A DNA stretch of 64,000 nt from an uncultured Actinomycetota bacterium (GCA_964515075.1 CAZETE010000003.1:14254-78253); one strand, 5' to 3'. Positions 1 through 64,000 are shown, numbered from the stretch's first letter. The notes: generated by a model from the sequence alone, not told the origin. Made by a program: numbers and translations.

Positions 1-562
1 GCTCGTAGCCGCGCGGCATGGTCGCCTCGCAGACGAACAGGTCGGCACCGCGCGCCGCCTCGGCCAGGCCGGGGTGGGCGGCGGTGTCGCCGGAATAGGC
101 CAGGCACCAGCCGTCCCCCTCTATCCTAACACTATAGGCCTCGACGTTGTGCGCAGCCGAGAAGGCGCGCAGGCGCATGCCTCCCAGCTCAACGTCGGTT
201 TCCGCATCGAGGACGCGCGCGTCGAACACCCGGGGCAGGTCTTCCCGGGCGTCCTCGCCCAGGACCCGGCCCACCAGTTCCAGCCCGCCCGCCGGCTGCC
301 GGAGGGTCAGGCCCCAGGGACGGGCGGGGTGGAAGCGCAGCGCGCAGAAGAGCGGGTAGAGGTCGGCGAAGTGGTCGACGTGGAGGTGCGTGACCACCAG
401 GGCGTCCAGCTCGCTGAACCCCACGTGCTGGAGCAGGTTGGACATGCAGCCGTTGCCGAAATCCAGCACCAGGTTGATACCCCCTTCCTGCACGAGGAAA
501 CCGCTGCAGGCCCCGCCGGGGCGCGGGTAGGCGCCGGAGGCTCCCAGGACGGTCAGGCGCAT
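1..562 (-). CDS. MBL-fold metallo-hydrolase (RNase Z/AtsA-like), 3' end runs off the window
   Basis: Not in the ORF track; translated by hand from ATG at 562: MRLTVLGASGAYPRPGGACSGFLVQEGGINLVLDFGNG...THLHVDH (HxHxDH metal motif). Lies downstream of murI as in actinobacterial murI-MBL synteny. Confidence 0.85.
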   Translation of the reverse strand, partial: MRLTVLGASGAYPRPGGACSGFLVQEGGINLVLDFGNGCMSNLLQHVGFSELDALVVTHLHVDHFADLYPLFCALRFHPARPWGLTLRQPAGGLELVGRVLGEDAREDLPRVFDARVLDAETDVELGGMRLRAFSAAHNVEAYSVRIEGDGWCLAYSGDTAAHPGLAEAARGADLFVCEATMPRGYE

Positions 563-599
563 CGCTCCCGGCCTCCTCCCCCCGTCCCGGCCCTTCCCC

Positions 600-647
600 C
601 CGCTCTCATCCCAGGTCCACCCGCTCTCATCCCAGGTCCACCCGCTC
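600..647. repeat. 21-bp tandem duplication spanning the murI stop codon
   Basis: CCGCTCTCATCCCAGGTCCAC at 600-620 and 621-641, plus partial CCGCTC. Confidence 0.9.
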
Positions 648-1427
648 GACCCGCTCCACCTCGGGGCCGAGGAAGACGCGGCCCAGCTGCAGGGACCGCG
701 CAGTGTCGCCGGTGAAGAGGAAGCGGTATTCCGGACCGGCCCGCCCCTTCCGGAGATGGCCGCGGCGGGACAGTTTCCGCTCGACCTCCCGGGCGACCTC
801 CTCGGCCGAATCGATGAGGCTGACTCCTTCCCCCATCACCCTGCCGATAAGCGGCTCGAGGAGGGGATAGTGGGTGCAGCCGAGGATGAGGGTATCGACG
901 TTCAGCTTGAGCAGGGGCGCGAGATAGGCGCGTACCTCGGATTCGACGCCGGGGCCTTCCACCTCGCCCCTCTCCACGAACTCGACCAGGCTGGGGCAGG
1001 CCCGGGAGTGCACGTGCACCCCGGCGTCCAGGGCGCGGATGGCCCGCTGATATGCCCGGCTGGAGATGGTGACCCGGGTCCCGATGACCCCGACGCGCCG
1101 GTTGACGGTGGCCTGTACGGCGCCGTGGGCCCCGGGCTCGATGACCCCGATCACCGGGACCCCGCATCTCTTCTGCAACTCCGTCAGGCCGGCGGCGGTG
1201 GCGGAGTTGCAGGCGGCGACGATGAGCTTGACCCCTTCCCCCTCCAGGAAGGAGGCGATCTGCAGGGCGAAGCCCCTCACTTCGGGGAGGGGGCGGGGGC
1301 CGAAGGGGCCGCGCAGGTTATCTCCCAGGTAGATGACGTGCTCTCCGGGAAGGCGGTCGATGACCTTGCGGACCACCGTGTACCCCCCCACGCCGGAATC
1401 GAAGATGCCGATGGGATGGTCGTTCAT
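627..1427 (-). CDS. murI: Glutamate racemase
   Basis: DSGVGG, ACNSA and GCTHYP motifs with both catalytic Cys; 266 aa. Confidence 0.97.
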   Translation of the reverse strand: MNDHPIGIFDSGVGGYTVVRKVIDRLPGEHVIYLGDNLRGPFGPRPLPEVRGFALQIASFLEGEGVKLIVAACNSATAAGLTELQKRCGVPVIGVIEPGAHGAVQATVNRRVGVIGTRVTISSRAYQRAIRALDAGVHVHSRACPSLVEFVERGEVEGPGVESEVRAYLAPLLKLNVDTLILGCTHYPLLEPLIGRVMGEGVSLIDSAEEVAREVERKLSRRGHLRKGRAGPEYRFLFTGDTARSLQLGRVFLGPEVERVERVDLG

Positions 1428-1431
1428 TCGG

Positions 1432-2238
1432 CTAACCTATAGCATGGACATCCGCAGCGTCAACTCGCCCGTCCCGCCCCTGCCGCAGGGCGGGGTGGGT
1501 ATAACGGCGCCTCTTGGCGGTGGCCCTGCCGTACTGGATCGCTTCTTGGGGGCAGCGGTGGATGCAGCCCAGGCAGTGGGCGCACCGCTGCATCGTCCAC
1601 TCCGGGCCGGAGCCGTTCAGCCGGATGGCGCCGCTCGGGCAGATCTCCTCGCAGAGGCCGCAGCCGGTGCAGCGGTCCAGGGCGTGGAACCTGCGCGTCC
1701 TCCGGCCCAAGACGTACAAGGGATGCAGTAGAGTCGTGGCCGCCCAGGCCAGCGGGCCCGATGAGCGCTCCCCGGCGCGCTCGGCGGCGACGTCGCCTAT
1801 GATCCGGTCCAGCTCCCGGTCGGCCGCGGCCAGCTGGATGCGCTGCCGTTCGGGAGGGCGCACGTCGTAGAGGAGGATGTAATTGTCCACCATGGGCAGG
1901 GGAAAGGAAGCGTCCAGGGAGTGGCCCCGGCCTTCCAGCAGCCGAGCCAGCCTGCGGTCGGCCATGCCCGGAAAGCTTCCGCAGCTGAGCACCGCGTAGA
2001 CATAGGGCCGGGGGCTTCCTTCTAACGTCAGCCCCCGCACGAACTCCTCCACGACGGTCGGCAGTCCGAAGAAGTAGACGGGAAAGACGAAGCCGACCCT
2101 CTCGCCTTCCTTCAGCGCATAGGTGAGTTCCCGCGCGCGCAGGGCCCGCGGGATATCGACGAGGCTTTCCCCCAGCGCTCCACGCAGCCTCCGTGCTGCG
2201 TGGAGCGAGTTCCCGGTGGCCGAGAAATAGAAGATCAC
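1432..2238 (-). CDS. EFR1-family ferrodoxin (flavodoxin domain plus 2x[4Fe-4S])
   Basis: N-terminal YFSATGNS flavodoxin loop, GFVFPVY, C-terminal CTGCGLCEEICP and CAHCLGCIHRCP. Confidence 0.9.
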   Translation of the reverse strand: MIFYFSATGNSLHAARRLRGALGESLVDIPRALRARELTYALKEGERVGFVFPVYFFGLPTVVEEFVRGLTLEGSPRPYVYAVLSCGSFPGMADRRLARLLEGRGHSLDASFPLPMVDNYILLYDVRPPERQRIQLAAADRELDRIIGDVAAERAGERSSGPLAWAATTLLHPLYVLGRRTRRFHALDRCTGCGLCEEICPSGAIRLNGSGPEWTMQRCAHCLGCIHRCPQEAIQYGRATAKRRRYTHPALRQGRDGRVDAADVHAIG

Positions 2239-2259
2239 GAAGCGTCCTTTCCTGCCAGT

Positions 2260-2283
2260 AAAAAGCCGCGCTGGAGCGGCTTT
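2260..2283 (-). terminator. Intrinsic terminator after tmRNA
   Basis: Minus strand AAAGCCGC-TCCAGC-GCGGCTTTTT, a hairpin plus U-tract just past the CCA end. Confidence 0.7.
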
Positions 2284-2291
2284 AGAAAGAG

Positions 2292-2639
2292 TGGTGGAGG
2301 CGGGGGGAGTCGAACCCCCGTCCGGAAATATGACGCGGTGGGCTCTACGAGCGTATCCGCCGGCATGGTTTCGCTCGGCGCGCGCCGGGCGGACCGCGCT
2401 GCGCTTCGCTATCCCGCTGAGATGTCCCTCGACCCGCGCGGGCAGCGGGCCTCGGTGAGTTCGCTAAACGGCGCCCTTCCCCGGGTCGCGAACTTTCCCG
2501 GAGAGGACGGGTCGCTGATTAAGCGGCCAGGGCCAATTCGTTATTGGCGGTTGATGTCTTTCCCGCTTTTAACGAGGCGCGGGGCCTCGGCTCGCTCCCG
2601 CTCGCGCCAACTTATCCCCGTCGAAACCGGTGCGCCCCC
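2292..2639 (-). ncRNA. ssrA: tmRNA, one-piece; tag peptide ANNELALAA at 2548-2519
   Basis: 5' GGGGGCGCACCGGTTTCGACGGGG; 3' GGACGGGGGTTCGACTCCCCCCGCCTCCACCA (T-arm, acceptor, CCA); internal GCC AAT AAC GAA TTG GCC CTG GCC GCT TAA; adjacent to smpB. Confidence 0.97.
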
Positions 2640-2801
2640 ATATTCTCTTTTCAAGGTCTGGAGCCGGAGTTCCCCGGCTCCATCTCTATTATAGACCAAT
2701 GGGGCGCAAAAGGGGCAGAGGCGGGGCGGCCGGGGGCCATCGCTCAGGCCCGGTTCGGGGGGCAAGATGTGAAGAATGAAGGGCTGACCCCATGTGGAGG
2801 T

Positions 2802-3266
2802 TTAGTGGGTGCGTTCCTTCAGGGCGCGCTCGGCCTCGCGGCGCATGTCCCGTTCCTGCAGCTCGCGGCGGCGGTCGCGCTGCAGCTTGCCGCGGGCCAG
2901 GCCCACCTCCACCTTGATCCTGCCCCGGTCGGTCAGGTAGATGCTCAAGGGCACCAGGGTGAAGCCGCGCTCGGCCACCTTGCCTCTCAGCCGGTTGAGC
3001 TCGCGCTTATGGGCCAGCAGCTTGCGCTCGCGCAGGGGGTCGTGGTTGAAGTGGCTGCCGTGGGAGTAGGGGCTGATGTGCACGCCCACCAGGAAGAGCT
3101 CGTCCCCCCTGAACTGGGCGTAGCTGTCCCGCAGGTTGACCCGCGCCTCGCGGATGGACTTGACCTCGCTGCCGGTGAGGACCATGCCCATCTCCAGTGT
3201 CTCCTCCACGTGAAAATCGTGGCGCGCCTTGCGGTTGACCGCGAATACCTTGACCTTGGACATCAT
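2802..3266 (-). CDS. smpB: SsrA-binding protein
   Basis: NRKARHDF, GSEVKSIR, RKLLAHKRE, VGLARGK motifs. Confidence 0.98.
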   Translation of the reverse strand: MMSKVKVFAVNRKARHDFHVEETLEMGMVLTGSEVKSIREARVNLRDSYAQFRGDELFLVGVHISPYSHGSHFNHDPLRERKLLAHKRELNRLRGKVAERGFTLVPLSIYLTDRGRIKVEVGLARGKLQRDRRRELQERDMRREAERALKERTH

Positions 3267-3289
3267 AACTCTCCTCGATTCCGTCTGCT

Positions 3290-3295
3290 ATTATA
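3290..3295 (-). promoter_or_regulatory. Putative -10 box (TATAAT) of smpB
   Basis: TATAAT on the minus strand upstream of a GAGGAG SD and the ATG. Confidence 0.5.
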
Positions 3296-3322
3296 TATGA
3301 TGACCGGAGAGAGGAACGGAGC

Positions 3323-4660
3323 ATGGCCCTGGCAAGATACGTGGTGAGCGACCTGCACGTGGGAGACGCTTCCCCTTTGGACGACTTCACGCAGGACCAC
3401 GACTTCAAGCGCTTCGTCGACCTGCTCGGCGAGAGGAAGAGGGCGGAGCTGATCATCAACGGGGATTTCCTCGACTTCGCCAACTTGAAGCTGGAGGACG
3501 ACTCCACCAGGCCCTTCTCGCGCCTGGGCAACACCGAGGAGGAGTCCCTGGCCAAGCTGGAGAGGATCATCGAGGGCCACCCGCTGGTCTTCGACTGCCT
3601 GCGCGACTTCGTCGACTCAGGCCACCGCCTGGTCATCATCCCCGGCAACCACGACGTGGACCTCTTCTGGCCGCGGGCCTGGGAGAGGCTGGCCGAGCGG
3701 CTGGGCAGCCCCGACGGCGAGCACCTCTACTTCGAGTTCAGCGGCATCTACCGTGCGGGCGGGCTCTACGTCGAACACGGCAACCAGTACTTCTCCGACA
3801 GCCTCTTCGCCAACTTCACCCACCCCTTCCTGCGCGACCCCAAGTCGGGCGAACTGCGCCTGGAACGCAGCTGGGGCTGCGCCTTCCTCGATTACTTCGT
3901 CTCCGGGATGCGCGAGCGCAATCCCTTCGTCGACAACGTCAAGCCCGTCTCCACCATGGTCTTTCTGGGCATACAGCAGGAGAGCTGGTGGTTCAGGATA
4001 CGCCATGCCTACAAGCTCATCCGCTTCATCTCCCGCGTGGGGTTTCCTCCTTTCAAGGAGGCGCGCACCCCAGCGGTGCAGGCCAAGGTGGAGGAGGAGC
4101 CCCCCGGGCAGTTCGGCCGGAGCATGTTCCGGGCGTTGACCGGGTTTCGGGGCGGGCGCAAGGCCCTGCTGGAGAACGGGGGCCTGAGCGCGTTGGACGT
4201 GTCCGGCGACGTCGATTCGCTGGAGGCGGGAGAGGGGTTGCTGGAGGGGCCGCTCGAGGAGGAGCCGGAGGGCGCAACGTCCTTCGAGGAAGCCTTCGAC
4301 CGGGCCTTTCCGGGCAAGCCGGACGAAGAAGCGCTGCCCCTCGACCCCCTCTCCACCCGGGAGGACGTCCTCTCCGGCAAGGCGCGCGAGCTGCTCCTTT
4401 CCGATAAGGGCATCGACACGGTCATCTTCGGCCACGACCACCGCCTCTACTCCAACCAGTACACCCCGGTGGTGGGAGGGAAGAAGGGCAAGTACTACAT
4501 AAACACCGGCACCTGGATCCCCATCCTCTTTCTGACCAAGGCCGACCAGTCGCTCACCTGGAAGGACCTCTCCGACGAACGCCTCTACCACCGCTACCTG
4601 ACCTATGCCGAGGTGAAGAACAGCCGCGGGCACGCCGTGGGGAGGCTCTCCAGGCTCTAG
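3323..4660 (+). CDS. Calcineurin-like metallophosphoesterase
   Basis: SDLH, NGDFLD, GNHD, EHGN and FGHDH metal motifs; acidic low-complexity insert near the C-terminal third. Confidence 0.85.
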   Translation: MALARYVVSDLHVGDASPLDDFTQDHDFKRFVDLLGERKRAELIINGDFLDFANLKLEDDSTRPFSRLGNTEEESLAKLERIIEGHPLVFDCLRDFVDSGHRLVIIPGNHDVDLFWPRAWERLAERLGSPDGEHLYFEFSGIYRAGGLYVEHGNQYFSDSLFANFTHPFLRDPKSGELRLERSWGCAFLDYFVSGMRERNPFVDNVKPVSTMVFLGIQQESWWFRIRHAYKLIRFISRVGFPPFKEARTPAVQAKVEEEPPGQFGRSMFRALTGFRGGRKALLENGGLSALDVSGDVDSLEAGEGLLEGPLEEEPEGATSFEEAFDRAFPGKPDEEALPLDPLSTREDVLSGKARELLLSDKGIDTVIFGHDHRLYSNQYTPVVGGKKGKYYINTGTWIPILFLTKADQSLTWKDLSDERLYHRYLTYAEVKNSRGHAVGRLSRL

Positions 4661-4695
4661 GGCGCAGGCTGTTCTGGCGCAGGCTGTTCTGGCGC
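4661..4695. repeat. 15-bp tandem duplication immediately after the stop codon
   Basis: GGCGCAGGCTGTTCT at 4661-4675 and 4676-4690, plus GGCGC. Confidence 0.85.
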
Positions 4696-4799
4696 GGGCC
4701 CCGGGGGGCGGGCTCTTTAAAAGGCGCGATCCCCGCGCGGCGGGGAGCATCCCCCGTATCTTCCTTTTCGGCATGCCCGTCCCCGGCCGCCGGCCCGTT

Positions 4800-6020
4800 T
4801 CAATAGACGAGGAACACCGGGTTAGCGTAGCAGGCACCGCCGGGGCCGTAACCCTCCAGGCGGAGGTAGTGGCCGTCTCCGTCCCTAGGGGCCGGGATGG
4901 AGAGGTTGAAGACGGACCCGGGGTCCTTGATGAGGTCGGCACCGGGCAGGTCGCTCACCAGCTTCAGGCCGGTGCAGGCGTGAGCGCCGCCGCCGCAGGC
5001 GGTGTGGACGGTGACTTCGTCGCCGGGTCGCACCGCGAGGTACTCGCCCGGCCCGGCGCCCTGTCCGGTGCGCCGGTTCACCGCGTAACAGACGGCCAGC
5101 GGGCCGTTGGAGGCCACCGAGCGCCCCCGCCGCAGGGCATCGAGGACCGCCGCGTGGTCGCCGCCGTCGAGGGGGGCGCCGCCCTTTTCCACGAAGACGT
5201 AGGTGCGCGCGAACCGGCCCACTTCCTGCGGGGTATGGGCGTCGGAGACGCCGGTCACCAGCACCGGCACCCCGGCGGCCAGGGCCCGGTCCCAGGCCTC
5301 CAACAGGCCCGTCTGCTCCGGGTTGACGTGCACCCCGCTCAACACCTCGAAGCCGCGCAGGGTCGAGTCGGCGGTGATGCCTGAGATGTGCCGCTCGAAG
5401 CCGGGCCAGTGCCAGAAGGTCACCCCGCCCTTGCGCTGGCGGGGGTGGGCGATGAAGCCGAACCCGCCGGCCTCCCCAACCCGCCGGATGAAGCCCTCCT
5501 CGTCGTTGTCCCAGGCGGAATCGGCGACGTATCCGTCGATGCCGTAAGCCGCGAAGTGGCCGCTGGTGACGGTCCCCAGTTCCTCTCCTACGAGCAGGCA
5601 GCCGGCAGCGCCCGATCTCTCCAACTCGAGCGCCTCAGCCCGCTCCTCCTCGAAGCGGGCCCGGCCGTGTTCGGCGCTGTAGGCGGTGGCCAAGCCCCCC
5701 TCCATGCCCAGCTGGGGGCCGTGGTCGGTCAAGACCAGCCAGGCCAGGGGGTCTTCTCCCCCGAAGGCCGCCTCCGCCAACTCCGGCAGAGGCACCAGCC
5801 CCTCCTCGTAGAAGGCCAGCTTCGAGTAGTCGCAGTGGTCGTGGGCGTCTCCCGGGTACCAGTTGGCCGGGTCCAACTGCGCGGATACGGGGGAGTCGAG
5901 CTCGTCCGGCGCGGCGCCCGGCTCCTGGGAGGGCCCGCATCCCGCCAGCAGCGCGGCTAGCAGCGCGGCCAGCAGTACGGCGGCCGCCCTCACCCGTATC
6001 AAGGCCTTGCTTCCGCGCAT
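4800..6020 (-). CDS. PHP-domain (CehA/McbA-like) metallohydrolase lipoprotein
   Basis: Start reset to ATG 6020 (GAAGGA SD); lipobox LLAGC; DAHDH, TDHG, AHP and SDAH PHP motifs. Confidence 0.75.
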   Translation of the reverse strand: MRGSKALIRVRAAAVLLAALLAALLAGCGPSQEPGAAPDELDSPVSAQLDPANWYPGDAHDHCDYSKLAFYEEGLVPLPELAEAAFGGEDPLAWLVLTDHGPQLGMEGGLATAYSAEHGRARFEEERAEALELERSGAAGCLLVGEELGTVTSGHFAAYGIDGYVADSAWDNDEEGFIRRVGEAGGFGFIAHPRQRKGGVTFWHWPGFERHISGITADSTLRGFEVLSGVHVNPEQTGLLEAWDRALAAGVPVLVTGVSDAHTPQEVGRFARTYVFVEKGGAPLDGGDHAAVLDALRRGRSVASNGPLAVCYAVNRRTGQGAGPGEYLAVRPGDEVTVHTACGGGAHACTGLKLVSDLPGADLIKDPGSVFNLSIPAPRDGDGHYLRLEGYGPGGACYANPVFLVY

Positions 6021-6130
6021 CTCATCCTTCCTTCGTCCGGCCGCCGCTCTTCCTGTTATATGAGGGCGGCTGCGGGGCAAGGGTTCCGCGCCGCCACCGG
6101 CTGAGCATGACCGGGCTCAGTCGGGGGGCT

Positions 6131-6454
6131 TCATCTCCAGACGTCCGGCGGGGCAGCCGTTCCGGGCAGCTGGGGCTCCTCGGGCAGGTGTTCTTCGTCC
6201 TTCCTTGCCTGCCTGGAGCGCGCGAACTCAAGCCAGATGGAAAAAGAGATGACCCCGGTGCCCAGGAAGATGGATACGATGAAGAGCGCCTTGGTGGTAG
6301 CGCCCGGCCGCCGGGAGGCGTACTTCTCCAACTGCGTGTGCTCGGGGTAGATCTCCGGAGTGGTGTTGTTGGCCCAGCCCCAGAAGACGGCGGTGATCAA
6401 CAGGATCAACGCCAGCAGGAGCAGGGTGCGCGTCGTCAGGAAATATACGCCCAT
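6131..6454 (-). CDS. Small two-TM hypothetical membrane protein
   Basis: Two hydrophobic segments, GGAGGA SD, upstream TATACT -10-like box. Confidence 0.65.
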   Translation of the reverse strand: MGVYFLTTRTLLLLALILLITAVFWGWANNTTPEIYPEHTQLEKYASRRPGATTKALFIVSIFLGTGVISFSIWLEFARSRQARKDEEHLPEEPQLPGTAAPPDVWR

Positions 6455-6540
6455 CTTCCTCCTTCCTTAACCGACCTTCACGTCATAGCCCAGTATATTA
6501 CCTAAGACGCTCCTGAGCGAACCCCCACCCCCGCAAAGTC

Positions 6541-6774
6541 AATCCGGGGTCAGGCCCCAAATTTCACTTTTCCAAGATCTGCCAAGCCGCATCCACGAAA
6601 CTGAATCCGGGGTCAGTCGTTCATGCCGCGCCACGCGGCACCACGGAAGGATGAAAACGTCGCATTTTCAGAGCAGGCCCCAAATTCACTTTCATCGTCT
6701 CGGAGCGGGTGGCTGCGAAAAAAGTGAAATTTGGGGCCTGACCCCGGATTCTGGATTGGGCCTGACCCCGGATT
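6541..6774. repeat. Composite REP/REPIN-like palindromic element (GGGGTCAG family)
   Basis: Perfect 31-bp inverted repeat 6541-6571 / 6720-6750; internal 85-bp cassette 6609-6693; extra GGGCCTGACCCCGGATT at 6758-6774 abutting the purH stop. Confidence 0.85.
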
Positions 6775-6776
6775 GA

Positions 6777-8324
6777 CTAGTGGCGGAAGTGGCGGTAGCC
6801 CGTGAAGATCAGGGAGACGCCCAGGCGCTCGGCCGCCGCCTTGACCTCTGAGTCCTTGAGGCTGCCCCCCGGCTCCGCGAAGCAGGTCACGCCGGCCGCC
6901 GCCGCCGCCTCCAGCGCGTCGGGGAAGGGGAAGAAGGCGTCGGAGCCGAGCACGCACCCCGCGGCCTTATCCCCGGCCTTGTGCAGGGCCACCCAGACCG
7001 CGTCCACCCGGCTGAGCTGCCCCGCGCCGATGCCCACGGTGACCCCGTCGCGGGCCAGGACGATGGCGTTGGAGCGGACGTGCTTGGCCACCTTCCAGGC
7101 GAAGAGGAGGTCCTCCCACTCCTTCTCGGTGGGCTGCCGCGAAGTGACCAGTTCGAATTCCCGGCGCCCCTCGGCGGAGAAGTCGCGTTCCTGCACCAGC
7201 AGCCCCCCCTCCACCCGCTTGTAGTCCTTGAAGCGCTTGAACTCCTCCGGGGGAAGGGCCAGGCGCATCAGGCGGATGTCCGCCTTGCGGGCGAGTATCT
7301 CCAGCGCCTCGGGGGCGTAGGAGGGGGCGATGACCGCCTCCTGGAAGACCCGGTCGATGCGGGCGGCGGTGTCCGAGTCCACCTCGCGGTTGAAAGCCAC
7401 GATGCCGCCGAAGGCGGAGAGGGGGTCGGAGTCGAAGGCCAGGCTGTAGGCCTCGGCCACGCTTCCGGACACCGCCGCTCCGCAGGGGGTGTTGTGCTTG
7501 ATGATGGCCGCCGCCGGGCCCGGAAACTCCTGCACCAGGGCCCAGGAAGCGTCCAGGTCCAGCATGTTGTTGAAGGAGAGGGCCTTGCCGTGCAGCTGCT
7601 CGGCCGAGGCCAGGGTGCCGGGAGGCGCCCCCGCCTCGCGGTAGACGGCCGCCCTCTGATGGGGGTTCTCGCCGTATCTCAGCTCGTCGGCCCTGAAGAA
7701 GGTGAGGGAGAGCCGCTCGGGGAAGCCGCCGGCCTCCTCCCCCCCGGTCAGCCAGGCGCAGACGGCGGCGTCGTAATCGCTGGTGTGGGCGAAGCCCTCC
7801 GCCGCCAGGGCGCGCCTGGTCTCCAGGCTCACCTCCCCGCCGCCCGAGCGCATCTCCTCAAGCAGCCCGGGATAGCGCGCGGGTTCGGTGACAACCGTAA
7901 CGGAGTGATAATTCTTGGCGGCGGCGCGGATGAGGGCCGCCCCCCCGGCGTCGATCTGCTCCACCGCCTCCCCCGGGGCGGCCCCGCCGGCCGCGGCCCC
8001 CTCGAAGGGATGGAGGTTCACCACCACCAGGTCGATGGGGGTGATTCCCAGCCCCTCCAGCTCCTGGAGGTGCCCGGGTGAGGAACGGTCGGCCAGGATG
8101 GCCCCGTGGACGTGGGGGTGGAGGGTCTTGACCCTGCCGTCCAGCATCTCGGCGAAGCCGGTGACCCCCGAGACGGGAGCCGCCTTCACCCCCGCCTCCC
8201 GCAGCCGCCGCTCCGTCCCGCCGGTGGAGATAATCTCCACTCCCATCTCCTCGAGCCCGCGCGCCAGCTCGACGATACCCGTCTTGTCTGAAACGGACAG
8301 CAGGGCCCGCTTGATACCGGCCAT
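6777..8324 (-). CDS. purH: Bifunctional AICAR transformylase/IMP cyclohydrolase
   Basis: RALLSVSDKTG, GRVKTLHP, LRYGENPHQ, KHNTPCG, SDAFFPF. Confidence 0.97.
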   Translation of the reverse strand: MAGIKRALLSVSDKTGIVELARGLEEMGVEIISTGGTERRLREAGVKAAPVSGVTGFAEMLDGRVKTLHPHVHGAILADRSSPGHLQELEGLGITPIDLVVVNLHPFEGAAAGGAAPGEAVEQIDAGGAALIRAAAKNYHSVTVVTEPARYPGLLEEMRSGGGEVSLETRRALAAEGFAHTSDYDAAVCAWLTGGEEAGGFPERLSLTFFRADELRYGENPHQRAAVYREAGAPPGTLASAEQLHGKALSFNNMLDLDASWALVQEFPGPAAAIIKHNTPCGAAVSGSVAEAYSLAFDSDPLSAFGGIVAFNREVDSDTAARIDRVFQEAVIAPSYAPEALEILARKADIRLMRLALPPEEFKRFKDYKRVEGGLLVQERDFSAEGRREFELVTSRQPTEKEWEDLLFAWKVAKHVRSNAIVLARDGVTVGIGAGQLSRVDAVWVALHKAGDKAAGCVLGSDAFFPFPDALEAAAAAGVTCFAEPGGSLKDSEVKAAAERLGVSLIFTGYRHFRH

Positions 8325-8352
8325 CACCTCACCGACCTCCTTTGTGTCGTAG

Positions 8353-8380
8353 GACTTCAGTATTCCGACTTCAGTATTCC
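8353..8380. repeat. 14-bp tandem duplication spanning the purN stop codon
   Basis: GACTTCAGTATTCC at 8353-8366 and 8367-8380. Confidence 0.9.
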
Positions 8381-8988
8381 GGGGGCGGGTCGATGCGCAC
8401 CCGCCTCCCCTCGATGCTCAACCTGCCTTCCGCGAAGTACCTGATGGCCAGGGGGTAGAGACGGTACTCCGCCTCGTGGATGCGCTGGTGCAGGCTGGAC
8501 TCGTCGTCGTCCTCCCGCACCTCCACCGCCTCCTGCAGGATGACCGGGCCGGTGTCCAGCCCCTCGTCCACGAAGTGGACGGTCACCCCCGACACCTTGA
8601 CTCCGTAGGCCAGCGCGTCCGCCACTCCGTGCGTGCCCGGAAAGGAGGGGAGCAGGGCGGGGTGGATGTTGAGGATGCGCCCGCGGAACGCCCCCACCAG
8701 GGCGGGCCCGGCCAGCAGCATGTAGCCCGCCAGCGCCACCAGTTCCACCCCGCGCTCCTCGAGCAGCTCGACCAGCGCGCGGTCGTAGGCATCCCGCGAG
8801 GCGAACTCGCGGGGGTCGACGAAGACCCCCTCTATGCCGTGGTCGGCGGCCCTCTTCAGCGCGTAGGCGCCGGCCGAGTTGCTGACCACCACCACCACCC
8901 GGGCGGGCACCTCCCCCGCCTCGCAGGCCCGCACGATGGCCTCCAGGTTGGTCCCGCTCCCGGAGACGAGAACGCCCAGCCTCAACAT
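8371..8988 (-). CDS. purN: Phosphoribosylglycinamide formyltransferase
   Basis: Start reset to MLRLGVLVSGSGTNL; LNIHPALLP, TVHFVDEGLDTGP. Confidence 0.97.
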   Translation of the reverse strand: MLRLGVLVSGSGTNLEAIVRACEAGEVPARVVVVVSNSAGAYALKRAADHGIEGVFVDPREFASRDAYDRALVELLEERGVELVALAGYMLLAGPALVGAFRGRILNIHPALLPSFPGTHGVADALAYGVKVSGVTVHFVDEGLDTGPVILQEAVEVREDDDESSLHQRIHEAEYRLYPLAIRYFAEGRLSIEGRRVRIDPPPEY

Positions 8989-9029
8989 GCCTTCCTCCTC
9001 CCTCCCCGGATGCCGGCGCTCCGGCGCCT

Positions 9030-10117
9030 TCAGCAGGTCAGCTTGATGCCGCCGCTCCCCTCCTGCACCTCGCCGATGAAGAAGGGGCGGTAGGCGTTGT
9101 TGCTGAAGACCTCCATGGCCTCCCGCAGGTCGCCGCGGTCGACGATCACCGCCATGCCGATGCCCATGTTGAAGGTGCGGAACATCTCGATCTGGTCGAT
9201 CTCCCCCATCCTCTGGATGACCTGGAAGATGCTGCGCCCCGGCCAGGAGCCGATGTTCACCACCGCGTCCACCCCGGGAGGGAGGATGCGGGGGAGGTTC
9301 TCCACGATGCCGCCCCCGGTGATGTGGGCCACTCCCTTGACGCGGACCTTCTCCATCACCTTGAGGATGCCCGGCGCGTAGATCTCGGTGGGCGCCAGCA
9401 GCTCCCTGCCCAGCGGCTGGGAGAGGCCGCGCAGGTGGTCGTCGACGTCGAAGTCGTTGAGCTCGAAGAAGACCTTGCGGGCCAGCGAATAGCCGTTGGA
9501 GTGGAGCCCCGAGGAGCCCAAGCCGATGATGGCGTCCGGCGGCCGGATGGTCGAGCCGTCGATGACCTCGTTCCTGCCCACCACGCCCACGGCGAAGCCG
9601 GCCAGGTCGTACTGGTCCTCTCCCATCAGGCCGGGGTGCTCCGCCGTCTCGCCCCCGATGAGGGAGCAGCCGGCCCGCCGGCACCCCTCCACCATGCCCT
9701 CCATGATCCGGGCCACCTTCTCCGGCACCACCCTGCCGATGGACAGGTAGTCGAGGAAGAAGAGGGGCCGGGCGCCGCAGCAGACGACGTCGTCCACGCA
9801 CATGGCCACCAGGTCGATGCCCACGGTGTCGTGCTTGTCCATCATCTGGGCCAGCTTGAGCTTGGTGCCCACCCCGTCCACCGACGAGACCAGCACCGGG
9901 TCCTCGATGCCCGGGAAGGAGGCGTCGTGCAGGGCGGAGAAACCGCCCAGGCCGCCGAGCACGTCCTCCGAGAAGGTGCCGCGCACCATGTCCTTGATCA
10001 GGTCGACGGCCCGCTTGCCCGCCTCCACGTCCACGCCCGCGGCCGCGTAGGTGAGCCCGGAGCACTCCTCCGCGCCCGCCTCCCCGTCCGTCCGGTTCCT
10101 CTCCTCGCCGTCGCCGT

Positions 10118-10121
<4 letters not shown>
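9030..10121 (-). CDS. purM: AIR synthetase
   Basis: TYAAAGVD, DGVGTKL, GGETAEHPG, GLHSNGYSL, AHITGGG; start reset to GTG 10121. Confidence 0.96.
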
Positions 10122-11545
<1,424 letters not shown>

Positions 11546-11562
11546 CTCTTCTAATCTTCTCC

Positions 11563-13755
11563 CTACGCCAGTATCTCCTGCAGGGCGCGCTCCCGGCGCT
11601 CGCCCAGGGCCTTGAGATCGACGTCCAGCCAGTCGTTGACCCGCAGGCGCGCGCCGCCGGTCCTGCCAAGGACAGTGTAAGGAATATCCCTTTTGCGCGC
11701 CAGGGCCTCCATCATCTCCAGCCTGTCGTCGGGTACGGTCACCACGAAGCGCGACTGGGACTCGGAGAAGAGCCAGACCAGCGGCTCCAGCGCCGTCTCC
11801 ACCTGGAGGGCCGCCCCCCGCCCGCCGGCAAGGCAGCACTCCAGCAGGGCCACGGCCGCCCCTCCCTCCGAGCAGTCGTGGGCCGAGGCGATGAGGTCGC
11901 GCCGGATGCCCTCGGTGCAGGTGGCCTGAACCCGCTTCTCCAAGGAGAGGTCGAGGCGGGGGGCCTCGCCCGCGGTGAGGCCGTGGACGCAGAAGAGGTA
12001 CTCGCTCCCCCCCATGTCCTCGCCGGTCTCCCCCAGCAGCAGGACGTTCAATCCGTCGGCGGGGAAGCCGATGCTGCGGCGGTTGCTGATGGTGCCGATG
12101 AGCCCCACCACCCCCACCACCGGGGTGGGGTGGATGGCCTCGCCGAAGGACTCGTTGTAGAAGCTGACGTTGCCGCTGACCACCGGCACCTCGAAGTGGC
12201 GCGCCGCCTCCGCCATGGCCTTGACCGACTCCGCGAACTGCCAGAATATCTCGGGCTTCTCGGGGCTGCCGAAGTTGAGGCAGTCGGTCATGGCCAGGGG
12301 GACGCCGCCCGAGGCGGTGATGTTGCGGCAGGCCTCCGCCACCGCGATCTGGGTGCCGCGCCAGGGGTCGAGGTAGACGTAACGCCCGTTGCCGTCGCAG
12401 GTCACCGCCAGGGCCTTGCTGGTGCCCTTGATGCGGACGACCGCGGCGTCGGATCCGGGGTGGACCACCGTGTTCAGGTGTGCCATGTGGTCGTACTGCT
12501 CATAGATGCAGCGGCGGCTGCAGAGGTTGGGGCCGGTGACCAGCCGCTCCAGCAGGGCGTTCATATCGGCGGGATGCTCCAGGGAGCCCCAGTCCAGCTT
12601 GACCGCCTCGTCCAGGTAGGCCGGCCGGACGGCCTCCCGCGAGTACCTGGGGCTCTGCAGGACCAGGGAGTCCGCCGGCAGCTCGAAGACCTTCTCCCCG
12701 TGCCACCAGCCCTCCAGGATGCCCCCCTCCAACACCTCGCCCACGACCACGGCATTCAGGCCCCACCGTTCGCAGACGGCCAGGACCTCGTCCGCCTTTT
12801 CGGGCTCGGCTATGGCCAGCATGCGCTCCTGCGACTCGGAGATCATGATCTCGAAGGGCTCCATGTCCGCCTCGCGCAGGGGGACCCGATCGACGTGGAC
12901 GCGCATGCCCACGCTGCCCCGCGAGGCCGTCTCGGAGCAGGCGCAGGAGAGGCCCGCCGCCCCCAGGTCCTGCAGGCCCACCAGCAGGTCCCGGGCCCTG
13001 AGCTCCAGGCACGCCTCGATGAGCAGCTTCTCGGTGAAGGGATCGCCCACCTGCACGCTGGGGCGCTTGGACTCCGAGGTCTCGTCGAACTCCTGGGAGG
13101 CCAGGACGGAGGCCCCGCCGATGCCGTCGCGCCCGGTGCGGTTGCCGATGAGGATGACCGCGTTGCCCTCCCCGGAGGCCACCCCCTTGATCAGGTCGCT
13201 CACCCGCATGATCCCCAGGCACATCACATTGACCAGCGGGTTGCCCTCGTAGGAAGGATTGAAGTAGACGTCGCCGGCGACGGTGGGGACGCCCAGGCAG
13301 TTGCCGTACCCGGCGATGCCCGCCACCACCTCCTTGACCAGGTGGCGCGTGCGGGGGTTGTCCGGGTCGCCGAAGCGCAGGGGGTCGAGGCAGAGGATGG
13401 GGCGCGCTCCCATGGTGAAGATGTCCCGCACCATGCCGCCGACGCCGGTGGCCGCCCCCTGGTAGGGCTCGACCGCGCTGGGATGGTTGTGCGACTCCAT
13501 CTTGAAGGCCACGGCATAGCCGCTGCCGATGTCCACCACCCCGGCGTTCTCCCCCGGCCCCTGCAGCACGACGGGAGAACGGGTGGGGAGCAGTTTGAGC
13601 AGGTTGCGCGAACTCTTGTAGGAGCAGTGCTCGCTCCACATCAGCGAGTACATGCCCAACTCCACCTTGTTGGGCTCCCGTCCCAGGATCTCCATGATCC
13701 TCTCGTATTCCGCGGTGGTCAGACCGAGTTCCTCGTAGAGTTCAGCCATCCCCAT
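11563..13755 (-). CDS. purL: FGAM synthase subunit PurL (small form)
   Basis: WSEHCSYKSS, ESHNHPS, QDLGAAG, SESQERM, SGNVSFYN. Confidence 0.97.
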   Translation of the reverse strand: MGMAELYEELGLTTAEYERIMEILGREPNKVELGMYSLMWSEHCSYKSSRNLLKLLPTRSPVVLQGPGENAGVVDIGSGYAVAFKMESHNHPSAVEPYQGAATGVGGMVRDIFTMGARPILCLDPLRFGDPDNPRTRHLVKEVVAGIAGYGNCLGVPTVAGDVYFNPSYEGNPLVNVMCLGIMRVSDLIKGVASGEGNAVILIGNRTGRDGIGGASVLASQEFDETSESKRPSVQVGDPFTEKLLIEACLELRARDLLVGLQDLGAAGLSCACSETASRGSVGMRVHVDRVPLREADMEPFEIMISESQERMLAIAEPEKADEVLAVCERWGLNAVVVGEVLEGGILEGWWHGEKVFELPADSLVLQSPRYSREAVRPAYLDEAVKLDWGSLEHPADMNALLERLVTGPNLCSRRCIYEQYDHMAHLNTVVHPGSDAAVVRIKGTSKALAVTCDGNGRYVYLDPWRGTQIAVAEACRNITASGGVPLAMTDCLNFGSPEKPEIFWQFAESVKAMAEAARHFEVPVVSGNVSFYNESFGEAIHPTPVVGVVGLIGTISNRRSIGFPADGLNVLLLGETGEDMGGSEYLFCVHGLTAGEAPRLDLSLEKRVQATCTEGIRRDLIASAHDCSEGGAAVALLECCLAGGRGAALQVETALEPLVWLFSESQSRFVVTVPDDRLEMMEALARKRDIPYTVLGRTGGARLRVNDWLDVDLKALGERRERALQEILA

Positions 13756-14453
13756 CACCCCCCGGCCCTTCCCGCCGCCAGGATCGAGTCCCAGATGAAC
13801 ATCCCGTCGGCGCTGCCCAGGATGGCCTCGGCGCAGCGCTCCGGGCGGGGCATGAGGCCGAAGACGTTGAAGCCCTCGCTGCAGATGCCGGCGATGTTGC
13901 GCGCCGACCCGCAGGGGTTGGCCTGAGGGGTGATGTCGCCCTCCGCGTCGCAGTAGCGGAGGACGACGCGTCCCTGCTCCTCCAGCGCGTCGAGGGTGGC
14001 CTCATCCGCGAAATAGTTTCCCTCGCCGTGGGCGATGGGTATGCGCAGCACCTGTCCCTCCTCCGCCTTGCCGGTGAAGGGGGTGCGGTTGTTCTCGACC
14101 CGCAGGTCGACGAAGCGGCAGAGGAAACGCAAGGCCGCGTTGCGCAGCATCGCCCCGGGCAGCAGCCCGGCCTCCAGCAGGATCTGGAAGCCGTTGCAGA
14201 TGCCGATGACCAACCCCCCGCCGGCCGCGAAGTCCCTGACCGCCTCCATCACCGGGGAGTGGCTGGCGATGGCCCCGCAGCGCAGGCAATCGCCGTAGGA
14301 GAACCCGCCGGGCAGGATGACGCAGTCGCAGCCGGCCAGGTCGGTCTCCTGGTGCCAGACGTACCTGGCCTGCTGCCCGAGCACATCCTTTACGACATGA
14401 AAGCAGTCCGCCTCGCTGCCGGTGCCGGGAAAGACCACGATCCCGAAGTCCAT
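13755..14453 (-). CDS. purQ: FGAM synthase glutaminase subunit PurQ, catalytic His replaced by Arg
   Basis: [23 protein letters not shown]; MPRPER in place of MPHPER. Confidence 0.93.
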
Positions 14454-14484
14454 TTTACCTCCTTACCCGCGCCGGGCCCGGCCC

Positions 14485-14748
14485 TCAGCCGCTCTCGATC
14501 CGGTAGTCCTCGATGTTGGGGTTGGCCAGGAGCCTCTCGCACATCTCCCGCACCCGCTCCGGCCCGCCGGGCGCGCCGGCCCGCAGGGTCAGGGCTACGT
14601 ACTTCCCGATGCGCACGTCCTCTACCTCCCCGTAGCCCAGGTCCTTGAGGGCCTGCAGGGCGGCCTGGCCCTGCGGGTCGAGCACTCCCTCCCTGGGGAA
14701 CACGTACACGGAAAACCTCGTCTCGTCCGCAGCGGCCAAAACGTTCAC
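14485..14748 (-). CDS. purS: FGAM synthase subunit PurS
   Basis: VLDPQG, RIGK, LLANPNIEDY; located before purQ. Confidence 0.93.
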   Translation of the reverse strand: MNVLAAADETRFSVYVFPREGVLDPQGQAALQALKDLGYGEVEDVRIGKYVALTLRAGAPGGPERVREMCERLLANPNIEDYRIESG

Positions 14749-14789
14749 CTCCAGTTCCTCGGGGGCGGGGTCGGGCTCACCCTCCGCCC

Positions 14790-16091
14790 CTACGGCTCGA
14801 GCCCCTCCAGGCGCTCGAAGACGACTTCCACGTTGCGCAGGGCGTGGTCCAGCTCGAAGCAGGCCTCCAACTCGGACCGGTCCAGCAGCGCGCCCGCCTC
14901 CCCGTCGGCGGAGAGCAGCTCCTTGAGGGGCTCGCCCGTCTCCCAGGAGCGCATGGCGTTGCGCTGCACCACGGCGTAGGCCTCCTCGCGCGTCAGCCCC
15001 TTGCCCACCAGGGCCAGCAGCACCCGCTCAGAGTGGATGAGCCCGCCGGTGCGCTCCAGGTTGGCCCGCATGCGCTCGGGATAGACCTGCAGCCCCCTGA
15101 TCACGTTATGCAGCTTCACCAGCATGTAGTGGAGGGCGGTGGTGGAGTCGGGGATGATCACCCGCTCCACCGAGGAGTGGGAGATGTCCCGCTCGTGCCA
15201 GAGGGCGACGTTCTCCAGGCCGGCCAGGGCGTTGCCCCGCAGCAGCCTGGCCATGCCGGCGATGCGCTCGCAGATGATGGGGTTGCGCTTGTGGGGCATG
15301 GCGCTCGACCCCTTCTGGCCTTTGGCGAAGGGCTCCTCCGCCTCCAGGATGTCGGTGCGCTGCAGGGCGCGCACCTCGGTGGCGATCTTCTCGCAGGTGG
15401 CCCCGGTGACGGCGATGGCCGCCAGGTACTCGGCGTGGCGGTCGCGCTGCAGCACCTGCGTGGACACCTCGGCGGGCTTGAGCCCCAGCCGCTCGCAGAC
15501 GTAGGCCTCCACCCGCGGGTCGATGTTGCCGTAGACCCCCACCGCGCCCGAGAGCTTGCCGCAGCTGATGACCTCGCGCGCCCGGCGCAGCCGCTCGAGG
15601 TCGCGGGCCATCTCGAAGGCGTAGAGGGCCAGCTTGTGCCCGAAGACGGTGGGCTCGGCGTGGATGCCGTGGGTGCGCCCGATCATCGGCTGATGCCGGA
15701 ACTCCAGGGCCCGGGCCTTCAGGGTGAGGGCCAGGGCCCTCGCTTCCCCTATGATCAGGTCCATGGCGTCGCGCATCTGCAGGGCCAGCCCGGTATCCAG
15801 GACGTCGGAGGAGGTCATCCCGTAGTGGATGTAGCGCGAATCCTCTCCCACGTACTCGGCCACGTTGGTGAGGAAGGCGATGACGTCGTGGTGGGTGACC
15901 GCCTCTATCTCGAGGATGCGTTCGGGGTCGAAGGAGGCCTTGCTGCGGATGGGCTCGACCACCTCCGCGGGGATCTCCCCCAGCACGCTCCAGGCCTCCA
16001 GCGCCAGCAGCTCGACCTCCAGCCACTTCTCGTACCTGGAGCGGTCGCTCCAGATCTTCCCCATCTCGGGGAGGGTGTACCTCTCGATCAT
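14790..16091 (-). CDS. purB: Adenylosuccinate lyase
   Basis: [31 protein letters not shown]. Confidence 0.98.
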
Positions 16092-16110
16092 CCGGCCCCG
16101 CCCCTTCCCC

Positions 16111-16575
16111 TCAGTCCGCCGCCGCCATGGACCGGCGGTACTCCCGCAGCTTCTCGGCCACTTCCGGGTATTTGAGCCCCAGGATGGACGCCGCCAGCAG
16201 GCCGGCGTTCTCCGCCCCGTCCACCGCCACCGTGGCCACCGGGATGCCCTTGGGCATCTGGACGATGGAGAGGAGCGAGTCGAGCCCCCCCAGGTCGCGG
16301 GTGGAGACGGGGATGCCGATGACCGGCAGGGTGGTGAGGGAGGCCACCACGCCGGGGAGGGCCGCCGCCTTGCCCGCGGCCGCGATGAACACCTCCACCC
16401 CCTTGCCCGGGGCCTGGAGCACGAAGTCGCGCAGCCTCTCCGGCTGCCGGTGGGCGGAGATGACCGCCACCATCACTCCCACGCCCATCCTGGACAGGGC
16501 CTCCTCGGCCGGCCGGACCTTCTCGGCGTCCGACCTGGAGCCCATGATCACCGCCACCACGGGTAATCTACTCAA
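16111..16575 (-). CDS. purE: AIR carboxylase/N5-CAIR mutase
   Basis: IMGSRSD, SAHR, PVIGIP, SIVQMPKGIPVATV. Confidence 0.96.
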   Translation of the reverse strand: MSRLPVVAVIMGSRSDAEKVRPAEEALSRMGVGVMVAVISAHRQPERLRDFVLQAPGKGVEVFIAAAGKAAALPGVVASLTTLPVIGIPVSTRDLGGLDSLLSIVQMPKGIPVATVAVDGAENAGLLAASILGLKYPEVAEKLREYRRSMAAAD

Positions 16576-16609
16576 TGTAATTTCTCCTTTTCCGGCCCGC
16601 CCTTCCCGG

Positions 16610-17884
16610 TCACGCCTCCACCACCCGCAGGGCGATGTCCGAGCGGTAGTAGGCGTCGGTGAAGGATATCCTTTCCGCGGCGGCGTAGGCCCGGGCCCGG
16701 GCGGAAGCGAAGTCCGCCCCCCAGGCGGAGACGTTGAGCACCCGCCCCCCGGAGGTGACCACCCGCCCCTCGGGGTCGAGGCCCGTGCCCGCGTGGAAGA
16801 CGGCCACGCCGTCCATGGCGGAGGCTTCCTCCAGGCCGGAGACGACGAAGCCCCCGGCGTAGTCGCCCGGATAGCCGCCGGACGCCATCACCACGGTGAC
16901 GCAGGGCCCCTCCGACCACTCCAGCTCCAGGCCGTCCAGCCGCCCCTCGGCCACCGCCAGCATCGCCTCCAGCAGGTCGCTCTTGAGCCGGGGCAGCACC
17001 GCCTGGGTCTCGGGATCGCCGAAACGGACGTTGAACTCCAGCACCTTGGGGCCCTCCCCGGTGAGGATGACCCCGGCGTAGAGGACCCCCCGGAAGTGGA
17101 TGCCCCGTTTGACCAGGGCTTTCGCCGTCGGACGGAGCACCTCCTCCACCACCCGGTCGTAGGCGGCCGGGTCGAGGGCGGGGACCGGCGAATAGGAGCC
17201 CATGCCGCCGGTGTTGGGCCCGGTGTCGGCGTCGCCTACGCGCTTGTAGTCCTGGGCGGGCGCCAGCGGGAGGACGGTCTCCCCGTCCACCAGGGTGAGC
17301 AGGGAAGCCTCCTGCCCGGTGAGGAACTCCTCGACGAGCACCCGGCGGCCGGCCTCGCCGAAGCGGCCCTCGACCATGCATTCGCGCAGGGCTTCCTCGG
17401 CCCGGTCCAGGTCCTCGCAGATGATCACCCCCTTGCCGGCGGCCAGGCCGTCGGCCTTGACCACCAGGGGCGGCTCCAGGGAGCGCAGGTACCTCGACGC
17501 GCCGGCATGGTCCTCGAAGACCTCGGCCCGGCCGGTGGGGATGCCTTCCTCCAGCATCAGGCGCTTGGCGAAGGCCTTGCTGCCCTCCATCCGCGCGGCC
17601 TCGCGGCGGGGCCCGAAGGCCTTCAGCCCGGCAGCCTCGAAGGCGTCGACGATGCCGCCGACCAGGGGCGCCTCCGGCCCCACCACGGTCAGGTCGATGC
17701 CCTCGCGGGAGGCGAAGGCCCGCAGCCCCTCGATGTCCTCGGCGGCGATGTCCACGTTTTCGCCCAGGCCGGCGGTGCCCGCGTTGCCGGGGGCGCAGAA
17801 GAGCCCGCTCAAGCGGGGGGACTGCTTGAGCTTCCAGGCCAGGGCGTGTTCCCGGCCTCCTCCGCCCACCACCAGGACCTTCAT
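16610..17884 (-). CDS. purD: Phosphoribosylamine-glycine ligase
   Basis: Start reset to MKVLVVGGGGREHA; KADGLAAGKGV, NTGGMG, EFNVRFGDPE, GGRVL. Confidence 0.98.
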   Translation of the reverse strand: MKVLVVGGGGREHALAWKLKQSPRLSGLFCAPGNAGTAGLGENVDIAAEDIEGLRAFASREGIDLTVVGPEAPLVGGIVDAFEAAGLKAFGPRREAARMEGSKAFAKRLMLEEGIPTGRAEVFEDHAGASRYLRSLEPPLVVKADGLAAGKGVIICEDLDRAEEALRECMVEGRFGEAGRRVLVEEFLTGQEASLLTLVDGETVLPLAPAQDYKRVGDADTGPNTGGMGSYSPVPALDPAAYDRVVEEVLRPTAKALVKRGIHFRGVLYAGVILTGEGPKVLEFNVRFGDPETQAVLPRLKSDLLEAMLAVAEGRLDGLELEWSEGPCVTVVMASGGYPGDYAGGFVVSGLEEASAMDGVAVFHAGTGLDPEGRVVTSGGRVLNVSAWGADFASARARAYAAAERISFTDAYYRSDIALRVVEA

Positions 17885-17956
17885 ACGGCACCTCCGTTGC
17901 GCATGGTTCGGATTCCTCCAGGCTCGTTCTTTCACCGGCACCATCAGTGCGGGCTT

Positions 17957-17965
17957 ATTCTATCA
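17957..17965 (-). promoter_or_regulatory. Extended -10 (TGaTAGAAT) of the pur operon
   Basis: TGnTAGAAT about 73 nt upstream of the purD ATG. Confidence 0.5.
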
Positions 17966-17983
17966 CCATGCCGCGACAAAACA

Positions 17984-18081
17984 CGGGGTCAGGCCCTGAC
18001 GATAATTGACGAAATCGAAAGGCGATGTGGCCGCAGCCGGATTCCGTCGATTTCGTCAATTATCGTCAGGGCCTGACCCCG
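17984..18081. repeat. REPIN-like hairpin: perfect 35-bp inverted repeat with 28-bp spacer
   Basis: CGGGGTCAGGCCCTGACGATAATTGACGAAATCGA (17984-18018) is the exact reverse complement of 18047-18081. Confidence 0.92.
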
Positions 18082-18092
18082 GATTTTTGGGG

Positions 18093-18299
18093 TTAGCGGG
18101 GGGGCGGGGGGCGCAGGGCGGTCCCGGCCTCGCAGTGGCTCCAGATCCCGCAGAGGTCGTCCGGGTCCCGCAAGGCCCGCGGCCTGCCGCCCGGCTCGCC
18201 GGTGGGGGGCGGCGCCGTCTCCTGGGGGCGGCCGCCTCCGCCGCCGCGCCGGACGCCGTGCGCGGACTCCGGCGGCAGGTTGTGCAAGACGCGCTCCAT
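18093..18299 (-). CDS. Possible small hypothetical protein (68 aa)
   Basis: GAGGAGGT SD 9 nt before ATG 18299; Gly/Pro-rich, no recognisable domain. Confidence 0.35.
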   Translation of the reverse strand: MERVLHNLPPESAHGVRRGGGGGRPQETAPPPTGEPGGRPRALRDPDDLCGIWSHCEAGTALRPPPPR

Positions 18300-18460
18300 G
18301 GCCTGCGGACCTCCTCGTCTTGAAACGACCGGCACGGCATTCGCGGGCACGCCCTTCCGAGCGGTCCCCAATTACTTCTCCGCCCGGGTTCTCATACCTT
18401 CCTTACCGGCGCTTGGGGCCCCGAAGGGCCCGGTTGCCCGCTTCCGGGGCCGGCGGGAGG

Positions 18461-19792
18461 TCAGAGGGACAGGTCGTCCTGGAAGAGGAAGCGGCCCTGG
18501 TCGGGGCGGCGCACCTCGCCGTCCAGCATCACCGTCTGGCGGCGCTCCGGGCCCACCGAGACGATCTTGACGGGCACCCCCGCCCGTTCCTGCACGAACT
18601 CCAGGTAGGCGCGGGCGTTGGCCGGAAGGTCGTCGATGGCGGCGGCGGCGGAGATGTCCGTCTTCCAGCCGGGCATCTCCTCGTAGACCGGTTCGCAGCC
18701 GGCGAAGACCTCGCTGCGGCTGGGATAATCTTCCAGGTAGTCCCCCCCGCAGCGGTAGCCGGTGCAGACCTTCAAGGTGTCGAACTGGGAGAGGACGTCC
18801 AGCTTGGTGAGGGCCAGGCTGGTCAGGGTGTTCAAGCGCACCGCGTAACGGAGCATCACCAGGTCCAGCCAGCCGCAGCGGCGCGGCCGCCCGGTGGTGG
18901 TCCCGAACTCCGACCCCCTGGACCGCATGGCCTCGCCCACCTCGTCCGTGAGCTCGGTGGGGAAGGGCCCCTCCCCCACCCGGGTGAGGTAGGCCTTGGC
19001 CACCCCGATGATCTCCGAGATGTCCCGCGGCCCGATGCCGGTCCCCGTGCACGCCCCTCCGGCGGTGGGGTTGGAGGAGGTGACGAAGGGGTAGGTGCCG
19101 TGGTCCAGGTCGAGCATGGTGCCCTGGGCCCCCTCGAGGAGGACGTTGCGCCCCTCGCGCAGGGCCTCGCGGATGAGCCGGGAGGTGTCGGTGATGAAGG
19201 GGCGCAGCGCCGCGGCCTGCTCCTCCAGCCTCCCCACCTCGCCGGCCACGTCCAGGGGCTCGGCCCCGTAGATGCCCTCGATGACCTGGTTCTTGGCCTC
19301 GATGAGGGCCGTCGCCTTGCGCCGCAGGACCTCCGGGTCGAGCAGGTCCTGGGCCCGCAGCCCGACGCGCATGGCCTTGTCGGCGTAGGTGGGACCGATG
19401 CCCCGCCGCGTGGTGCCCAGCCCGCCGGCGCCGCGCAGGTCCTCGGAGAGGCCGTCCAGCGCCACGTGGCAGCCGAGGATGAGGTGGGCGTTGCAGCTGA
19501 TGCGCAGGTTGGCGGTGGAGACCCCCAGGGCCTCGAGGTTGCGTATCTCGCCGATGATCACCTCGGGATTGACGACCACGCCGTTGCCGATGACCGAGAC
19601 GATGTGGGGGTAGAGGATGCCCGAGGGGATGAGGTGCAGTTTCAGGGTGGTCTCCTCGAAGATGATGGTGTGTCCGGCGTTGTTGCCCCCCTGATAGCGC
19701 GCCACCACGTGCATGTCGTCGGCCAGGAGGTCGGTTATCTTCCCCTTGCCCTCGTCCCCGAACTGGGCCCCCAGCAATACGATGGCCGGCAT
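18461..19792 (-). CDS. purA: Adenylosuccinate synthetase
   Basis: Start reset to MPAIVLLGAQFGDEGKGK; GGNNAGHT, EGAQG, GTTTGRPRRCGW. Confidence 0.98.
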   Translation of the reverse strand: MPAIVLLGAQFGDEGKGKITDLLADDMHVVARYQGGNNAGHTIIFEETTLKLHLIPSGILYPHIVSVIGNGVVVNPEVIIGEIRNLEALGVSTANLRISCNAHLILGCHVALDGLSEDLRGAGGLGTTRRGIGPTYADKAMRVGLRAQDLLDPEVLRRKATALIEAKNQVIEGIYGAEPLDVAGEVGRLEEQAAALRPFITDTSRLIREALREGRNVLLEGAQGTMLDLDHGTYPFVTSSNPTAGGACTGTGIGPRDISEIIGVAKAYLTRVGEGPFPTELTDEVGEAMRSRGSEFGTTTGRPRRCGWLDLVMLRYAVRLNTLTSLALTKLDVLSQFDTLKVCTGYRCGGDYLEDYPSRSEVFAGCEPVYEEMPGWKTDISAAAAIDDLPANARAYLEFVQERAGVPVKIVSVGPERRQTVMLDGEVRRPDQGRFLFQDDLSL

Positions 19793-19859
19793 GTGCGCCT
19801 CTCTCCCATCACGCGTGCGGGCCCGCTCGCGGGCCCGCCTTCCTAAAAACACCGCAAGA

Positions 19860-19868
19860 ATTATAGCA
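19860..19868 (-). promoter_or_regulatory. Extended -10 (TGcTATAAT) of purA
   Basis: Perfect TGnTATAAT upstream of purA. Confidence 0.6.
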
Positions 19869-19877
19869 TGAAGGGGT

Positions 19878-20543
19878 TCAGCATTCACCGCCGACGGCTG
19901 AGAGTTCCTCCTCCCGGCCCCTCTCCAGGATGACCACCAGATGATCGCCGGCCTCGAGGACCATGTCCCCGTGGGGCACCAGCGCCTCGCGGCCCCGGAA
20001 GACCACGGCCAGCAGCAGCCCCGGCGGCAGGCAGAGGTCGCGCACCTTCTTGCCCAGGGCGGGGGCTTCCGCCGTGAGCACCAGTTCCACCACGCGCAGG
20101 TTCTCCTCGGAGAAGTCGAGAAGGGAGAGGAGCCGGTGGTGCGGCAGGTGGTGTTCCACCAGCGAGTGGAGGTGACTGGCCGCGCACACGGTGGGCCTGA
20201 CTCCCAGGCGGTCGAAAATGGGCTGGTTGCGCGGGTCGTTCACCCGGGCGATGACGTTCTCCAGGCCGTACTTCTCCCGCGCCAGCTGACTGATGATGAT
20301 GTTGTCCTCGTCGTCGCCGGTGACCGCGATGACGAAATCTGCCCGGGCGATGCCCGCACTCTCCAGCGCGGTGATCTCGGTGCCGTCCCCCAGCACCGCG
20401 GAGCGCTCGAACTCCTCCTCGAGGCGCTCCCATTTGCGCCGGTCTCCCTCCACCAGGGAGACCTCGTAACCCTCCTCCAGGAGGGAGCGCGCCAGGCTCC
20501 GCCCCACCTTGCCGCCGCCCACGATGAGCACGAATGCGCTCAT
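19878..20543 (-). CDS. TrkA/KtrA-family RCK protein (RCK_N plus RCK_C)
   Basis: IVGGGKVG Rossmann motif, GDG, AVTGDDEDN, C-terminal RCK_C domain. Confidence 0.9.
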   Translation of the reverse strand: MSAFVLIVGGGKVGRSLARSLLEEGYEVSLVEGDRRKWERLEEEFERSAVLGDGTEITALESAGIARADFVIAVTGDDEDNIIISQLAREKYGLENVIARVNDPRNQPIFDRLGVRPTVCAASHLHSLVEHHLPHHRLLSLLDFSEENLRVVELVLTAEAPALGKKVRDLCLPPGLLLAVVFRGREALVPHGDMVLEAGDHLVVILERGREEELSAVGGEC

Positions 20544-20959
20544 GGGCCCGCCCCCCCTTCGAAGGAGCGGACGGCCTGGAGGACGGCGGCCACCGTCAAC
20601 TCGACGGGACAGACCACGGTGATGCCCCTCCCCTCGTAGAAACGGGCGCGGCGGGGGTCGAAGACCCGCGCCACCACGCGCTCCACGCCGAACTCCTCCC
20701 GCGCCATCTGGGCCACCACCAGGTTGGTGTTGTCTCCGTCGGTGGCGACGACGCAGATGTCCGCCTCTCCCAGTCCGGCTTCCTTGAGAACCTCCAGATC
20801 CAGGCCGGCGCCGCGGAAGAACCTCACCGGCGAGTCCGGGCCGAGGTTGGCCACGGCCTCCTGCTGCTCGTCGACGACGCTCACCCGGCAGCCTTCCGCC
20901 GCATAGTGCTCCGCCAGTTCCGAGCCTACCCTGCCGCATCCGACGATGACGATGTTCAC
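20540..20959 (-). CDS. TrkA-family protein, RCK_N domain only
   Basis: IVGCGRVG, VATDGDNTN, VARVFDP; 139 aa. Confidence 0.9.
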   Translation of the reverse strand: MNIVIVGCGRVGSELAEHYAAEGCRVSVVDEQQEAVANLGPDSPVRFFRGAGLDLEVLKEAGLGEADICVVATDGDNTNLVVAQMAREEFGVERVVARVFDPRRARFYEGRGITVVCPVELTVAAVLQAVRSFEGGAGP

Positions 20960-20980
20960 CCGCTCTCACCTCGCATGTTT

Positions 20981-21493
20981 CTACTTATTGTCATTTCCTC
21001 CCACGAGCATGACCGTACACCCCGCCTTCTCCTGCAGGTACTCGGCGATCTTGCGGTTGGCGCGCCGCAGCCGCTCGCCCGGGTACAGATCGAAGACGAC
21101 CAGGTCGAACCCGCCCCTCCGCTGGACCTCCACCACCGCCTTCGAGCCCATGCGGGCCTTCTCCAGCCCCGGCAGCAGACGCCGGCCCAGGCTCCTTCCG
21201 ACCCGGGCAGCCTCCTCCAGCGCCTCCAGCCCCCGGGCCGTCTCCTCCTCCGCCTCCACCTCCAGAGAGCGGCTGATGGGCACCTCCGTCACATAGAGGG
21301 TCTCGATGACCCCGTGCCTGCCCGCCATGCTCACCGCCAGCTCGATGGAGCGCCGGGTGAAAGGCTCGTCCACCGCGACGACCAGGACCTTCCGGTAAGG
21401 CGGGAGGTCGGCCCGGCAGGACCAGGCCGCATAGAGCCGCGCCGCAGCCAGGGCCACCAGGGCCCCGACGGCCATCCCGAGCAACAGGTACAT
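20981..21493 (-). CDS. Membrane-anchored universal stress protein (USP) domain
   Basis: N-terminal TM helix, then KVLVVAVD...LYVTEVP...DLVVF USP fold pattern. Confidence 0.7.
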   Translation of the reverse strand: MYLLLGMAVGALVALAAARLYAAWSCRADLPPYRKVLVVAVDEPFTRRSIELAVSMAGRHGVIETLYVTEVPISRSLEVEAEEETARGLEALEEAARVGRSLGRRLLPGLEKARMGSKAVVEVQRRGGFDLVVFDLYPGERLRRANRKIAEYLQEKAGCTVMLVGGNDNK

Positions 21494-22614
21494 CAGGCCC
21501 CACCCTCCTCGCGCCGCGCCACCGGGTCCTCGCTGATGACGTGCACGTCCACGCTGCCCAGCCTTCGAAGCACCTGGAAGAGCAGGGACCGCCCGGCGGG
21601 GCGCGCCGGGGAAGGCCTTTCGGGCCTCCCCATGAAGATCTGGGTGATGCGCCGCTCGCGCGCCGTGCGGATGATGGTCTCCGCTTCGTCCACCGCCTCC
21701 AGTTCCAGGAACTCCGCCCCCAGGGTCCGGCAGAGGTCCCTGAGGGCCCTTACCTGCTCCTCGTCCTCCTCCGGCTTCCTCCCCGAGAACCGGTCCTTCC
21801 AGGCCGGCCCCCTCTTCGCGTAGACCACCACCAGCCCGGCGTTGAGGCGGCGAGACATCCTCCAGCCACGGCGGATGAGGCGCTGGGCGTTGGTCTCCGG
21901 CCGCACGCAGACCATGATCCGCTCGGCGGACGCCGGCTGGGAGGCCTCCTCGTCCAGGACGGCGGCCTCCTCCACCTCGTCAGCCACCTCGCGCAGGGCC
22001 AGCTCCCTCAAGGCGGTGAGGTTGCTCCTCTGAAAGAAGTTGGCCAGGGAGGTCTCGATCCTGCCCGGCGGGTAGACCTTGCCCGCCTTGATGCGCTCGA
22101 TGAGGGCCTCCGGGCTGATGTCGATGAGGCGGATCTGATCGGCTTGCTCCAAAAGGCGGTCGGGGAAGGTCTCGCGCACCTTGACCCCGGTCAGCTCGAA
22201 GACCAGGTCGTTCAGGCTCTCCAGGTGCTGGATGTTGACGGTGGTCCAGACGTCGATGCCGTGGGACAGGATCTCCTCGATATCCTCGTAGCGCTTTCGC
22301 CGTTCGGCCCCGGGCACGTTGGTGTGGGCCATCTCGTCCACCAGCACCAGCCGCGGGCGGGCATCGACGACGGCCCGGGTGTCCATCTCCTCGAAGCTCT
22401 TCCCGCGGTAATCGATGCGCCGCCGCGGGATGACCGGCAGTTCACCGACCATGAAAGCGGTGTCGTCGCGCCCGTGGGTCTCGATGTACCCGACCTTGAC
22501 GTCAATCCCGGAGCGCAGCTGCTGGTGGCCCTCGGAGAGCATGGTGTAGGTCTTGCCCACGCCCGCCGCCGAGCCCAGGAAGATGGTCAGCTTTCCCCTG
22601 TCCCTCTCCGCCAC
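21493..22614 (-). CDS. kdpD: Truncated KdpD: N-terminal KdpD (Walker A) domain plus USP domain, no TM or histidine kinase
   Basis: GKLTIFLGSAAGVGKTYTML, VDEMAHTN, RYEDIEEIL, NIQHLESLND, LRELALR; ends after the USP domain at 373 aa. Confidence 0.92.
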   Translation of the reverse strand: MAERDRGKLTIFLGSAAGVGKTYTMLSEGHQQLRSGIDVKVGYIETHGRDDTAFMVGELPVIPRRRIDYRGKSFEEMDTRAVVDARPRLVLVDEMAHTNVPGAERRKRYEDIEEILSHGIDVWTTVNIQHLESLNDLVFELTGVKVRETFPDRLLEQADQIRLIDISPEALIERIKAGKVYPPGRIETSLANFFQRSNLTALRELALREVADEVEEAAVLDEEASQPASAERIMVCVRPETNAQRLIRRGWRMSRRLNAGLVVVYAKRGPAWKDRFSGRKPEEDEEQVRALRDLCRTLGAEFLELEAVDEAETIIRTARERRITQIFMGRPERPSPARPAGRSLLFQVLRRLGSVDVHVISEDPVARREEGGA

Positions 22615-22624
22615 TCGTCCTTCC

Positions 22625-23215
22625 TCACCCTTTTCCGCTGACGATGCCGTAGGCGCCCAGGACGGTTTCCACCGCCTGGTCGCACGAGATGCCGGTGGTG
22701 TTGATGACCAGGTCGTAGACGAGGGGGTCGTTCCAGTCGGTGTTGAGGAGGTAGTTGTGGTAGGCGCTGCGGGAGTAGTCGGAGTCGAGCACGCGCTTGC
22801 GGGCCTCCTCCAGGCCCTTCCGCCCCTTCAGCCCGGACTGCTCCGCGATACGCCCGATACGGACGTCCAGGTCCGCCACCAGGTGGACCCGGAAGAGGCG
22901 GGGGTCTTCGCCCATGATCACCCCGGCGCCCCGCCCCAGGATGACCACGTCGCCCCGCTCCACCGTCTCGCGGATGACCGAGCTGACGGCGCCCAGGTAC
23001 TTGCCCGACCTGTGCTGGAAAGTGAGGCGGTCCTCCAGGCTGACCCGGCGTTCGAAGACCCGCTCGATCTTCCCCTCCTCGAACCCGGTCTTGCGGGCCG
23101 CCTCGGTCACCAGTTCCCGGCCGACCATGCGCCAGCCCAGCCGTTCCGCCACCCGCTCGGCCACGGTACGCCCGCCGCTCCCCATCTGGCGGGAGATCGC
23201 TATCGCTCTCTTCAC
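22625..23215 (-). CDS. Cytidylate kinase-like (P-loop) protein
   Basis: IAISRQMGSGG, VILGRGA, YDLVINT. Confidence 0.85.
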   Translation of the reverse strand: MKRAIAISRQMGSGGRTVAERVAERLGWRMVGRELVTEAARKTGFEEGKIERVFERRVSLEDRLTFQHRSGKYLGAVSSVIRETVERGDVVILGRGAGVIMGEDPRLFRVHLVADLDVRIGRIAEQSGLKGRKGLEEARKRVLDSDYSRSAYHNYLLNTDWNDPLVYDLVINTTGISCDQAVETVLGAYGIVSGKG

Positions 23216-23820
23216 CGGCTCACCTCCCCGAGCATCCTCTGCACCTCCAGGTTGAGCTCGAGCACATTGACGCGGGGCTGGCCGAAGATGCCCAGAAACC
23301 TCCCCCTCACGTGGTCACGCACCATTTCCGACAGGTCCTCCTCCGGGATGCCGGTGGCCCCCGCCACCCGGGGCACCTGCAGATGCGCCGACTCCTCGCT
23401 CAAGTGCGGGTCCAGCCCCGAGGCCGAGCCGGTGACCATCTCCACCGGAACCTCCGACGGAGAGACGCCCGGGTTCTCCTCCAGGAACTGCCGCAGCCTC
23501 TCCGCGGCCCGCGACCCCAGTTCGGGGTTGGAGGGCCCCAGGTTGGAGGCGCCGCCGGCCATGGCGTCGTACCCCGCTCCGGCCGCGGAGGGGCGGCCGT
23601 GGAAGTACCTCTCCGAGGTGAACTGCTGGCCGACGTCGCGCGCCCCCACCGCCCGCCCGCCCTCGAAGACGATGCCGCCGTCCGCCCGGGAGGCGTCGAC
23701 GCGGGCATAGCTGCAGAGCAGCAGGGGGTAGGCCAGCCCGAGCAGCAGTACCAGCACTCCCGCCAGCGCAGCCAGCCTCGCGGCCTCCTCTCCCACTACT
23801 CTCCCCTTCTCTCCGGACAC
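23212..23820 (-). CDS. kdpC: K+-transporting ATPase subunit C
   Basis: GQQFTSERYFHGRPS, ASNLGPSN, SASGLDPH, PRVNVLELNL. Confidence 0.97.
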   Translation of the reverse strand: MSGEKGRVVGEEAARLAALAGVLVLLLGLAYPLLLCSYARVDASRADGGIVFEGGRAVGARDVGQQFTSERYFHGRPSAAGAGYDAMAGGASNLGPSNPELGSRAAERLRQFLEENPGVSPSEVPVEMVTGSASGLDPHLSEESAHLQVPRVAGATGIPEEDLSEMVRDHVRGRFLGIFGQPRVNVLELNLEVQRMLGEVSR

Positions 23821-23829
23821 GTTTTCTCC

Positions 23830-25875
23830 TTATGCCAAACCGAACAGCCGCAGCACCAGGTCTATCAGCTTGATCCCGACGAAGGGGGCGGCCAGCCCGC
23901 CCACCCCGTAGACGAGGATGTTGCGGCGCAGGACGGCCGAAGCCCCCAGGGGCCTGTATTTCACGCCCTTGAGCGCCAGGGGCACCAGGGCCATGATGAT
24001 CAGGGCGTTGAAGATGACCGCGGAGAGGATGGCGCTCTGCGGGCTGGCCAGGCGCATGACGTTCAGCGACCCCAGCGCGGGGACGTACGCCATGAACATG
24101 GCGGGGATGATGGCGAAATACTTGGAGACGTCGTTGGCCACGCTGAAGGTGGTGAGGCTGCCCCGGGTGATCAGCAGCTGCTTGCCGATCTCCACCACCG
24201 AGATGAGCTTGGCCGGATCGGAATCCAGGTCGACCATGTTGCCGGCCTCCTTGGCCGCCTGGGTGCCCGAGTTCATGGCCAGCCCCACATCGGCCAGGGC
24301 CAGGGCCGGGGCGTCGTTGGTGCCGTCGCCGGTCATGGCCACCAGCTTGCCCGCCTCCTGTTCGGCCCTGATGATGGCCATCTTGTCCTCCGGTCTGGCC
24401 TCGGCCACGTAGTCGTCCACTCCCGCCTCGGCCGCGATGCTCCTGGCCGTCAGGGGATTGTCGCCGGTGATCATCACCGTGCGGATGCCCATGGCCCGCA
24501 GGCGCTCGAAGCGCTCGCTGATGCCCGGCTTGACCACGTCCTTCAACTCCACCAGGCCGATGACCCTGCCGCCCACGGCCACCGCCAGCGGGGTGGAGCC
24601 GTGGGAGGCGACCATCTCCACCGCCGCGCGGTAGCTGTCCGGCACCCGGTTGCCCCGGGACGTCACGTACCTCTCCACGGCGTCGCTGGCGCCCTTGCGG
24701 TAGCTCTCCCCGGAGATGTCCAAGCCGCTCATGCGGGTCTCGGCGGTGAAGGGGATGAGCTCCCCGCCGTCTCCGCCCGGCACCGCGAGGCCCAGCTTCT
24801 CCCCCAACGCCAGGATGGAGCGGCCCTCCGGCGTCCCGTCTCCCAGGGAGGCGAGCATGGCCGCCCGCCCCACCTCCTCCTCGGTGAAGGGTTCGAAGGG
24901 GAGGAACTCGCTGGCGAAGCGGTTGCCGAAGGTGATGGTGCCGGTCTTGTCCAGCAGCAGGGTGTTGATATCGCCCGAGGCCTCCACGGCCCGCCCCGAC
25001 ATGGCCAGCACGTTGTACCGGGTGAGGCGGTTGATGCCGGCGATGCCGATGGCGGAGAGCAGGCCGCCGATGGTGGTGGGGATGAGGCAGACCAGCAGGG
25101 CCACCAGGGAAGTGGTGGACGGGGCGCCGCCCAGGTATTCGCTGACGGGGGTGATGACCACCGCCACCACCAGGAAGATGATGGTCAGGGCGGTGAGCAG
25201 GATGGACAGGGCGATCTCGTTGGGGGTCTTCTGGCGCTCCGCCCCCTCCACCAGGGAGATCATCTTGTCCAGGAAGCTCTGGCCCGGGTCGGCGGAGATG
25301 CGCACCTTGATCCAGTCGGAGAGGACCCGGGTGCCGCCGGTGACCGAACTGAAATCCCCGCCCGACTCCCGGATGACCGGGGCCGACTCGCCGGTGATGG
25401 CCGACTCGTCCACGCTGGCTATGCCCTCCGCCACTTCGCCGTCTCCGGGGATGACCTCCCCCGCCTCCACCAGCACCAGGTCGCCCTTGCGCAGCTCCCC
25501 GGCCGAGACCTCCCGGGCGCTCCCGTCCTCCGAGAGCAGCCTGGCGCCGGTCTCCACCCGGGTGCGCCGCAGGGTCTCGGCCTGGGCCCGCCCCCGGCCC
25601 TCGGCCAGCGCCTCGGCGAAGTTGGCGAAGAGCGCCGTGAGCCACAGCCACAGGGCGACCATCCCGGTGAAGGCCAGCGGGCCCTCACCGGTGATGAGGT
25701 TCTTGAAGAAGTAGAAGGAGGTGATGACGGAGCCGATCTCCACCACGAACATCACCGGGTTGCGCGCCAGCTCGAGCGGGTTGAGCTTGCCGAAGGCATC
25801 CAGGACCGCCCTCTTCACCAGGGCCGCCTCGAAGATGCCCTGGTCCCTTTGCCTCTTTTCGCCCGTCTCGCCCAT
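23830..25875 (-). CDS. kdpB: K+-transporting ATPase subunit B
   Basis: [31 protein letters not shown]. Confidence 0.98.
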
Positions 25876-25910
25876 CTCGTCCTCGAACCTCCGGCGTTCC
25901 GTTTACCAGC

Positions 25911-27599
25911 TCACGACGCGAAGAACTCGGCCAGGGGGCCCAGGGCCAGCAGGGGGAAGAAGGTCAGGGCCCCGACGATGACGATTATGCCGACCAGCAG
26001 CCCGGCGAAGAGCGGCGTGTCGGTGCGGAAGGTGCCCTCGGACGGCGGCACCGCCTGCTTGCCGGCCAGCGAACCCGCCACCGCCAGCATGGGAAGGAGG
26101 GCGGCGTAGCGCCCTATGAGCATGGCCAGGCCGGTGGCCAGGTTGAAGTAGACGCCGCCGGCCGCCAGCCCCGCGAAGGCGCTGCCGTTGTTGGCGGTGG
26201 CCGAGGTGAAGGCGTAGGCCATCTCGGTGATGCCGTGCGGGCCCCGGTTGAGGACGGCGCCCCGCGCCGAGGGCAGGGCCATGGACAGCGCGGTGAAGCC
26301 GAGGATGCACAGGGGGTGGGCCAGCAGGGCGATGACCGCCAGCTTGACCTCCCGCGACTCGATCTTCTTGCCCGCGAACTCCGGGGTGCGCCCCACCATC
26401 AGCCCCGCGATGAACACGGTGAAGATGACGTAGACGAGCAGGTTGATGAGGCCGGCGCCGCAGGAGCCGAAGACGACGTTGAGCATCATGGCCGAGATGA
26501 GCATCATCCCCCCCAGGGAGGTGAAGGAGTCGTGGGAGCTGTCGACGCTCCCGGTGGTGGCAGTGGTGGTGGTGACGGCGAAGACGGCCGAGCCGGCGGC
26601 GCCGAAGCGCGCCTCCTTGCCCTCCATGTTGCCGGCCGCCTGGTCCACCCCCAGGCCGCGGGCCTGGGGGTTGGGGCCCGCCTCGAACCAGACGGCGAGG
26701 CAGGCGAAGAGGATGAACAGGCAGAGCACCGCCGCGAAGATCACCCAGCCTTGCCGGGAGCTGGCCAGGTAGCGGCTCAGGGCGTAGATCATCGAGGCGG
26801 GGACCAGCAACATCAACAGTATGTAAATGATATCGGTGAACGGCGAGGGGTTCTCGTAGGGGTGGGCGGCGTTGGCGTTGAAGAAGCCGCCGCCGTTGTT
26901 GCCGATATGCTTGATCGATTCCAGGGAGGCCACCGGGCCGCGCGGGATGGTCTGCGCTCTCCCCTCCAGGGTCTCCACCTGCGCCGGCCCCTTCAAGGTC
27001 TGGACCACGCCCAGGGGCACCAGGACGACCGCGCCCGCCAGGGCCAGCGGCAGCAGGATGCGCAGGACGGCCCGGATGAAGTCGGCGTAGAAGTTGCCGA
27101 GGCGGAGGTCGCCCTTGCGGGAGAGGCCGCGCATGAAGCCGACGGCCGCCACCATCCCGGCTGCCGGGGAGGTGAACATGAGCGTGGTCAGCGCCAGCAT
27201 CTGGGTTAGGTAGGAGGCCTGGGTCTCCCCCGCGTAGGCCTGCCAGTTGGTGTTGGTGCCGAAACTCACCGCGGTGTTGAAAGCCAGGCTCCGGGCCATG
27301 CCCGGCGCCTGCGCCGGGTTGAGGGGCAGGTGCCCCTGCAGCCTGAGCACCACGAAGGCGAACAGGATGAACAGGGCGTCGAGGGCCAGGAAGCGCAGGG
27401 CATATCCCTTCCAGTCGTACTCCTCGTGCGGGTCGATGCCGAGGAGGCGGAAGAGGGCCCGTTCCGGCGGGCCGAACAGACGGTCAAGGAAGGTGGGCTC
27501 GGCCTCGAAGACCCTGTATATATATGACCCGACGGGCTTCACCAGCAGGGTGATCAGCCCCGCGACCACCGCCACCTGGGCCCAGCCCAATGCCGCCAT
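25911..27599 (-). CDS. kdpA: K+-transporting ATPase subunit A
   Basis: Filter motifs NTNWQ, NNGGG, TTGSV, NNGSAF; GRTPEFAGKKI. Confidence 0.98.
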   Translation of the reverse strand: MAALGWAQVAVVAGLITLLVKPVGSYIYRVFEAEPTFLDRLFGPPERALFRLLGIDPHEEYDWKGYALRFLALDALFILFAFVVLRLQGHLPLNPAQAPGMARSLAFNTAVSFGTNTNWQAYAGETQASYLTQMLALTTLMFTSPAAGMVAAVGFMRGLSRKGDLRLGNFYADFIRAVLRILLPLALAGAVVLVPLGVVQTLKGPAQVETLEGRAQTIPRGPVASLESIKHIGNNGGGFFNANAAHPYENPSPFTDIIYILLMLLVPASMIYALSRYLASSRQGWVIFAAVLCLFILFACLAVWFEAGPNPQARGLGVDQAAGNMEGKEARFGAAGSAVFAVTTTTATTGSVDSSHDSFTSLGGMMLISAMMLNVVFGSCGAGLINLLVYVIFTVFIAGLMVGRTPEFAGKKIESREVKLAVIALLAHPLCILGFTALSMALPSARGAVLNRGPHGITEMAYAFTSATANNGSAFAGLAAGGVYFNLATGLAMLIGRYAALLPMLAVAGSLAGKQAVPPSEGTFRTDTPLFAGLLVGIIVIVGALTFFPLLALGPLAEFFAS

Positions 27600-27611
27600 G
27601 AATGTGTCCCC

Positions 27612-27695
27612 CTAGAACTTCTCGGGGCGCGCCAGGGCGTAGAAGAGATAGGCGAGGACCGCCGTCGCTATGAAGAGCAGGGCATATTCTTCCAT
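27612..27695 (-). CDS. kdpF: K+-transporting ATPase subunit F (27 aa)
   Basis: MEEYALLFIATAVLAYLFYALARPEKF, the canonical YL..AL..PEKF peptide before kdpA. Confidence 0.93.
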   Translation of the reverse strand: MEEYALLFIATAVLAYLFYALARPEKF

Positions 27696-27743
27696 TCTCC
27701 CCACATACCTCGCTTCCTTGCAGGCCTTTCTTTCCCGGCATCC

Positions 27744-27749
27744 ATTATA
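27744..27749 (-). promoter_or_regulatory. Putative -10 (TATAAT) of the kdp operon
   Basis: TATAAT about 48 nt upstream of kdpF; no clear -35. Confidence 0.4.
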
Positions 27750-27823
27750 TTCCCGCGGCGGATAAAAGGTAGTGTTTCCGGGGTCGATTCCGCTTTGACT
27801 GCAATGCGCCGTTGAAACGAGCG

Positions 27824-28633
27824 TCAGCGCCCGGCTCCCCGCAGGAAGGAGACGATGTCGGCGGCCGCCCGCCCGGGGCACTGCGAGAAGAAGAAGTGCC
27901 CCGCCCCCTCGTAGACGATGAGCCTGGCGCCGGGGATGCTCTCGGCCAGGATGCGCGAGTTCTCCGGCGGCACCAGCTCGTCGGCGTCCCCGGTGAGCAC
28001 CAGGGTGGGAACGGCGATCTCGGGTAGCCTGCGGAAGGAGCCGTAGGCCGCGGCCGCCTCCAGCTGCGCGAAGAAGGAGCGGGCGGGGGCGGGGGCGGCC
28101 TTGTAGCGGCGGATGAAGTCCTCCATGCGGTCGGGGCGTTGGCGGATGAAGGCCTCCGGGTAGAGGAGGGGGAGGCTGGAGCGGGCCACCTCCTCCAGGG
28201 TGGCTCCCGGGCGGCGCGCCCCCACCGCGGCCAAGACCTCCGGCCGGGCGGCGATCTCTTCGGCGCCGCCGCAGCTGGTGCAGCAGAGGACCAGGCCGTC
28301 CACCAGCCCCGGCTCGGACAGGGCCAGCTCCTGCGCGATCTTTCCGCCCGCCGACACCCCCAGGACGCCGGCCCGGCCGCAGCCCAGGGCGCGCAGCAGG
28401 CCCGCCGCGTCGCAGGCCATGTTCTCCACGGAATAGCCCCCGCGCGGCTTGCCGGAACGGCCGCAGCCCCGGTTATCGAATATCACAATGTGTAATTCTT
28501 CTGCCAGGAGGGAGAGGAACCCCGGGTCCCACCAGTCGGCGCTGCCGCCCAGCCCCATGATCATCAGCAGCGGGGGCCCCCCGCCCCGCTCCTCGTACCA
28601 GAGCCTTGTCCCGTTGACCTCCGCGTAAGCCAC
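27824..28633 (-). CDS. Alpha/beta-fold hydrolase
   Basis: MIMGLG, DNRGCGRS, nucleophile elbow GVSAG, GDADELVP, GAGHFF. Confidence 0.9.
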   Translation of the reverse strand: MAYAEVNGTRLWYEERGGGPPLLMIMGLGGSADWWDPGFLSLLAEELHIVIFDNRGCGRSGKPRGGYSVENMACDAAGLLRALGCGRAGVLGVSAGGKIAQELALSEPGLVDGLVLCCTSCGGAEEIAARPEVLAAVGARRPGATLEEVARSSLPLLYPEAFIRQRPDRMEDFIRRYKAAPAPARSFFAQLEAAAAYGSFRRLPEIAVPTLVLTGDADELVPPENSRILAESIPGARLIVYEGAGHFFFSQCPGRAAADIVSFLRGAGR

Positions 28634-28851
28634 CCGCCCGCCTCCCGGCCGCCTTCAGGCCCTCTTTCCCGGCAGGCTGACGGGCGCCTCGCGGTTGCTC
28701 GGGTCGGCGGCGGCGCGGGGACGGGTCGGGCCGCCCGGCAGCCTCGGCCGCCCGTTGCGCCGCGCTTCGCCTTCCTCCCCCGTCGCCCGGGACGCGGGCT
28801 CCGCCGGGATCCGCATCAAAAGCCCTTCCGGGTCCCGGTCCATCGCCACGC

Positions 28852-29847
28852 TCAGGGGGAGCCGAGGACGCCTTCGAGGCTGCCGCGCCAGATGCCCGCG
28901 TCCTCGAAGGTGCCCAGGTAGCCGAAGGCGCAGGAAGGGTCGACGGCCACGGCTAGGACCGTGTGCTCCCCGGTCTCGCCGCCGGTGTTCATCCAGAGGC
29001 CGCCGTTGTAGGTCCAGGCGCCGTAGCCCGTGCCCACCAGGAGCAGGCCCGACCCGTCGTCGTAGGCCATGGACCAGGCCGGGTTCTTGCGGGGGCCCTT
29101 CTCGTGGAGGCTCCACGCCCCGTCCTTAAAGCCCCAGACCCCGCTCTCCCGGGTGCCCGCATAGAGGGTCCCGCCCGCCCGGTCGTAGGCCAGGGAGAGG
29201 ACCTCCGCATCGGCCGGGCCGGAGCCCACCCGGCTCCAGGCGCCGTCGCCGGAGCACTGCAAGACCCCGCGGTCGGTGCCGGCATAGATGGAGCCGTCCG
29301 GGCCGTTCGCCAGCGAGAGCACCTTCAGGTCCGCCGGCCCCTCCAGGCGCCGCCAGGCGGCCCCCTCGAGGGCCCACACCGCGTGGTTGGTGCCGGCGTA
29401 GAGAACCTCACCGCCCTCGCCCAGGAGCAGGACGTAGGCCGCTTCGGGCAGCCCGGTGTCCGCCCATTCCCCCTCCGCGTAGCCCCACACGCCCAGGCTG
29501 CCCGCGGCCGCGTAGAGGACCGAGCCGTCGCCGCGGGCCGCGAGCGCGAAGACCAGGACCTCGTCGAGGGGGCCCGTGAGCAGACGGGGCGAACCCCCCC
29601 GGCAGCACCAGACGCCCCGGCCGTTGGTGGCGGCGTAGAGCGCCCCCTCCCCCGCGGCATAGCAGAGGCCGTGCACCTCGACGCGGTCGAGGGGGGCGGG
29701 CAGGGGCTCCCAGGCAACGGCGCCGGGCTTGCCGGCGCCCCTCCCGCACCCCGTCCCCGCCAGGAGCAGGAGGGCGGCCAGGGCGAGGGCGGCGGTGCGG
29801 GCCGGGGGGCGCGGGCGGGCGGGGCGAGGCGTGATCATCCTTCTCAT
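28852..29847 (-). CDS. Beta-propeller-like lipoprotein
   Basis: Lipobox LAGTGC; about seven repeats of V..LA.....LYAGT..GVW. Confidence 0.7.
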   Translation of the reverse strand: MRRMITPRPARPRPPARTAALALAALLLLAGTGCGRGAGKPGAVAWEPLPAPLDRVEVHGLCYAAGEGALYAATNGRGVWCCRGGSPRLLTGPLDEVLVFALAARGDGSVLYAAAGSLGVWGYAEGEWADTGLPEAAYVLLLGEGGEVLYAGTNHAVWALEGAAWRRLEGPADLKVLSLANGPDGSIYAGTDRGVLQCSGDGAWSRVGSGPADAEVLSLAYDRAGGTLYAGTRESGVWGFKDGAWSLHEKGPRKNPAWSMAYDDGSGLLLVGTGYGAWTYNGGLWMNTGGETGEHTVLAVAVDPSCAFGYLGTFEDAGIWRGSLEGVLGSP

Positions 29848-29854
29848 GCCCGTT

Positions 29855-29927
29855 ATTCTACCACGCCCCCGCGGAGGCGGTCCCGCGCAGTACGGGGGTG
29901 TCCCCGCGGCCCCGCAGATAATAGAAT
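29855..29927. promoter_or_regulatory. Back-to-back leaderless-type promoters (TAGAAT -10 boxes)
   Basis: Minus-strand TGgTAGAAT 7 nt before ATG 29847; plus-strand TAGAAT (29922-29927) 6 nt before ATG 29934; no SD before either start. Confidence 0.55.
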
Positions 29928-29933
29928 AGCCGT

Positions 29934-31097
29934 ATGAGCATCCTGGACACCGACCTCTACAAGCTGACCATGCAGCAGGCGGTCTGCATCCTCTACCCGG
30001 CGGCGCAGGCCCGCTACGCCTTCATCAACCGGGGGGGCACCCCGTTCCCGGCCGGGTTCGGCCGGGAGCTGGGCGCGCGGGTCCGCGAGATGGCGGGCTT
30101 GCGGCTCACCCCCGGCGAACGGGGTTGGCTGGAGCGGCGCTGCCCCTGGTTCAACCCGGCCTACCTCGACTTCCTGGCCGGCTACCGCTTCGACCCGGAC
30201 GAGGTGAGGATAGAGCAGTCCGGCGGCGAGCTGTCGGTCTTCGCCGAGGGATACTGGTACCGCGCCATCCTCTGGGAGGTGCCGCTGATGGCCGTAATCA
30301 GCCAGCTCTACTTCGAGATGACCGGCGAGGCGGGCCAGGCCTGGCCGGAGGAGCGGCGCCGCGAGGCCACGCGGGGCAAGGCCCGCCTCTTCCGCGAGAA
30401 GGGCATCCGCTTCGCCGACTTCGGCACCCGCCGCCGCTTCTCCTACGACCACCACGCGCAGGTGGTGGAGGACCTCCGGGAGGCGGGCGAGTGCTTCCTG
30501 GGCACCAGCTGCGTGCACCTGGCCCACCGCTGCGGCGTCGCGCCCATCGGCACCCAGGCCCACGAGTGGTTCCAGTACCACGCGGCCGCCCACGGCTTCC
30601 TCGACGCCAACCGCCTGGCCCTGGAGCGCTGGGTGGAGGTCTACCGGGGAGAGCTGGGCATCGCGCTGACCGACACCTACGGCACCGCCGACTTCCTCCG
30701 CTCCTTCGGCCCGCTGGCGGCACGGGTCTACGACGGAGTGCGCCAGGATTCCGGCGACCCCCTGGAGTTGCTGGAGAGGATGGTGGCCCACTACCGCGGG
30801 CTGGGCATCGACCCCGCCGGCAAGACCGTGGTCTTCTCCGACTCCCTGGACCCCGGGCGGGTACTGGAGATCCACGCCGCCTGCGGCGGGCGGGTGCGGG
30901 ACGTCTACGGCATCGGCACCAACCTCACCAACGACGTGGGGGTCAAGCCCCTGAACATGGTGATCAAGCTGGTGGCCTGCCGGCCGGACCCCTCGTCCGG
31001 GTGGATACCGGCGGTGAAGCTCTCGGACGATGCCGGCAAGCACACCGGGGACCGCGCCATGATCGAGTTGTGCCGACGCACCCTGGGCGCCGTTTGA
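29934..31097 (+). CDS. pncB: Nicotinate phosphoribosyltransferase
   Basis: LDTDLYKLTM, DFGTRRR, GTQAHEW, LTDTY, RQDSGDP, FSDSL, KLSD. Confidence 0.97.
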   Translation: MSILDTDLYKLTMQQAVCILYPAAQARYAFINRGGTPFPAGFGRELGARVREMAGLRLTPGERGWLERRCPWFNPAYLDFLAGYRFDPDEVRIEQSGGELSVFAEGYWYRAILWEVPLMAVISQLYFEMTGEAGQAWPEERRREATRGKARLFREKGIRFADFGTRRRFSYDHHAQVVEDLREAGECFLGTSCVHLAHRCGVAPIGTQAHEWFQYHAAAHGFLDANRLALERWVEVYRGELGIALTDTYGTADFLRSFGPLAARVYDGVRQDSGDPLELLERMVAHYRGLGIDPAGKTVVFSDSLDPGRVLEIHAACGGRVRDVYGIGTNLTNDVGVKPLNMVIKLVACRPDPSSGWIPAVKLSDDAGKHTGDRAMIELCRRTLGAV

Positions 31098-31119
31098 CCG
31101 CCCCTCGCCTTGCGGCGCC

Positions 31120-32388
<1,269 letters not shown>

Positions 32389-32402
32389 CGCCGCCCTCCT
32401 GC

Positions 32403-32654
32403 TCAGTCCAGGACGCTGATGCCGGCTGCGACGAACTCCACCACGTCGCCGACGGTCTTGACGTCCGCGATGACGTCGTCGGGCACCTTGATGGCGAACT
32501 CGTCCTCCAGCATCATGGCCAGTTCCACCATGTCCAGGGAGTCCACCTCCAGGTCCTCCTTGAGCAGGGCGTCCCAGGTGACGGCCTCGGGAGCCGCCAT
32601 GACCCTCTGCAGCATGATTCCCTTGATCCTCGCGAACAGCTCGCTGCGGTCCAT
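32403..32654 (-). CDS. acpP: Acyl carrier protein
   Basis: DLEVDSLDMVEL phosphopantetheine Ser motif; acidic 83 aa. Confidence 0.93.
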   Translation of the reverse strand: MDRSELFARIKGIMLQRVMAAPEAVTWDALLKEDLEVDSLDMVELAMMLEDEFAIKVPDDVIADVKTVGDVVEFVAAGISVLD

Positions 32655-32711
32655 CTCTTCCCTTCCTTTCCCTCTGCTTGCGCGGGCCCGCGTCGCGCGC
32701 GCCCGCTTCCC

Positions 32712-33593
32712 TTATGCTTCTCGAACCCCTCCGCTGCAGGCGCGGCCCTCCCCCGCCTCCCGGCCGGCCTCCGGAACGGCGCCGGCCAGGAAACGCAGCA
32801 GGCCGGCGAGGACCCGCCGCTGGCGCCCGCGGGGCACCACCTGGTCCACCAGCCCCCTCCGCAGGTGCTCCTCCGCCCGGGTGAATCCCGCGGGCGGGCG
32901 CATGCCGGTGGTCTGCTCCACCACCCGGGGACCGCTGAAGCAGATCAGCGCGCCCGGCTCCGCCAGGATGACGTCGGCGGCCGTGGCGAAACTGGCGGTG
33001 ACCCCGCCGCAAGTGGGGTCGGTGAGCAGGGACACGAAGCCGGTGCCGGCTTCCTCCAGGCCGGCCAGCGCCACCATCACCTTGGCCATCTGCAGCAGGG
33101 CCGGGGCGCCCTCCTGCATGCGCGCCCCCCCCGAGGCGGTCACCGCCAGCAGCGGCAGGCGGCTCTCCACCGCGGCCTCGCAGGCGCGGCAGAAGATCTC
33201 TCCCGCCGCCGCCCCCAGGGAGCCGCCGAAGACGGAGAAGTCCATCACCGCAGCCACCAGGGGAACGCCCTCGACGGCGGCGGTCCCGTAGACCATGGCC
33301 TCGCCCCCGAGCCTCCGCGCGGCGCGGGCGTACTCCCCTTCCCCGAAGCCCAGGGGGTCGAGGGTCCGGATGCCCGCATCCCGCTGGAGGAAGCTGCCGG
33401 GGTCGAAGAGGTGGCCTATGCGCGCGGCCAGCCCCAACTGGTGGTGGTGCCCGCAGTGCTCGCAGACCCCCGCGCCCGCGGCCAGCCTGGCCCGCTCCAA
33501 GGCCAGCCCGCACCCCGGACAGCGCAGCCACAGCTCGCGCGCCCGGGCGGCGTAGGCCGCGTGCCTCTCCTCAACCGAGCATGCCGCCGTCAA
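32712..33593 (-). CDS. accD: Acetyl-CoA carboxylase carboxyltransferase beta subunit (start uncertain)
   Basis: Zn finger CPGC...CEHC, GGSLG, SGGARMQEG, PTCGGVTASFA. Confidence 0.92.
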   Translation of the reverse strand: MTAACSVEERHAAYAARARELWLRCPGCGLALERARLAAGAGVCEHCGHHHQLGLAARIGHLFDPGSFLQRDAGIRTLDPLGFGEGEYARAARRLGGEAMVYGTAAVEGVPLVAAVMDFSVFGGSLGAAAGEIFCRACEAAVESRLPLLAVTASGGARMQEGAPALLQMAKVMVALAGLEEAGTGFVSLLTDPTCGGVTASFATAADVILAEPGALICFSGPRVVEQTTGMRPPAGFTRAEEHLRRGLVDQVVPRGRQRRVLAGLLRFLAGAVPEAGREAGEGRACSGGVREA

Positions 33594-34317
33594 CGCAGAT
33601 CACCTGCCCGGTTATGTACGCGGCGGCGTCCGAAGCCAGGAAGGCCACGGCCTCCGCCACCTCCTCCGGCTGCCCGAACCTGGCCATGGGTATCCTCTCC
33701 TTCAAGCCTTGCCGGACGTCCCCGTCCAGCCCGGCCGACATGTCCGTCTCGATGAGGCCGGGGGCCACCGCGTTGACGGTGATGGAACGCCCCGCCACTT
33801 CCCGGGCCACCCCGCGGGTGAGGCCGAGCAGGCCGGCCTTGGAGGCGCAGTAGTTGGCCTGGCCGGGGTTGCCGGCCAGGCCGGCCACCGAGGTGACGTT
33901 GACCACCCGCCCCCAGCGCGCCCGCAGCATGGGGCGGAGGGCGGCGCGCAGGCAGCCGAAGGCCCCGCCCAGGTTGGTATCGAGCACCGAGCGCCAGTCG
34001 TCGTCGCTCAGGCGCACGACCAATCCGTCGCGGCGGATGCCGGCGTTGTTCACCAGGACGGACATGCCGCCCCAAGCCTGCTCCACCTCATCCACCAGCC
34101 TCGCGGCCTCGCGGGGGTCGGACACGTCGGCCCGCACCGCCATGGCTTCCGCGCCGCGCGCGCGCAGCAGTTCCAGGCACTCCTCCGCCGCGTCGCGGTC
34201 GGCGCGGTAGTTGATGGCGACGCGCGGGCAATCGCACGCCAGGCGCAGGGCGATACTCCGTCCGATGCCGCGCGACCCCCCGGTCACCAGGGCTATCCTC
34301 TCGCCGCCTGATTTCAT
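33571..34317 (-). CDS. fabG: 3-oxoacyl-ACP reductase
   Basis: TGGSRGIG, NNAGI, NYCASKAG (YxxxK), VNAVAPG, DGGM. Confidence 0.95.
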   Translation of the reverse strand: MKSGGERIALVTGGSRGIGRSIALRLACDCPRVAINYRADRDAAEECLELLRARGAEAMAVRADVSDPREAARLVDEVEQAWGGMSVLVNNAGIRRDGLVVRLSDDDWRSVLDTNLGGAFGCLRAALRPMLRARWGRVVNVTSVAGLAGNPGQANYCASKAGLLGLTRGVAREVAGRSITVNAVAPGLIETDMSAGLDGDVRQGLKERIPMARFGQPEEVAEAVAFLASDAAAYITGQVICVDGGMLG

Positions 34318-34373
34318 CCCTTCACGTCCTCCTCTCGCTCCTTTCCGGAAGTTCGCTGCGCGTGCTCGAAAAA

Positions 34374-34405
34374 CGTCAATTCTCGTCAGGGCCTGACCCC
34401 GGATT
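34374..34405. repeat. Single arm of the GGGGTCAG inverted repeat, overlapping the fabH 3' end
   Basis: CGTCAATTCTCGTCAGGGCCTGACCCCGGATT differs by one base from the equivalent stretch of the right arm at 18047-18081 plus flank. Confidence 0.85.
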
Positions 34406-35440
34406 GGGCCAGCGCAGCAGGGCGCCGCCCCAGGTCAGCCCGGCCCCGAAGCCCACCAGGGCCACCAGGTCGCCTCCTTTGAGCGCCCCCGAAGCCGTGG
34501 CTTCCTCCAGGGCGATGGGGATGGAGGCGGCGGAGGTGTTGGCGTACTTCCCGATGTTGAGGAAGAAGCGCTCCGGGTCGAGTCCCAGGCGGCGCGCCGC
34601 CGCCTCCACGATGCGCGTGTTGGCCTGATGCGGCACGATGAGGTCGAGGCCTTCCGGGCCGATGCCGGCTCCCTCACAGAGGCCCCGCACCGTCTCGCAG
34701 ACCTTGCCCACCGCGAAGCGGAAGACCTCGCCGCCCTCCATGGTCACGAAGGGGTAGAGCCCGCCCCAGCCGCCTTCCAGGAAGGGCAGCGACCCCGCGA
34801 GGCCGGCGGCGCGCCCGTCCAGCCCGCCCCGCAGGGCGGCCATCATGCGCGAGCCTCCCCCCTCGGCCTTGATGCAGTAGTCGCTCTCCCCGGCGGCCCC
34901 CAGGCGCACCCCGAGCAGCCCCTCTCCGGGCGGGCACGGCTCGAAGAGGGCGGCGCCCGCCCCGTCCCCGAAGAGCACGCAGGTGGAGCGGTCCCGCCAG
35001 TCGACGATGCGGGTGAGGGTCTCCGTCCCCACCAGCAGGGCCCGGCGGGCCAGCCCCTCCCCGAAGAACCCGCCGGCCACGGCCATGGCGTAGAGGAATC
35101 CCGAGCAGCCCGCGTTGACGTCCAGGGCCGGCCCGCGCGACCCCAGCGCCCCCTGCAGGCTGCAGGCCAGCGAGGGGACCATGCGGTCGGCGGTGGTGGT
35201 GGCCACCACCACCAGGTCGACGTCTGCGGCCGCGCGGCCCGCCCGTTGAAGCGCGGCGCGGCAGGCGTCGAGGGAGAGGCTGAGGTTGTCCTCGTCCGGG
35301 CCCGCCACCCGGCGCTCGCTGATGCCGGTGCGGGCGACAATCCACTCGTGGCTGGTTTCGAGGAAGCCCTTGAGCTCCCGGTTGTGCAGGACGTGACGGG
35401 GCAGCCCCTTCCCGCAGGCGGTGATGGCCGCGCTATTCAT
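34376..35440 (-). CDS. fabH: 3-oxoacyl-ACP synthase III
   Basis: AGCSGF (Cys), LFGDGAGA, PHQAN (His), ANTSAAS (Asn), GFGAGLTWG. Confidence 0.95.
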   Translation of the reverse strand: MNSAAITACGKGLPRHVLHNRELKGFLETSHEWIVARTGISERRVAGPDEDNLSLSLDACRAALQRAGRAAADVDLVVVATTTADRMVPSLACSLQGALGSRGPALDVNAGCSGFLYAMAVAGGFFGEGLARRALLVGTETLTRIVDWRDRSTCVLFGDGAGAALFEPCPPGEGLLGVRLGAAGESDYCIKAEGGGSRMMAALRGGLDGRAAGLAGSLPFLEGGWGGLYPFVTMEGGEVFRFAVGKVCETVRGLCEGAGIGPEGLDLIVPHQANTRIVEAAARRLGLDPERFFLNIGKYANTSAASIPIALEEATASGALKGGDLVALVGFGAGLTWGGALLRWPNPGSGPDEN

Positions 35441-35861
35441 CTTCCCCCCCGGCCCCCCGGCCCGCGCCCTGCCCCGCCTCCCGGCGCACCCGCATGACCG
35501 CCTGGAGGGGGGCTACCGGGTCCCCCTCGGCGGCCAGGACCTCCTCCACCGTCAGCCGGCACTCCGCGTAGACCTCGTTCACGTGCTTCATGGCCTCTAC
35601 GCAGAAGAGCACTTCTCCGCGCTCCCTGGTCTCGCCCGGGGCCGCGTAGGGCTCCTGCCCGGGGCCGGGGCGCAGCACCAGGACGCCCGCGAGGGGGGAT
35701 TGCACTATGTCACCGCCTCCGTCCGGAGCCCCTCCGGCGGGAGCGGCGCTCTCGCCAAGCGGGCCGCGCCGCAGGACGATCTCCCGCCCGGCGTCGCGGA
35801 TCTCAAGCTCCGCTAGCCCCTCGCGCCGCATCAGTTCGCCCATCCCGGCAAGGAAGTCCAC
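35433..35861 (-). CDS. accB: Biotin carboxyl carrier protein
   Basis: SPLAG, VEAMKHVNEV with the biotinylated Lys. Confidence 0.85.
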   Translation of the reverse strand: MDFLAGMGELMRREGLAELEIRDAGREIVLRRGPLGESAAPAGGAPDGGGDIVQSPLAGVLVLRPGPGQEPYAAPGETRERGEVLFCVEAMKHVNEVYAECRLTVEEVLAAEGDPVAPLQAVMRVRREAGQGAGRGAGGEDE

Positions 35862-35863
35862 TC

Positions 35864-37168
35864 CTATCCCCCCAGTATCCCGTCCGGCGAGCGCGTATCG
35901 TATTCCGCCGCGCGGAAGGCCTCGCTATCCACCAGTTCGAGCAGCATGGGGAGGTTGCTCTCCGCGCCGCGCACCTCCGTCTCCGCAAGGGCCCGGGATA
36001 TCCGCGCCGCGGCCCCGGGCCGGGTGGGGGCCCAGGCGCAGACCTTGGCGGCCAGGGAGTCGTAGCGGCGCGTGAGCAGGGGCACCTCCGACCCCGCCGC
36101 GTCCACCCGGACGCCCGGGCCGCCCGGCAGCTCCAGCCGCGCCCGCCCCCGCATGCTCCCGCCCAGCAGGTAGAGGCGCGCCTGCACGGCGTGGCCGCGC
36201 GCTTCCGGCTCTTCCGGAAGCGATTCGCCTGAAGCCAGGCGGAGCTGCTGGCTCACCAGGTCCCAGCCGGTGACGAGCTCGGTGACGGTGTGCTCCACCT
36301 GCAGCCGCGCGTTGACCTCCAGGAAGTAGTGGCGCCCCCCTTCGAGCAGGAACTCCACCGTGGCGATGCCCACCAGGCCGCAGGCCTCGATGAAAAGGCG
36401 GGCGTCCCGCCGGAGCGCTTCCGCCTTCTCCTCGGGGAGGCGGGGCGCCGGCGTCTCCTCCACCCACTTCTGGCAGCGGCGCTGCAGGGAGCAGTCGCGG
36501 ACGGGGAAGGTCACCACCCGCCCCGCGGCGTCGGCGGCCGCCTGTACCTCCAGGTGGCGCGCCCGCGCCAGGTACTTCTCCAGGTAGATGCCCTCCCGGC
36601 GGCAGGAGGCGGCTGTCTCCAGGACGGCCTGCCGCCAGGCGCCCGGCACCTCCCCCGGCCCGGCGGCGACGCGGATGCCCCGTCCCCCGCCGCCGCCCAC
36701 CGGCTTGAGCACCACCGGGTAACCGGCCTCGCCGGCCAGGGCGGAGGCCTCTTCCTCGCAGCCCGCCGTGCCCAGGAACAGCGTGGGCAGGCCCGCCTCG
36801 CGGGCGGCGCGGCAGACCTCGCTCTTGTCGTCCAGCCTCTCCATCACCGCGGGGGAGGGGCCCACGAAACCCACCCCCATCTCCCCGCAGAGCCGGGCGA
36901 AGCCGGCGTCCTCGGAGAGGAAGCCGTAGCCCGGGTGGATGGCGTCGGCGCCGCAGGCCGCCGCGGCGTTGAGCAGCTCGTAGGAGTTCAGATAGCTTCC
37001 CTCGGCCTCCGCCGGGCCCACGCAGACGACCCGGTCGGCCAGGGCGGGCGGGTGCGCCGCGTCCACGGCGGAACAGGCCAGCACCCCCTCCACCTCCAAC
37101 TCGCGCAGGGAGCGGAGGACGCGCAGGGCCACCTCCCCCCGGTTGGCCACCATCACCCGCTTGAACAA
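35864..37168 (-). CDS. accC: Biotin carboxylase
   Basis: ANRGEVA, HPGYGFLSE, GGGGRGI, RDCSLQRR, EVNARLQVEH. Confidence 0.93.
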   Translation of the reverse strand: MFKRVMVANRGEVALRVLRSLRELEVEGVLACSAVDAAHPPALADRVVCVGPAEAEGSYLNSYELLNAAAACGADAIHPGYGFLSEDAGFARLCGEMGVGFVGPSPAVMERLDDKSEVCRAAREAGLPTLFLGTAGCEEEASALAGEAGYPVVLKPVGGGGGRGIRVAAGPGEVPGAWRQAVLETAASCRREGIYLEKYLARARHLEVQAAADAAGRVVTFPVRDCSLQRRCQKWVEETPAPRLPEEKAEALRRDARLFIEACGLVGIATVEFLLEGGRHYFLEVNARLQVEHTVTELVTGWDLVSQQLRLASGESLPEEPEARGHAVQARLYLLGGSMRGRARLELPGGPGVRVDAAGSEVPLLTRRYDSLAAKVCAWAPTRPGAAARISRALAETEVRGAESNLPMLLELVDSEAFRAAEYDTRSPDGILGG

Positions 37169-37172
37169 GCCC

Positions 37173-38081
37173 TCACTCCCCCCCTCGCAGGAGATCGCAG
37201 GCGTGGAGGGCGCGCAGGCCCGGGTGGTCCCGCCTGGCCATGCGGCCGACGACCCGGCCCGGCCCCACCTCCGCCTGCGAACGCACGCCGCGCCGCACCA
37301 GCTCGGCCTGGAGCTCGCACCAGCGCACCGGGGCGGTCATCCCCCCCGCCAGGCAGCGGGCGGCCTCCCTCCCGTCGCCCACCAACCGGGCGGTGTAACC
37401 CGAAAGGAAGGGGAGCGCGGGGTCCCTCATCCCCAGCTTCTCGATGAACCCCTCCACCTCCGCCTGCGCCCCGCGCATGGCCGGGGTGTGGAAGGGCCCA
37501 GATACCCCCAGGGGTATGACGCGGACGCCGCGACGCGCGGCCTCCTCCCTCACCCGGTCGAGGCCGGCACGGCTGCCCGCCACCACCACCTGGTCGGAGG
37601 CGTTGTGGTTGGCCACGCACACTTCGCCGTCTGCGCGGCAGGCGGCGAGCATCTCGCAGGCGTCTTCCGGGCCCGCGCCCACCAGCGCGGCCATGCCGCC
37701 CGGATTGGCCGCGGCAGCCTCCAGCATGGCCCTCCCGCGGACCCACACCAGCTCCAGCGCCTGCCGGGTGTCCATGCACCCCGCCGCCGCCGCCGCGCAG
37801 TACTCGCCCAGGGAGTGTCCGGCCACCGCTCCCGGCCTGACGCCGCGCTCTGCCAGCAGGGCCAGCCAGGCCAGGGAGACGGTGGCCACCCCCAGCTGGC
37901 AGAGGTCGGTGCGGGAGAGCGCCTGCCCTGCGCCCGCGAGGCACAGCTCCAACACGTCCAGCCCCGATACCTCCGCCGCCAGCGCGAAGACCCTCTCCAC
38001 CGCGGGCTCATGCAGCGGGAGGTCGCCCGCCATGCCCGCGTACTGGCTCCCCTGGCCGGGGAAGACGAACGCCGTTCCCAC
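37173..38081 (-). CDS. fabD: Malonyl-CoA:ACP transacylase
   Basis: Start reset to GTG 38081 (GGAGG SD); FPGQGSQ, GHSLGEY, GPFHT. Confidence 0.95.
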   Translation of the reverse strand: MGTAFVFPGQGSQYAGMAGDLPLHEPAVERVFALAAEVSGLDVLELCLAGAGQALSRTDLCQLGVATVSLAWLALLAERGVRPGAVAGHSLGEYCAAAAAGCMDTRQALELVWVRGRAMLEAAAANPGGMAALVGAGPEDACEMLAACRADGEVCVANHNASDQVVVAGSRAGLDRVREEAARRGVRVIPLGVSGPFHTPAMRGAQAEVEGFIEKLGMRDPALPFLSGYTARLVGDGREAARCLAGGMTAPVRWCELQAELVRRGVRSQAEVGPGRVVGRMARRDHPGLRALHACDLLRGGE

Positions 38082-38082
38082 G

Positions 38083-38481
38083 TCAGGACACCTCCCGGAA
38101 AAGGGCCAGGGGGTCGCCGTATCCGGCCACTTCCCCTTCACCGATGATCCACCGCTCCACCCGCCCCGGCCCCGGGGCCTCCACGCCCTCCTCGCCCAGC
38201 AGGGTGGAGACGGTGCCCAGGAGGGCGCCCCTCTCGACCACGCCGGCGGCTTCGGCCGCCGGGCTCCAGCGCCCCACGCAGTGCGAGCGCAGCAGGACCA
38301 GGCGGGCCGGGCTCGCGGCGCCCTTGCCTTCCTCGGCCCCCGCCGCGCCCCGTCCGGCCGCGGCTTCCCCGCGCAGCAACAGCGAGCCCCGGGACGAGCG
38401 GAAGGCCACCTCCGAGAGGCCGGCCCCGCACAGCTCCTCCAGCAGTTCCTCCAGCCCTGCCAGGCAGTCGTAGAGCGACAC
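38083..38481 (-). CDS. Biotinyl/lipoyl-domain protein lacking the biotinylation Lys (BCCP paralog)
   Basis: BCCP-like layout (helical N-terminus, Ala/Gly linker, RSHCVG, GEVAGYGDPL), with VSTLLGEE where EAMKxxNE is expected. Confidence 0.65.
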   Translation of the reverse strand: MSLYDCLAGLEELLEELCGAGLSEVAFRSSRGSLLLRGEAAAGRGAAGAEEGKGAASPARLVLLRSHCVGRWSPAAEAAGVVERGALLGTVSTLLGEEGVEAPGPGRVERWIIGEGEVAGYGDPLALFREVS

Positions 38482-38484
38482 GCG

Positions 38485-39294
38485 TCACACCGCCCCTTCC
38501 GTAAAGAAGCCCAGGCTGCGGTAGCGCAGGCACCTCCGCTCCAGCAGGGCGGGCAGGGGGAGGGCCTCCAGCCATCCCAGGTTCTCCGTCAGCGCCCCGC
38601 GCAGCAGGCGGGCGGCGGCGCGCGGGTCGGCCGAGGCCCCGCCGGGCGGCTCGGGGACCACCCCGTCCACCAGGTCCAGTTCGCGCAGGTCGGCCGAGGT
38701 CATGCGGAGCAGGCCGGCGGCCTCGGGAGCGCGCGAGGCGTCCCTCCAGAGGATGGAGGCGCACCCTTCCGGGCTGATCACCGAGAAGGTGGCGTTTGCG
38801 AGCATCAGCACCACGTCGCCCATCCCCAGGGCCAGCGCGCCCCCGCTGCCCCCCTCGCCGACGTAGGCCACCAGCACCGGCGCGCGCAGCGAGGCCAGGG
38901 CGGCGAGGTTGCGCGAGATGGTCCAGGCCTGCCCCTCCTCCTCCGCCTCCATCCCCGGATAGGCGCCGGGCGTGTCCACCAGCAGCAGCAGGGGCAGGGA
39001 GAGCCGGGCGGCCAGGGAGAAGAGCCGCTGCGACTTGCGGAAGCCGGCCGGACCGGGCATGCCGAAGTTACAGCCGGCGCGCCCCGCGGCGCCCTTGCCC
39101 TTCTCGTGGGCGGCCACCGCCAGGCGGTAACCGTCCATGGCTGCGAGGCCGATGACGACGGAGGGGTCGTCCCGGCCACAGCGGTCGCCGCGCAGCTCGA
39201 AGAAGTAGTCGCAGGCGTGCCGGAGGTAGTCGCGCGCGGTGGGCCGCGCGGTGGCGCGCGCCTCCAGCACCCGCTCCCAGGCGGCGTCGCCCAT
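38485..39294 (-). CDS. accA: Acetyl-CoA carboxylase carboxyltransferase alpha subunit (short form)
   Basis: ARP, ELRGDR, NFGMPGP, DTPGAYPG, AEEEGQ, GEGGSGGAL, SVISPEGCASILW. Confidence 0.95.
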   Translation of the reverse strand: MGDAAWERVLEARATARPTARDYLRHACDYFFELRGDRCGRDDPSVVIGLAAMDGYRLAVAAHEKGKGAAGRAGCNFGMPGPAGFRKSQRLFSLAARLSLPLLLLVDTPGAYPGMEAEEEGQAWTISRNLAALASLRAPVLVAYVGEGGSGGALALGMGDVVLMLANATFSVISPEGCASILWRDASRAPEAAGLLRMTSADLRELDLVDGVVPEPPGGASADPRAAARLLRGALTENLGWLEALPLPALLERRCLRYRSLGFFTEGAV

Positions 39295-39437
39295 GCCGTT
39301 CCTCCCTTCCCGTTCTCGCCTTTTACCGCTTCCGGTTCTTTAGGGATAACGGACGGGGGAAGGGGATGGTTACAGAATCCCTCGGATGCGGCCGCACCGG
39401 CGAAGGCGCGGCCCGTCGGGGGCCGTGGAGGGACCGC

Positions 39438-39473
39438 GGGCGGCGCCCTCAGCGGAAGCCGGGGGCGCCGCCC
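39438..39473 (-). terminator. GC-rich hairpin directly after the oxidoreductase operon
   Basis: GGGCGGCGCCC (39438-39448) pairs with GGGCGCCGCCC (39463-39473); no U-tract. Confidence 0.45.
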
Positions 39474-41102
39474 CTACTTGCGGCCGAAGCGCTCCTGCAG
39501 CCGCTTGAGCCTCTCCCGCTTCTCCGGCGCCACCCGCTCCCAGTCGGGGTCCCGCTCGTCCGTGTACATGCCGGTATCGGAGACGCCGCCCGGGTCGAAG
39601 GCCGCCAGGACCTTCTTCTGCCACTCGTTGAAGTCGTACGCGAGGGGCGAGATGAACTTGCGGGCCACCGGGGTGAAGGCGGCCAGGGGCACGTTGCACT
39701 GCTCGATGGCGGCCAGGGTGGTGTCGAAGCCCAGCGGGTCCAGGGACTCCCGGTGCCTCCGCAGGCGCTGGTCGTAGAAGTAGATGGTCTCGCAGTGGCC
39801 GAAGAGGTTGTTCTCGAACTGGACGATGTAGGGGTTCTCCCCCCCGTCGTCGATCATCCTCCCGTCCCGGATGTAGGACTCCTTGGGCCCCTGCATGGCG
39901 TGGGTCCAGGCGTACTGGGAGTCGCTGGCCTCGTTGCCGTCCAAGTTGGTGGCGAACATGTTGCCAAAGCGGAAGACGGTGGCGAAGATGGTGCAGCGCA
40001 GCATGTTGTTGCCCATCAGCTTGCGCACCGGCTCGATCTTTCCCATGTCCATGACGATGCCCCCCAGCCCGTCGACGATCTCGTTGAGCACCGCCTCCTG
40101 ATAGGCCAGCTCGTCCGGGGAGCCGCCCACCAGCATGACCATGAAGGGGTGGGAGACGCAGGCGTTGGCCAGGTCCAGGATGGCCTGGCCCTTCTTCACC
40201 AGCTTCTGGAAGAGGTGGGGCATGATCAGCAGGATGAACTCGGTGGTGACCATGCGGGTGAAGAGGTAGCCGATCTCCGCCTCCCCCAGCTTGTAGACGG
40301 CGTCGGTGCAGGCCTGCTCGCTTCCGAAGCCGCAGTTGTAGAGGCGGCAGCAGTCGGGCAGGGCGGTGGTGGAGTCGAGGATGAGGCCCCCGCCCTCGAT
40401 GAACTCCGGCCCCGGCCAGTCGAAGAGCCGCACCGCCGCCTTGGTGAAGACCCCGAAGCCCCCGAAGGCGCCGGAGGTGCCGCGCACGATGCCGCGCAGG
40501 GAGGGCCCGGGGCCGTCGCCGGTGAACCAGCCGGCGCCGGAGCCCAGCGATCCCAGGCGCAGCACCTCGCCGTTGGGCAGGACCCATTCCACCCCCAGCA
40601 GGTTGCGGGAGGAGGTGCTCATGTACAGGCTGTCGTTGCCGCAGCCGTGCATGGAGGTGGCCCCGGCCAGGGGGGAGCAGTGCGGCCCCGCCCCCACGAT
40701 GTGGGTGTTGAGGCCGTGCTTGAAGGCCTCCGCCTGCAGCTCGCCGCCGCAGACGTAGGGCTCCACCACCGCGATCATGTTCTCCTCATCGATCTCCAGG
40801 ATGCGGTCCATGCGCCGCAGGTCCAGGATGACCTCGTCGTCGTAGGCGGGGCCGTTGTGCGCCCCCCACCCGGTGGAGATGGCCTTGTACTTCAGGCCGT
40901 GGGCGTTGCAGGCCCGCACCACCGCCTGCACCTCCTCGGTGGAGCCGGGCAGCGTCACCGCCGCCGGGCGCTTGACCCAGAGGTCCTCGGTCATGTTGAG
41001 GAAGGGCTGCCAGGCGTAGCTGTCCAGCATGGCCGGCTCGCGGGTGACGTTGTCCCCGCCCACCGCCTCTTCCAACGCGCGGTATGCCTCCTCGGTTATC
41101 AT
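39474..41102 (-). CDS. FAD-binding oxidoreductase (VAO/GlcD-like FAD_binding_4)
   Basis: PAAVTLPGSTEEVQAVV, ILDLRRMDRILEID, VEPYV, GVEWVLPNGEV, G.FGVFTK, AFDPGG. Confidence 0.85.
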   Translation of the reverse strand: MITEEAYRALEEAVGGDNVTREPAMLDSYAWQPFLNMTEDLWVKRPAAVTLPGSTEEVQAVVRACNAHGLKYKAISTGWGAHNGPAYDDEVILDLRRMDRILEIDEENMIAVVEPYVCGGELQAEAFKHGLNTHIVGAGPHCSPLAGATSMHGCGNDSLYMSTSSRNLLGVEWVLPNGEVLRLGSLGSGAGWFTGDGPGPSLRGIVRGTSGAFGGFGVFTKAAVRLFDWPGPEFIEGGGLILDSTTALPDCCRLYNCGFGSEQACTDAVYKLGEAEIGYLFTRMVTTEFILLIMPHLFQKLVKKGQAILDLANACVSHPFMVMLVGGSPDELAYQEAVLNEIVDGLGGIVMDMGKIEPVRKLMGNNMLRCTIFATVFRFGNMFATNLDGNEASDSQYAWTHAMQGPKESYIRDGRMIDDGGENPYIVQFENNLFGHCETIYFYDQRLRRHRESLDPLGFDTTLAAIEQCNVPLAAFTPVARKFISPLAYDFNEWQKKVLAAFDPGGVSDTGMYTDERDPDWERVAPEKRERLKRLQERFGRK

Positions 41103-42391
41103 GCCGGCACCTCCTCTCCGCCCTCCTGCTCCCCCTCGACCGAGCGCAGGACCAGTTCGGCCAGGTCATATATCTTCAGGTTGTAACCGTTCTCCGCCGC
41201 CGCGTCGCGGAAGACCCGCTCGCACCACGGGCAGGCGGTGACCAGGGCCTCCGCCCCGGTGGCCAGGGCCTCCTGCAGCCGCTCGGCCGCGGTCCAGACG
41301 GCGAAATCGGGGAAGGCGTCGATGACCCCGCCGCCCGCCCCGCAGCACCAGGACCACTCGCGGATGCGCTCCATCTCGCGCAGTTCCACCCCGGGCAGCG
41401 CCCGCAGCACGCGCCGCGGCTCCTCGTAGACGCCGCGCCTGCCGGTGCGGCTCTGGCAGCGCAGGCGCTGGCGCTTGTCCCCCTCCCACTCGGGCAGGAA
41501 GGGCTCGCCCATGCGCCCCAGGTGGCAGGGGTCGTGCCAGGTGACCACGAGGTCCTGGGCATGGCGCGGCCGGAGCTTCCCCTGCTCGATGAGGCGGTCG
41601 AGGAGCTGCACCAGGTGGACCGGCTCGGCGGAGAGCTCGATGCCCATGCGCGGGTAGAGGTGGCGGAAGGCGGCGAACCCGTCGGAGCACGGGGCGAGCA
41701 GCAGCGAGGCGCCGGAGGCCTTCACCCTGGCCTGCAGGTCCTCGGCGAAGTTGCGGGCCTCGCCGCGGTAGCCCAGTTCGTAGGCGCGCCCGCCGCAGCA
41801 GGACTCCTCCGCCCCGGCGATGCCCACGTCCAGCCCGGCTCCGAGCAGCAGGCGGACGGCCCCGCGCAGGGCCGGCCAGAGTTCCCGGTCGTAGGAGAAA
41901 CGGCACCCGGCGTGGAGCATCACGTCCACCTTCTCCCGGTTGATGTCCTTCAATCCCAGGCCTTCCGCCCAGGCCCCCCGCTCGGCCTTGGGCTCGCCGA
42001 GCATGTTGTTCTCCTGCTTCAAGGCGTCGATCACCGCCATGTGCTCCAGCAGCAGCTGGCCGTCCTCCACGCACTTGCCCCGCATCTCCAGCAGCACCTC
42101 GGTCAAGTCGATGATCTCCCGGTAGGTCTTGCAGGTGACGTCGCAGGCCCCGCAGAGCTGGCAGGAGTAGATGACCTCGGAGACCCTCTCGGTGAGCTGG
42201 CTGCGGCCCTCGGTGATGGAGAGGCCCATGTTCATGCGGCCGGAGCCGGAGAAGGAGTGGAAGTTGAAGCGGTTGATGGAGGGGCAGTTGCGGGAGAAGC
42301 GGGAGCTGCGCATCTGGTTGAAGGGGATCCACTTGCAGGAAGAACAGCGCATGCAGGCGGCCATGTCCTCGCGGTAGTCCTCGAGCGCCAT
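41099..42391 (-). CDS. Fe-S/CCG-domain protein (GlpC/GlcF/HdrD-like)
   Basis: CMRCSSC, CQLCGACDVTC; two CCG domains (HAGC..ESCCG..CSDG; HDPCHLGR..WCCGAGG..ACPWC). Confidence 0.9.
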   Translation of the reverse strand: MALEDYREDMAACMRCSSCKWIPFNQMRSSRFSRNCPSINRFNFHSFSGSGRMNMGLSITEGRSQLTERVSEVIYSCQLCGACDVTCKTYREIIDLTEVLLEMRGKCVEDGQLLLEHMAVIDALKQENNMLGEPKAERGAWAEGLGLKDINREKVDVMLHAGCRFSYDRELWPALRGAVRLLLGAGLDVGIAGAEESCCGGRAYELGYRGEARNFAEDLQARVKASGASLLLAPCSDGFAAFRHLYPRMGIELSAEPVHLVQLLDRLIEQGKLRPRHAQDLVVTWHDPCHLGRMGEPFLPEWEGDKRQRLRCQSRTGRRGVYEEPRRVLRALPGVELREMERIREWSWCCGAGGGVIDAFPDFAVWTAAERLQEALATGAEALVTACPWCERVFRDAAAENGYNLKIYDLAELVLRSVEGEQEGGEEVPA

Positions 42392-42392
42392 G

Positions 42393-43904
42393 TCACTCAC
42401 CTCCCCCGCTGCCGATGAAGCAGAGCTTGCCCCGGTTGAGCACGCCGTCGGGGTCGAAGACCTTCTTCAGCTCGCGCAGGGCGTAGACGGTGTCGGGGCA
42501 GCGGTCGTAGGCCGGCCCGGTCCAGGGCTCGTGGGGGCGGGAGAAGAAGGCCCCCGCCTCCGCCAGGGACGCCGCGGCGTCCCGCGCCAGCGCGCCCGCC
42601 CGCGCCGCGCCCTCTTCATCTGACGGGTTGTAGAAAATCTGGAACTCCAGGTGGCAGGAGCTCCCCTGGCGGATGGGCTGGACGTAGAGGCCCAGGTCCT
42701 CTTCGGGGAAGCCGTGCCGCGCGGCCGCCTCCCCCATCGCGGCGGTGAAGGCGGGCACGCGGTCCAGGGTGGTGAGGAAGAAGACCTCCCGGCAGCCGCC
42801 CAGCGGGCGCAGCTTCCACCAGGCCTCGCCGCTGTCCGCGCCGGGACCCTCCAGTTCCCGGGCCAGGCGGGACGCGTCGATGCCGGGAAGCTCCCGCGAC
42901 GGGGCCAGTCCCGCGGCGCGGGCGGCGGCGCCCAGGTCCTTCTCCTGGTAGGCCAGCCTGCGCTCCGGCAGGTAGCCGGAGAGCCCCGACACGGCGTAGA
43001 TCAGCGTGTAGGGGGCCTGGCGCGCGGCGCAGGCGGCGACGTCCTCCCGGCTCCCGCCCGCCAGCGCGGCCAGGGAGCGCGGGCCGAGGACCAGCAGCTC
43101 GTCGCCCAGCCGCCGCTTGCAGGCCTCCCGGATGAAGCCCCGGAGTCCCTCGAATCCCTCCGCGGCGATGAAGTAGAAACGGCGGATGGAGGGCTTGAGC
43201 TCCAGCTTGACCGTCCCCCAGGTGACCAGCCCCAGGGTGCCCTGCGACCCCTGCACCAGCTTGCCCAGGTCGGAAGAGGCGGGGCCCATGGGGTTCTTCT
43301 GGGCGTTGCCCAGCGCCCACTGGTCCTCCAGCGTGCCCGGCCCGGCGGCCGACCCGGTGCGGAAGACGTCGCCGGTGCCGAAGATCACCTCCATGCAGAG
43401 CAGGGGGTCGGTGGAATCCCAGTGGTACTTGGGGATAAGGAAGGGCTCGCGCTCCAGGCAGCTGGCCAGCACCGATTTGCCGGGGCGGGGAGCCAGCGGG
43501 GAGAGCACGCGCAGGCCCTCCCCTTCCGCCGCGGCGCGCAGGGCGGGGAAGGTCACCCCGGGCTCCACCAGGGCCACGCGGTTGCGCCGGTCCAGGCGGA
43601 CGATGCGGTCCATGCCCGAGAAGTCGACCACCACCCCCGGCGCGGCGGGGACGGAGCCGCCCTTGCGGTGGGGGGCTGCGGAGGAGACCGGCACCAGGTT
43701 GAGGCCCTCGGCGCGGGCCAGCCCGACCAGCGGCGGCAGCTGCTCGGCCGCGGAGGGGCGGACCACGCAGAGGGGCTCGCCGGCGGCGCCGTCCCAGGCG
43801 GCCCGGGCGTGCGCCGCGAGGGACGCGGCGTCGGTGGACAGGGCATCCGTTCCCAGCAGTCCTTCCAGCCGGTCCAGGACCTTCTTCTCCAGCGACTTAC
43901 TCAT
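42393..43904 (-). CDS. Second FAD-binding oxidoreductase (VAO/GlcD/GlcE-like)
   Basis: VVRPSAAEQ, VVVDFSGMDRI, VEPGVT, MEVIFGTGDV, GSQGTLGLVT, LKKVFDPDGVLNRG; start reset to ATG 43904. Confidence 0.85.
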   Translation of the reverse strand: MSKSLEKKVLDRLEGLLGTDALSTDAASLAAHARAAWDGAAGEPLCVVRPSAAEQLPPLVGLARAEGLNLVPVSSAAPHRKGGSVPAAPGVVVDFSGMDRIVRLDRRNRVALVEPGVTFPALRAAAEGEGLRVLSPLAPRPGKSVLASCLEREPFLIPKYHWDSTDPLLCMEVIFGTGDVFRTGSAAGPGTLEDQWALGNAQKNPMGPASSDLGKLVQGSQGTLGLVTWGTVKLELKPSIRRFYFIAAEGFEGLRGFIREACKRRLGDELLVLGPRSLAALAGGSREDVAACAARQAPYTLIYAVSGLSGYLPERRLAYQEKDLGAAARAAGLAPSRELPGIDASRLARELEGPGADSGEAWWKLRPLGGCREVFFLTTLDRVPAFTAAMGEAAARHGFPEEDLGLYVQPIRQGSSCHLEFQIFYNPSDEEGAARAGALARDAAASLAEAGAFFSRPHEPWTGPAYDRCPDTVYALRELKKVFDPDGVLNRGKLCFIGSGGGE

Positions 43905-44301
43905 GGGCGCACCCCCCCGCCTCGTAGCGGCTCGCATAGGGGGCGGAGCGGGCGCAGCCGGGCTCCGAGGAGAGCGCCTTCACCAGGCGCGCCTGCATCA
44001 GCGCGACCAGGCGCCGCCGCACCGCGGGCAGGCTCAGGAGCTTCGCCTGCAGGCGGGTCATGGCCTCGTTCACCGCCAGGCGCAGGGCCAGCCCCGACCA
44101 CTTCTCCACCGCGGAGTTGATCCTGGCGATGGTCTCCTCGCTCGCCCCGTCCAGGCGCATCAGGACGTCCTCGAAGTCCAGGCCCAGTTCGCCCATGGCC
44201 CCCTCCAGGGCATCGCCCAGCATGGCGGAGGCCATGTCCCCCAATCCGTACTTGTAGTTCAAGCGCATGAAGGCGAAAGCCCGCCTCGTATCCAGGCTCA
44301 T
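43897..44301 (-). CDS. Hypothetical helical protein (134 aa)
   Basis: SD plus ATG; overlaps both neighbours; no recognisable motif. Confidence 0.65.
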   Translation of the reverse strand: MSLDTRRAFAFMRLNYKYGLGDMASAMLGDALEGAMGELGLDFEDVLMRLDGASEETIARINSAVEKWSGLALRLAVNEAMTRLQAKLLSLPAVRRRLVALMQARLVKALSSEPGCARSAPYASRYEAGGCAHE

Positions 44302-45125
44302 GTGGCACTCCCTTCCTCCGTCCGGCGGCGCTGCCGGAAGTCCTTTAAGTATCTCCTTCCCATGCCGTCCCGGCCGACCAGCACGTCGGCGGCGAGGACG
44401 GCCTGCACGATGCCGGGCTCCAGCGGGTTGACGATGGCCGCGGTGAGCCCGGCCTCCACCGCCATGGCCAGGAAGGCGGCGTTGAGCAGGTTGCGGGTGG
44501 GCATGCCGAAGCTTACGTTGGACGCGCCCAGCACCGTTCCCGCCCCCAGCTCAGCGGCTGCGCGGATGCACTCCAGGGTGAGGCGGGCCGACCCCGTCTC
44601 GGTGGCCACCGGCAGGGTGAGGAAGTCGATGAGGACGCGTCCCGGTTCGATACCGTACCTCCCCGCCCGCTCGACGATGCGGCGGGCGATGTCCAGGCGG
44701 CCTCGCGCGTCGGCGGGTATGCCGGCGCGGTCCTTGGCCATGCCGATGACCACGGCGCGGCGTTCGGCGGCGGCCGGCAGCACCGTCTCCAGGCTGTCGT
44801 CGTCGCCGGTGACCGAGTTGACCAGGCTGCCCTCGGGCAGGACGGCCAGGGCGGCGCTCAGGGCGGCGGGGTCGGAGGAGTCGGCGCACACCGCCAGTCC
44901 GGTGACTCGGTGCACCTCCAGTGCCAGCCGCGGCAGCAGTTCCGCCTCGTCCACCCCCGGCGCGCCGACGTTGACGTCGATGACGTCCGCGCCCGCCTGC
45001 GCCTGGGCCGAGGCCTCCGCCAGGGCCATCTCCAGGCCGCCCCCGGCCAGCTCCGCCGCCAGCTTCGGCCTCCCGGTGGGATTGATCCTTTCCCCGATGA
45101 TGATGGTATGCCCGTCCGCCTCCAT
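44298..45125 (-). CDS. Pterin-binding methyltransferase (MT2; methyl-THF:corrinoid, AcsE/MetH pterin-domain type)
   Basis: IIGERINPT, AGADVIDVN, DSS, NSV, LGASNVSFG, GLTAAIVNP; start reset to ATG 45125 (GGAGG SD). Confidence 0.9.
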   Translation of the reverse strand: MEADGHTIIIGERINPTGRPKLAAELAGGGLEMALAEASAQAQAGADVIDVNVGAPGVDEAELLPRLALEVHRVTGLAVCADSSDPAALSAALAVLPEGSLVNSVTGDDDSLETVLPAAAERRAVVIGMAKDRAGIPADARGRLDIARRIVERAGRYGIEPGRVLIDFLTLPVATETGSARLTLECIRAAAELGAGTVLGASNVSFGMPTRNLLNAAFLAMAVEAGLTAAIVNPLEPGIVQAVLAADVLVGRDGMGRRYLKDFRQRRRTEEGSAT

Positions 45126-45148
45126 AACCTCCCTACCTCCGTTCCACG

Positions 45149-45310
45149 ATTTGGGGTCAGGCCCCAAATTCAGTTTTTCCGCCTCCAACGGCATGGATGA
45201 CCCGCTTCACGTCTGGAAAGTGAAATTTGGGGCCTGCTCTGGAAATGCGACGTTTTCATCCTTCCGTGGTGCCGCGTGGCGCGGCATGAACGACTGACCC
45301 CAAATTCAGT
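45149..45310. repeat. Composite REP-like element (GGGGTCAG family) inside the methyltransferase gene run
   Basis: ATTTGGGG-TCAGG-CCCCAAAT hairpin at 45149-45169; 45216-45301 is the near-exact reverse complement of 6609-6693. Confidence 0.85.
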
Positions 45311-45931
<621 letters not shown>

Positions 45932-45937
45932 GGTCCC

Positions 45938-46579
45938 TTACTCCTTTCCGCTGAAGTCCTTAACGAACCTGACCGCGTCCATGGCGTCGTTGCTCCAGGC
46001 GTCCGCCCCCGCGTACTCGCAGAGGCGCCCGGAGGCGGCGCCGCCTCCCAGCATTATCCTCACCCGCCCGCGCAGGCCGGCCCGCTCGAGCTCGGAAACC
46101 GTCTCCAGGATGGGCTCGTAAGCCACGGTGAGCAGCACGCTCATGCCCACCACCGCCGCGCCCGACTCCTCCACCGCCCGCACGAAGCGCGCGGGGGCGA
46201 CGCTCACCCCCAGGTCGAGCACCTTATAGCCCGAGCAGAGCAGGAGCATGGTGACGATGTCCTTGCCGATGTCGTGCACGTCGCCCAGGGGCGCCCCCAT
46301 GATCACCGGGACCTCCTCCCCCGTCCCCCCGGGCACGAAGCCGCCGGATCCCTCCAATAAGGACATCACTTCCTTGAAGATCTCTCCCGACATGATCAGG
46401 GCGCTCAGGTAATACTCCCGGCGTTCGTACTTCTCCCCCACCACCTCCATGCCCCGGCGGCAGACGTCGATGATCCCCAGGGGCTCCGCGCCCGCCGCGA
46501 GCATGCGCCGGACCGTCCCGAGGACCCGCTCCTCCTCCAGGTCGACCATGGCCTCGAGCAACGCGTCTTCCAAGCGCAT
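45938..46579 (-). CDS. Corrinoid (B12-binding) methyl-carrier protein 2
   Basis: GDVHDIGKDIV, DLGVSV, GMSVLL, LGGG. Confidence 0.92.
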   Translation of the reverse strand: MRLEDALLEAMVDLEEERVLGTVRRMLAAGAEPLGIIDVCRRGMEVVGEKYERREYYLSALIMSGEIFKEVMSLLEGSGGFVPGGTGEEVPVIMGAPLGDVHDIGKDIVTMLLLCSGYKVLDLGVSVAPARFVRAVEESGAAVVGMSVLLTVAYEPILETVSELERAGLRGRVRIMLGGGAASGRLCEYAGADAWSNDAMDAVRFVKDFSGKE

Positions 46580-46592
46580 CTCCCCTCCCCCT

Positions 46593-47369
46593 TCAGGTGG
46601 TCCTCTTCAGGGAGCCGAAACTGAAACGGTCGCCGCGCAGCAGCAGCCAGCCCCAGATCACCCGCAGGTCCCGGGCCGCGTAGATCAGCTGCTCCAGGCA
46701 GAAGGCCGGCGCCCCGGCCCGGCTGTCCAGCAGCCCCGCCTCCCGCTCGCCCAGGACGGTGGCGGTGAGGGCGAGGTCGGAGCGGACCGGCGCGTACTTC
46801 GGGCGCCGGGCGAAGATCTCCGGGACGGTCTCGTGGCCCAGCTCCGCCTCCAGCAGCGGCTGGGTGTGGTCGTAGAGCATGTACTTGCGGTCGAAGACCA
46901 GGGGCTCGCCGCCGCCCTCCAGCACCCTCTCCAGGTAGATGACCCGCCTGCCCCGCTTGACCCCCAGCTTCTGCGCCGGCACCTTTCCCGCCGGGACCAG
47001 CTTCACCCCCAGCAGGCGCACGCGGGAATCGGCGCCCTGGGCCCGCATCTCCTCGTGGAAGTCGGGGATGAAGAAGAGGCCGCCCTCGGTGCGGGGGTTG
47101 ACCACGAAGGTGCCGCGCCCCTGCTCGCTGCGGAGCAGCCCCCCTTCGATGAGCAGCGAGATGGCGCGGCGCACGGTCATGCGCGAGAGCCCGAAGGCCT
47201 CGCCCAGTTCGTGCTCGGAAGGGATGCGCTCGCCCGGCCGCAGCCTCCCCTTGAGGATGCCCTCCTCGATGAGCTGGCCCAGCTGGACGTAGGCGGGGAC
47301 GTAGGAGGCCTCGTCGATGCCGCCCAGCTCCCGCAGCGCCGTCCCCGCCGCCTGTCTGCCTTCTCCCAT
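46593..47369 (-). CDS. GntR-family regulator, HutC/UTRA subfamily
   Basis: PAYVQL..IPSEHEL..SRMTVRRAI..QGRGTFV winged helix; C-terminal UTRA-like domain. Confidence 0.92.
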   Translation of the reverse strand: MGEGRQAAGTALRELGGIDEASYVPAYVQLGQLIEEGILKGRLRPGERIPSEHELGEAFGLSRMTVRRAISLLIEGGLLRSEQGRGTFVVNPRTEGGLFFIPDFHEEMRAQGADSRVRLLGVKLVPAGKVPAQKLGVKRGRRVIYLERVLEGGGEPLVFDRKYMLYDHTQPLLEAELGHETVPEIFARRPKYAPVRSDLALTATVLGEREAGLLDSRAGAPAFCLEQLIYAARDLRVIWGWLLLRGDRFSFGSLKRTT

Positions 47370-47392
47370 CCTCCGCCCGCCTTCCTCCTGCC

Positions 47393-47430
47393 TTGACAAC
47401 CGCCGCTGATTTGTATATATGTATATACAA
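47393..47430 (+). promoter_or_regulatory. Sigma70-type promoter with overlapping HutC-type operator
   Basis: TTGACA 47393-47398; perfect inverted repeat TTGTATATA-TG-TATATACAA 47411-47430 containing GTATATAC (matches the HutC consensus GTMTAKAC). Confidence 0.75.
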
Positions 47431-47475
47431 GTTATAGCAACGGGAGGCTAGGCTGTCAAGCCGGGGAAGGGGAGG

Positions 47476-48621
47476 ATGAACATGACCGTGATGACCTCGA
47501 GGGAACGGATCGATACGGCGGTCCGGCTGGGCAAGCCGGACCGCGTGCCGGTGGCGCCCATGATGGACGTCTTCGCCGCCCGCTATTCCGGAGTCACCCA
47601 GCACGACATGATCTTCGACATCCGCCAGTCCGACCGGGCCTTCACCCAGGTCCACCGGGAGCTGGGGCCCATCGACGGCTTCAACATGTCCAACGCCGGC
47701 CTGGGCGGCCTGGTCAACGCCCTGGCCATCGTCCCCCCTATCATCCCCGGCGTGGACGGGGTGGACGAGAACGCCCTCTGGCAGTTCGTGGAGAAGACGG
47801 TGATGGACGGGGAGGAATACCCCGCCCTGGCCGCGAACCCGGATGTCTTCATGCGCGACAAGGCCATCGCCAACCGCCCCGACCTCAAGGGCAAGGCCGA
47901 CTTCTATTTCTTCAAGGTGAAGGGGCAGCTGGGCGTCTTCAGGGTGCTGCTCTCCTGCCGCAGCTGGCGCAAGCGCGGAGTAGAGCCCATGGTGGGGGCG
48001 AACATCATCCTCTTCCCCCTGGAGACCATCTCCACCATGCTCCGCTCCTACACCGACTTCGTCACCGACCTCTACCGCCACGGCCCCGAGTTGAAGAAGG
48101 CCGCCCGGGCCATGCTGGAGACCTGGTTCCCCAAGTGCCTGGCGGGCCCGAAGATCTCCGGGGTGAGGCGCGCCTTCATCGGGCTCACCCGCACCAGCGC
48201 CTCCCTGATGTCGCCCCGGCAGTTCGAGGAGTTCGCCCTGGAGGACCTGCTCTACCTGTGCCGCTACCTCCTCGACCACGACGTCACCCCCCTGCTCCAC
48301 CTGGACAACGACTGGACCCCCTTCCTGCACTACTTCAAGGAACTGCCCCGCGGCAGGTGCATCTGCAACCTCGACTCCGCCACCGACATCTTCGCCGCCA
48401 AGGAGATCCTGGACGGCCACATGTGCATCATGGGGGACGTGCCGGCCACCCTGCTCAAACTGGCGGAGCCGGCGGAGGTGGAGGCCTACTGCGAGCGCCT
48501 CATCCGAGAGGTCGGGGCGGACGGGGGGTTCATCCTCGCCTCCGGCTGCGACATCCCCATCGACGCCAAGCCGGAGAACGTCCGGGCCATGCTGCAATCC
48601 GTCGGAAAGTTCAATCCCTAG
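47476..48621 (+). CDS. URO-D-family TIM-barrel protein, likely substrate:corrinoid methyltransferase (MT1) A
   Basis: SRERI..A...PDRVPV, MSPRQFEEF, LHLD, IMGDVP, GFILASGCDIP..AKPENV; next to corrinoid proteins. Confidence 0.8.
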   Translation: MNMTVMTSRERIDTAVRLGKPDRVPVAPMMDVFAARYSGVTQHDMIFDIRQSDRAFTQVHRELGPIDGFNMSNAGLGGLVNALAIVPPIIPGVDGVDENALWQFVEKTVMDGEEYPALAANPDVFMRDKAIANRPDLKGKADFYFFKVKGQLGVFRVLLSCRSWRKRGVEPMVGANIILFPLETISTMLRSYTDFVTDLYRHGPELKKAARAMLETWFPKCLAGPKISGVRRAFIGLTRTSASLMSPRQFEEFALEDLLYLCRYLLDHDVTPLLHLDNDWTPFLHYFKELPRGRCICNLDSATDIFAAKEILDGHMCIMGDVPATLLKLAEPAEVEAYCERLIREVGADGGFILASGCDIPIDAKPENVRAMLQSVGKFNP

Positions 48622-48637
48622 GCAGGAAAGGACGGCC

Positions 48638-49768
48638 ATGAAAGCCAAGGAGAGGATAGACACCGCGATACGCCTGGGCAAGCCCGACCGCATACCGGTG
48701 GTGCCCATGATCGACAGCTTCGCGGCACGCTATGCCGGCGTGACCCAGCACGACATGCTCTTCAACATCTTCCGCTCCGACCGCGCCTTCCTGCGCGTCC
48801 ACCGCGAGCTGGGCCCCATCGACGGCTTCAACTACTCCAACGCCGGGCTGGCCCGGCTGATGGACTCCCTCTCCATCATCCCCCCCATCTGGCCCGGGGT
48901 GGGCGGGGTGGACGAGAACGCCCTCTGGCAGTTCGTGGAGAAGACGGTGATTAAGCCGGAGGACTACCCCGCCCTGGCCGCGAAACCCGGGGCCTTCATG
49001 CGCGACAAGGCCATCGAGCTGCGCTCCGAGCTCAAGGGCCTGTGCGGCTTCTACCTCTACAAGGCCCTGGGCTTCCTCGACGGCCTCAAGGTGATGCTCT
49101 CCTGCCGGATCTGGCGGATGCGGGGCATCGAGCCCATGGTGGGGGCGAACAACATCCTCTTCCCCCTGGAGCAGATCTCCACCCAGCTCCGCTCCTACTC
49201 CGACTTCGTCACCGACCTCTACCGCCACGGGGAGGACCTCAAGCGGGCCGCCCACGCCATGCTCAAGACCTGGTTCCCGCTCTGCCTGGCCGGGCCTTAC
49301 ATCTCCGGGGTGCGGCGCGCCCTCATCGGCATGACGCGCACCAGCGCCACCCTGATGTCGCCCCGGCAGTTCGAGGAGTTCGCCCTGCCCGACCTGGAGG
49401 AGCTGTGCGCCTACCTCATCCGGCACGGCATCACCCCGGTGCTCCACCTGGACAACGAGTGGACCGCCTTCTTCCCCTTCTTCCGCCGCCTGCCCCGGGC
49501 GAAATGCGTCCTCAACCTGGACGGCTCCTCCGACATCTTCGCCGCCAAGGAGGTGCTGGGCGACCACATGTGCATCATGGGGGACGTGCCGGCCACCCTG
49601 CTCAAGCTGTCGGAGCCGGAGGAGGTGGAGGCATACTGCGAGCGCCTCATCCGAGAGGTCGGGGCGGACGGGGGGTTCATCCTCTCCTCCGGCTGCGACA
49701 TCCCCATCGACGCCAAGCCGGAGAACGTCCGGGCCATGCTACAATCGGTGCATAAGTTCAAATATTAG
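48638..49768 (+). CDS. URO-D-family protein, likely MT1 B (tandem paralog)
   Basis: Same motifs as 47476-48621; colinear along its full length. Confidence 0.8.
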   Translation: MKAKERIDTAIRLGKPDRIPVVPMIDSFAARYAGVTQHDMLFNIFRSDRAFLRVHRELGPIDGFNYSNAGLARLMDSLSIIPPIWPGVGGVDENALWQFVEKTVIKPEDYPALAAKPGAFMRDKAIELRSELKGLCGFYLYKALGFLDGLKVMLSCRIWRMRGIEPMVGANNILFPLEQISTQLRSYSDFVTDLYRHGEDLKRAAHAMLKTWFPLCLAGPYISGVRRALIGMTRTSATLMSPRQFEEFALPDLEELCAYLIRHGITPVLHLDNEWTAFFPFFRRLPRAKCVLNLDGSSDIFAAKEVLGDHMCIMGDVPATLLKLSEPEEVEAYCERLIREVGADGGFILSSGCDIPIDAKPENVRAMLQSVHKFKY

Positions 49769-49819
49769 AGGGGCGCCGGGCTCGGGAGCCCGGGACGCCG
49801 CGGGAAGAAGGGGGAGGCC

Positions 49820-50641
49820 GTGTTCTTTCGCAAGACCAAGTGGAGATTCTTCCTCTACGCGCTGCCCTTCTGGCAGCCGCTGACGGACAGGTGGGCCTCC
49901 GTCACCAACTGGCCCATCGTCGGCAAGGCCTCACAGTACCTGCACAACGACGAGCACTACGACGTGACCTTCATCCCCGTGAACCAGGACATCGAACAGG
50001 ACCCCTCCACCGTCCTGCCCCGCCAGGTGGCGGAGGAGATGTGCCGCCGCGCCGCCCACCGGGTCATCCTGCCCATCTGCCTCTGCCGGGTGGGATGCCG
50101 CTGCCAGGACCACCCCATGGAGATCGGCTGCATCTTCATGGGCGAGAGCGCCAAGCAGATCGACCCCAGCATGGGCCGGGCGGTCTCGGTGGAGGAAGCC
50201 ATGGAGCACATCGACCGGGCCATCCGGTCCGGCCTGGTGCTGCAGATCGGGCGGGTGGACGCCGACCCCTTCATGCTGGGCATCAAGCCCCGCGACCGCG
50301 ACCGCTTCCTCACCCTCTGCTTCTGCTGCCCCTGCTGCTGCGTGGCCATGCGCAACATGCCCCGCTGGGCGCCGGAGTTCAAGGCGCGCATGCACGCCCT
50401 GGAGGGATTGAGCATCGAGGTGACCGACGATTGCAACGGCTGCGGCCGCTGCGTCGACGCCTGCTTCGCCGGGGCCATCTCCATCGAGGGGAAACGGGCA
50501 GTCATCAGCGACGCCTGCAAGGGGTGCGGCATCTGCGCCTCCACCTGCCCCCGCCACGCCGTGGTCGTCCGGGTGGAGGACGGCAACCGCATGCTCGAGG
50601 AGGCCTTCCGCCGCATCGAGCGCTACGCCGACGTCACCTGA
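49820..50641 (+). CDS. Cys-rich 4Fe-4S dicluster protein
   Basis: CLCRVGCRC, GCIF, CFCCPCCC, CNGCGRCVDAC, CKGCGICASTCP. Confidence 0.85.
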   Translation: MFFRKTKWRFFLYALPFWQPLTDRWASVTNWPIVGKASQYLHNDEHYDVTFIPVNQDIEQDPSTVLPRQVAEEMCRRAAHRVILPICLCRVGCRCQDHPMEIGCIFMGESAKQIDPSMGRAVSVEEAMEHIDRAIRSGLVLQIGRVDADPFMLGIKPRDRDRFLTLCFCCPCCCVAMRNMPRWAPEFKARMHALEGLSIEVTDDCNGCGRCVDACFAGAISIEGKRAVISDACKGCGICASTCPRHAVVVRVEDGNRMLEEAFRRIERYADVT

Positions 50642-50688
50642 GCTTGCGCCCGCCTCCCTCCGTGCCCCCTTGAACCCGGCGGGCACGA

Positions 50689-50721
50689 CCCCGCAGGCGG
50701 GCTGGGAGGGATCCTGCGGGG
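50689..50721 (+). terminator. GC hairpin after the 4Fe-4S gene
   Basis: CCCCGCAGG (50689-50697) pairs with CCTGCGGGG (50713-50721). Confidence 0.4.
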
Positions 50722-50810
50722 CGCCGGTCCCGGCCCCTCCTGGGCCGGTGCGGCCCGATGGCGTTATAATGCTGGTAGCCGGAGCAGGGCAGGAGCAGGA
50801 AGGACAGGGC

Positions 50811-51275
50811 ATGGAAGGGCAGCAGGTGAGTCAGGAGCCGGCGCCGCAGGCGCAGGATGGGGTGAGCGGGAAGAAGGTGGCGCTCATCTTCTTCCTCATC
50901 TTTTTGGGCCTACTGGCCATCGCGGGCGCGGCCTTCGGCATCTATGTCTGGCGCTTCAACGCCGCCATAAACGACATCTCCATCGAGCCCGTCGACCTCC
51001 TGCAGCTGCCGGACGGCGCCTACTTCGGCAACCGGAGCGTCTTCCACGTGGAGGTCTCGGTTAGCGTCGTGGTCAAGGCCCACCAGATCGTGGCCATCGA
51101 CGTGCTGGACGCGGGGTCCACGGGCAACGGCGGCCAGGGCAAGGAGAACCTGGACCTGCTCATCTCGCGGATCATCGAGTCGCAGGACGTCCGGGTGGAC
51201 ACGGTCAGCGGGGCCACCGCCACCCAGAAGGTCTTCTTGAAGTCAGTGGAGGGGGCCCTGACCCGCGGGGACTGA
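50811..51275 (+). CDS. Membrane-anchored FMN-binding (flavinylated) protein
   Basis: One TM helix, then DGAYFG...VDTVSGAT flavinylation motif; TATAAT at 50765-50770; start reset to ATG 50811. Confidence 0.85.
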   Translation: MEGQQVSQEPAPQAQDGVSGKKVALIFFLIFLGLLAIAGAAFGIYVWRFNAAINDISIEPVDLLQLPDGAYFGNRSVFHVEVSVSVVVKAHQIVAIDVLDAGSTGNGGQGKENLDLLISRIIESQDVRVDTVSGATATQKVFLKSVEGALTRGD

Positions 51276-51319
51276 CGGACGGGGCGCCCGCCCGGAGAAA
51301 CCCCGCCCGGACGGAGGGG

Positions 51320-51787
51320 GTGAGCCCGCTGAACGGGGCAGTCGTTTACTGCGGCAGGCACGACAGCTTGAGAAAGCTGGCCGAGGGCATCGCCGGCGGC
51401 CTGGCGGAGTCGGGTTACGTCGTATCCTTGATGGAGGCGGAGTCGGTGGAGCACCTCGACCCCGACCTGGTCTTCCTGGTGGTGGGCTCCCCCGCCCGCG
51501 CCGGCAGGGCGGCGAGGGCCCCCTCGAGGCTCATCAAGCGCCGGATGGGCGGGGGGTGGGCGGGCAAGCCCTATGCCGTCTTCGCTACGGGCATCCGGGA
51601 CGGGGGCGGCGAGCCGCAGTCCAAGGGGGCCGACCAGCTCCACCGGCTGCTGCGGGAGCGCGGCCTGCTCCCGCTGGCGGAACCCTTCAAGGCCTGCGTA
51701 CAGGCGGCGAAGGGGCCGCTGGAGGAGGGCGAGTTCGAGCGTGCCGTCCAGTTCGGCAGGGACCTCGCCGCCGCCCTGCGCCGCTGA
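51320..51787 (+). CDS. Flavodoxin-like protein
   Basis: VVYCGRHDSL..LAEGIA, VVGSP, YAVFAT, GPLEEGE.ERA..FG. Confidence 0.7.
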   Translation: MSPLNGAVVYCGRHDSLRKLAEGIAGGLAESGYVVSLMEAESVEHLDPDLVFLVVGSPARAGRAARAPSRLIKRRMGGGWAGKPYAVFATGIRDGGGEPQSKGADQLHRLLRERGLLPLAEPFKACVQAAKGPLEEGEFERAVQFGRDLAAALRR

Positions 51788-51840
51788 CCCCGCCGCCGCC
51801 GGACCGGCCCCGCTTCTTCCTGGGGCCCTTTCGCCGAGGG

Positions 51841-51897
51841 TTGACAACCGCCGCGAGTGTCCTATCATAGATTACAAAAGTGTCTGACATTCAGACA
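51841..51897 (+). promoter_or_regulatory. Promoter plus FadR-type operator
   Basis: TTGACA 51841, TATCAT 51863; inverted repeat TGTCTGA-CAT-TCAGACA 51881-51897 (GTC-T-GAC matches the FadR consensus GTM-N-KAC). Confidence 0.75.
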
Positions 51898-52004
51898 TAT
51901 TTATTTGCCGAATATCCACCATATTCGCAGCAGCCCGCAGCCGTTTCACCGCACCGGACAGCACACATCCACCAGGCGAGTACGCTCGGAGAGGCGGTGA
52001 GAGA

Positions 52005-52784
52005 GTGGCCGTAGGGGAGATCCTCCGCATCGACCGGGCCCCCTCCATGCCCGACCTGGTGGCCGGGCGCATCCGGGACATGATCGCCTCCGGAGCCCTT
52101 GAGCCCGGCGACTGCATCCCCCCCCAGACCGCGCTGGCCGGACAGATGGAGGTGAGCCGCGCCAGCGTGCGCGAGGGGCTCAGGTCCCTGGAGGCGGGGG
52201 GGTACATCCAGAGGCTGCCCAACGGCAGGTACCGCGTCACCGCCCTCACCGGGGGCCGGCTGCCCAACCCCCTCCTGGCGGTGCTCAGGTCGGACCCTTC
52301 GCTGGTGTGGGACCTGCTGGAGGCGGCGGAGGTGATGGTGGTGGAGGCGGTGCGCCTGGCGGCGGTGCGCGCCGGCGGAGAGAGCATCCGGAAGATGGGG
52401 GAGACGGTGCGGCAGATGGAGGAGTGCAGCCGCAGCCGCCGCCGCTTCGTGCGCGAGTTCATCCGCGTTTACTCCAATTTCTACGAGGCGCTGGCCGGCG
52501 CCACCGGCAACGTCGTCTACCTCCACCTGGGCCACGCCTTCCTGGAGGTGCTGGCGGAGGCCCTGCCCTACCCGGACAAGCTCTTCCTGGTGCAGGCCGA
52601 CATCTCCACCGTGCTCTACCGCCAGCACCTGGACATCTGGGAGGCCCTGCGGGACGGCGACCCGGGAGCGGCCGCGGCCGCCTTCCGGCGCCACCTGGGC
52701 TTCATCGAGGAGAAACTGCGGATGATCCTGGGGGCGGATGAAGGCCGGAACGCGAAGCCGGCCCTGGACCAAGGGGGTGGATGA
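52005..52784 (+). CDS. FadR-subfamily GntR regulator
   Basis: I..G.LEPGD.IP....LA.QM.VSRASVREGL; FCD domain with ATGN and H..I..A. Confidence 0.92.
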   Translation: MAVGEILRIDRAPSMPDLVAGRIRDMIASGALEPGDCIPPQTALAGQMEVSRASVREGLRSLEAGGYIQRLPNGRYRVTALTGGRLPNPLLAVLRSDPSLVWDLLEAAEVMVVEAVRLAAVRAGGESIRKMGETVRQMEECSRSRRRFVREFIRVYSNFYEALAGATGNVVYLHLGHAFLEVLAEALPYPDKLFLVQADISTVLYRQHLDIWEALRDGDPGAAAAAFRRHLGFIEEKLRMILGADEGRNAKPALDQGGG

Positions 52785-54040
52785 TGGGTTACGCGGACGT
52801 CTTTCCGCGGCTTTCAGCCGGGGTGTCCCAGGCCGACCTGGCCCTGGCCCGGGCCTTGCGGGACTGGGGGGAGAACGAGGTGGCGGGCAAGCGCCTGGAG
52901 TTGAAGGAGGACTACGAAGGGCTGCTCAAGCCGGCCATGCGCAAGCTCTTCTGGGATATCGGCATGCAGAAGATCGCCTGGCCGGAGCGGCTCGACGGGG
53001 GCGGCCAGGACACGCCGGACCTGGCCCCGACCATGGCGACGGCCCTGGAGGAGATCGGCCGCGCCGACACCGGCATCGCCTGCCTGCTCGCCGTCGACCT
53101 CGCCTTGAGCGCGGCGGTGGCCATGCCCCCGGGTCCGCCCGGGGCCCTGCTGGAGAGGATGGCCGGCGATTTCTGCCGGTCCGGCAGGGCGGTCGTCGTC
53201 TCGCTGGTCCTTCCGGCCCTGGGGGGCAGGGCCGCCGGCAGCCTGGGCGAGTACCGCGGCAAGACCGTCCCCCTGGCCAGGCCGGAGGGCGGAGGGTGGG
53301 CCGTGGACGCGCGGGGCCTGCGCCCCTTCAACTCCGGGGCCGACGCCGACTTCTTCTGCGTGGCCTGTTCCGCCGCCGAAGGCGAATCCCCCCTGCTGCT
53401 GATGGTCCCCGGCGACGCGGCGGGCCTCAAGCGCGGGGCGGAGTTCAAGAAGACCGGGCTGGCCGCCAGCCGCAATGCCGACATAGACCTCGAGAACGTG
53501 AAGGTACCGGCGGAGCAGGTGCTGCTGCGGGGGGAAGCGGCCTGGCGCGGGCTCCTCTCCTGGCTGTGCCTGGGGATGAGCGCCACCTGCACCGGCGCCC
53601 TGCTGGCCGCCTACGAGATCATCCGGGAATGGGGGGACACCCGGGTGATCAAGGGGCGGGGGTGCGCCTTCCGGGACAACCCCCTGACCGCCTCGCTGAT
53701 GGCGGAGATCGCCACCACCGCGACGGTGGCGCGCCTGCTCACCGGCTCGCTGTCCCAGCTGCTGGCCGAGCCTTCCGTCCACGGGGACGCCGGCTCCGAG
53801 AGGGTCTGGGCGGCCGCCTGGGGCGTTTTCAACCGGGTGAGCGCCTCGGCGGAACAGGCCATCGACAACACCATGGAGCTGATGGCCTCGGCCGGCTACG
53901 CCAAGGAGTGGCAGCTGGAAAGGTACTGGCGCGACGTCAAGACCGTCGCGGTCAGCATGGGCAGCCGTGAGCTGGGCAAGATGGACCTGGCCCGCTGGTT
54001 CTACGGGGCCCGGCCGCTGGGAGGAGGTGGAGGGGAATGA
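52781..54040 (+). CDS. Degenerate acyl-CoA dehydrogenase-fold protein A
   Basis: WPERLDGGG, EEIGRAD, MELMASAGYAKEWQLERYWRD; TEP and YEG motifs absent. Confidence 0.85.
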   Translation: MMGYADVFPRLSAGVSQADLALARALRDWGENEVAGKRLELKEDYEGLLKPAMRKLFWDIGMQKIAWPERLDGGGQDTPDLAPTMATALEEIGRADTGIACLLAVDLALSAAVAMPPGPPGALLERMAGDFCRSGRAVVVSLVLPALGGRAAGSLGEYRGKTVPLARPEGGGWAVDARGLRPFNSGADADFFCVACSAAEGESPLLLMVPGDAAGLKRGAEFKKTGLAASRNADIDLENVKVPAEQVLLRGEAAWRGLLSWLCLGMSATCTGALLAAYEIIREWGDTRVIKGRGCAFRDNPLTASLMAEIATTATVARLLTGSLSQLLAEPSVHGDAGSERVWAAAWGVFNRVSASAEQAIDNTMELMASAGYAKEWQLERYWRDVKTVAVSMGSRELGKMDLARWFYGARPLGGGGGE

Positions 54041-55311
54041 GGCTGCGCACCATCGACGATATCACCCGGCCGCGGGAGTACCTCTCCCCCCTGGACGAGT
54101 ACCTGGGGGGGATCATCCGCAAGTGGGCCGACACGGAGGTCATCCCCCACCGGCGCCGTTACGACGAGGACTGGAAGGACCACGAGCTCATCGAGCCCGC
54201 CTTCCGCAAGCTGATGGGGGAGATGGGCCTGCAGCGCCTGCTCTTCCCCGAGGACCTGGGGGGCTGGGGCATGGGCCACTCGGACTACCTGGGCACCGGG
54301 GCCTACCGCATGTTCGAGGAGGTCGCCCGGGCGGACTCGGCCATGGCCGTCGCCTTCGGCGTGGTCTTCTGGCCGCTGGTGATGATCTGCAACGAGCCCC
54401 ACGTCAACCGGCGGCTGTGCGAGGAGTTCGCCCCCCTCTTCTGCTCCACCACCGAGGCGGTCTTCGCCGCCAACGCCATGACCGAGCCGCAAGGGGGGGC
54501 GGACATCGAGAACGTGGAGGTCCTCGGCGGCTCCACCATCCAGACCACCGCGGTGAGGGACGGGGACGAGTGGGTGATCAACGGCCACAAGCTCTGGCCC
54601 ACCAACTCGGGCGGCGTCTCCAGCCTCTTCTCGGTCATCTGCACCACCGATCCCGGCGTCAACGACCCCGCCAACTTCGCCTTCATCTTCGTCCCGGCAG
54701 GCCTGCCCGGGGTGACCCAGGGCGGGCCCTACGAGAAGGCGGGCATGGCCGCGGACAAGAACGGCGACATCTGGTTCGAGAACGTGCGGGTGCCCTCCTG
54801 GTACCGCGCCTTCGGGCCGGGGCTGGACTTCGAGTACTTCAAGGAGGTGGTGGCCCTGGGCAACATGGGCTCCGTCGCCTTCGTCTCCGGCGCCATGATC
54901 AACGTCTACGAGCGGCTCTACGACTTCGTCACCGAGCACAGCTTCGGGAAGAGGGCCTTAAAGGAGCACGACGCGGTGGCCGGGGTGCTGGCGGACTTCG
55001 CCGCCTCCCTGGAGGTCATCCGCATCGTCGGCTACCAGCTGGCGCGGATGATGGACCGCCCGGACGTCTACGGTCCGCGCTGGGCGGCGGAGAACGTGGC
55101 CAAGGGGCGCGCCTACAAGTACTTCGCCTGCGACCGCGCCATGACCGAGATCGGCCGGGTGCTCAACCTGATGGAATCGCTGGGGGCGGACCGCGACTCC
55201 GACGTCGAGAAGCACTGGCGCGACCTGAAGATCGTCCAGCTGTGGATGGGCGGCAAGCAGCTCTGCCAGATGGAAGTGGCCCGCTGGTTCTTCGAGTGCG
55301 AGACCCTCTAG
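54037..55311 (+). CDS. Acyl-CoA dehydrogenase-fold protein B
   Basis: FPEDLGG.G, EEVARADS, AMTEPQGGAD, INGHKLWPTN, EKHWRDLKIVQLWMG. Confidence 0.92.
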   Translation: MRLRTIDDITRPREYLSPLDEYLGGIIRKWADTEVIPHRRRYDEDWKDHELIEPAFRKLMGEMGLQRLLFPEDLGGWGMGHSDYLGTGAYRMFEEVARADSAMAVAFGVVFWPLVMICNEPHVNRRLCEEFAPLFCSTTEAVFAANAMTEPQGGADIENVEVLGGSTIQTTAVRDGDEWVINGHKLWPTNSGGVSSLFSVICTTDPGVNDPANFAFIFVPAGLPGVTQGGPYEKAGMAADKNGDIWFENVRVPSWYRAFGPGLDFEYFKEVVALGNMGSVAFVSGAMINVYERLYDFVTEHSFGKRALKEHDAVAGVLADFAASLEVIRIVGYQLARMMDRPDVYGPRWAAENVAKGRAYKYFACDRAMTEIGRVLNLMESLGADRDSDVEKHWRDLKIVQLWMGGKQLCQMEVARWFFECETL

Positions 55312-55325
55312 GCGGTGATGCGGCC

Positions 55326-56003
55326 ATGCAGGAGACGACCAGGCAGGCCGGCATGGTGGACGCCGCCAACCGCGTCGCCCGCGAGCTGCTCCGGACCCCG
55401 CGCTTCAAGGAGGGCCTCAAGATGGTGCTCGACTCGCTGGACCCGGAGTCCGCGCCGGAGCTGGTGCGCACGCTGGTCTGGGAGGATACCGACGTCTTCC
55501 TCTCCCTGGCCGGCTCGCTGCCCCGGCTCCTGAACATCTTCTTTTACGCCTTGAAGGAGCTGGCGGAGCAGCTGGGCAGCTTCCCCCCGGAGATGCTCTC
55601 CGGCTTCCTGGCCGGGGCCGTGGAGGGCCTGGAGGGAGAGGCGCTGGGGGAGGCGCTGGGGAGCGCGGCGCGTCTCCTCGCCCGGGTGTCGGAGGCGTCC
55701 GGCGAGAGGGTGCCCCGGAGCGCCGGGGAACTCGCCCGCTCGGCGGGCCGGGGCTTCGCCGGGGCCCGCCATCCCGGCGGGCAGGCCGAGGAGCCCTCCC
55801 CGGCCGCGGCTGCGCTGGCCGCCGTGAGCCGGGCGGTCAAGGCCGCGGCGGCGGCGGCCGCGGTGGAGGGCTCTCCCGCCCGCCGGGCCCTGAAGGCCTG
55901 CGCGGAGGACCTGGCCGGGGCCGTGCGGGAGCACCCGGAACTGGTCCGGGAGGCGGCCCCCGTCCTCGAGGCCCTGCGCGCCGCGGGCTGGGGGGTGGCG
56001 TGA
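55326..56003 (+). CDS. Unknown all-helical protein H1
   Basis: Start reset to ATG 55326; N-terminal half aligns by eye with 56003-56746. Confidence 0.75.
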   Translation: MQETTRQAGMVDAANRVARELLRTPRFKEGLKMVLDSLDPESAPELVRTLVWEDTDVFLSLAGSLPRLLNIFFYALKELAEQLGSFPPEMLSGFLAGAVEGLEGEALGEALGSAARLLARVSEASGERVPRSAGELARSAGRGFAGARHPGGQAEEPSPAAAALAAVSRAVKAAAAAAAVEGSPARRALKACAEDLAGAVREHPELVREAAPVLEALRAAGWGVA

Positions 56004-56746
56004 TGGAGAAGACGGTGCCGGCCGCGGGCGCGGAGACCTCCGGAGCCCTGCCGCGGGTGATGCGGGAGCTCATCCGCACCCCCGTGTTCCGGGAGCTGCT
56101 CAAGCTGAACCTGCGGGAGGCGCCCCACGGCAGCGCCGCGGAGCTGGCGCGGGTCCTCGTCTTCGAGGACGTAGACATCTTCCTGAGCCTGTTCGGCTCA
56201 TCCCCCCAGGCCGTCAACTCCGCAAGCGAGTTCCTGCTGGAGCTGGCGCGGCAGCTCGAGAGCTTTCCCCCGGAAGTGCTGCGCGCATTCATCCGGCGCA
56301 TGGGCGCCAAGGTCGAGGTGGAAGCCGTCAAGGCCCTGCCGGGGGCCGTCTCGCCCCTCTTCGACGCCCTGCTCTGGAGCGATGCAGCCGCGGTGCAGGG
56401 CCTGCGCGACCTGCTGGCGGCGGCGGCCAACGCTGCCCTCTGGGGCGGCGCGGACGTCCTCAAGCGCCTGGAGGAGGCCCCGGCCGGCGGCGGGCGTCGG
56501 CCCGGGCTGGACGCCGAGGCGGTGGCCGAACTGATCAACGCGGGAGCCCGCACCTTCGGCATGGCCGCCTCCTCCCGCCCCGCCTTCCTGGCCGAGGTGG
56601 CCACCCACCTCGACCGCGAGGCCCTGCGCGCCGCGGCCGACGGGGCGCTCGACGCCGTCTCGGAGGCCGGCATCTCCGTGGTGGCGGCGTTCTCCTGGGC
56701 CCTGAAGGCGGCCTGGAAGATCATTAAAGGTAAGCTTAAGAGTTAG
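56003..56746 (+). CDS. Unknown all-helical protein H2 (paralog of H1)
   Basis: TGATG coupling to H1; shares REL.RTP.F.E.L..SA.EL.R.LV.ED.D.FLSL.GS.P..N..L.ELA.QL.SFPPE.L with H1. Confidence 0.8.
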   Translation: MEKTVPAAGAETSGALPRVMRELIRTPVFRELLKLNLREAPHGSAAELARVLVFEDVDIFLSLFGSSPQAVNSASEFLLELARQLESFPPEVLRAFIRRMGAKVEVEAVKALPGAVSPLFDALLWSDAAAVQGLRDLLAAAANAALWGGADVLKRLEEAPAGGGRRPGLDAEAVAELINAGARTFGMAASSRPAFLAEVATHLDREALRAAADGALDAVSEAGISVVAAFSWALKAAWKIIKGKLKS

Positions 56747-56816
56747 CTATATTGGCTGAGGGCGGTGGTCCCTGCCGGCCCGGACCCGGACGGGGACCCC
56801 ACCGAGAGGAAGGCAG

Positions 56817-58337
56817 GTGGTGGCGTTGTCCGAGAAGGACCAGGCCCGGGAGAAGACCAAGGATTACCGGAGAGAGGTGAGGAAGGAGGTCAAGGACCTG
56901 CTGGGGCTGCTCGAGGCGGCCGAGAAGGCCCCGGCGGGAGAGGTCCTCTACGGAGGAAAGGCCGCTTTGGGGCGCGAGGCGCTCCTGGCCCTCCCCCGCC
57001 TGCTCAAGATTTACCTTCAACTTATGGTTGATGCTTCCGACTACCTGACGGGCCTGCCGGAGGAGGAGTGGAAGTCCTTGGAGGACGCCGCCCTGGCCTC
57101 GCTGGAGGAGATGCCCCTGGGGGAGGCGGTGAACGCCTATTTCCGCCTCTCGCGCAGGCTCTGGGAGGAGGACGCGGAGGCGCTGGCGGAGGCGGAGCTC
57201 GGCCTGGCCGCCGCGGCCATCGAGCGCATCGACTTCGGCAAGGTGCGCAAGGCCGTGGAGGTGAAGCTTGAGGGGCGCTACCCGGTCTACGCGGGGGTGA
57301 TCGACCGCCTGGTGGGAGACCCCATCATCATCGCCAACCTGCTCACCGCCGCTCCGGCTTACGCCAACACCCTCCTCCGCCTGTTGAACAGGGTCCTGGC
57401 CGGCCTGGACCTGCCGTCGGAGATCCTGGCCTCGGCCATCTTCAACCTGCTCGAGGCCCTCGACGTCGAGGAGGCGGGGCGGGTGGCCACGGGGATCTCC
57501 CAGGTCGTCAAGTCCCTGCACGAGGGCAGCCTGGTGCTGGGCTTAAACGAGCCCCGCTTCCGCGAGGTGGCCGAGCGGCTGGTTGAGCGCTTCCTCTCCT
57601 CCGCCGACTGGCAGTCCGGCTACGAGGCGGTGGCGGCGCTCTCCGAGAACCTGGAGGTGCTCATCCGGGTCATGGCGGACTCCGCCGTCTCCCGCCCCGA
57701 GTTGATGGCGGCCGGAGCATCCTGCGCCGCCCGCTCCCTGGGCTCGCTCATCCGCGGCCTCTCCTATTCCGCCCGCCGCCTGGAGGTCCTGCCCGACGCC
57801 TTCTTCGAGACGTGGGGCCGCGCCGTCCTGGACCACGCCGAGCTTCGCGAGCTGGGCGAGCTGGTCAACTCCCTGCTGGTGGCACACAACCGCCTGGCGG
57901 ACGCCAACCCGGGTATGCTGGGGGAGGCCCTGGACCGGGCCTGGAGCGGCATCGACCCGGAGGAGCTGGGCCGGGCCGCCCGGGAAGGCATGCGCCAGAC
58001 CTTCGGCTGGCTGCTCAGGCAGGACCCCGCCGGGCTCTTCGAGCCGGGCGAGGCGGGGCGCCTGCTCAACGAGCTCATCGCCGCATACAACCGCTCCCCG
58101 GCCTTCTCGCCGGGCGCCTTGCGCGATTACCTGGGAAGCGTCCTGGGTCAGTTGGACCCGCAGGAGCTGGGCCGGGCCCTGGACTCCGCCGCCTCCCAGG
58201 TGGTGGAGGCGGTCACCGCCGAGCCGGCGCTGGCGAGGGTCTTGATGCGCTCCGCGCTGGGGGCGTTGTGGAAGGCGTTCAAGGGGACGGCGGGCGCGCT
58301 GCTCGCCGCCTGGAGGGGCCGGAAGGCGGGTGGTTGA
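56817..58337 (+). CDS. Unknown helical-repeat protein H3
   Basis: 506 aa; internal repeats IDPEELGRA / LDPQELGRA / LDVEEAGRV and LGEAVN / LGELVN / AGRLLN. Confidence 0.8.
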   Translation: MVALSEKDQAREKTKDYRREVRKEVKDLLGLLEAAEKAPAGEVLYGGKAALGREALLALPRLLKIYLQLMVDASDYLTGLPEEEWKSLEDAALASLEEMPLGEAVNAYFRLSRRLWEEDAEALAEAELGLAAAAIERIDFGKVRKAVEVKLEGRYPVYAGVIDRLVGDPIIIANLLTAAPAYANTLLRLLNRVLAGLDLPSEILASAIFNLLEALDVEEAGRVATGISQVVKSLHEGSLVLGLNEPRFREVAERLVERFLSSADWQSGYEAVAALSENLEVLIRVMADSAVSRPELMAAGASCAARSLGSLIRGLSYSARRLEVLPDAFFETWGRAVLDHAELRELGELVNSLLVAHNRLADANPGMLGEALDRAWSGIDPEELGRAAREGMRQTFGWLLRQDPAGLFEPGEAGRLLNELIAAYNRSPAFSPGALRDYLGSVLGQLDPQELGRALDSAASQVVEAVTAEPALARVLMRSALGALWKAFKGTAGALLAAWRGRKAGG

Positions 58338-59451
58338 GGTGGAGAAGATGCAGGGCTTGGCGAGCGTGCTCGAGAACGACTACGTGAAGAAGGCCAAGGC
58401 GGAGGGCGTCCCGGTCGTCGGCTACGCCTGCCTGGCCACGCCGCGCGAGATCTTCGACGCCGCCGGCATACTCCCCTACCGCCTCAGGGGCATGTCGGTG
58501 TCCCGCACCGAGCTGGCCGATGCCTACCTCTCCCGCTTCAACTGCGGCTTCTGCCGCTCCTGCCTGCAGCTGGCCCTGGACGGCAGCTACGGCTTCTTCG
58601 ACGGGCTGCTGGAGACCAACGGCTGCGACCACCTGCGCGGCATGTTCGAGAACTGGCAGTACGCCCACCCCGAGGAGTTCTTCCACTACCTGCGCGTCCC
58701 CCACCTCACCGACGAGGAGTCTACGGACTGGTTCGCAGAAGAGCTCGGCCTCTTGAAGGAGGCGCTCGAGGACCGCTTCGGGGTGTCCATAAGCGACGCC
58801 GACCTCTCCGCGGCCATGGACCGGCAGGCCTCCATCGCCCGGAAGCTCCGGGACATCTACGAGAGCCGCTGGGGCGACCGCATCAAGGTCAGCGGCGGCG
58901 AGATCCTCCAGCTGATGGTGCTGGAGGGGTCCATGCGTCCCGCCGACTTCTCCGCGCTGCTGGACGAGTTCGCCGCGGAGCTGGAGGAGCGCCAGCCCCT
59001 GGAGTACCGGGCGCGCATCTTCATGGGCGGCTCAGCCACCGACGAGGTCGAATTGCTGACCGAGCTGGAGGCCCTGGGAGGGGTGGTGGTGGCCGACTCC
59101 TTCTGCTTCGGCGGGCGCATCTTCCGCAACGGGGAGGAGCCGGAGGGCTCCCCCCTCGAGCGGCTGGCCCGGCGCTACCTGCACAACCTGATGTGCCCGC
59201 GCATGTTCGACGACTACGCGCGGCGCAAGGCCTTCATCGACGGCCTCATCTCCGGGTCACGGGCGGACGGCGCCATCCTCTTCCACAACAAGTTCTGCGA
59301 CGTGCACGGGGTGGAGAACGTCAAGCTGCGCATGGACCTGGAGAAGGAGGGGCTGCCGGTGCTCACCCTGGAGAAGGAGTACGGCGCCTCGGCGGACATC
59401 GGGAGGCTCAAGACCAGGGTGCAGGCCTTCCTGGAAAGACTGAGGAAGTGA
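58330..59451 (+). CDS. 2-hydroxyacyl-CoA dehydratase / benzoyl-CoA reductase family subunit (beta/BcrC-like)
   Basis: VGY....PREIFDAAG, three cluster Cys (FNCGFC, NGCD, KFCD), VVADSFC.G.R, RLKTRVQAFLE. Confidence 0.88.
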   Translation: MVEVEKMQGLASVLENDYVKKAKAEGVPVVGYACLATPREIFDAAGILPYRLRGMSVSRTELADAYLSRFNCGFCRSCLQLALDGSYGFFDGLLETNGCDHLRGMFENWQYAHPEEFFHYLRVPHLTDEESTDWFAEELGLLKEALEDRFGVSISDADLSAAMDRQASIARKLRDIYESRWGDRIKVSGGEILQLMVLEGSMRPADFSALLDEFAAELEERQPLEYRARIFMGGSATDEVELLTELEALGGVVVADSFCFGGRIFRNGEEPEGSPLERLARRYLHNLMCPRMFDDYARRKAFIDGLISGSRADGAILFHNKFCDVHGVENVKLRMDLEKEGLPVLTLEKEYGASADIGRLKTRVQAFLERLRK

Positions 59452-60923
59452 CGGCCGTGACCGACGTACTCATCAAGGAGCATCAGGGCCTCTACGACCG
59501 GGTCTATTCCCTCTTCTCCATCGTCGGCAGGCTGAAGGAGGAGATGAGCCCGGAGGAGGTGGAGGGGATGCTCAGGGTGCTTCCCCCCGACACCTACAAG
59601 GCCCTCAAGTCCATGCTGCGCCAGGACCTCCTGCCCGCCACCCTGGCCTTCATGCGCATGCTCAAGGCCTGGATGGACGAAGCGGTGCGGGCGCGGGAGG
59701 AAGGCAGGAAGGTCATCCTGGTGCCCTTCAACTTCCCCCCCGAGCTCATCCACTCCTTCGAGGGGGCCTTCCCCCTGACCAGCGAGGTCCTCTCCACCCT
59801 GGGGGTGGTGGCGCTGGAGGGCCAGGGCGAGCGCTACTGGGACTACGCCATGGGCCTGGGCCTGCCCGACCACCTCTGCTCCTCCAACACCATCGCCCTG
59901 GGGAGCATCCTCACCGGGTCCGACTTCTCGCCGGACGCCATCGTCTCCTCCGCCGCGGGCGCCTGCGACGTCAACGCCATGGTCCACGAGTTCGTCGCCC
60001 ACCTGCTGGACGTCCCCCACATCATGCTGGAGAAGCCGGGGGACAGCGGCCGCCGGGGGCGGGAGCTCTTCGGCCGCTACTACCGGCGGATGGTCCGGCA
60101 GCTGGAGGAGTTCGTCGGCGAGGAGCTCGAGGCGGACAACCTGGAGGTGGTGGCGGAGAAGAGCAACCGCTGCACCGAGCTCTATTACGACCTCTGGGAA
60201 CTGCGCAAACAGATCCCCTCGCCCGTGCCGGCCATCTTCGCCCTCTACACCTACGCCACCCGCTTCACCATGTGGGGGCGGGACGAGGGCATCGCCTGCC
60301 TAGAGGCCTGCGTCGACGTGGCCCGCCGCAACCTGGAGAGGGGGACCTTCCCCGCCGCCGGAGAGGTGGCCCGCCCCCTGTGGATCTACCTCCCCTACTT
60401 CTTCGACTTCGTGGGCTTCTTCGACTGGATGGAGTCGCGCAACATCGCCAACATGGGCGACGTGCTGATGTGCTGCTTCCCCTCCAGGGTGGACACCTCC
60501 TCCAAGGAGGCCATCCTCGACGGCATGTGCGAGGCGGCCTGGAACATGCCCATGACCCGCCAGATGGGCGGCGACGTCATGTCCCAGCGCTGGCTCTCGG
60601 ACATCGTCTACACGGTGAAGGAGCTCAACTGCAACTGCGCCATCTACTGCGGCCACCACTCCTGCAAGCAGACCTGGAGCGTCTTCTCCCAGGTGCGCAA
60701 CGAGATAACCCGCCAGGCCGGGGTGCCCACCCTGTGCCTGCAGGGGGACACCTGGATCGGGCGCACCACCCCCATCAGCGTCATCCAGGAAGAGATCGCC
60801 ACCTTCGTGGACAACGTGGTGGCCGGGGGCGGCCGGCGCCGCCGGCGGAGCAGGGCGAAAGCCGCGGCCGGCGCGCCCGCGAAGCCCGGCGAGGCGGAGG
60901 CCGCCGGGGAAGAGGCGGGATGA
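59448..60923 (+). CDS. 2-hydroxyacyl-CoA dehydratase family subunit (alpha/BcrB-like) 1
   Basis: Start reset to GTG 59448 (GTGA overlap); PPELIHSF, DHLCS, GACD, HSCKQ, PTLCLQGD. Confidence 0.88.
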   Translation: MTAVTDVLIKEHQGLYDRVYSLFSIVGRLKEEMSPEEVEGMLRVLPPDTYKALKSMLRQDLLPATLAFMRMLKAWMDEAVRAREEGRKVILVPFNFPPELIHSFEGAFPLTSEVLSTLGVVALEGQGERYWDYAMGLGLPDHLCSSNTIALGSILTGSDFSPDAIVSSAAGACDVNAMVHEFVAHLLDVPHIMLEKPGDSGRRGRELFGRYYRRMVRQLEEFVGEELEADNLEVVAEKSNRCTELYYDLWELRKQIPSPVPAIFALYTYATRFTMWGRDEGIACLEACVDVARRNLERGTFPAAGEVARPLWIYLPYFFDFVGFFDWMESRNIANMGDVLMCCFPSRVDTSSKEAILDGMCEAAWNMPMTRQMGGDVMSQRWLSDIVYTVKELNCNCAIYCGHHSCKQTWSVFSQVRNEITRQAGVPTLCLQGDTWIGRTTPISVIQEEIATFVDNVVAGGGRRRRRSRAKAAAGAPAKPGEAEAAGEEAG

Positions 60924-62341
60924 GGAGAGCGGTGGTCGAGGTAGGGCGGCAGGCCGGCGACGGCCTCTTCAGGCGGGTGGAGAACCTGGTCAAGGTGGCG
61001 ATGCGCCTGCCCGACGACTTAAGCGACGAGGAGGCCGAGGGCCTGGTCCGGGCGCTGCCGGCCGACACCGCCCGCAACATCGCGGCCATGCTCCACCCGC
61101 GCTTCCGCCCGGTTTCCATCGCCTTCATGAAGATGGTGGGGCGGTGGATGTTCGAGGGCAGCCGGGCCGGGGAGGAAGGGATGAAGGCCGTCCTCATCCC
61201 CTTCAACTTCCCGCCCGAGGTCATCCGCATCTTCCGCCGGGCCCGCCCCCTCACCTGCGAGTTCCTCACCACCGTGGGAGTGGCCATGCTGGAGGGCCAG
61301 GGCGAGCGCTACTGGGACTTCGCCATGGGGCTGGGCATCCCCGACTTCCTCTGCTCCTCCTCCACCATAGAGCTGGGATCCATCCTCTCCGGCTCCGACT
61401 TCTCCCCCGACGCCCTGGTGCAGTCGGCGCCCGGCGCCTGCGACGCCAACTCCAAGATCCACGAGTTCGTCTCCCGCTACATGGGGGTGCCCCAGTTCGT
61501 CGTCGAGAAGCCGGTGGATGGCGGGGCGCGGGGCAGGGAGCAGCACCGCCGCAGCTTCCGCCGCTTCATCCGGGACCTGGAGGAGTTCACCGGCGAGGAG
61601 CTGGACGAGGGGCACATGCGCGAAGTCCTTACGCGGGCCAACCAGGCGGCGGAGCTCTACTACGACCTCCACGAGATGCGCAAGGCCGCCCCCTGCCCGG
61701 TGCCCAACATCATCTCTCTCTACACCTACGGGGTCCGCTTCACCACCTGGGGCACCCGGGAAGCGGTGGAGATGATGCGCATGATGGTGGAGCTGGCGCG
61801 GGCGCGCCTGGAGAAGGGGGAGTACCCGGCCGCCGAGGAGGTGGCCCGCTGCATGTGGCTGTACATCGGCTACTACTACGATTTCATGGGCTTCTTCAAC
61901 TGGATGGAGGAGAACGGCATCACCTACCTCAACGACATCCTCTCCCTCTGCCAGCCCCTGCGCATCGACACCACCTCCAGGGAGAGCATGCTGGACGGCC
62001 TGGCCGAGGCGGTCTTCGAGTACCCCATGACCCGCCAGATGGGAGCGGGCTCCATGTCGGAGTCGTGGGTGGAGGACATGTCCCGCTTCATCAAGGAGCT
62101 GGGGGCCAACTGCGCCGTCTACTCCGGCCACCACGCCTGCAAGCAGACCCAGAGCATCATCGGCCGGGTGCGGGAGGAGATCGTCAGGCGCACCGGGGTC
62201 CCGGTGCTCTGCCTCACCGGCGATTCGTGGATACGCAGGATGACCCCCACCGGCGTGCTGCAGGAGGAGCTGTCTTCCTTCGTGGACAACGTGGTGGCGA
62301 AGAAGAAGGCGCGCCGCCGCAAGGCGGCCGGCGTAGAGTAG
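60920..62341 (+). CDS. 2-hydroxyacyl-CoA dehydratase family subunit (alpha/BcrB-like) 2
   Basis: Start reset to ATG 60920; PPEVIRIF, DFLCS, GACD, HACKQ, PVLCLTGD; full-length paralog of 59448-60923. Confidence 0.88.
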   Translation: MRRAVVEVGRQAGDGLFRRVENLVKVAMRLPDDLSDEEAEGLVRALPADTARNIAAMLHPRFRPVSIAFMKMVGRWMFEGSRAGEEGMKAVLIPFNFPPEVIRIFRRARPLTCEFLTTVGVAMLEGQGERYWDFAMGLGIPDFLCSSSTIELGSILSGSDFSPDALVQSAPGACDANSKIHEFVSRYMGVPQFVVEKPVDGGARGREQHRRSFRRFIRDLEEFTGEELDEGHMREVLTRANQAAELYYDLHEMRKAAPCPVPNIISLYTYGVRFTTWGTREAVEMMRMMVELARARLEKGEYPAAEEVARCMWLYIGYYYDFMGFFNWMEENGITYLNDILSLCQPLRIDTTSRESMLDGLAEAVFEYPMTRQMGAGSMSESWVEDMSRFIKELGANCAVYSGHHACKQTQSIIGRVREEIVRRTGVPVLCLTGDSWIRRMTPTGVLQEELSSFVDNVVAKKKARRRKAAGVE

Positions 62342-62354
62342 AAAGGAAGGGCAG

Positions 62355-63152
62355 ATGGCCAAGCGCTATGGAGGCATCGATGTCGGCTCCCTCTCCGCCC
62401 AGGCGGTGATCCTGGAGAACGGCTCCATCCGGTCTTATTACACCATGCCGGTGAAGCCCAACCCGCTGGACTCGGCGACCAGCGTGCTGTACCTGGCCCT
62501 GGAGGCGGGCGGCCTGGAGCCGGGCGACCTGGCCTTCACCGTCAGCACCGGCTACGGCAGGGAGCAGGTCCAGAAGGAGGGCCTCTCGCAGGCCAACGTG
62601 AGCGAGATCTCCGCCCACGGCAAGGGGGCGCACTGGCTGCTGCCGGCAGCGCACACCATCATCGATATCGGCGGGCAGGACGCCAAGGTGATCCGGGTGG
62701 ACCGGGACGGCGAGCTGGTGGACTTCGTCATGAACGACAAGTGCGCGGCGGGGACCGGACGCTTCCTGGAGGTGATGGCCCGCACCCTGGGCGTCTCCCT
62801 GGAGGAACTGGGCCCCCTCTCCTTCAAGGCCCGCAACCCCATCGAGCTCTCCACCCGCTGCAGCATCTACTGCGAGACCGAGGCCCTCCACTACCTGCAG
62901 CGCGGGGTGGAATCGGCGGACATCGCCGCCAGCGTCAACCGCACCATGGCCGAGCGGGTGCTGGCCCTGGTGCGCCGGGTGGGCATGGAGAAGGAGGCCA
63001 CCATGACCGGCGGGGTGGCCAAGAACGTGGCGGTGCGCAAGGAGCTGGAGCGCCTCATCGGCTCCCGGCTGCTCGAGTACGACGTCGATTCGCAGATCGT
63101 GGGGGCGCTGGGAGCGGCCCTCATCGCCAGGGAGCAGGGGGGCGGCCGATGA
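62355..63152 (+). CDS. ATP-dependent electron-transfer activase (HgdC/BcrA/D-type ASKHA) 1
   Basis: GIDVGS, TGYGR, EISAH, DIGGQDAK, MNDKCAAGTGRFLE, RCSIYCETE, TGGVAKN. Confidence 0.93.
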   Translation: MAKRYGGIDVGSLSAQAVILENGSIRSYYTMPVKPNPLDSATSVLYLALEAGGLEPGDLAFTVSTGYGREQVQKEGLSQANVSEISAHGKGAHWLLPAAHTIIDIGGQDAKVIRVDRDGELVDFVMNDKCAAGTGRFLEVMARTLGVSLEELGPLSFKARNPIELSTRCSIYCETEALHYLQRGVESADIAASVNRTMAERVLALVRRVGMEKEATMTGGVAKNVAVRKELERLIGSRLLEYDVDSQIVGALGAALIAREQGGGR

Positions 63153-63931
63153 TCACCATGGGGGTGGACGTGGGCAGCCTCTTCTCCAAGGCGGTGATCC
63201 TGCGCGACGAGGAGATGCTGGCCGGCGAGGTCCGCGAGACCACCGGCAACGTGGCGCGGGAACTGGACGGCCTCATCGCGGCGGCGCTGGACCGGGCGGG
63301 CATCGGCCCGGGGGAGGTGGAGGTCTGCGTGAGCACCGGCACCGGGGGTGACCTGGTCAAGCCGGCCGAGTTCGACGAGGACGACGTGGCCTGCCTGGCC
63401 ATGGCCTGCCGCCACTTCCTGCCGGAGGTGGCGGTGGTGGTCAACATCGGCGGGCAGTCCATCGCCACGGTCCTCTCCGACGCCGAGGGAGAGGTGCTCG
63501 ACTTCATGCGCAACGACAAGTGCGCCTCCGGTTCGGGGCGCTATCTCGAGGTGATGAGCGCCGCCCTGGGGGTGCCGGTGGACATGATCGACGCCACGGC
63601 CGAACGGGCGGAGCGGCGCATCTCCATCAGCTCGCAGTGCGGGGTGTTCGCGGAGAGCGAGATCGTCTCCCACGTCAACCAGGGCGAGCCGGTGCCGGAC
63701 ATCGTGGCCGGGCTCTGCGACTCGGTGGCCTCCATGGTCATCTCCCAGGCCATGCGCTTCGGGGGCGGCGGCGACTACACCATCACCGGCGGGGTGGCCC
63801 GCCTGAAGAGCGTGACCGGCATGATGCAGGAGAGGATGCGCGGCACCTATCACCCCTTCCCCATCGACCCCATGCTAGCCGCCGCCTTCGGGGCCGCCCT
63901 CATCGGCGGCCTGGAAGAGCTGCCCGAGTAG
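63149..63931 (+). CDS. ATP-dependent activase 2 with degenerate nucleotide motifs
   Basis: GVDVGS, STGTGG, NIGGQSIA, NDKCASGSGRYLE, SSQCGVFAESE, TGGVAR; start reset to ATG 63149. Confidence 0.9.
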   Translation: MITMGVDVGSLFSKAVILRDEEMLAGEVRETTGNVARELDGLIAAALDRAGIGPGEVEVCVSTGTGGDLVKPAEFDEDDVACLAMACRHFLPEVAVVVNIGGQSIATVLSDAEGEVLDFMRNDKCASGSGRYLEVMSAALGVPVDMIDATAERAERRISISSQCGVFAESEIVSHVNQGEPVPDIVAGLCDSVASMVISQAMRFGGGGDYTITGGVARLKSVTGMMQERMRGTYHPFPIDPMLAAAFGAALIGGLEELPE

Positions 63932-63940
63932 CTGGACGGC

Positions 63941-64000
63941 ATGGGCCTCTTCGACGAAGCGCTGGCCGGAGTGGTGGCGTGGCGCGAGGAGCTCCGCGCC
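63941..64000 (+). CDS. Start of the next gene, truncated by the window edge
   Basis: ATG GGC CTC TTC GAC GAA... (MGLFDEALAGVVAWREELRA) open to the end of the window. Confidence 0.4.
   Translation, partial: MGLFDEALAGVVAWREELRA

Follow-up and report, generated by a model that had tools for sequence, protein, structure and literature searches.

Helical proteins H1, H2 and H3 as candidate architectural subunits in an uncharacterised, ATP-dependent BCR/HAD-superfamily enzyme of uncultured anaerobes

The window analysed here, a stretch of 64,000 nucleotides from an uncultured Actinomycetota bacterium (GCA_964515075.1 CAZETE010000003.1:14254-78253), carries three genes for helical proteins, H1, H2 and H3, between a pair of acyl-CoA-dehydrogenase-like (ACAD-like) genes and the genes of an enzyme of the benzoyl-CoA reductase / 2-hydroxyacyl-CoA dehydratase (BCR/HAD) type:

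52005..52784, plus strand: GntR/FCD regulator, directly upstream of the module; GntR or TetR stands there in several relatives
52781..54040, plus strand: ACAD1, a divergent ACAD-like protein and partner of ACAD2, without the equivalent of Glu376
54037..55311, plus strand: ACAD2, an ACAD-like flavoprotein, 68-84% identical across phyla, with Met at the position of the catalytic Glu376 of MCAD
55326..56003, plus strand: H1, a 225-aa protein predicted to be all-alpha, acidic and without a basic tail
56000..56746, plus strand: H2, a 248-aa paralogue of H1 with a basic and hydrophobic C-terminal helix, FSWALKAAWKIIKGKLKS
56817..58337, plus strand: H3, 506 aa, with at least four predicted helical units and a basic tail
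58330..59451, plus strand: HGD_A, an HGD-D family subunit, nearest among solved structures to BzdN of class I benzoyl-CoA reductase
59448..60923, plus strand: HGD_B, an HGD-D large subunit, HadB/BzdO-like, whose GTG start overlaps the stop of HGD_A
60920..62341, plus strand: HGD_C, a paralogue of HGD_B found only in Actinomycetota-type clusters, whose ATG start overlaps the stop of HGD_B
62355..63152, plus strand: Act1, a BcrA/BcrD/HgdC-type ATPase
63149..63931, plus strand: Act2, a second, different BcrAD-type ATPase

H1, H2 and H3 are real genes. The GTG start of H2 overlaps the stop codon of H1 (GTGA), the stop of H3 and the start of the BzdN-like HGD_A overlap by 8 bp, and the 70-nt spacer between H2 and H3 folds as RNA no better than shuffled sequences (z = -0.36). 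Long spurious open reading frames are common in high-GC DNA, and several lie on both strands of this region; nevertheless, the idea that the three genes are artefacts of that kind is already refuted, and its probability negligible, given a GC3 of 0.92-0.96 that is confined to the H1-H3 frames and is the coding signature of a ~70% GC genome, orthologues in conserved order in genomes of 44-70% GC from four phyla, a profile search that placed H3 in a family of 336 clusters at 50% identity, none of them named and all from uncultured anaerobes of these four phyla, and a confident AlphaFold model of H3.

The genes downstream of H3 belong to the superfamily of class I BCR (BcrABCD / BzdNOPQ), HAD (HadBC with HadI) and the double-cubane reductases. 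HGD_B and HGD_C are HadB-like, and HGD_A is closest to BzdN (PDB 8s02, E 5e-41) and obtains its best NCBIfam score with the double-cubane reductase model, the partner scores lying far under the NCBIfam equivalog cut-offs (174 against 350, 129 against 454). As in the BCRs, whose ATPase pair is heterodimeric, two different BcrAD-type ATPase genes are present. The ACAD-like pair recalls ChsE1-ChsE2 and FadE26-27, the heteromeric alpha2beta2 ACADs of steroid catabolism, in that ACAD1 and ACAD2 are adjacent, translationally coupled paralogues of which one is conserved and one degenerate; unlike those pairs, both are without the canonical catalytic Glu, and they occur in strict anaerobes, linked to an enzyme of the BCR/HAD type. 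To our knowledge, none of the BCR, HAD or DCCP enzymes described so far is regularly accompanied by H1-H3-like helical subunits, by a Cys protein resembling the middle domain of ACS or by a MinD-like ATPase. A full-text literature search found no description of the H-protein cluster, and H1-H3 show no homology to the known BCR/HAD subunit types (HGD-D, BcrAD_BadFG) in Pfam or NCBIfam.

The three proteins are paralogues derived from one helical unit of ~85-120 aa, of which H3 contains at least four copies. H1 and H2 are 51% identical across 97 aa (E 1e-22), which bears out the sequence-only reading's claim of a common N-terminal region of ~90 aa, and profile-profile comparison extends their homology to ~190 columns (probability 99.9, E 3e-34). 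Both display the signature R(V/I)hRELhRTPxF...LDPExA...T(L)xWED followed by P...N and FPxxhL that marks a family of ~170-270-aa proteins encoded between the ACAD pair and H3; in H1 this takes the form of an N-motif, RELLRTPRFK...LDPE...WED, followed by one strong helical unit at aa 37-121. A related segment had also been seen in H3, and it was recovered by the H1 family profile at aa 22-134 (E 5e-10) and aa 163-238 (E 1e-9) and by the H2 profile at aa 246-490 (E 1e-12). In addition, the two halves of H3 match one another in two registers (E 4e-10), and the D.EELG-type repeats reported earlier were confirmed as five copies of [DEP]xxE[LA]G against 0.24 expected, a number reached in none of 5000 shuffles. 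The independent support for the H3 units comes from the H1-profile matches and the half-against-half comparison, as the unit HMM was trained partly on H3 152-234 and its match there is circular and was not counted as evidence. The H proteins are the fastest-evolving members of the module, with identities between relatives and the window of 24-50% for H3, 30-44% for H2 and 31-51% for H1, compared with 68-84% for ACAD2, 48-75% for HGD_A and 55-81% for Act1.

Searches for known families and folds returned little. At E <= 1, no Pfam model matched H1, H2 or H3, and 58 members of the H3 family gave no consistent Pfam family; H1-H3 went unmatched in NCBIfam too, in contrast to the neighbouring genes, whose matches are strong. 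No known enzyme or regulator family emerged from either database, a result that would have spoken against the sequence-only reading. The H3-type family comprises proteins of about 430-600 aa, predicted to be all-alpha, encoded directly 5' of a BzdN-like HGD-D gene and carrying the motifs DFG(K/E)xxK/R, (D/Y)Pxxxxxxhhxxx-P-xxx-N, LPxE(I/L)LA and LHxGxxxLGxxxPxF, all of which hold for H3. Its AlphaFold model, built on 150 sequences (pLDDT 90.7, pTM 0.75), is purely helical with 21 helices, and a Foldseek search with this confident model gave zero neighbours in the PDB and only noise in BFVD; the H3 profile against PDB sequences also gave noise only (retroviral capsid C-terminal domain, E ~0.2). 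An earlier model from 12 sequences (pLDDT 67) was discarded, and its Foldseek matches (F-BAR, ESCRT-III, axonemal coiled coils), all at E > 1, are meaningless. As modelled, the fold of the H proteins is all-alpha and new. HEAT/ARM scaffolds such as the A subunit of PP2A are likewise all-alpha, cofactor-less tandems of helical units, and the H proteins, too, would hold partners together. However, no HEAT, ARM or TPR repeat was matched in Pfam, nor such a structure by Foldseek in the PDB; the H unit of ~85-120 aa stands against repeats of 34-45 aa (~40 aa in HEAT/ARM) and has motifs of its own, namely P...N, LPxE(I/L)L and DxEELG, and the resemblance seems to lie in the working principle only.

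The best-conserved block of H3, aa 139-250, contains DFGKxRK, DPIIIANL..P...N, LPSEILASAxFN and LHEGxLxLGxxEPRFR, and is very strongly conserved even in members of the family from clusters without ACAD genes (DFGELKE, PDLLADV, RKLHTGSALLGEPG). Rather than a mere interface, its conserved polar residues (D139, K142, R144, E202, S206, N210, H235, R247, R249) could make up a site that binds a ligand or CoA, or even one with catalytic function. We therefore considered that H3, and perhaps H1 and H2, might be a substrate- or CoA-binding or a catalytic or regulatory subunit acting through DFGKxR ... LHEG ... EPRFR, for example by gating the docking of the ATPase or by binding the CoA moiety, the conserved Arg and Lys being able to bind phosphates. 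We judge this improbable: H3 has no likeness to a known enzyme, nucleotide-binding or CoA-binding fold, a metal-ligand pattern is absent, and among 150 sequences an invariance of 90% or more is reached only by Asp, Gly and Asn columns (D139, G141, N184, G237, G242, D264). These invariant residues look structural rather than catalytic, and in the H proteins generally conservation falls mainly on Gly, Pro, Asp and Asn residues at the ends of helices. Cofactor motifs are absent from H1-H3. That the proteins have neither Cys/His clusters nor transmembrane segments, as had been noticed at first reading, is confirmed by Cys/His counts of 1/2 in H1, 0/2 in H2 and 1/3 in H3 and by hydropathy, no 19-residue window in the three proteins being TM-like (maximum Kyte-Doolittle mean 1.5).

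The C-terminal tails deserve separate consideration. The sequence-only reading had described basic, Trp-containing, amphipathic C-terminal helices in H2 and H3; the tails are indeed present, but their amphipathicity is unremarkable, with a hydrophobic moment of 0.50 against 0.48 for internal helices, and we rejected it as a special feature. What is distinctive and conserved is a reversal of charge: in the H3 family the median charge is -17 for the body and +6 for the last 30 aa, in the H2 family -5.5 and +5.5, respectively, while H1 has no basic tail. An acidic body joined to a +5 to +6 Trp/Phe-containing helix in both families would suit proteins that bind membranes or lipids, holding the enzymes at the membrane or presenting a hydrophobic acyl-CoA or lipid, like apolipoproteins, phasins or the C-terminal all-helical domain by which VLCAD and ACAD9 are thought to bind the membrane. 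Such a role, proposed in the sequence-only reading and regarded by us as rather unlikely, would be consistent with several further observations. In two loci (L007, L032) H2 carries an extra TM-like stretch, ILIYGAVALIFAPLFI; in the Myxococcota-type clusters, HGD_A and HGD_B are separated by an STT3/AglB-like, polytopic membrane protein of 690 aa; and PlsA/PlsR and Ger, which belong to the BCR/HAD superfamily, work on membrane lipids. The H1 family profile also scores with ApoA-IV (9hx4, 3s84; E 0.0012, or ~1e-3 for the C-terminal half of H1) and apolipophorin-III (E 0.096); however, designed helical repeat proteins score equally, and the ApoA-IV score of this half probably reflects composition. 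Neither Apolipoprotein PF01442, nor the phasin models (Phasin / Phasin_2), nor DUF1641 (PF07849) matched H1-H3 or the 58 H3-family members at E <= 1, and no PHA synthesis genes were seen across the examined loci. With no Pfam match and no Foldseek neighbour, the kinship to apolipoproteins, phasins or DUF1641 proposed earlier found no support. Exchangeable apolipoproteins and phasins share with H1 helices rich in Ala, Leu and Glu, but H3 differs from them in its compact predicted fold, whose confident model contrasts with a floppy, exchangeable lipid-binding bundle. In addition, anionic membranes would be expected to repel such strongly acidic bodies, the tails do not exceed internal helices in amphipathicity, and H1 has no basic tail at all. 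The helical addition of VLCAD/ACAD9 is a domain of the ACAD itself, whereas H1 and H2 are separate proteins that accompany an ACAD-like pair, and the PDB searches matched VLCAD with ACAD2 only, revealing no sequence relation to the H proteins. Membrane or lipid binding is, moreover, compatible with a scaffold role and does not exclude it.

The genomic context, for which the surroundings of distant H3-family members were fetched individually, is strikingly constant. Wherever the sequence of a locus continues, H3 is immediately followed by a BzdN-like gene (~35 loci in Actinomycetota, Bacillota, Myxococcota and Desulfobacterota), frequently with overlapping stop and start. The core module consists of H3, two to three HGD-D genes (one BzdN-like and one or two HadB/BzdO-like), two BcrAD-type ATPases, a small CdhC-like Cys protein with an invariant CxxCx5C and a P-loop ATPase of the MinD/ParA/Mrp type. 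The module comprises 7 to 12 genes and occurs in uncultured anaerobes from four or more phyla; among its hosts are Geothermincolia-like Actinomycetota, Syntrophomonadaceae, Dethiobacteria, Desulfobacterota and Myxococcota. In ~38 loci no H protein was found outside the module; occurrence mainly outside such clusters would have spoken against the earlier reading.

The occurrence of H1 and H2 follows that of the ACAD pair. Orthologues of H1 lie between ACAD2 and H2 in ~25 loci, and all of the ~27 loci with an ACAD pair carry one or two extra H units, with no discordant locus, while the clusters without ACAD genes (L012, L034, L035, L038) have a single H3-type gene and neither H1 nor H2. Profile comparison showed that the H3 subfamily of these ACAD-less clusters has its own diverged TPxF N-motif. 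The N-motif is thus not purely an element for docking ACADs, and we dropped the notion that it is strictly linked to them; the co-occurrence with the ACAD pair is limited to separate H1/H2 genes or strong copies of the N-motif. H2 and H3 are fused in one open reading frame in nine loci (L008, L010, L013, L014, L016, L017, L025, L030, L036) and in ~55 of ~148 family representatives, fusions that argue, in the Rosetta-stone sense, for a joint action of H2 and H3.

The same context allows for H proteins that serve in assembly or maturation, holding the apo-HGD for insertion of an Fe-S cluster, possibly a double cubane, together with the MinD/Mrp-like ATPase and the CdhC-like Cys protein, and absent from the mature enzyme. 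Maturation factors, too, share operons with their clients, which weighs against reading the H proteins as subunits; the ATPase and the CxxCx5C protein are always in the core module, the best NCBIfam score of HGD_A fits a double-cubane cluster, and chaperones are also typically helical, cofactor-less and fast-evolving. Nonetheless, we hold this to be distinctly unlikely. For a chaperone, three paralogues, one as long as 506 aa, would be unusually costly. H3, moreover, stands in front of the catalytic genes, to which it is translationally coupled, and not beside the ATPase at the tail. Lastly, since ACADs are FAD proteins, a factor for Fe-S maturation would not be expected to co-vary strictly with them, as H1/H2 do with the ACAD pair.

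As the H proteins always travel with an ATP-driven iron-sulfur enzyme, they are most likely structural or adaptor subunits. More specifically, we consider it about an even chance that H1-H3 serve an uncharacterised, ATP-dependent BCR/HAD-superfamily enzyme as dedicated subunits without catalytic function, with H3 as platform and H1/H2 as adaptors for the ACAD-like proteins. According to this subunit model, H3 would most likely bind the Fe-S subunits of the BCR/HAD-like enzyme and form a helical platform for them, and H1 and H2 would most likely be adaptor copies of the same helical module that dock the ACAD-like flavoprotein onto H3, which could allow the flavin enzyme and the Fe-S enzyme to exchange an acyl-CoA intermediate or electrons. 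The C-terminal helices of H2 and H3, basic and aromatic, might clamp onto a partner or, tentatively, tether the assembly to a membrane. We infer complex membership, the adaptor role, channelling and membrane tethering alike. The shared H unit fits the pseudo-symmetric, paired make-up of the enzymes of the operon (ACAD1/2, HGD_A/B, Act1/2). As such, the earlier proposal of a scaffold stands in part: genomic context supports an accessory or scaffold function for the HAD/ACAD cluster, but not the kinship to apolipoproteins or phasins.

Here we further speculate, with low expectation, that the module might encode an unrecognised multi-enzyme machine, in which an ATP-driven Fe-S reductase or dehydratase of the BCR/HAD type would be coupled physically, possibly at the membrane, to a Glu-less flavoprotein of the ACAD fold and to a Cys protein resembling an acetyl-CoA synthase domain, with the new-fold H1-H3 as its architectural signature. 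Its chemistry would be undescribed for both enzyme families, for example an electron transfer energised by ATP and linked to the acyl-CoA metabolism of syntrophic anaerobes living under energy limitation, or a lipid-like thioester modification.

The BCR/HAD 'archerase' enzymes catalyse some of the hardest reductions and dehydrations of anaerobic metabolism, and we know of only a handful of characterised types. In the module described here, the catalytic core is always paired with a family that is absent from Pfam and NCBIfam and has no structural neighbour in the PDB; given that a confident model already exists, the H3 family deserves a family entry as a new DUF. If the H proteins are subunits, they would provide handles for the purification and imaging of the complex, predict its contacts (between H3 and the HGD subunits, and between H1/H2 and the ACAD pair) and serve as a marker for the whole enzyme clade.

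The three ORFs that the sequence-only reading had marked as unknown helical proteins, H1, H2 and H3, have exactly the coordinates it gave them and lie within one densely packed operon:

52005-52784, + strand, GntR/FCD regulator, first gene of the operon
52781-54040, + strand, ACAD1, ACAD-like
54037-55311, + strand, ACAD2, ACAD-like
55326-56003, + strand, H1, 225 aa
56000-56746, + strand, H2, 248 aa
56817-58337, + strand, H3, 506 aa
58330-59451, + strand, HGD_A, HGD-D family
59448-60923, + strand, HGD_B, HGD-D family
60920-62341, + strand, HGD_C, HGD-D family
62355-63152, + strand, Act1, BcrAD-type ATPase
63149-63931, + strand, Act2, BcrAD-type ATPase different from Act1

Stop and start codons overlap at six junctions (ACAD1/ACAD2, H1/H2, H3/HGD_A, HGD_A/HGD_B, HGD_B/HGD_C and Act1/Act2). 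That H1-H3 are spurious ORFs is refuted; in a window of about 70% GC, their GC3 is 0.92-0.96 in the proposed frame only, which is the codon-position pattern of this genome's real genes. Where H2 ends and the 70-nt H2-H3 spacer begins (56720-56816), the sequence is unusually AT-rich for the genome (AAAGGTAAGCTTAAGAGTTAGCTATATTGG), and a stem-loop predicted in the spacer has a stability no greater than that of shuffled sequence (z = -0.36).

The resemblance noticed earlier between H1 and H2 amounts to 51% identity over 97 aa (E 1e-22), and at the level of family profiles it extends over about 190 columns (probability 99.9, E 3e-34). H3 is matched by the H1 profile at 16-127 (E 3e-9) and 163-238 (E 1e-9) and by the H2 profile at 246-490 (E 1e-12); its two halves also align with one another in two registers (E 4e-10). 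Judged by these matches, the three proteins are paralogues composed of one helical unit of about 85-120 aa, of which H3 holds at least four. The H3 segment proposed as related to H1/H2 (GDPIIIANLLTAAPAYAN...LPSEILAS) is indeed so and is the best preserved of all. A capping motif, [DEP]xxE[LA]G, is found five times in H3, where 0.24 would be expected, a count that no shuffle of 5000 attained. As also described before, H1-H3 of the window contain neither Cys/His clusters nor a transmembrane-grade hydrophobic stretch. The C-terminal tails of H2 and H3, read as amphipathic helices, are present as quoted and are basic and Trp/Phe-containing, but their amphipathicity is not unusual. The combination of such a tail (charge +5 to +6) with an acidic body (charge -17 in the H3 family) is conserved across the H2 and H3 families.

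Pfam and NCBIfam gave no match for H1-H3 or for 58 H3-family members. A word-indexed search of 5.8 billion proteins returned only 12 close homologues for H3 and 9 for H2, all unnamed, and an exhaustive profile search yielded 336 clusters at 50% identity, 113 of them at E <= 1e-30, every one annotated 'hypothetical'. AlphaFold, given a 150-sequence alignment, modelled H3 with confidence as an all-alpha protein (21 helices, pLDDT 90.7, pTM 0.75); for this model Foldseek found no PDB chain at E <= 10 and, among viral models, noise only. The H1 profile reaches E ~1e-3 with ApoA-IV, but designed helical repeats score equally and the score thus reflects composition. The H family is without known relative in sequence or fold and is new at the family level; we found no description of this gene cluster in the literature.

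Genomic context is the principal evidence on the H proteins. About 38 loci were mapped by tblastn and by HMM. The MAGs that supplied them belong to Actinomycetota (Ca. Geothermincola primus and secundus, Anoxymicrobiaceae and others) and also to Bacillota (Syntrophomonadaceae, Dethiobacteria), Myxococcota and Desulfobacterota. The gene order of the loci is near-invariant: ACAD1, ACAD2, H1, H2, H3, HGD_A, HGD_B, (HGD_C), Act1, Act2, a CdhC-like gene and a MinD-like ATPase gene, with a BzdN-like gene directly 3' of H3 in all loci with continuing sequence. A more distant H3 subfamily (L034, L035, L038 and L012 too) has a reduced module of H3, two HGD, two Act, CdhC-like and MinD-like genes, lacking ACAD genes and separate H1/H2. 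Every one of some 27 loci with the ACAD pair carries one or two extra H units, with no discordant locus. In many lineages one ORF of 470-600 aa encodes H2 fused to H3, and about 55 of about 148 H3-family representatives bear the H1/H2 N-terminal motif at their own N-terminus. A diverged TPxF motif stands there in the ACAD-less subfamily as well, so that the motif is not exclusive to ACAD-containing clusters. One MAG (MFD04716.bin.2.264) holds two whole-cluster copies on two contigs (L004 and L005; H3 73% and 72% identical to that of the window), in which several genes are in pieces, probably through frameshifts from assembly errors. In the Desulfobacterota-type locus L038 (4207-13323) the HGD-HGD-ATPase set is duplicated 3' of the CdhC-like gene, with a single H3 gene.

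The module of the window is adjoined by a corrinoid-dependent methyl-transfer set (44298-51787), and upstream of it by ordinary housekeeping genes (32712-43937, - strand):

44298-45194, - strand, pterin-binding methyltransferase
45311-46606, - strand, two B12-binding proteins
47476-49768, two URO-D-like paralogues
within 44298-51787, GntR/UTRA regulator
within 44298-51787, Cys-rich 2x[4Fe-4S] protein
within 44298-51787, FMN_bind protein with N-terminal hydrophobic helix
within 44298-51787, flavodoxin-like protein
39474-43937, - strand, GlcD/GlcF-like FAD and CCG oxidoreductase genes
32712-39294, - strand, fatty-acid synthesis genes (accA-like, biotin carboxylase, FabH, FabG, accD-like)

The URO-D-like, corrinoid, Fe-S and flavodoxin genes are common only to the closest relatives (L001, L004, L005), which places the methyl-transfer set outside the conserved module.

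The class I benzoyl-CoA reductase subunit BzdN (8s02, E 5e-41) and a double-cubane reductase model stand closest to HGD_A, with all scores falling far under equivalog cut-offs. HGD_B and HGD_C are HadB-like. The two distinct BcrAD-type ATPase genes resemble the arrangement in benzoyl-CoA reductases (BCRs), unlike that of dehydratase activators, which are homodimers. As members of a known superfamily, the catalytic partners are new and deeply divergent. Within the flavoprotein pair (52781-55311), ACAD2 is the module's most conserved gene (68-84% identity across phyla), yet the position of the catalytic base, MCAD Glu376, is occupied by Met in ACAD2 and by Met, Leu or Val in ACAD1 (window and L006-L037), with no Glu at the alternative helix-G position of either; this suggests a non-classical role. 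Every complete module closes with genes for a CdhC-like protein of about 240 aa (L001 17116-17853; L007 14758-15480; L034 15657-16394), which is similar to the acetyl-CoA synthase middle domain and adds an invariant CxxCx5C motif, and for a MinD/ParA/Mrp-type P-loop ATPase; the corresponding place lies just past the window end, after 63931. BCR and HAD enzymes are not known to have either as a partner. In L034 (4724-6541), three HupE/UreJ (Ni/Co transporter family) genes stand a few kb upstream of the ACAD-less module and may or may not be related to the CdhC-like protein. The module contains no CoA ligase, CoA transferase or ETF gene.

We infer, as the best account of the H proteins, that they are architectural subunits without a catalytic role, given that H3 belongs to the invariant core with its stop overlapping the BzdN-like start, lacks cofactor motifs, conserves chiefly Asp, Gly and Asn positions across 150 sequences, and evolves more quickly than any of the module's enzymes. 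H3 would form a platform on the Fe-S subunits, onto which H1/H2, as extra copies of the helical module, would dock the flavoprotein heterodimer, since H1/H2 accompany the ACAD pair and a covalent H2-H3 link is frequent. An Fe-S maturation chaperone fits poorly with this co-variation of H1/H2 with the flavoprotein. A less probable alternative to the architectural role is that the conserved polar block at 139-250 serves in ligand binding or regulation.

For the architectural subunits, the basic tails may act as clamps on partners or as a membrane tether for the assembly. Two H2 orthologues (L007 6638-7459 and L032 9125-9946) carry an extra C-terminal hydrophobic stretch (ILIYGAVALIFAPLFI and IMIFALAAAVCAPLFW, respectively) followed by basic residues, which looks like a transmembrane-like tail anchor, and in Myxococcota-type clusters the gene for a polytopic membrane protein of 690 aa, with weak STT3 and AglB_L1 matches, separates HGD_A from HGD_B (L039/L040 13133-15205; a gap in L026, 12183-14330, and in L028). 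Together with the H2/H3 tails, these hint at membrane association of the assembly. The lipid or substrate carrier raised by the sequence-only reading is weakly supported, and would be compatible with a scaffold. The whole would represent a BCR/HAD-type enzyme with a helical subunit set that has no precedent.
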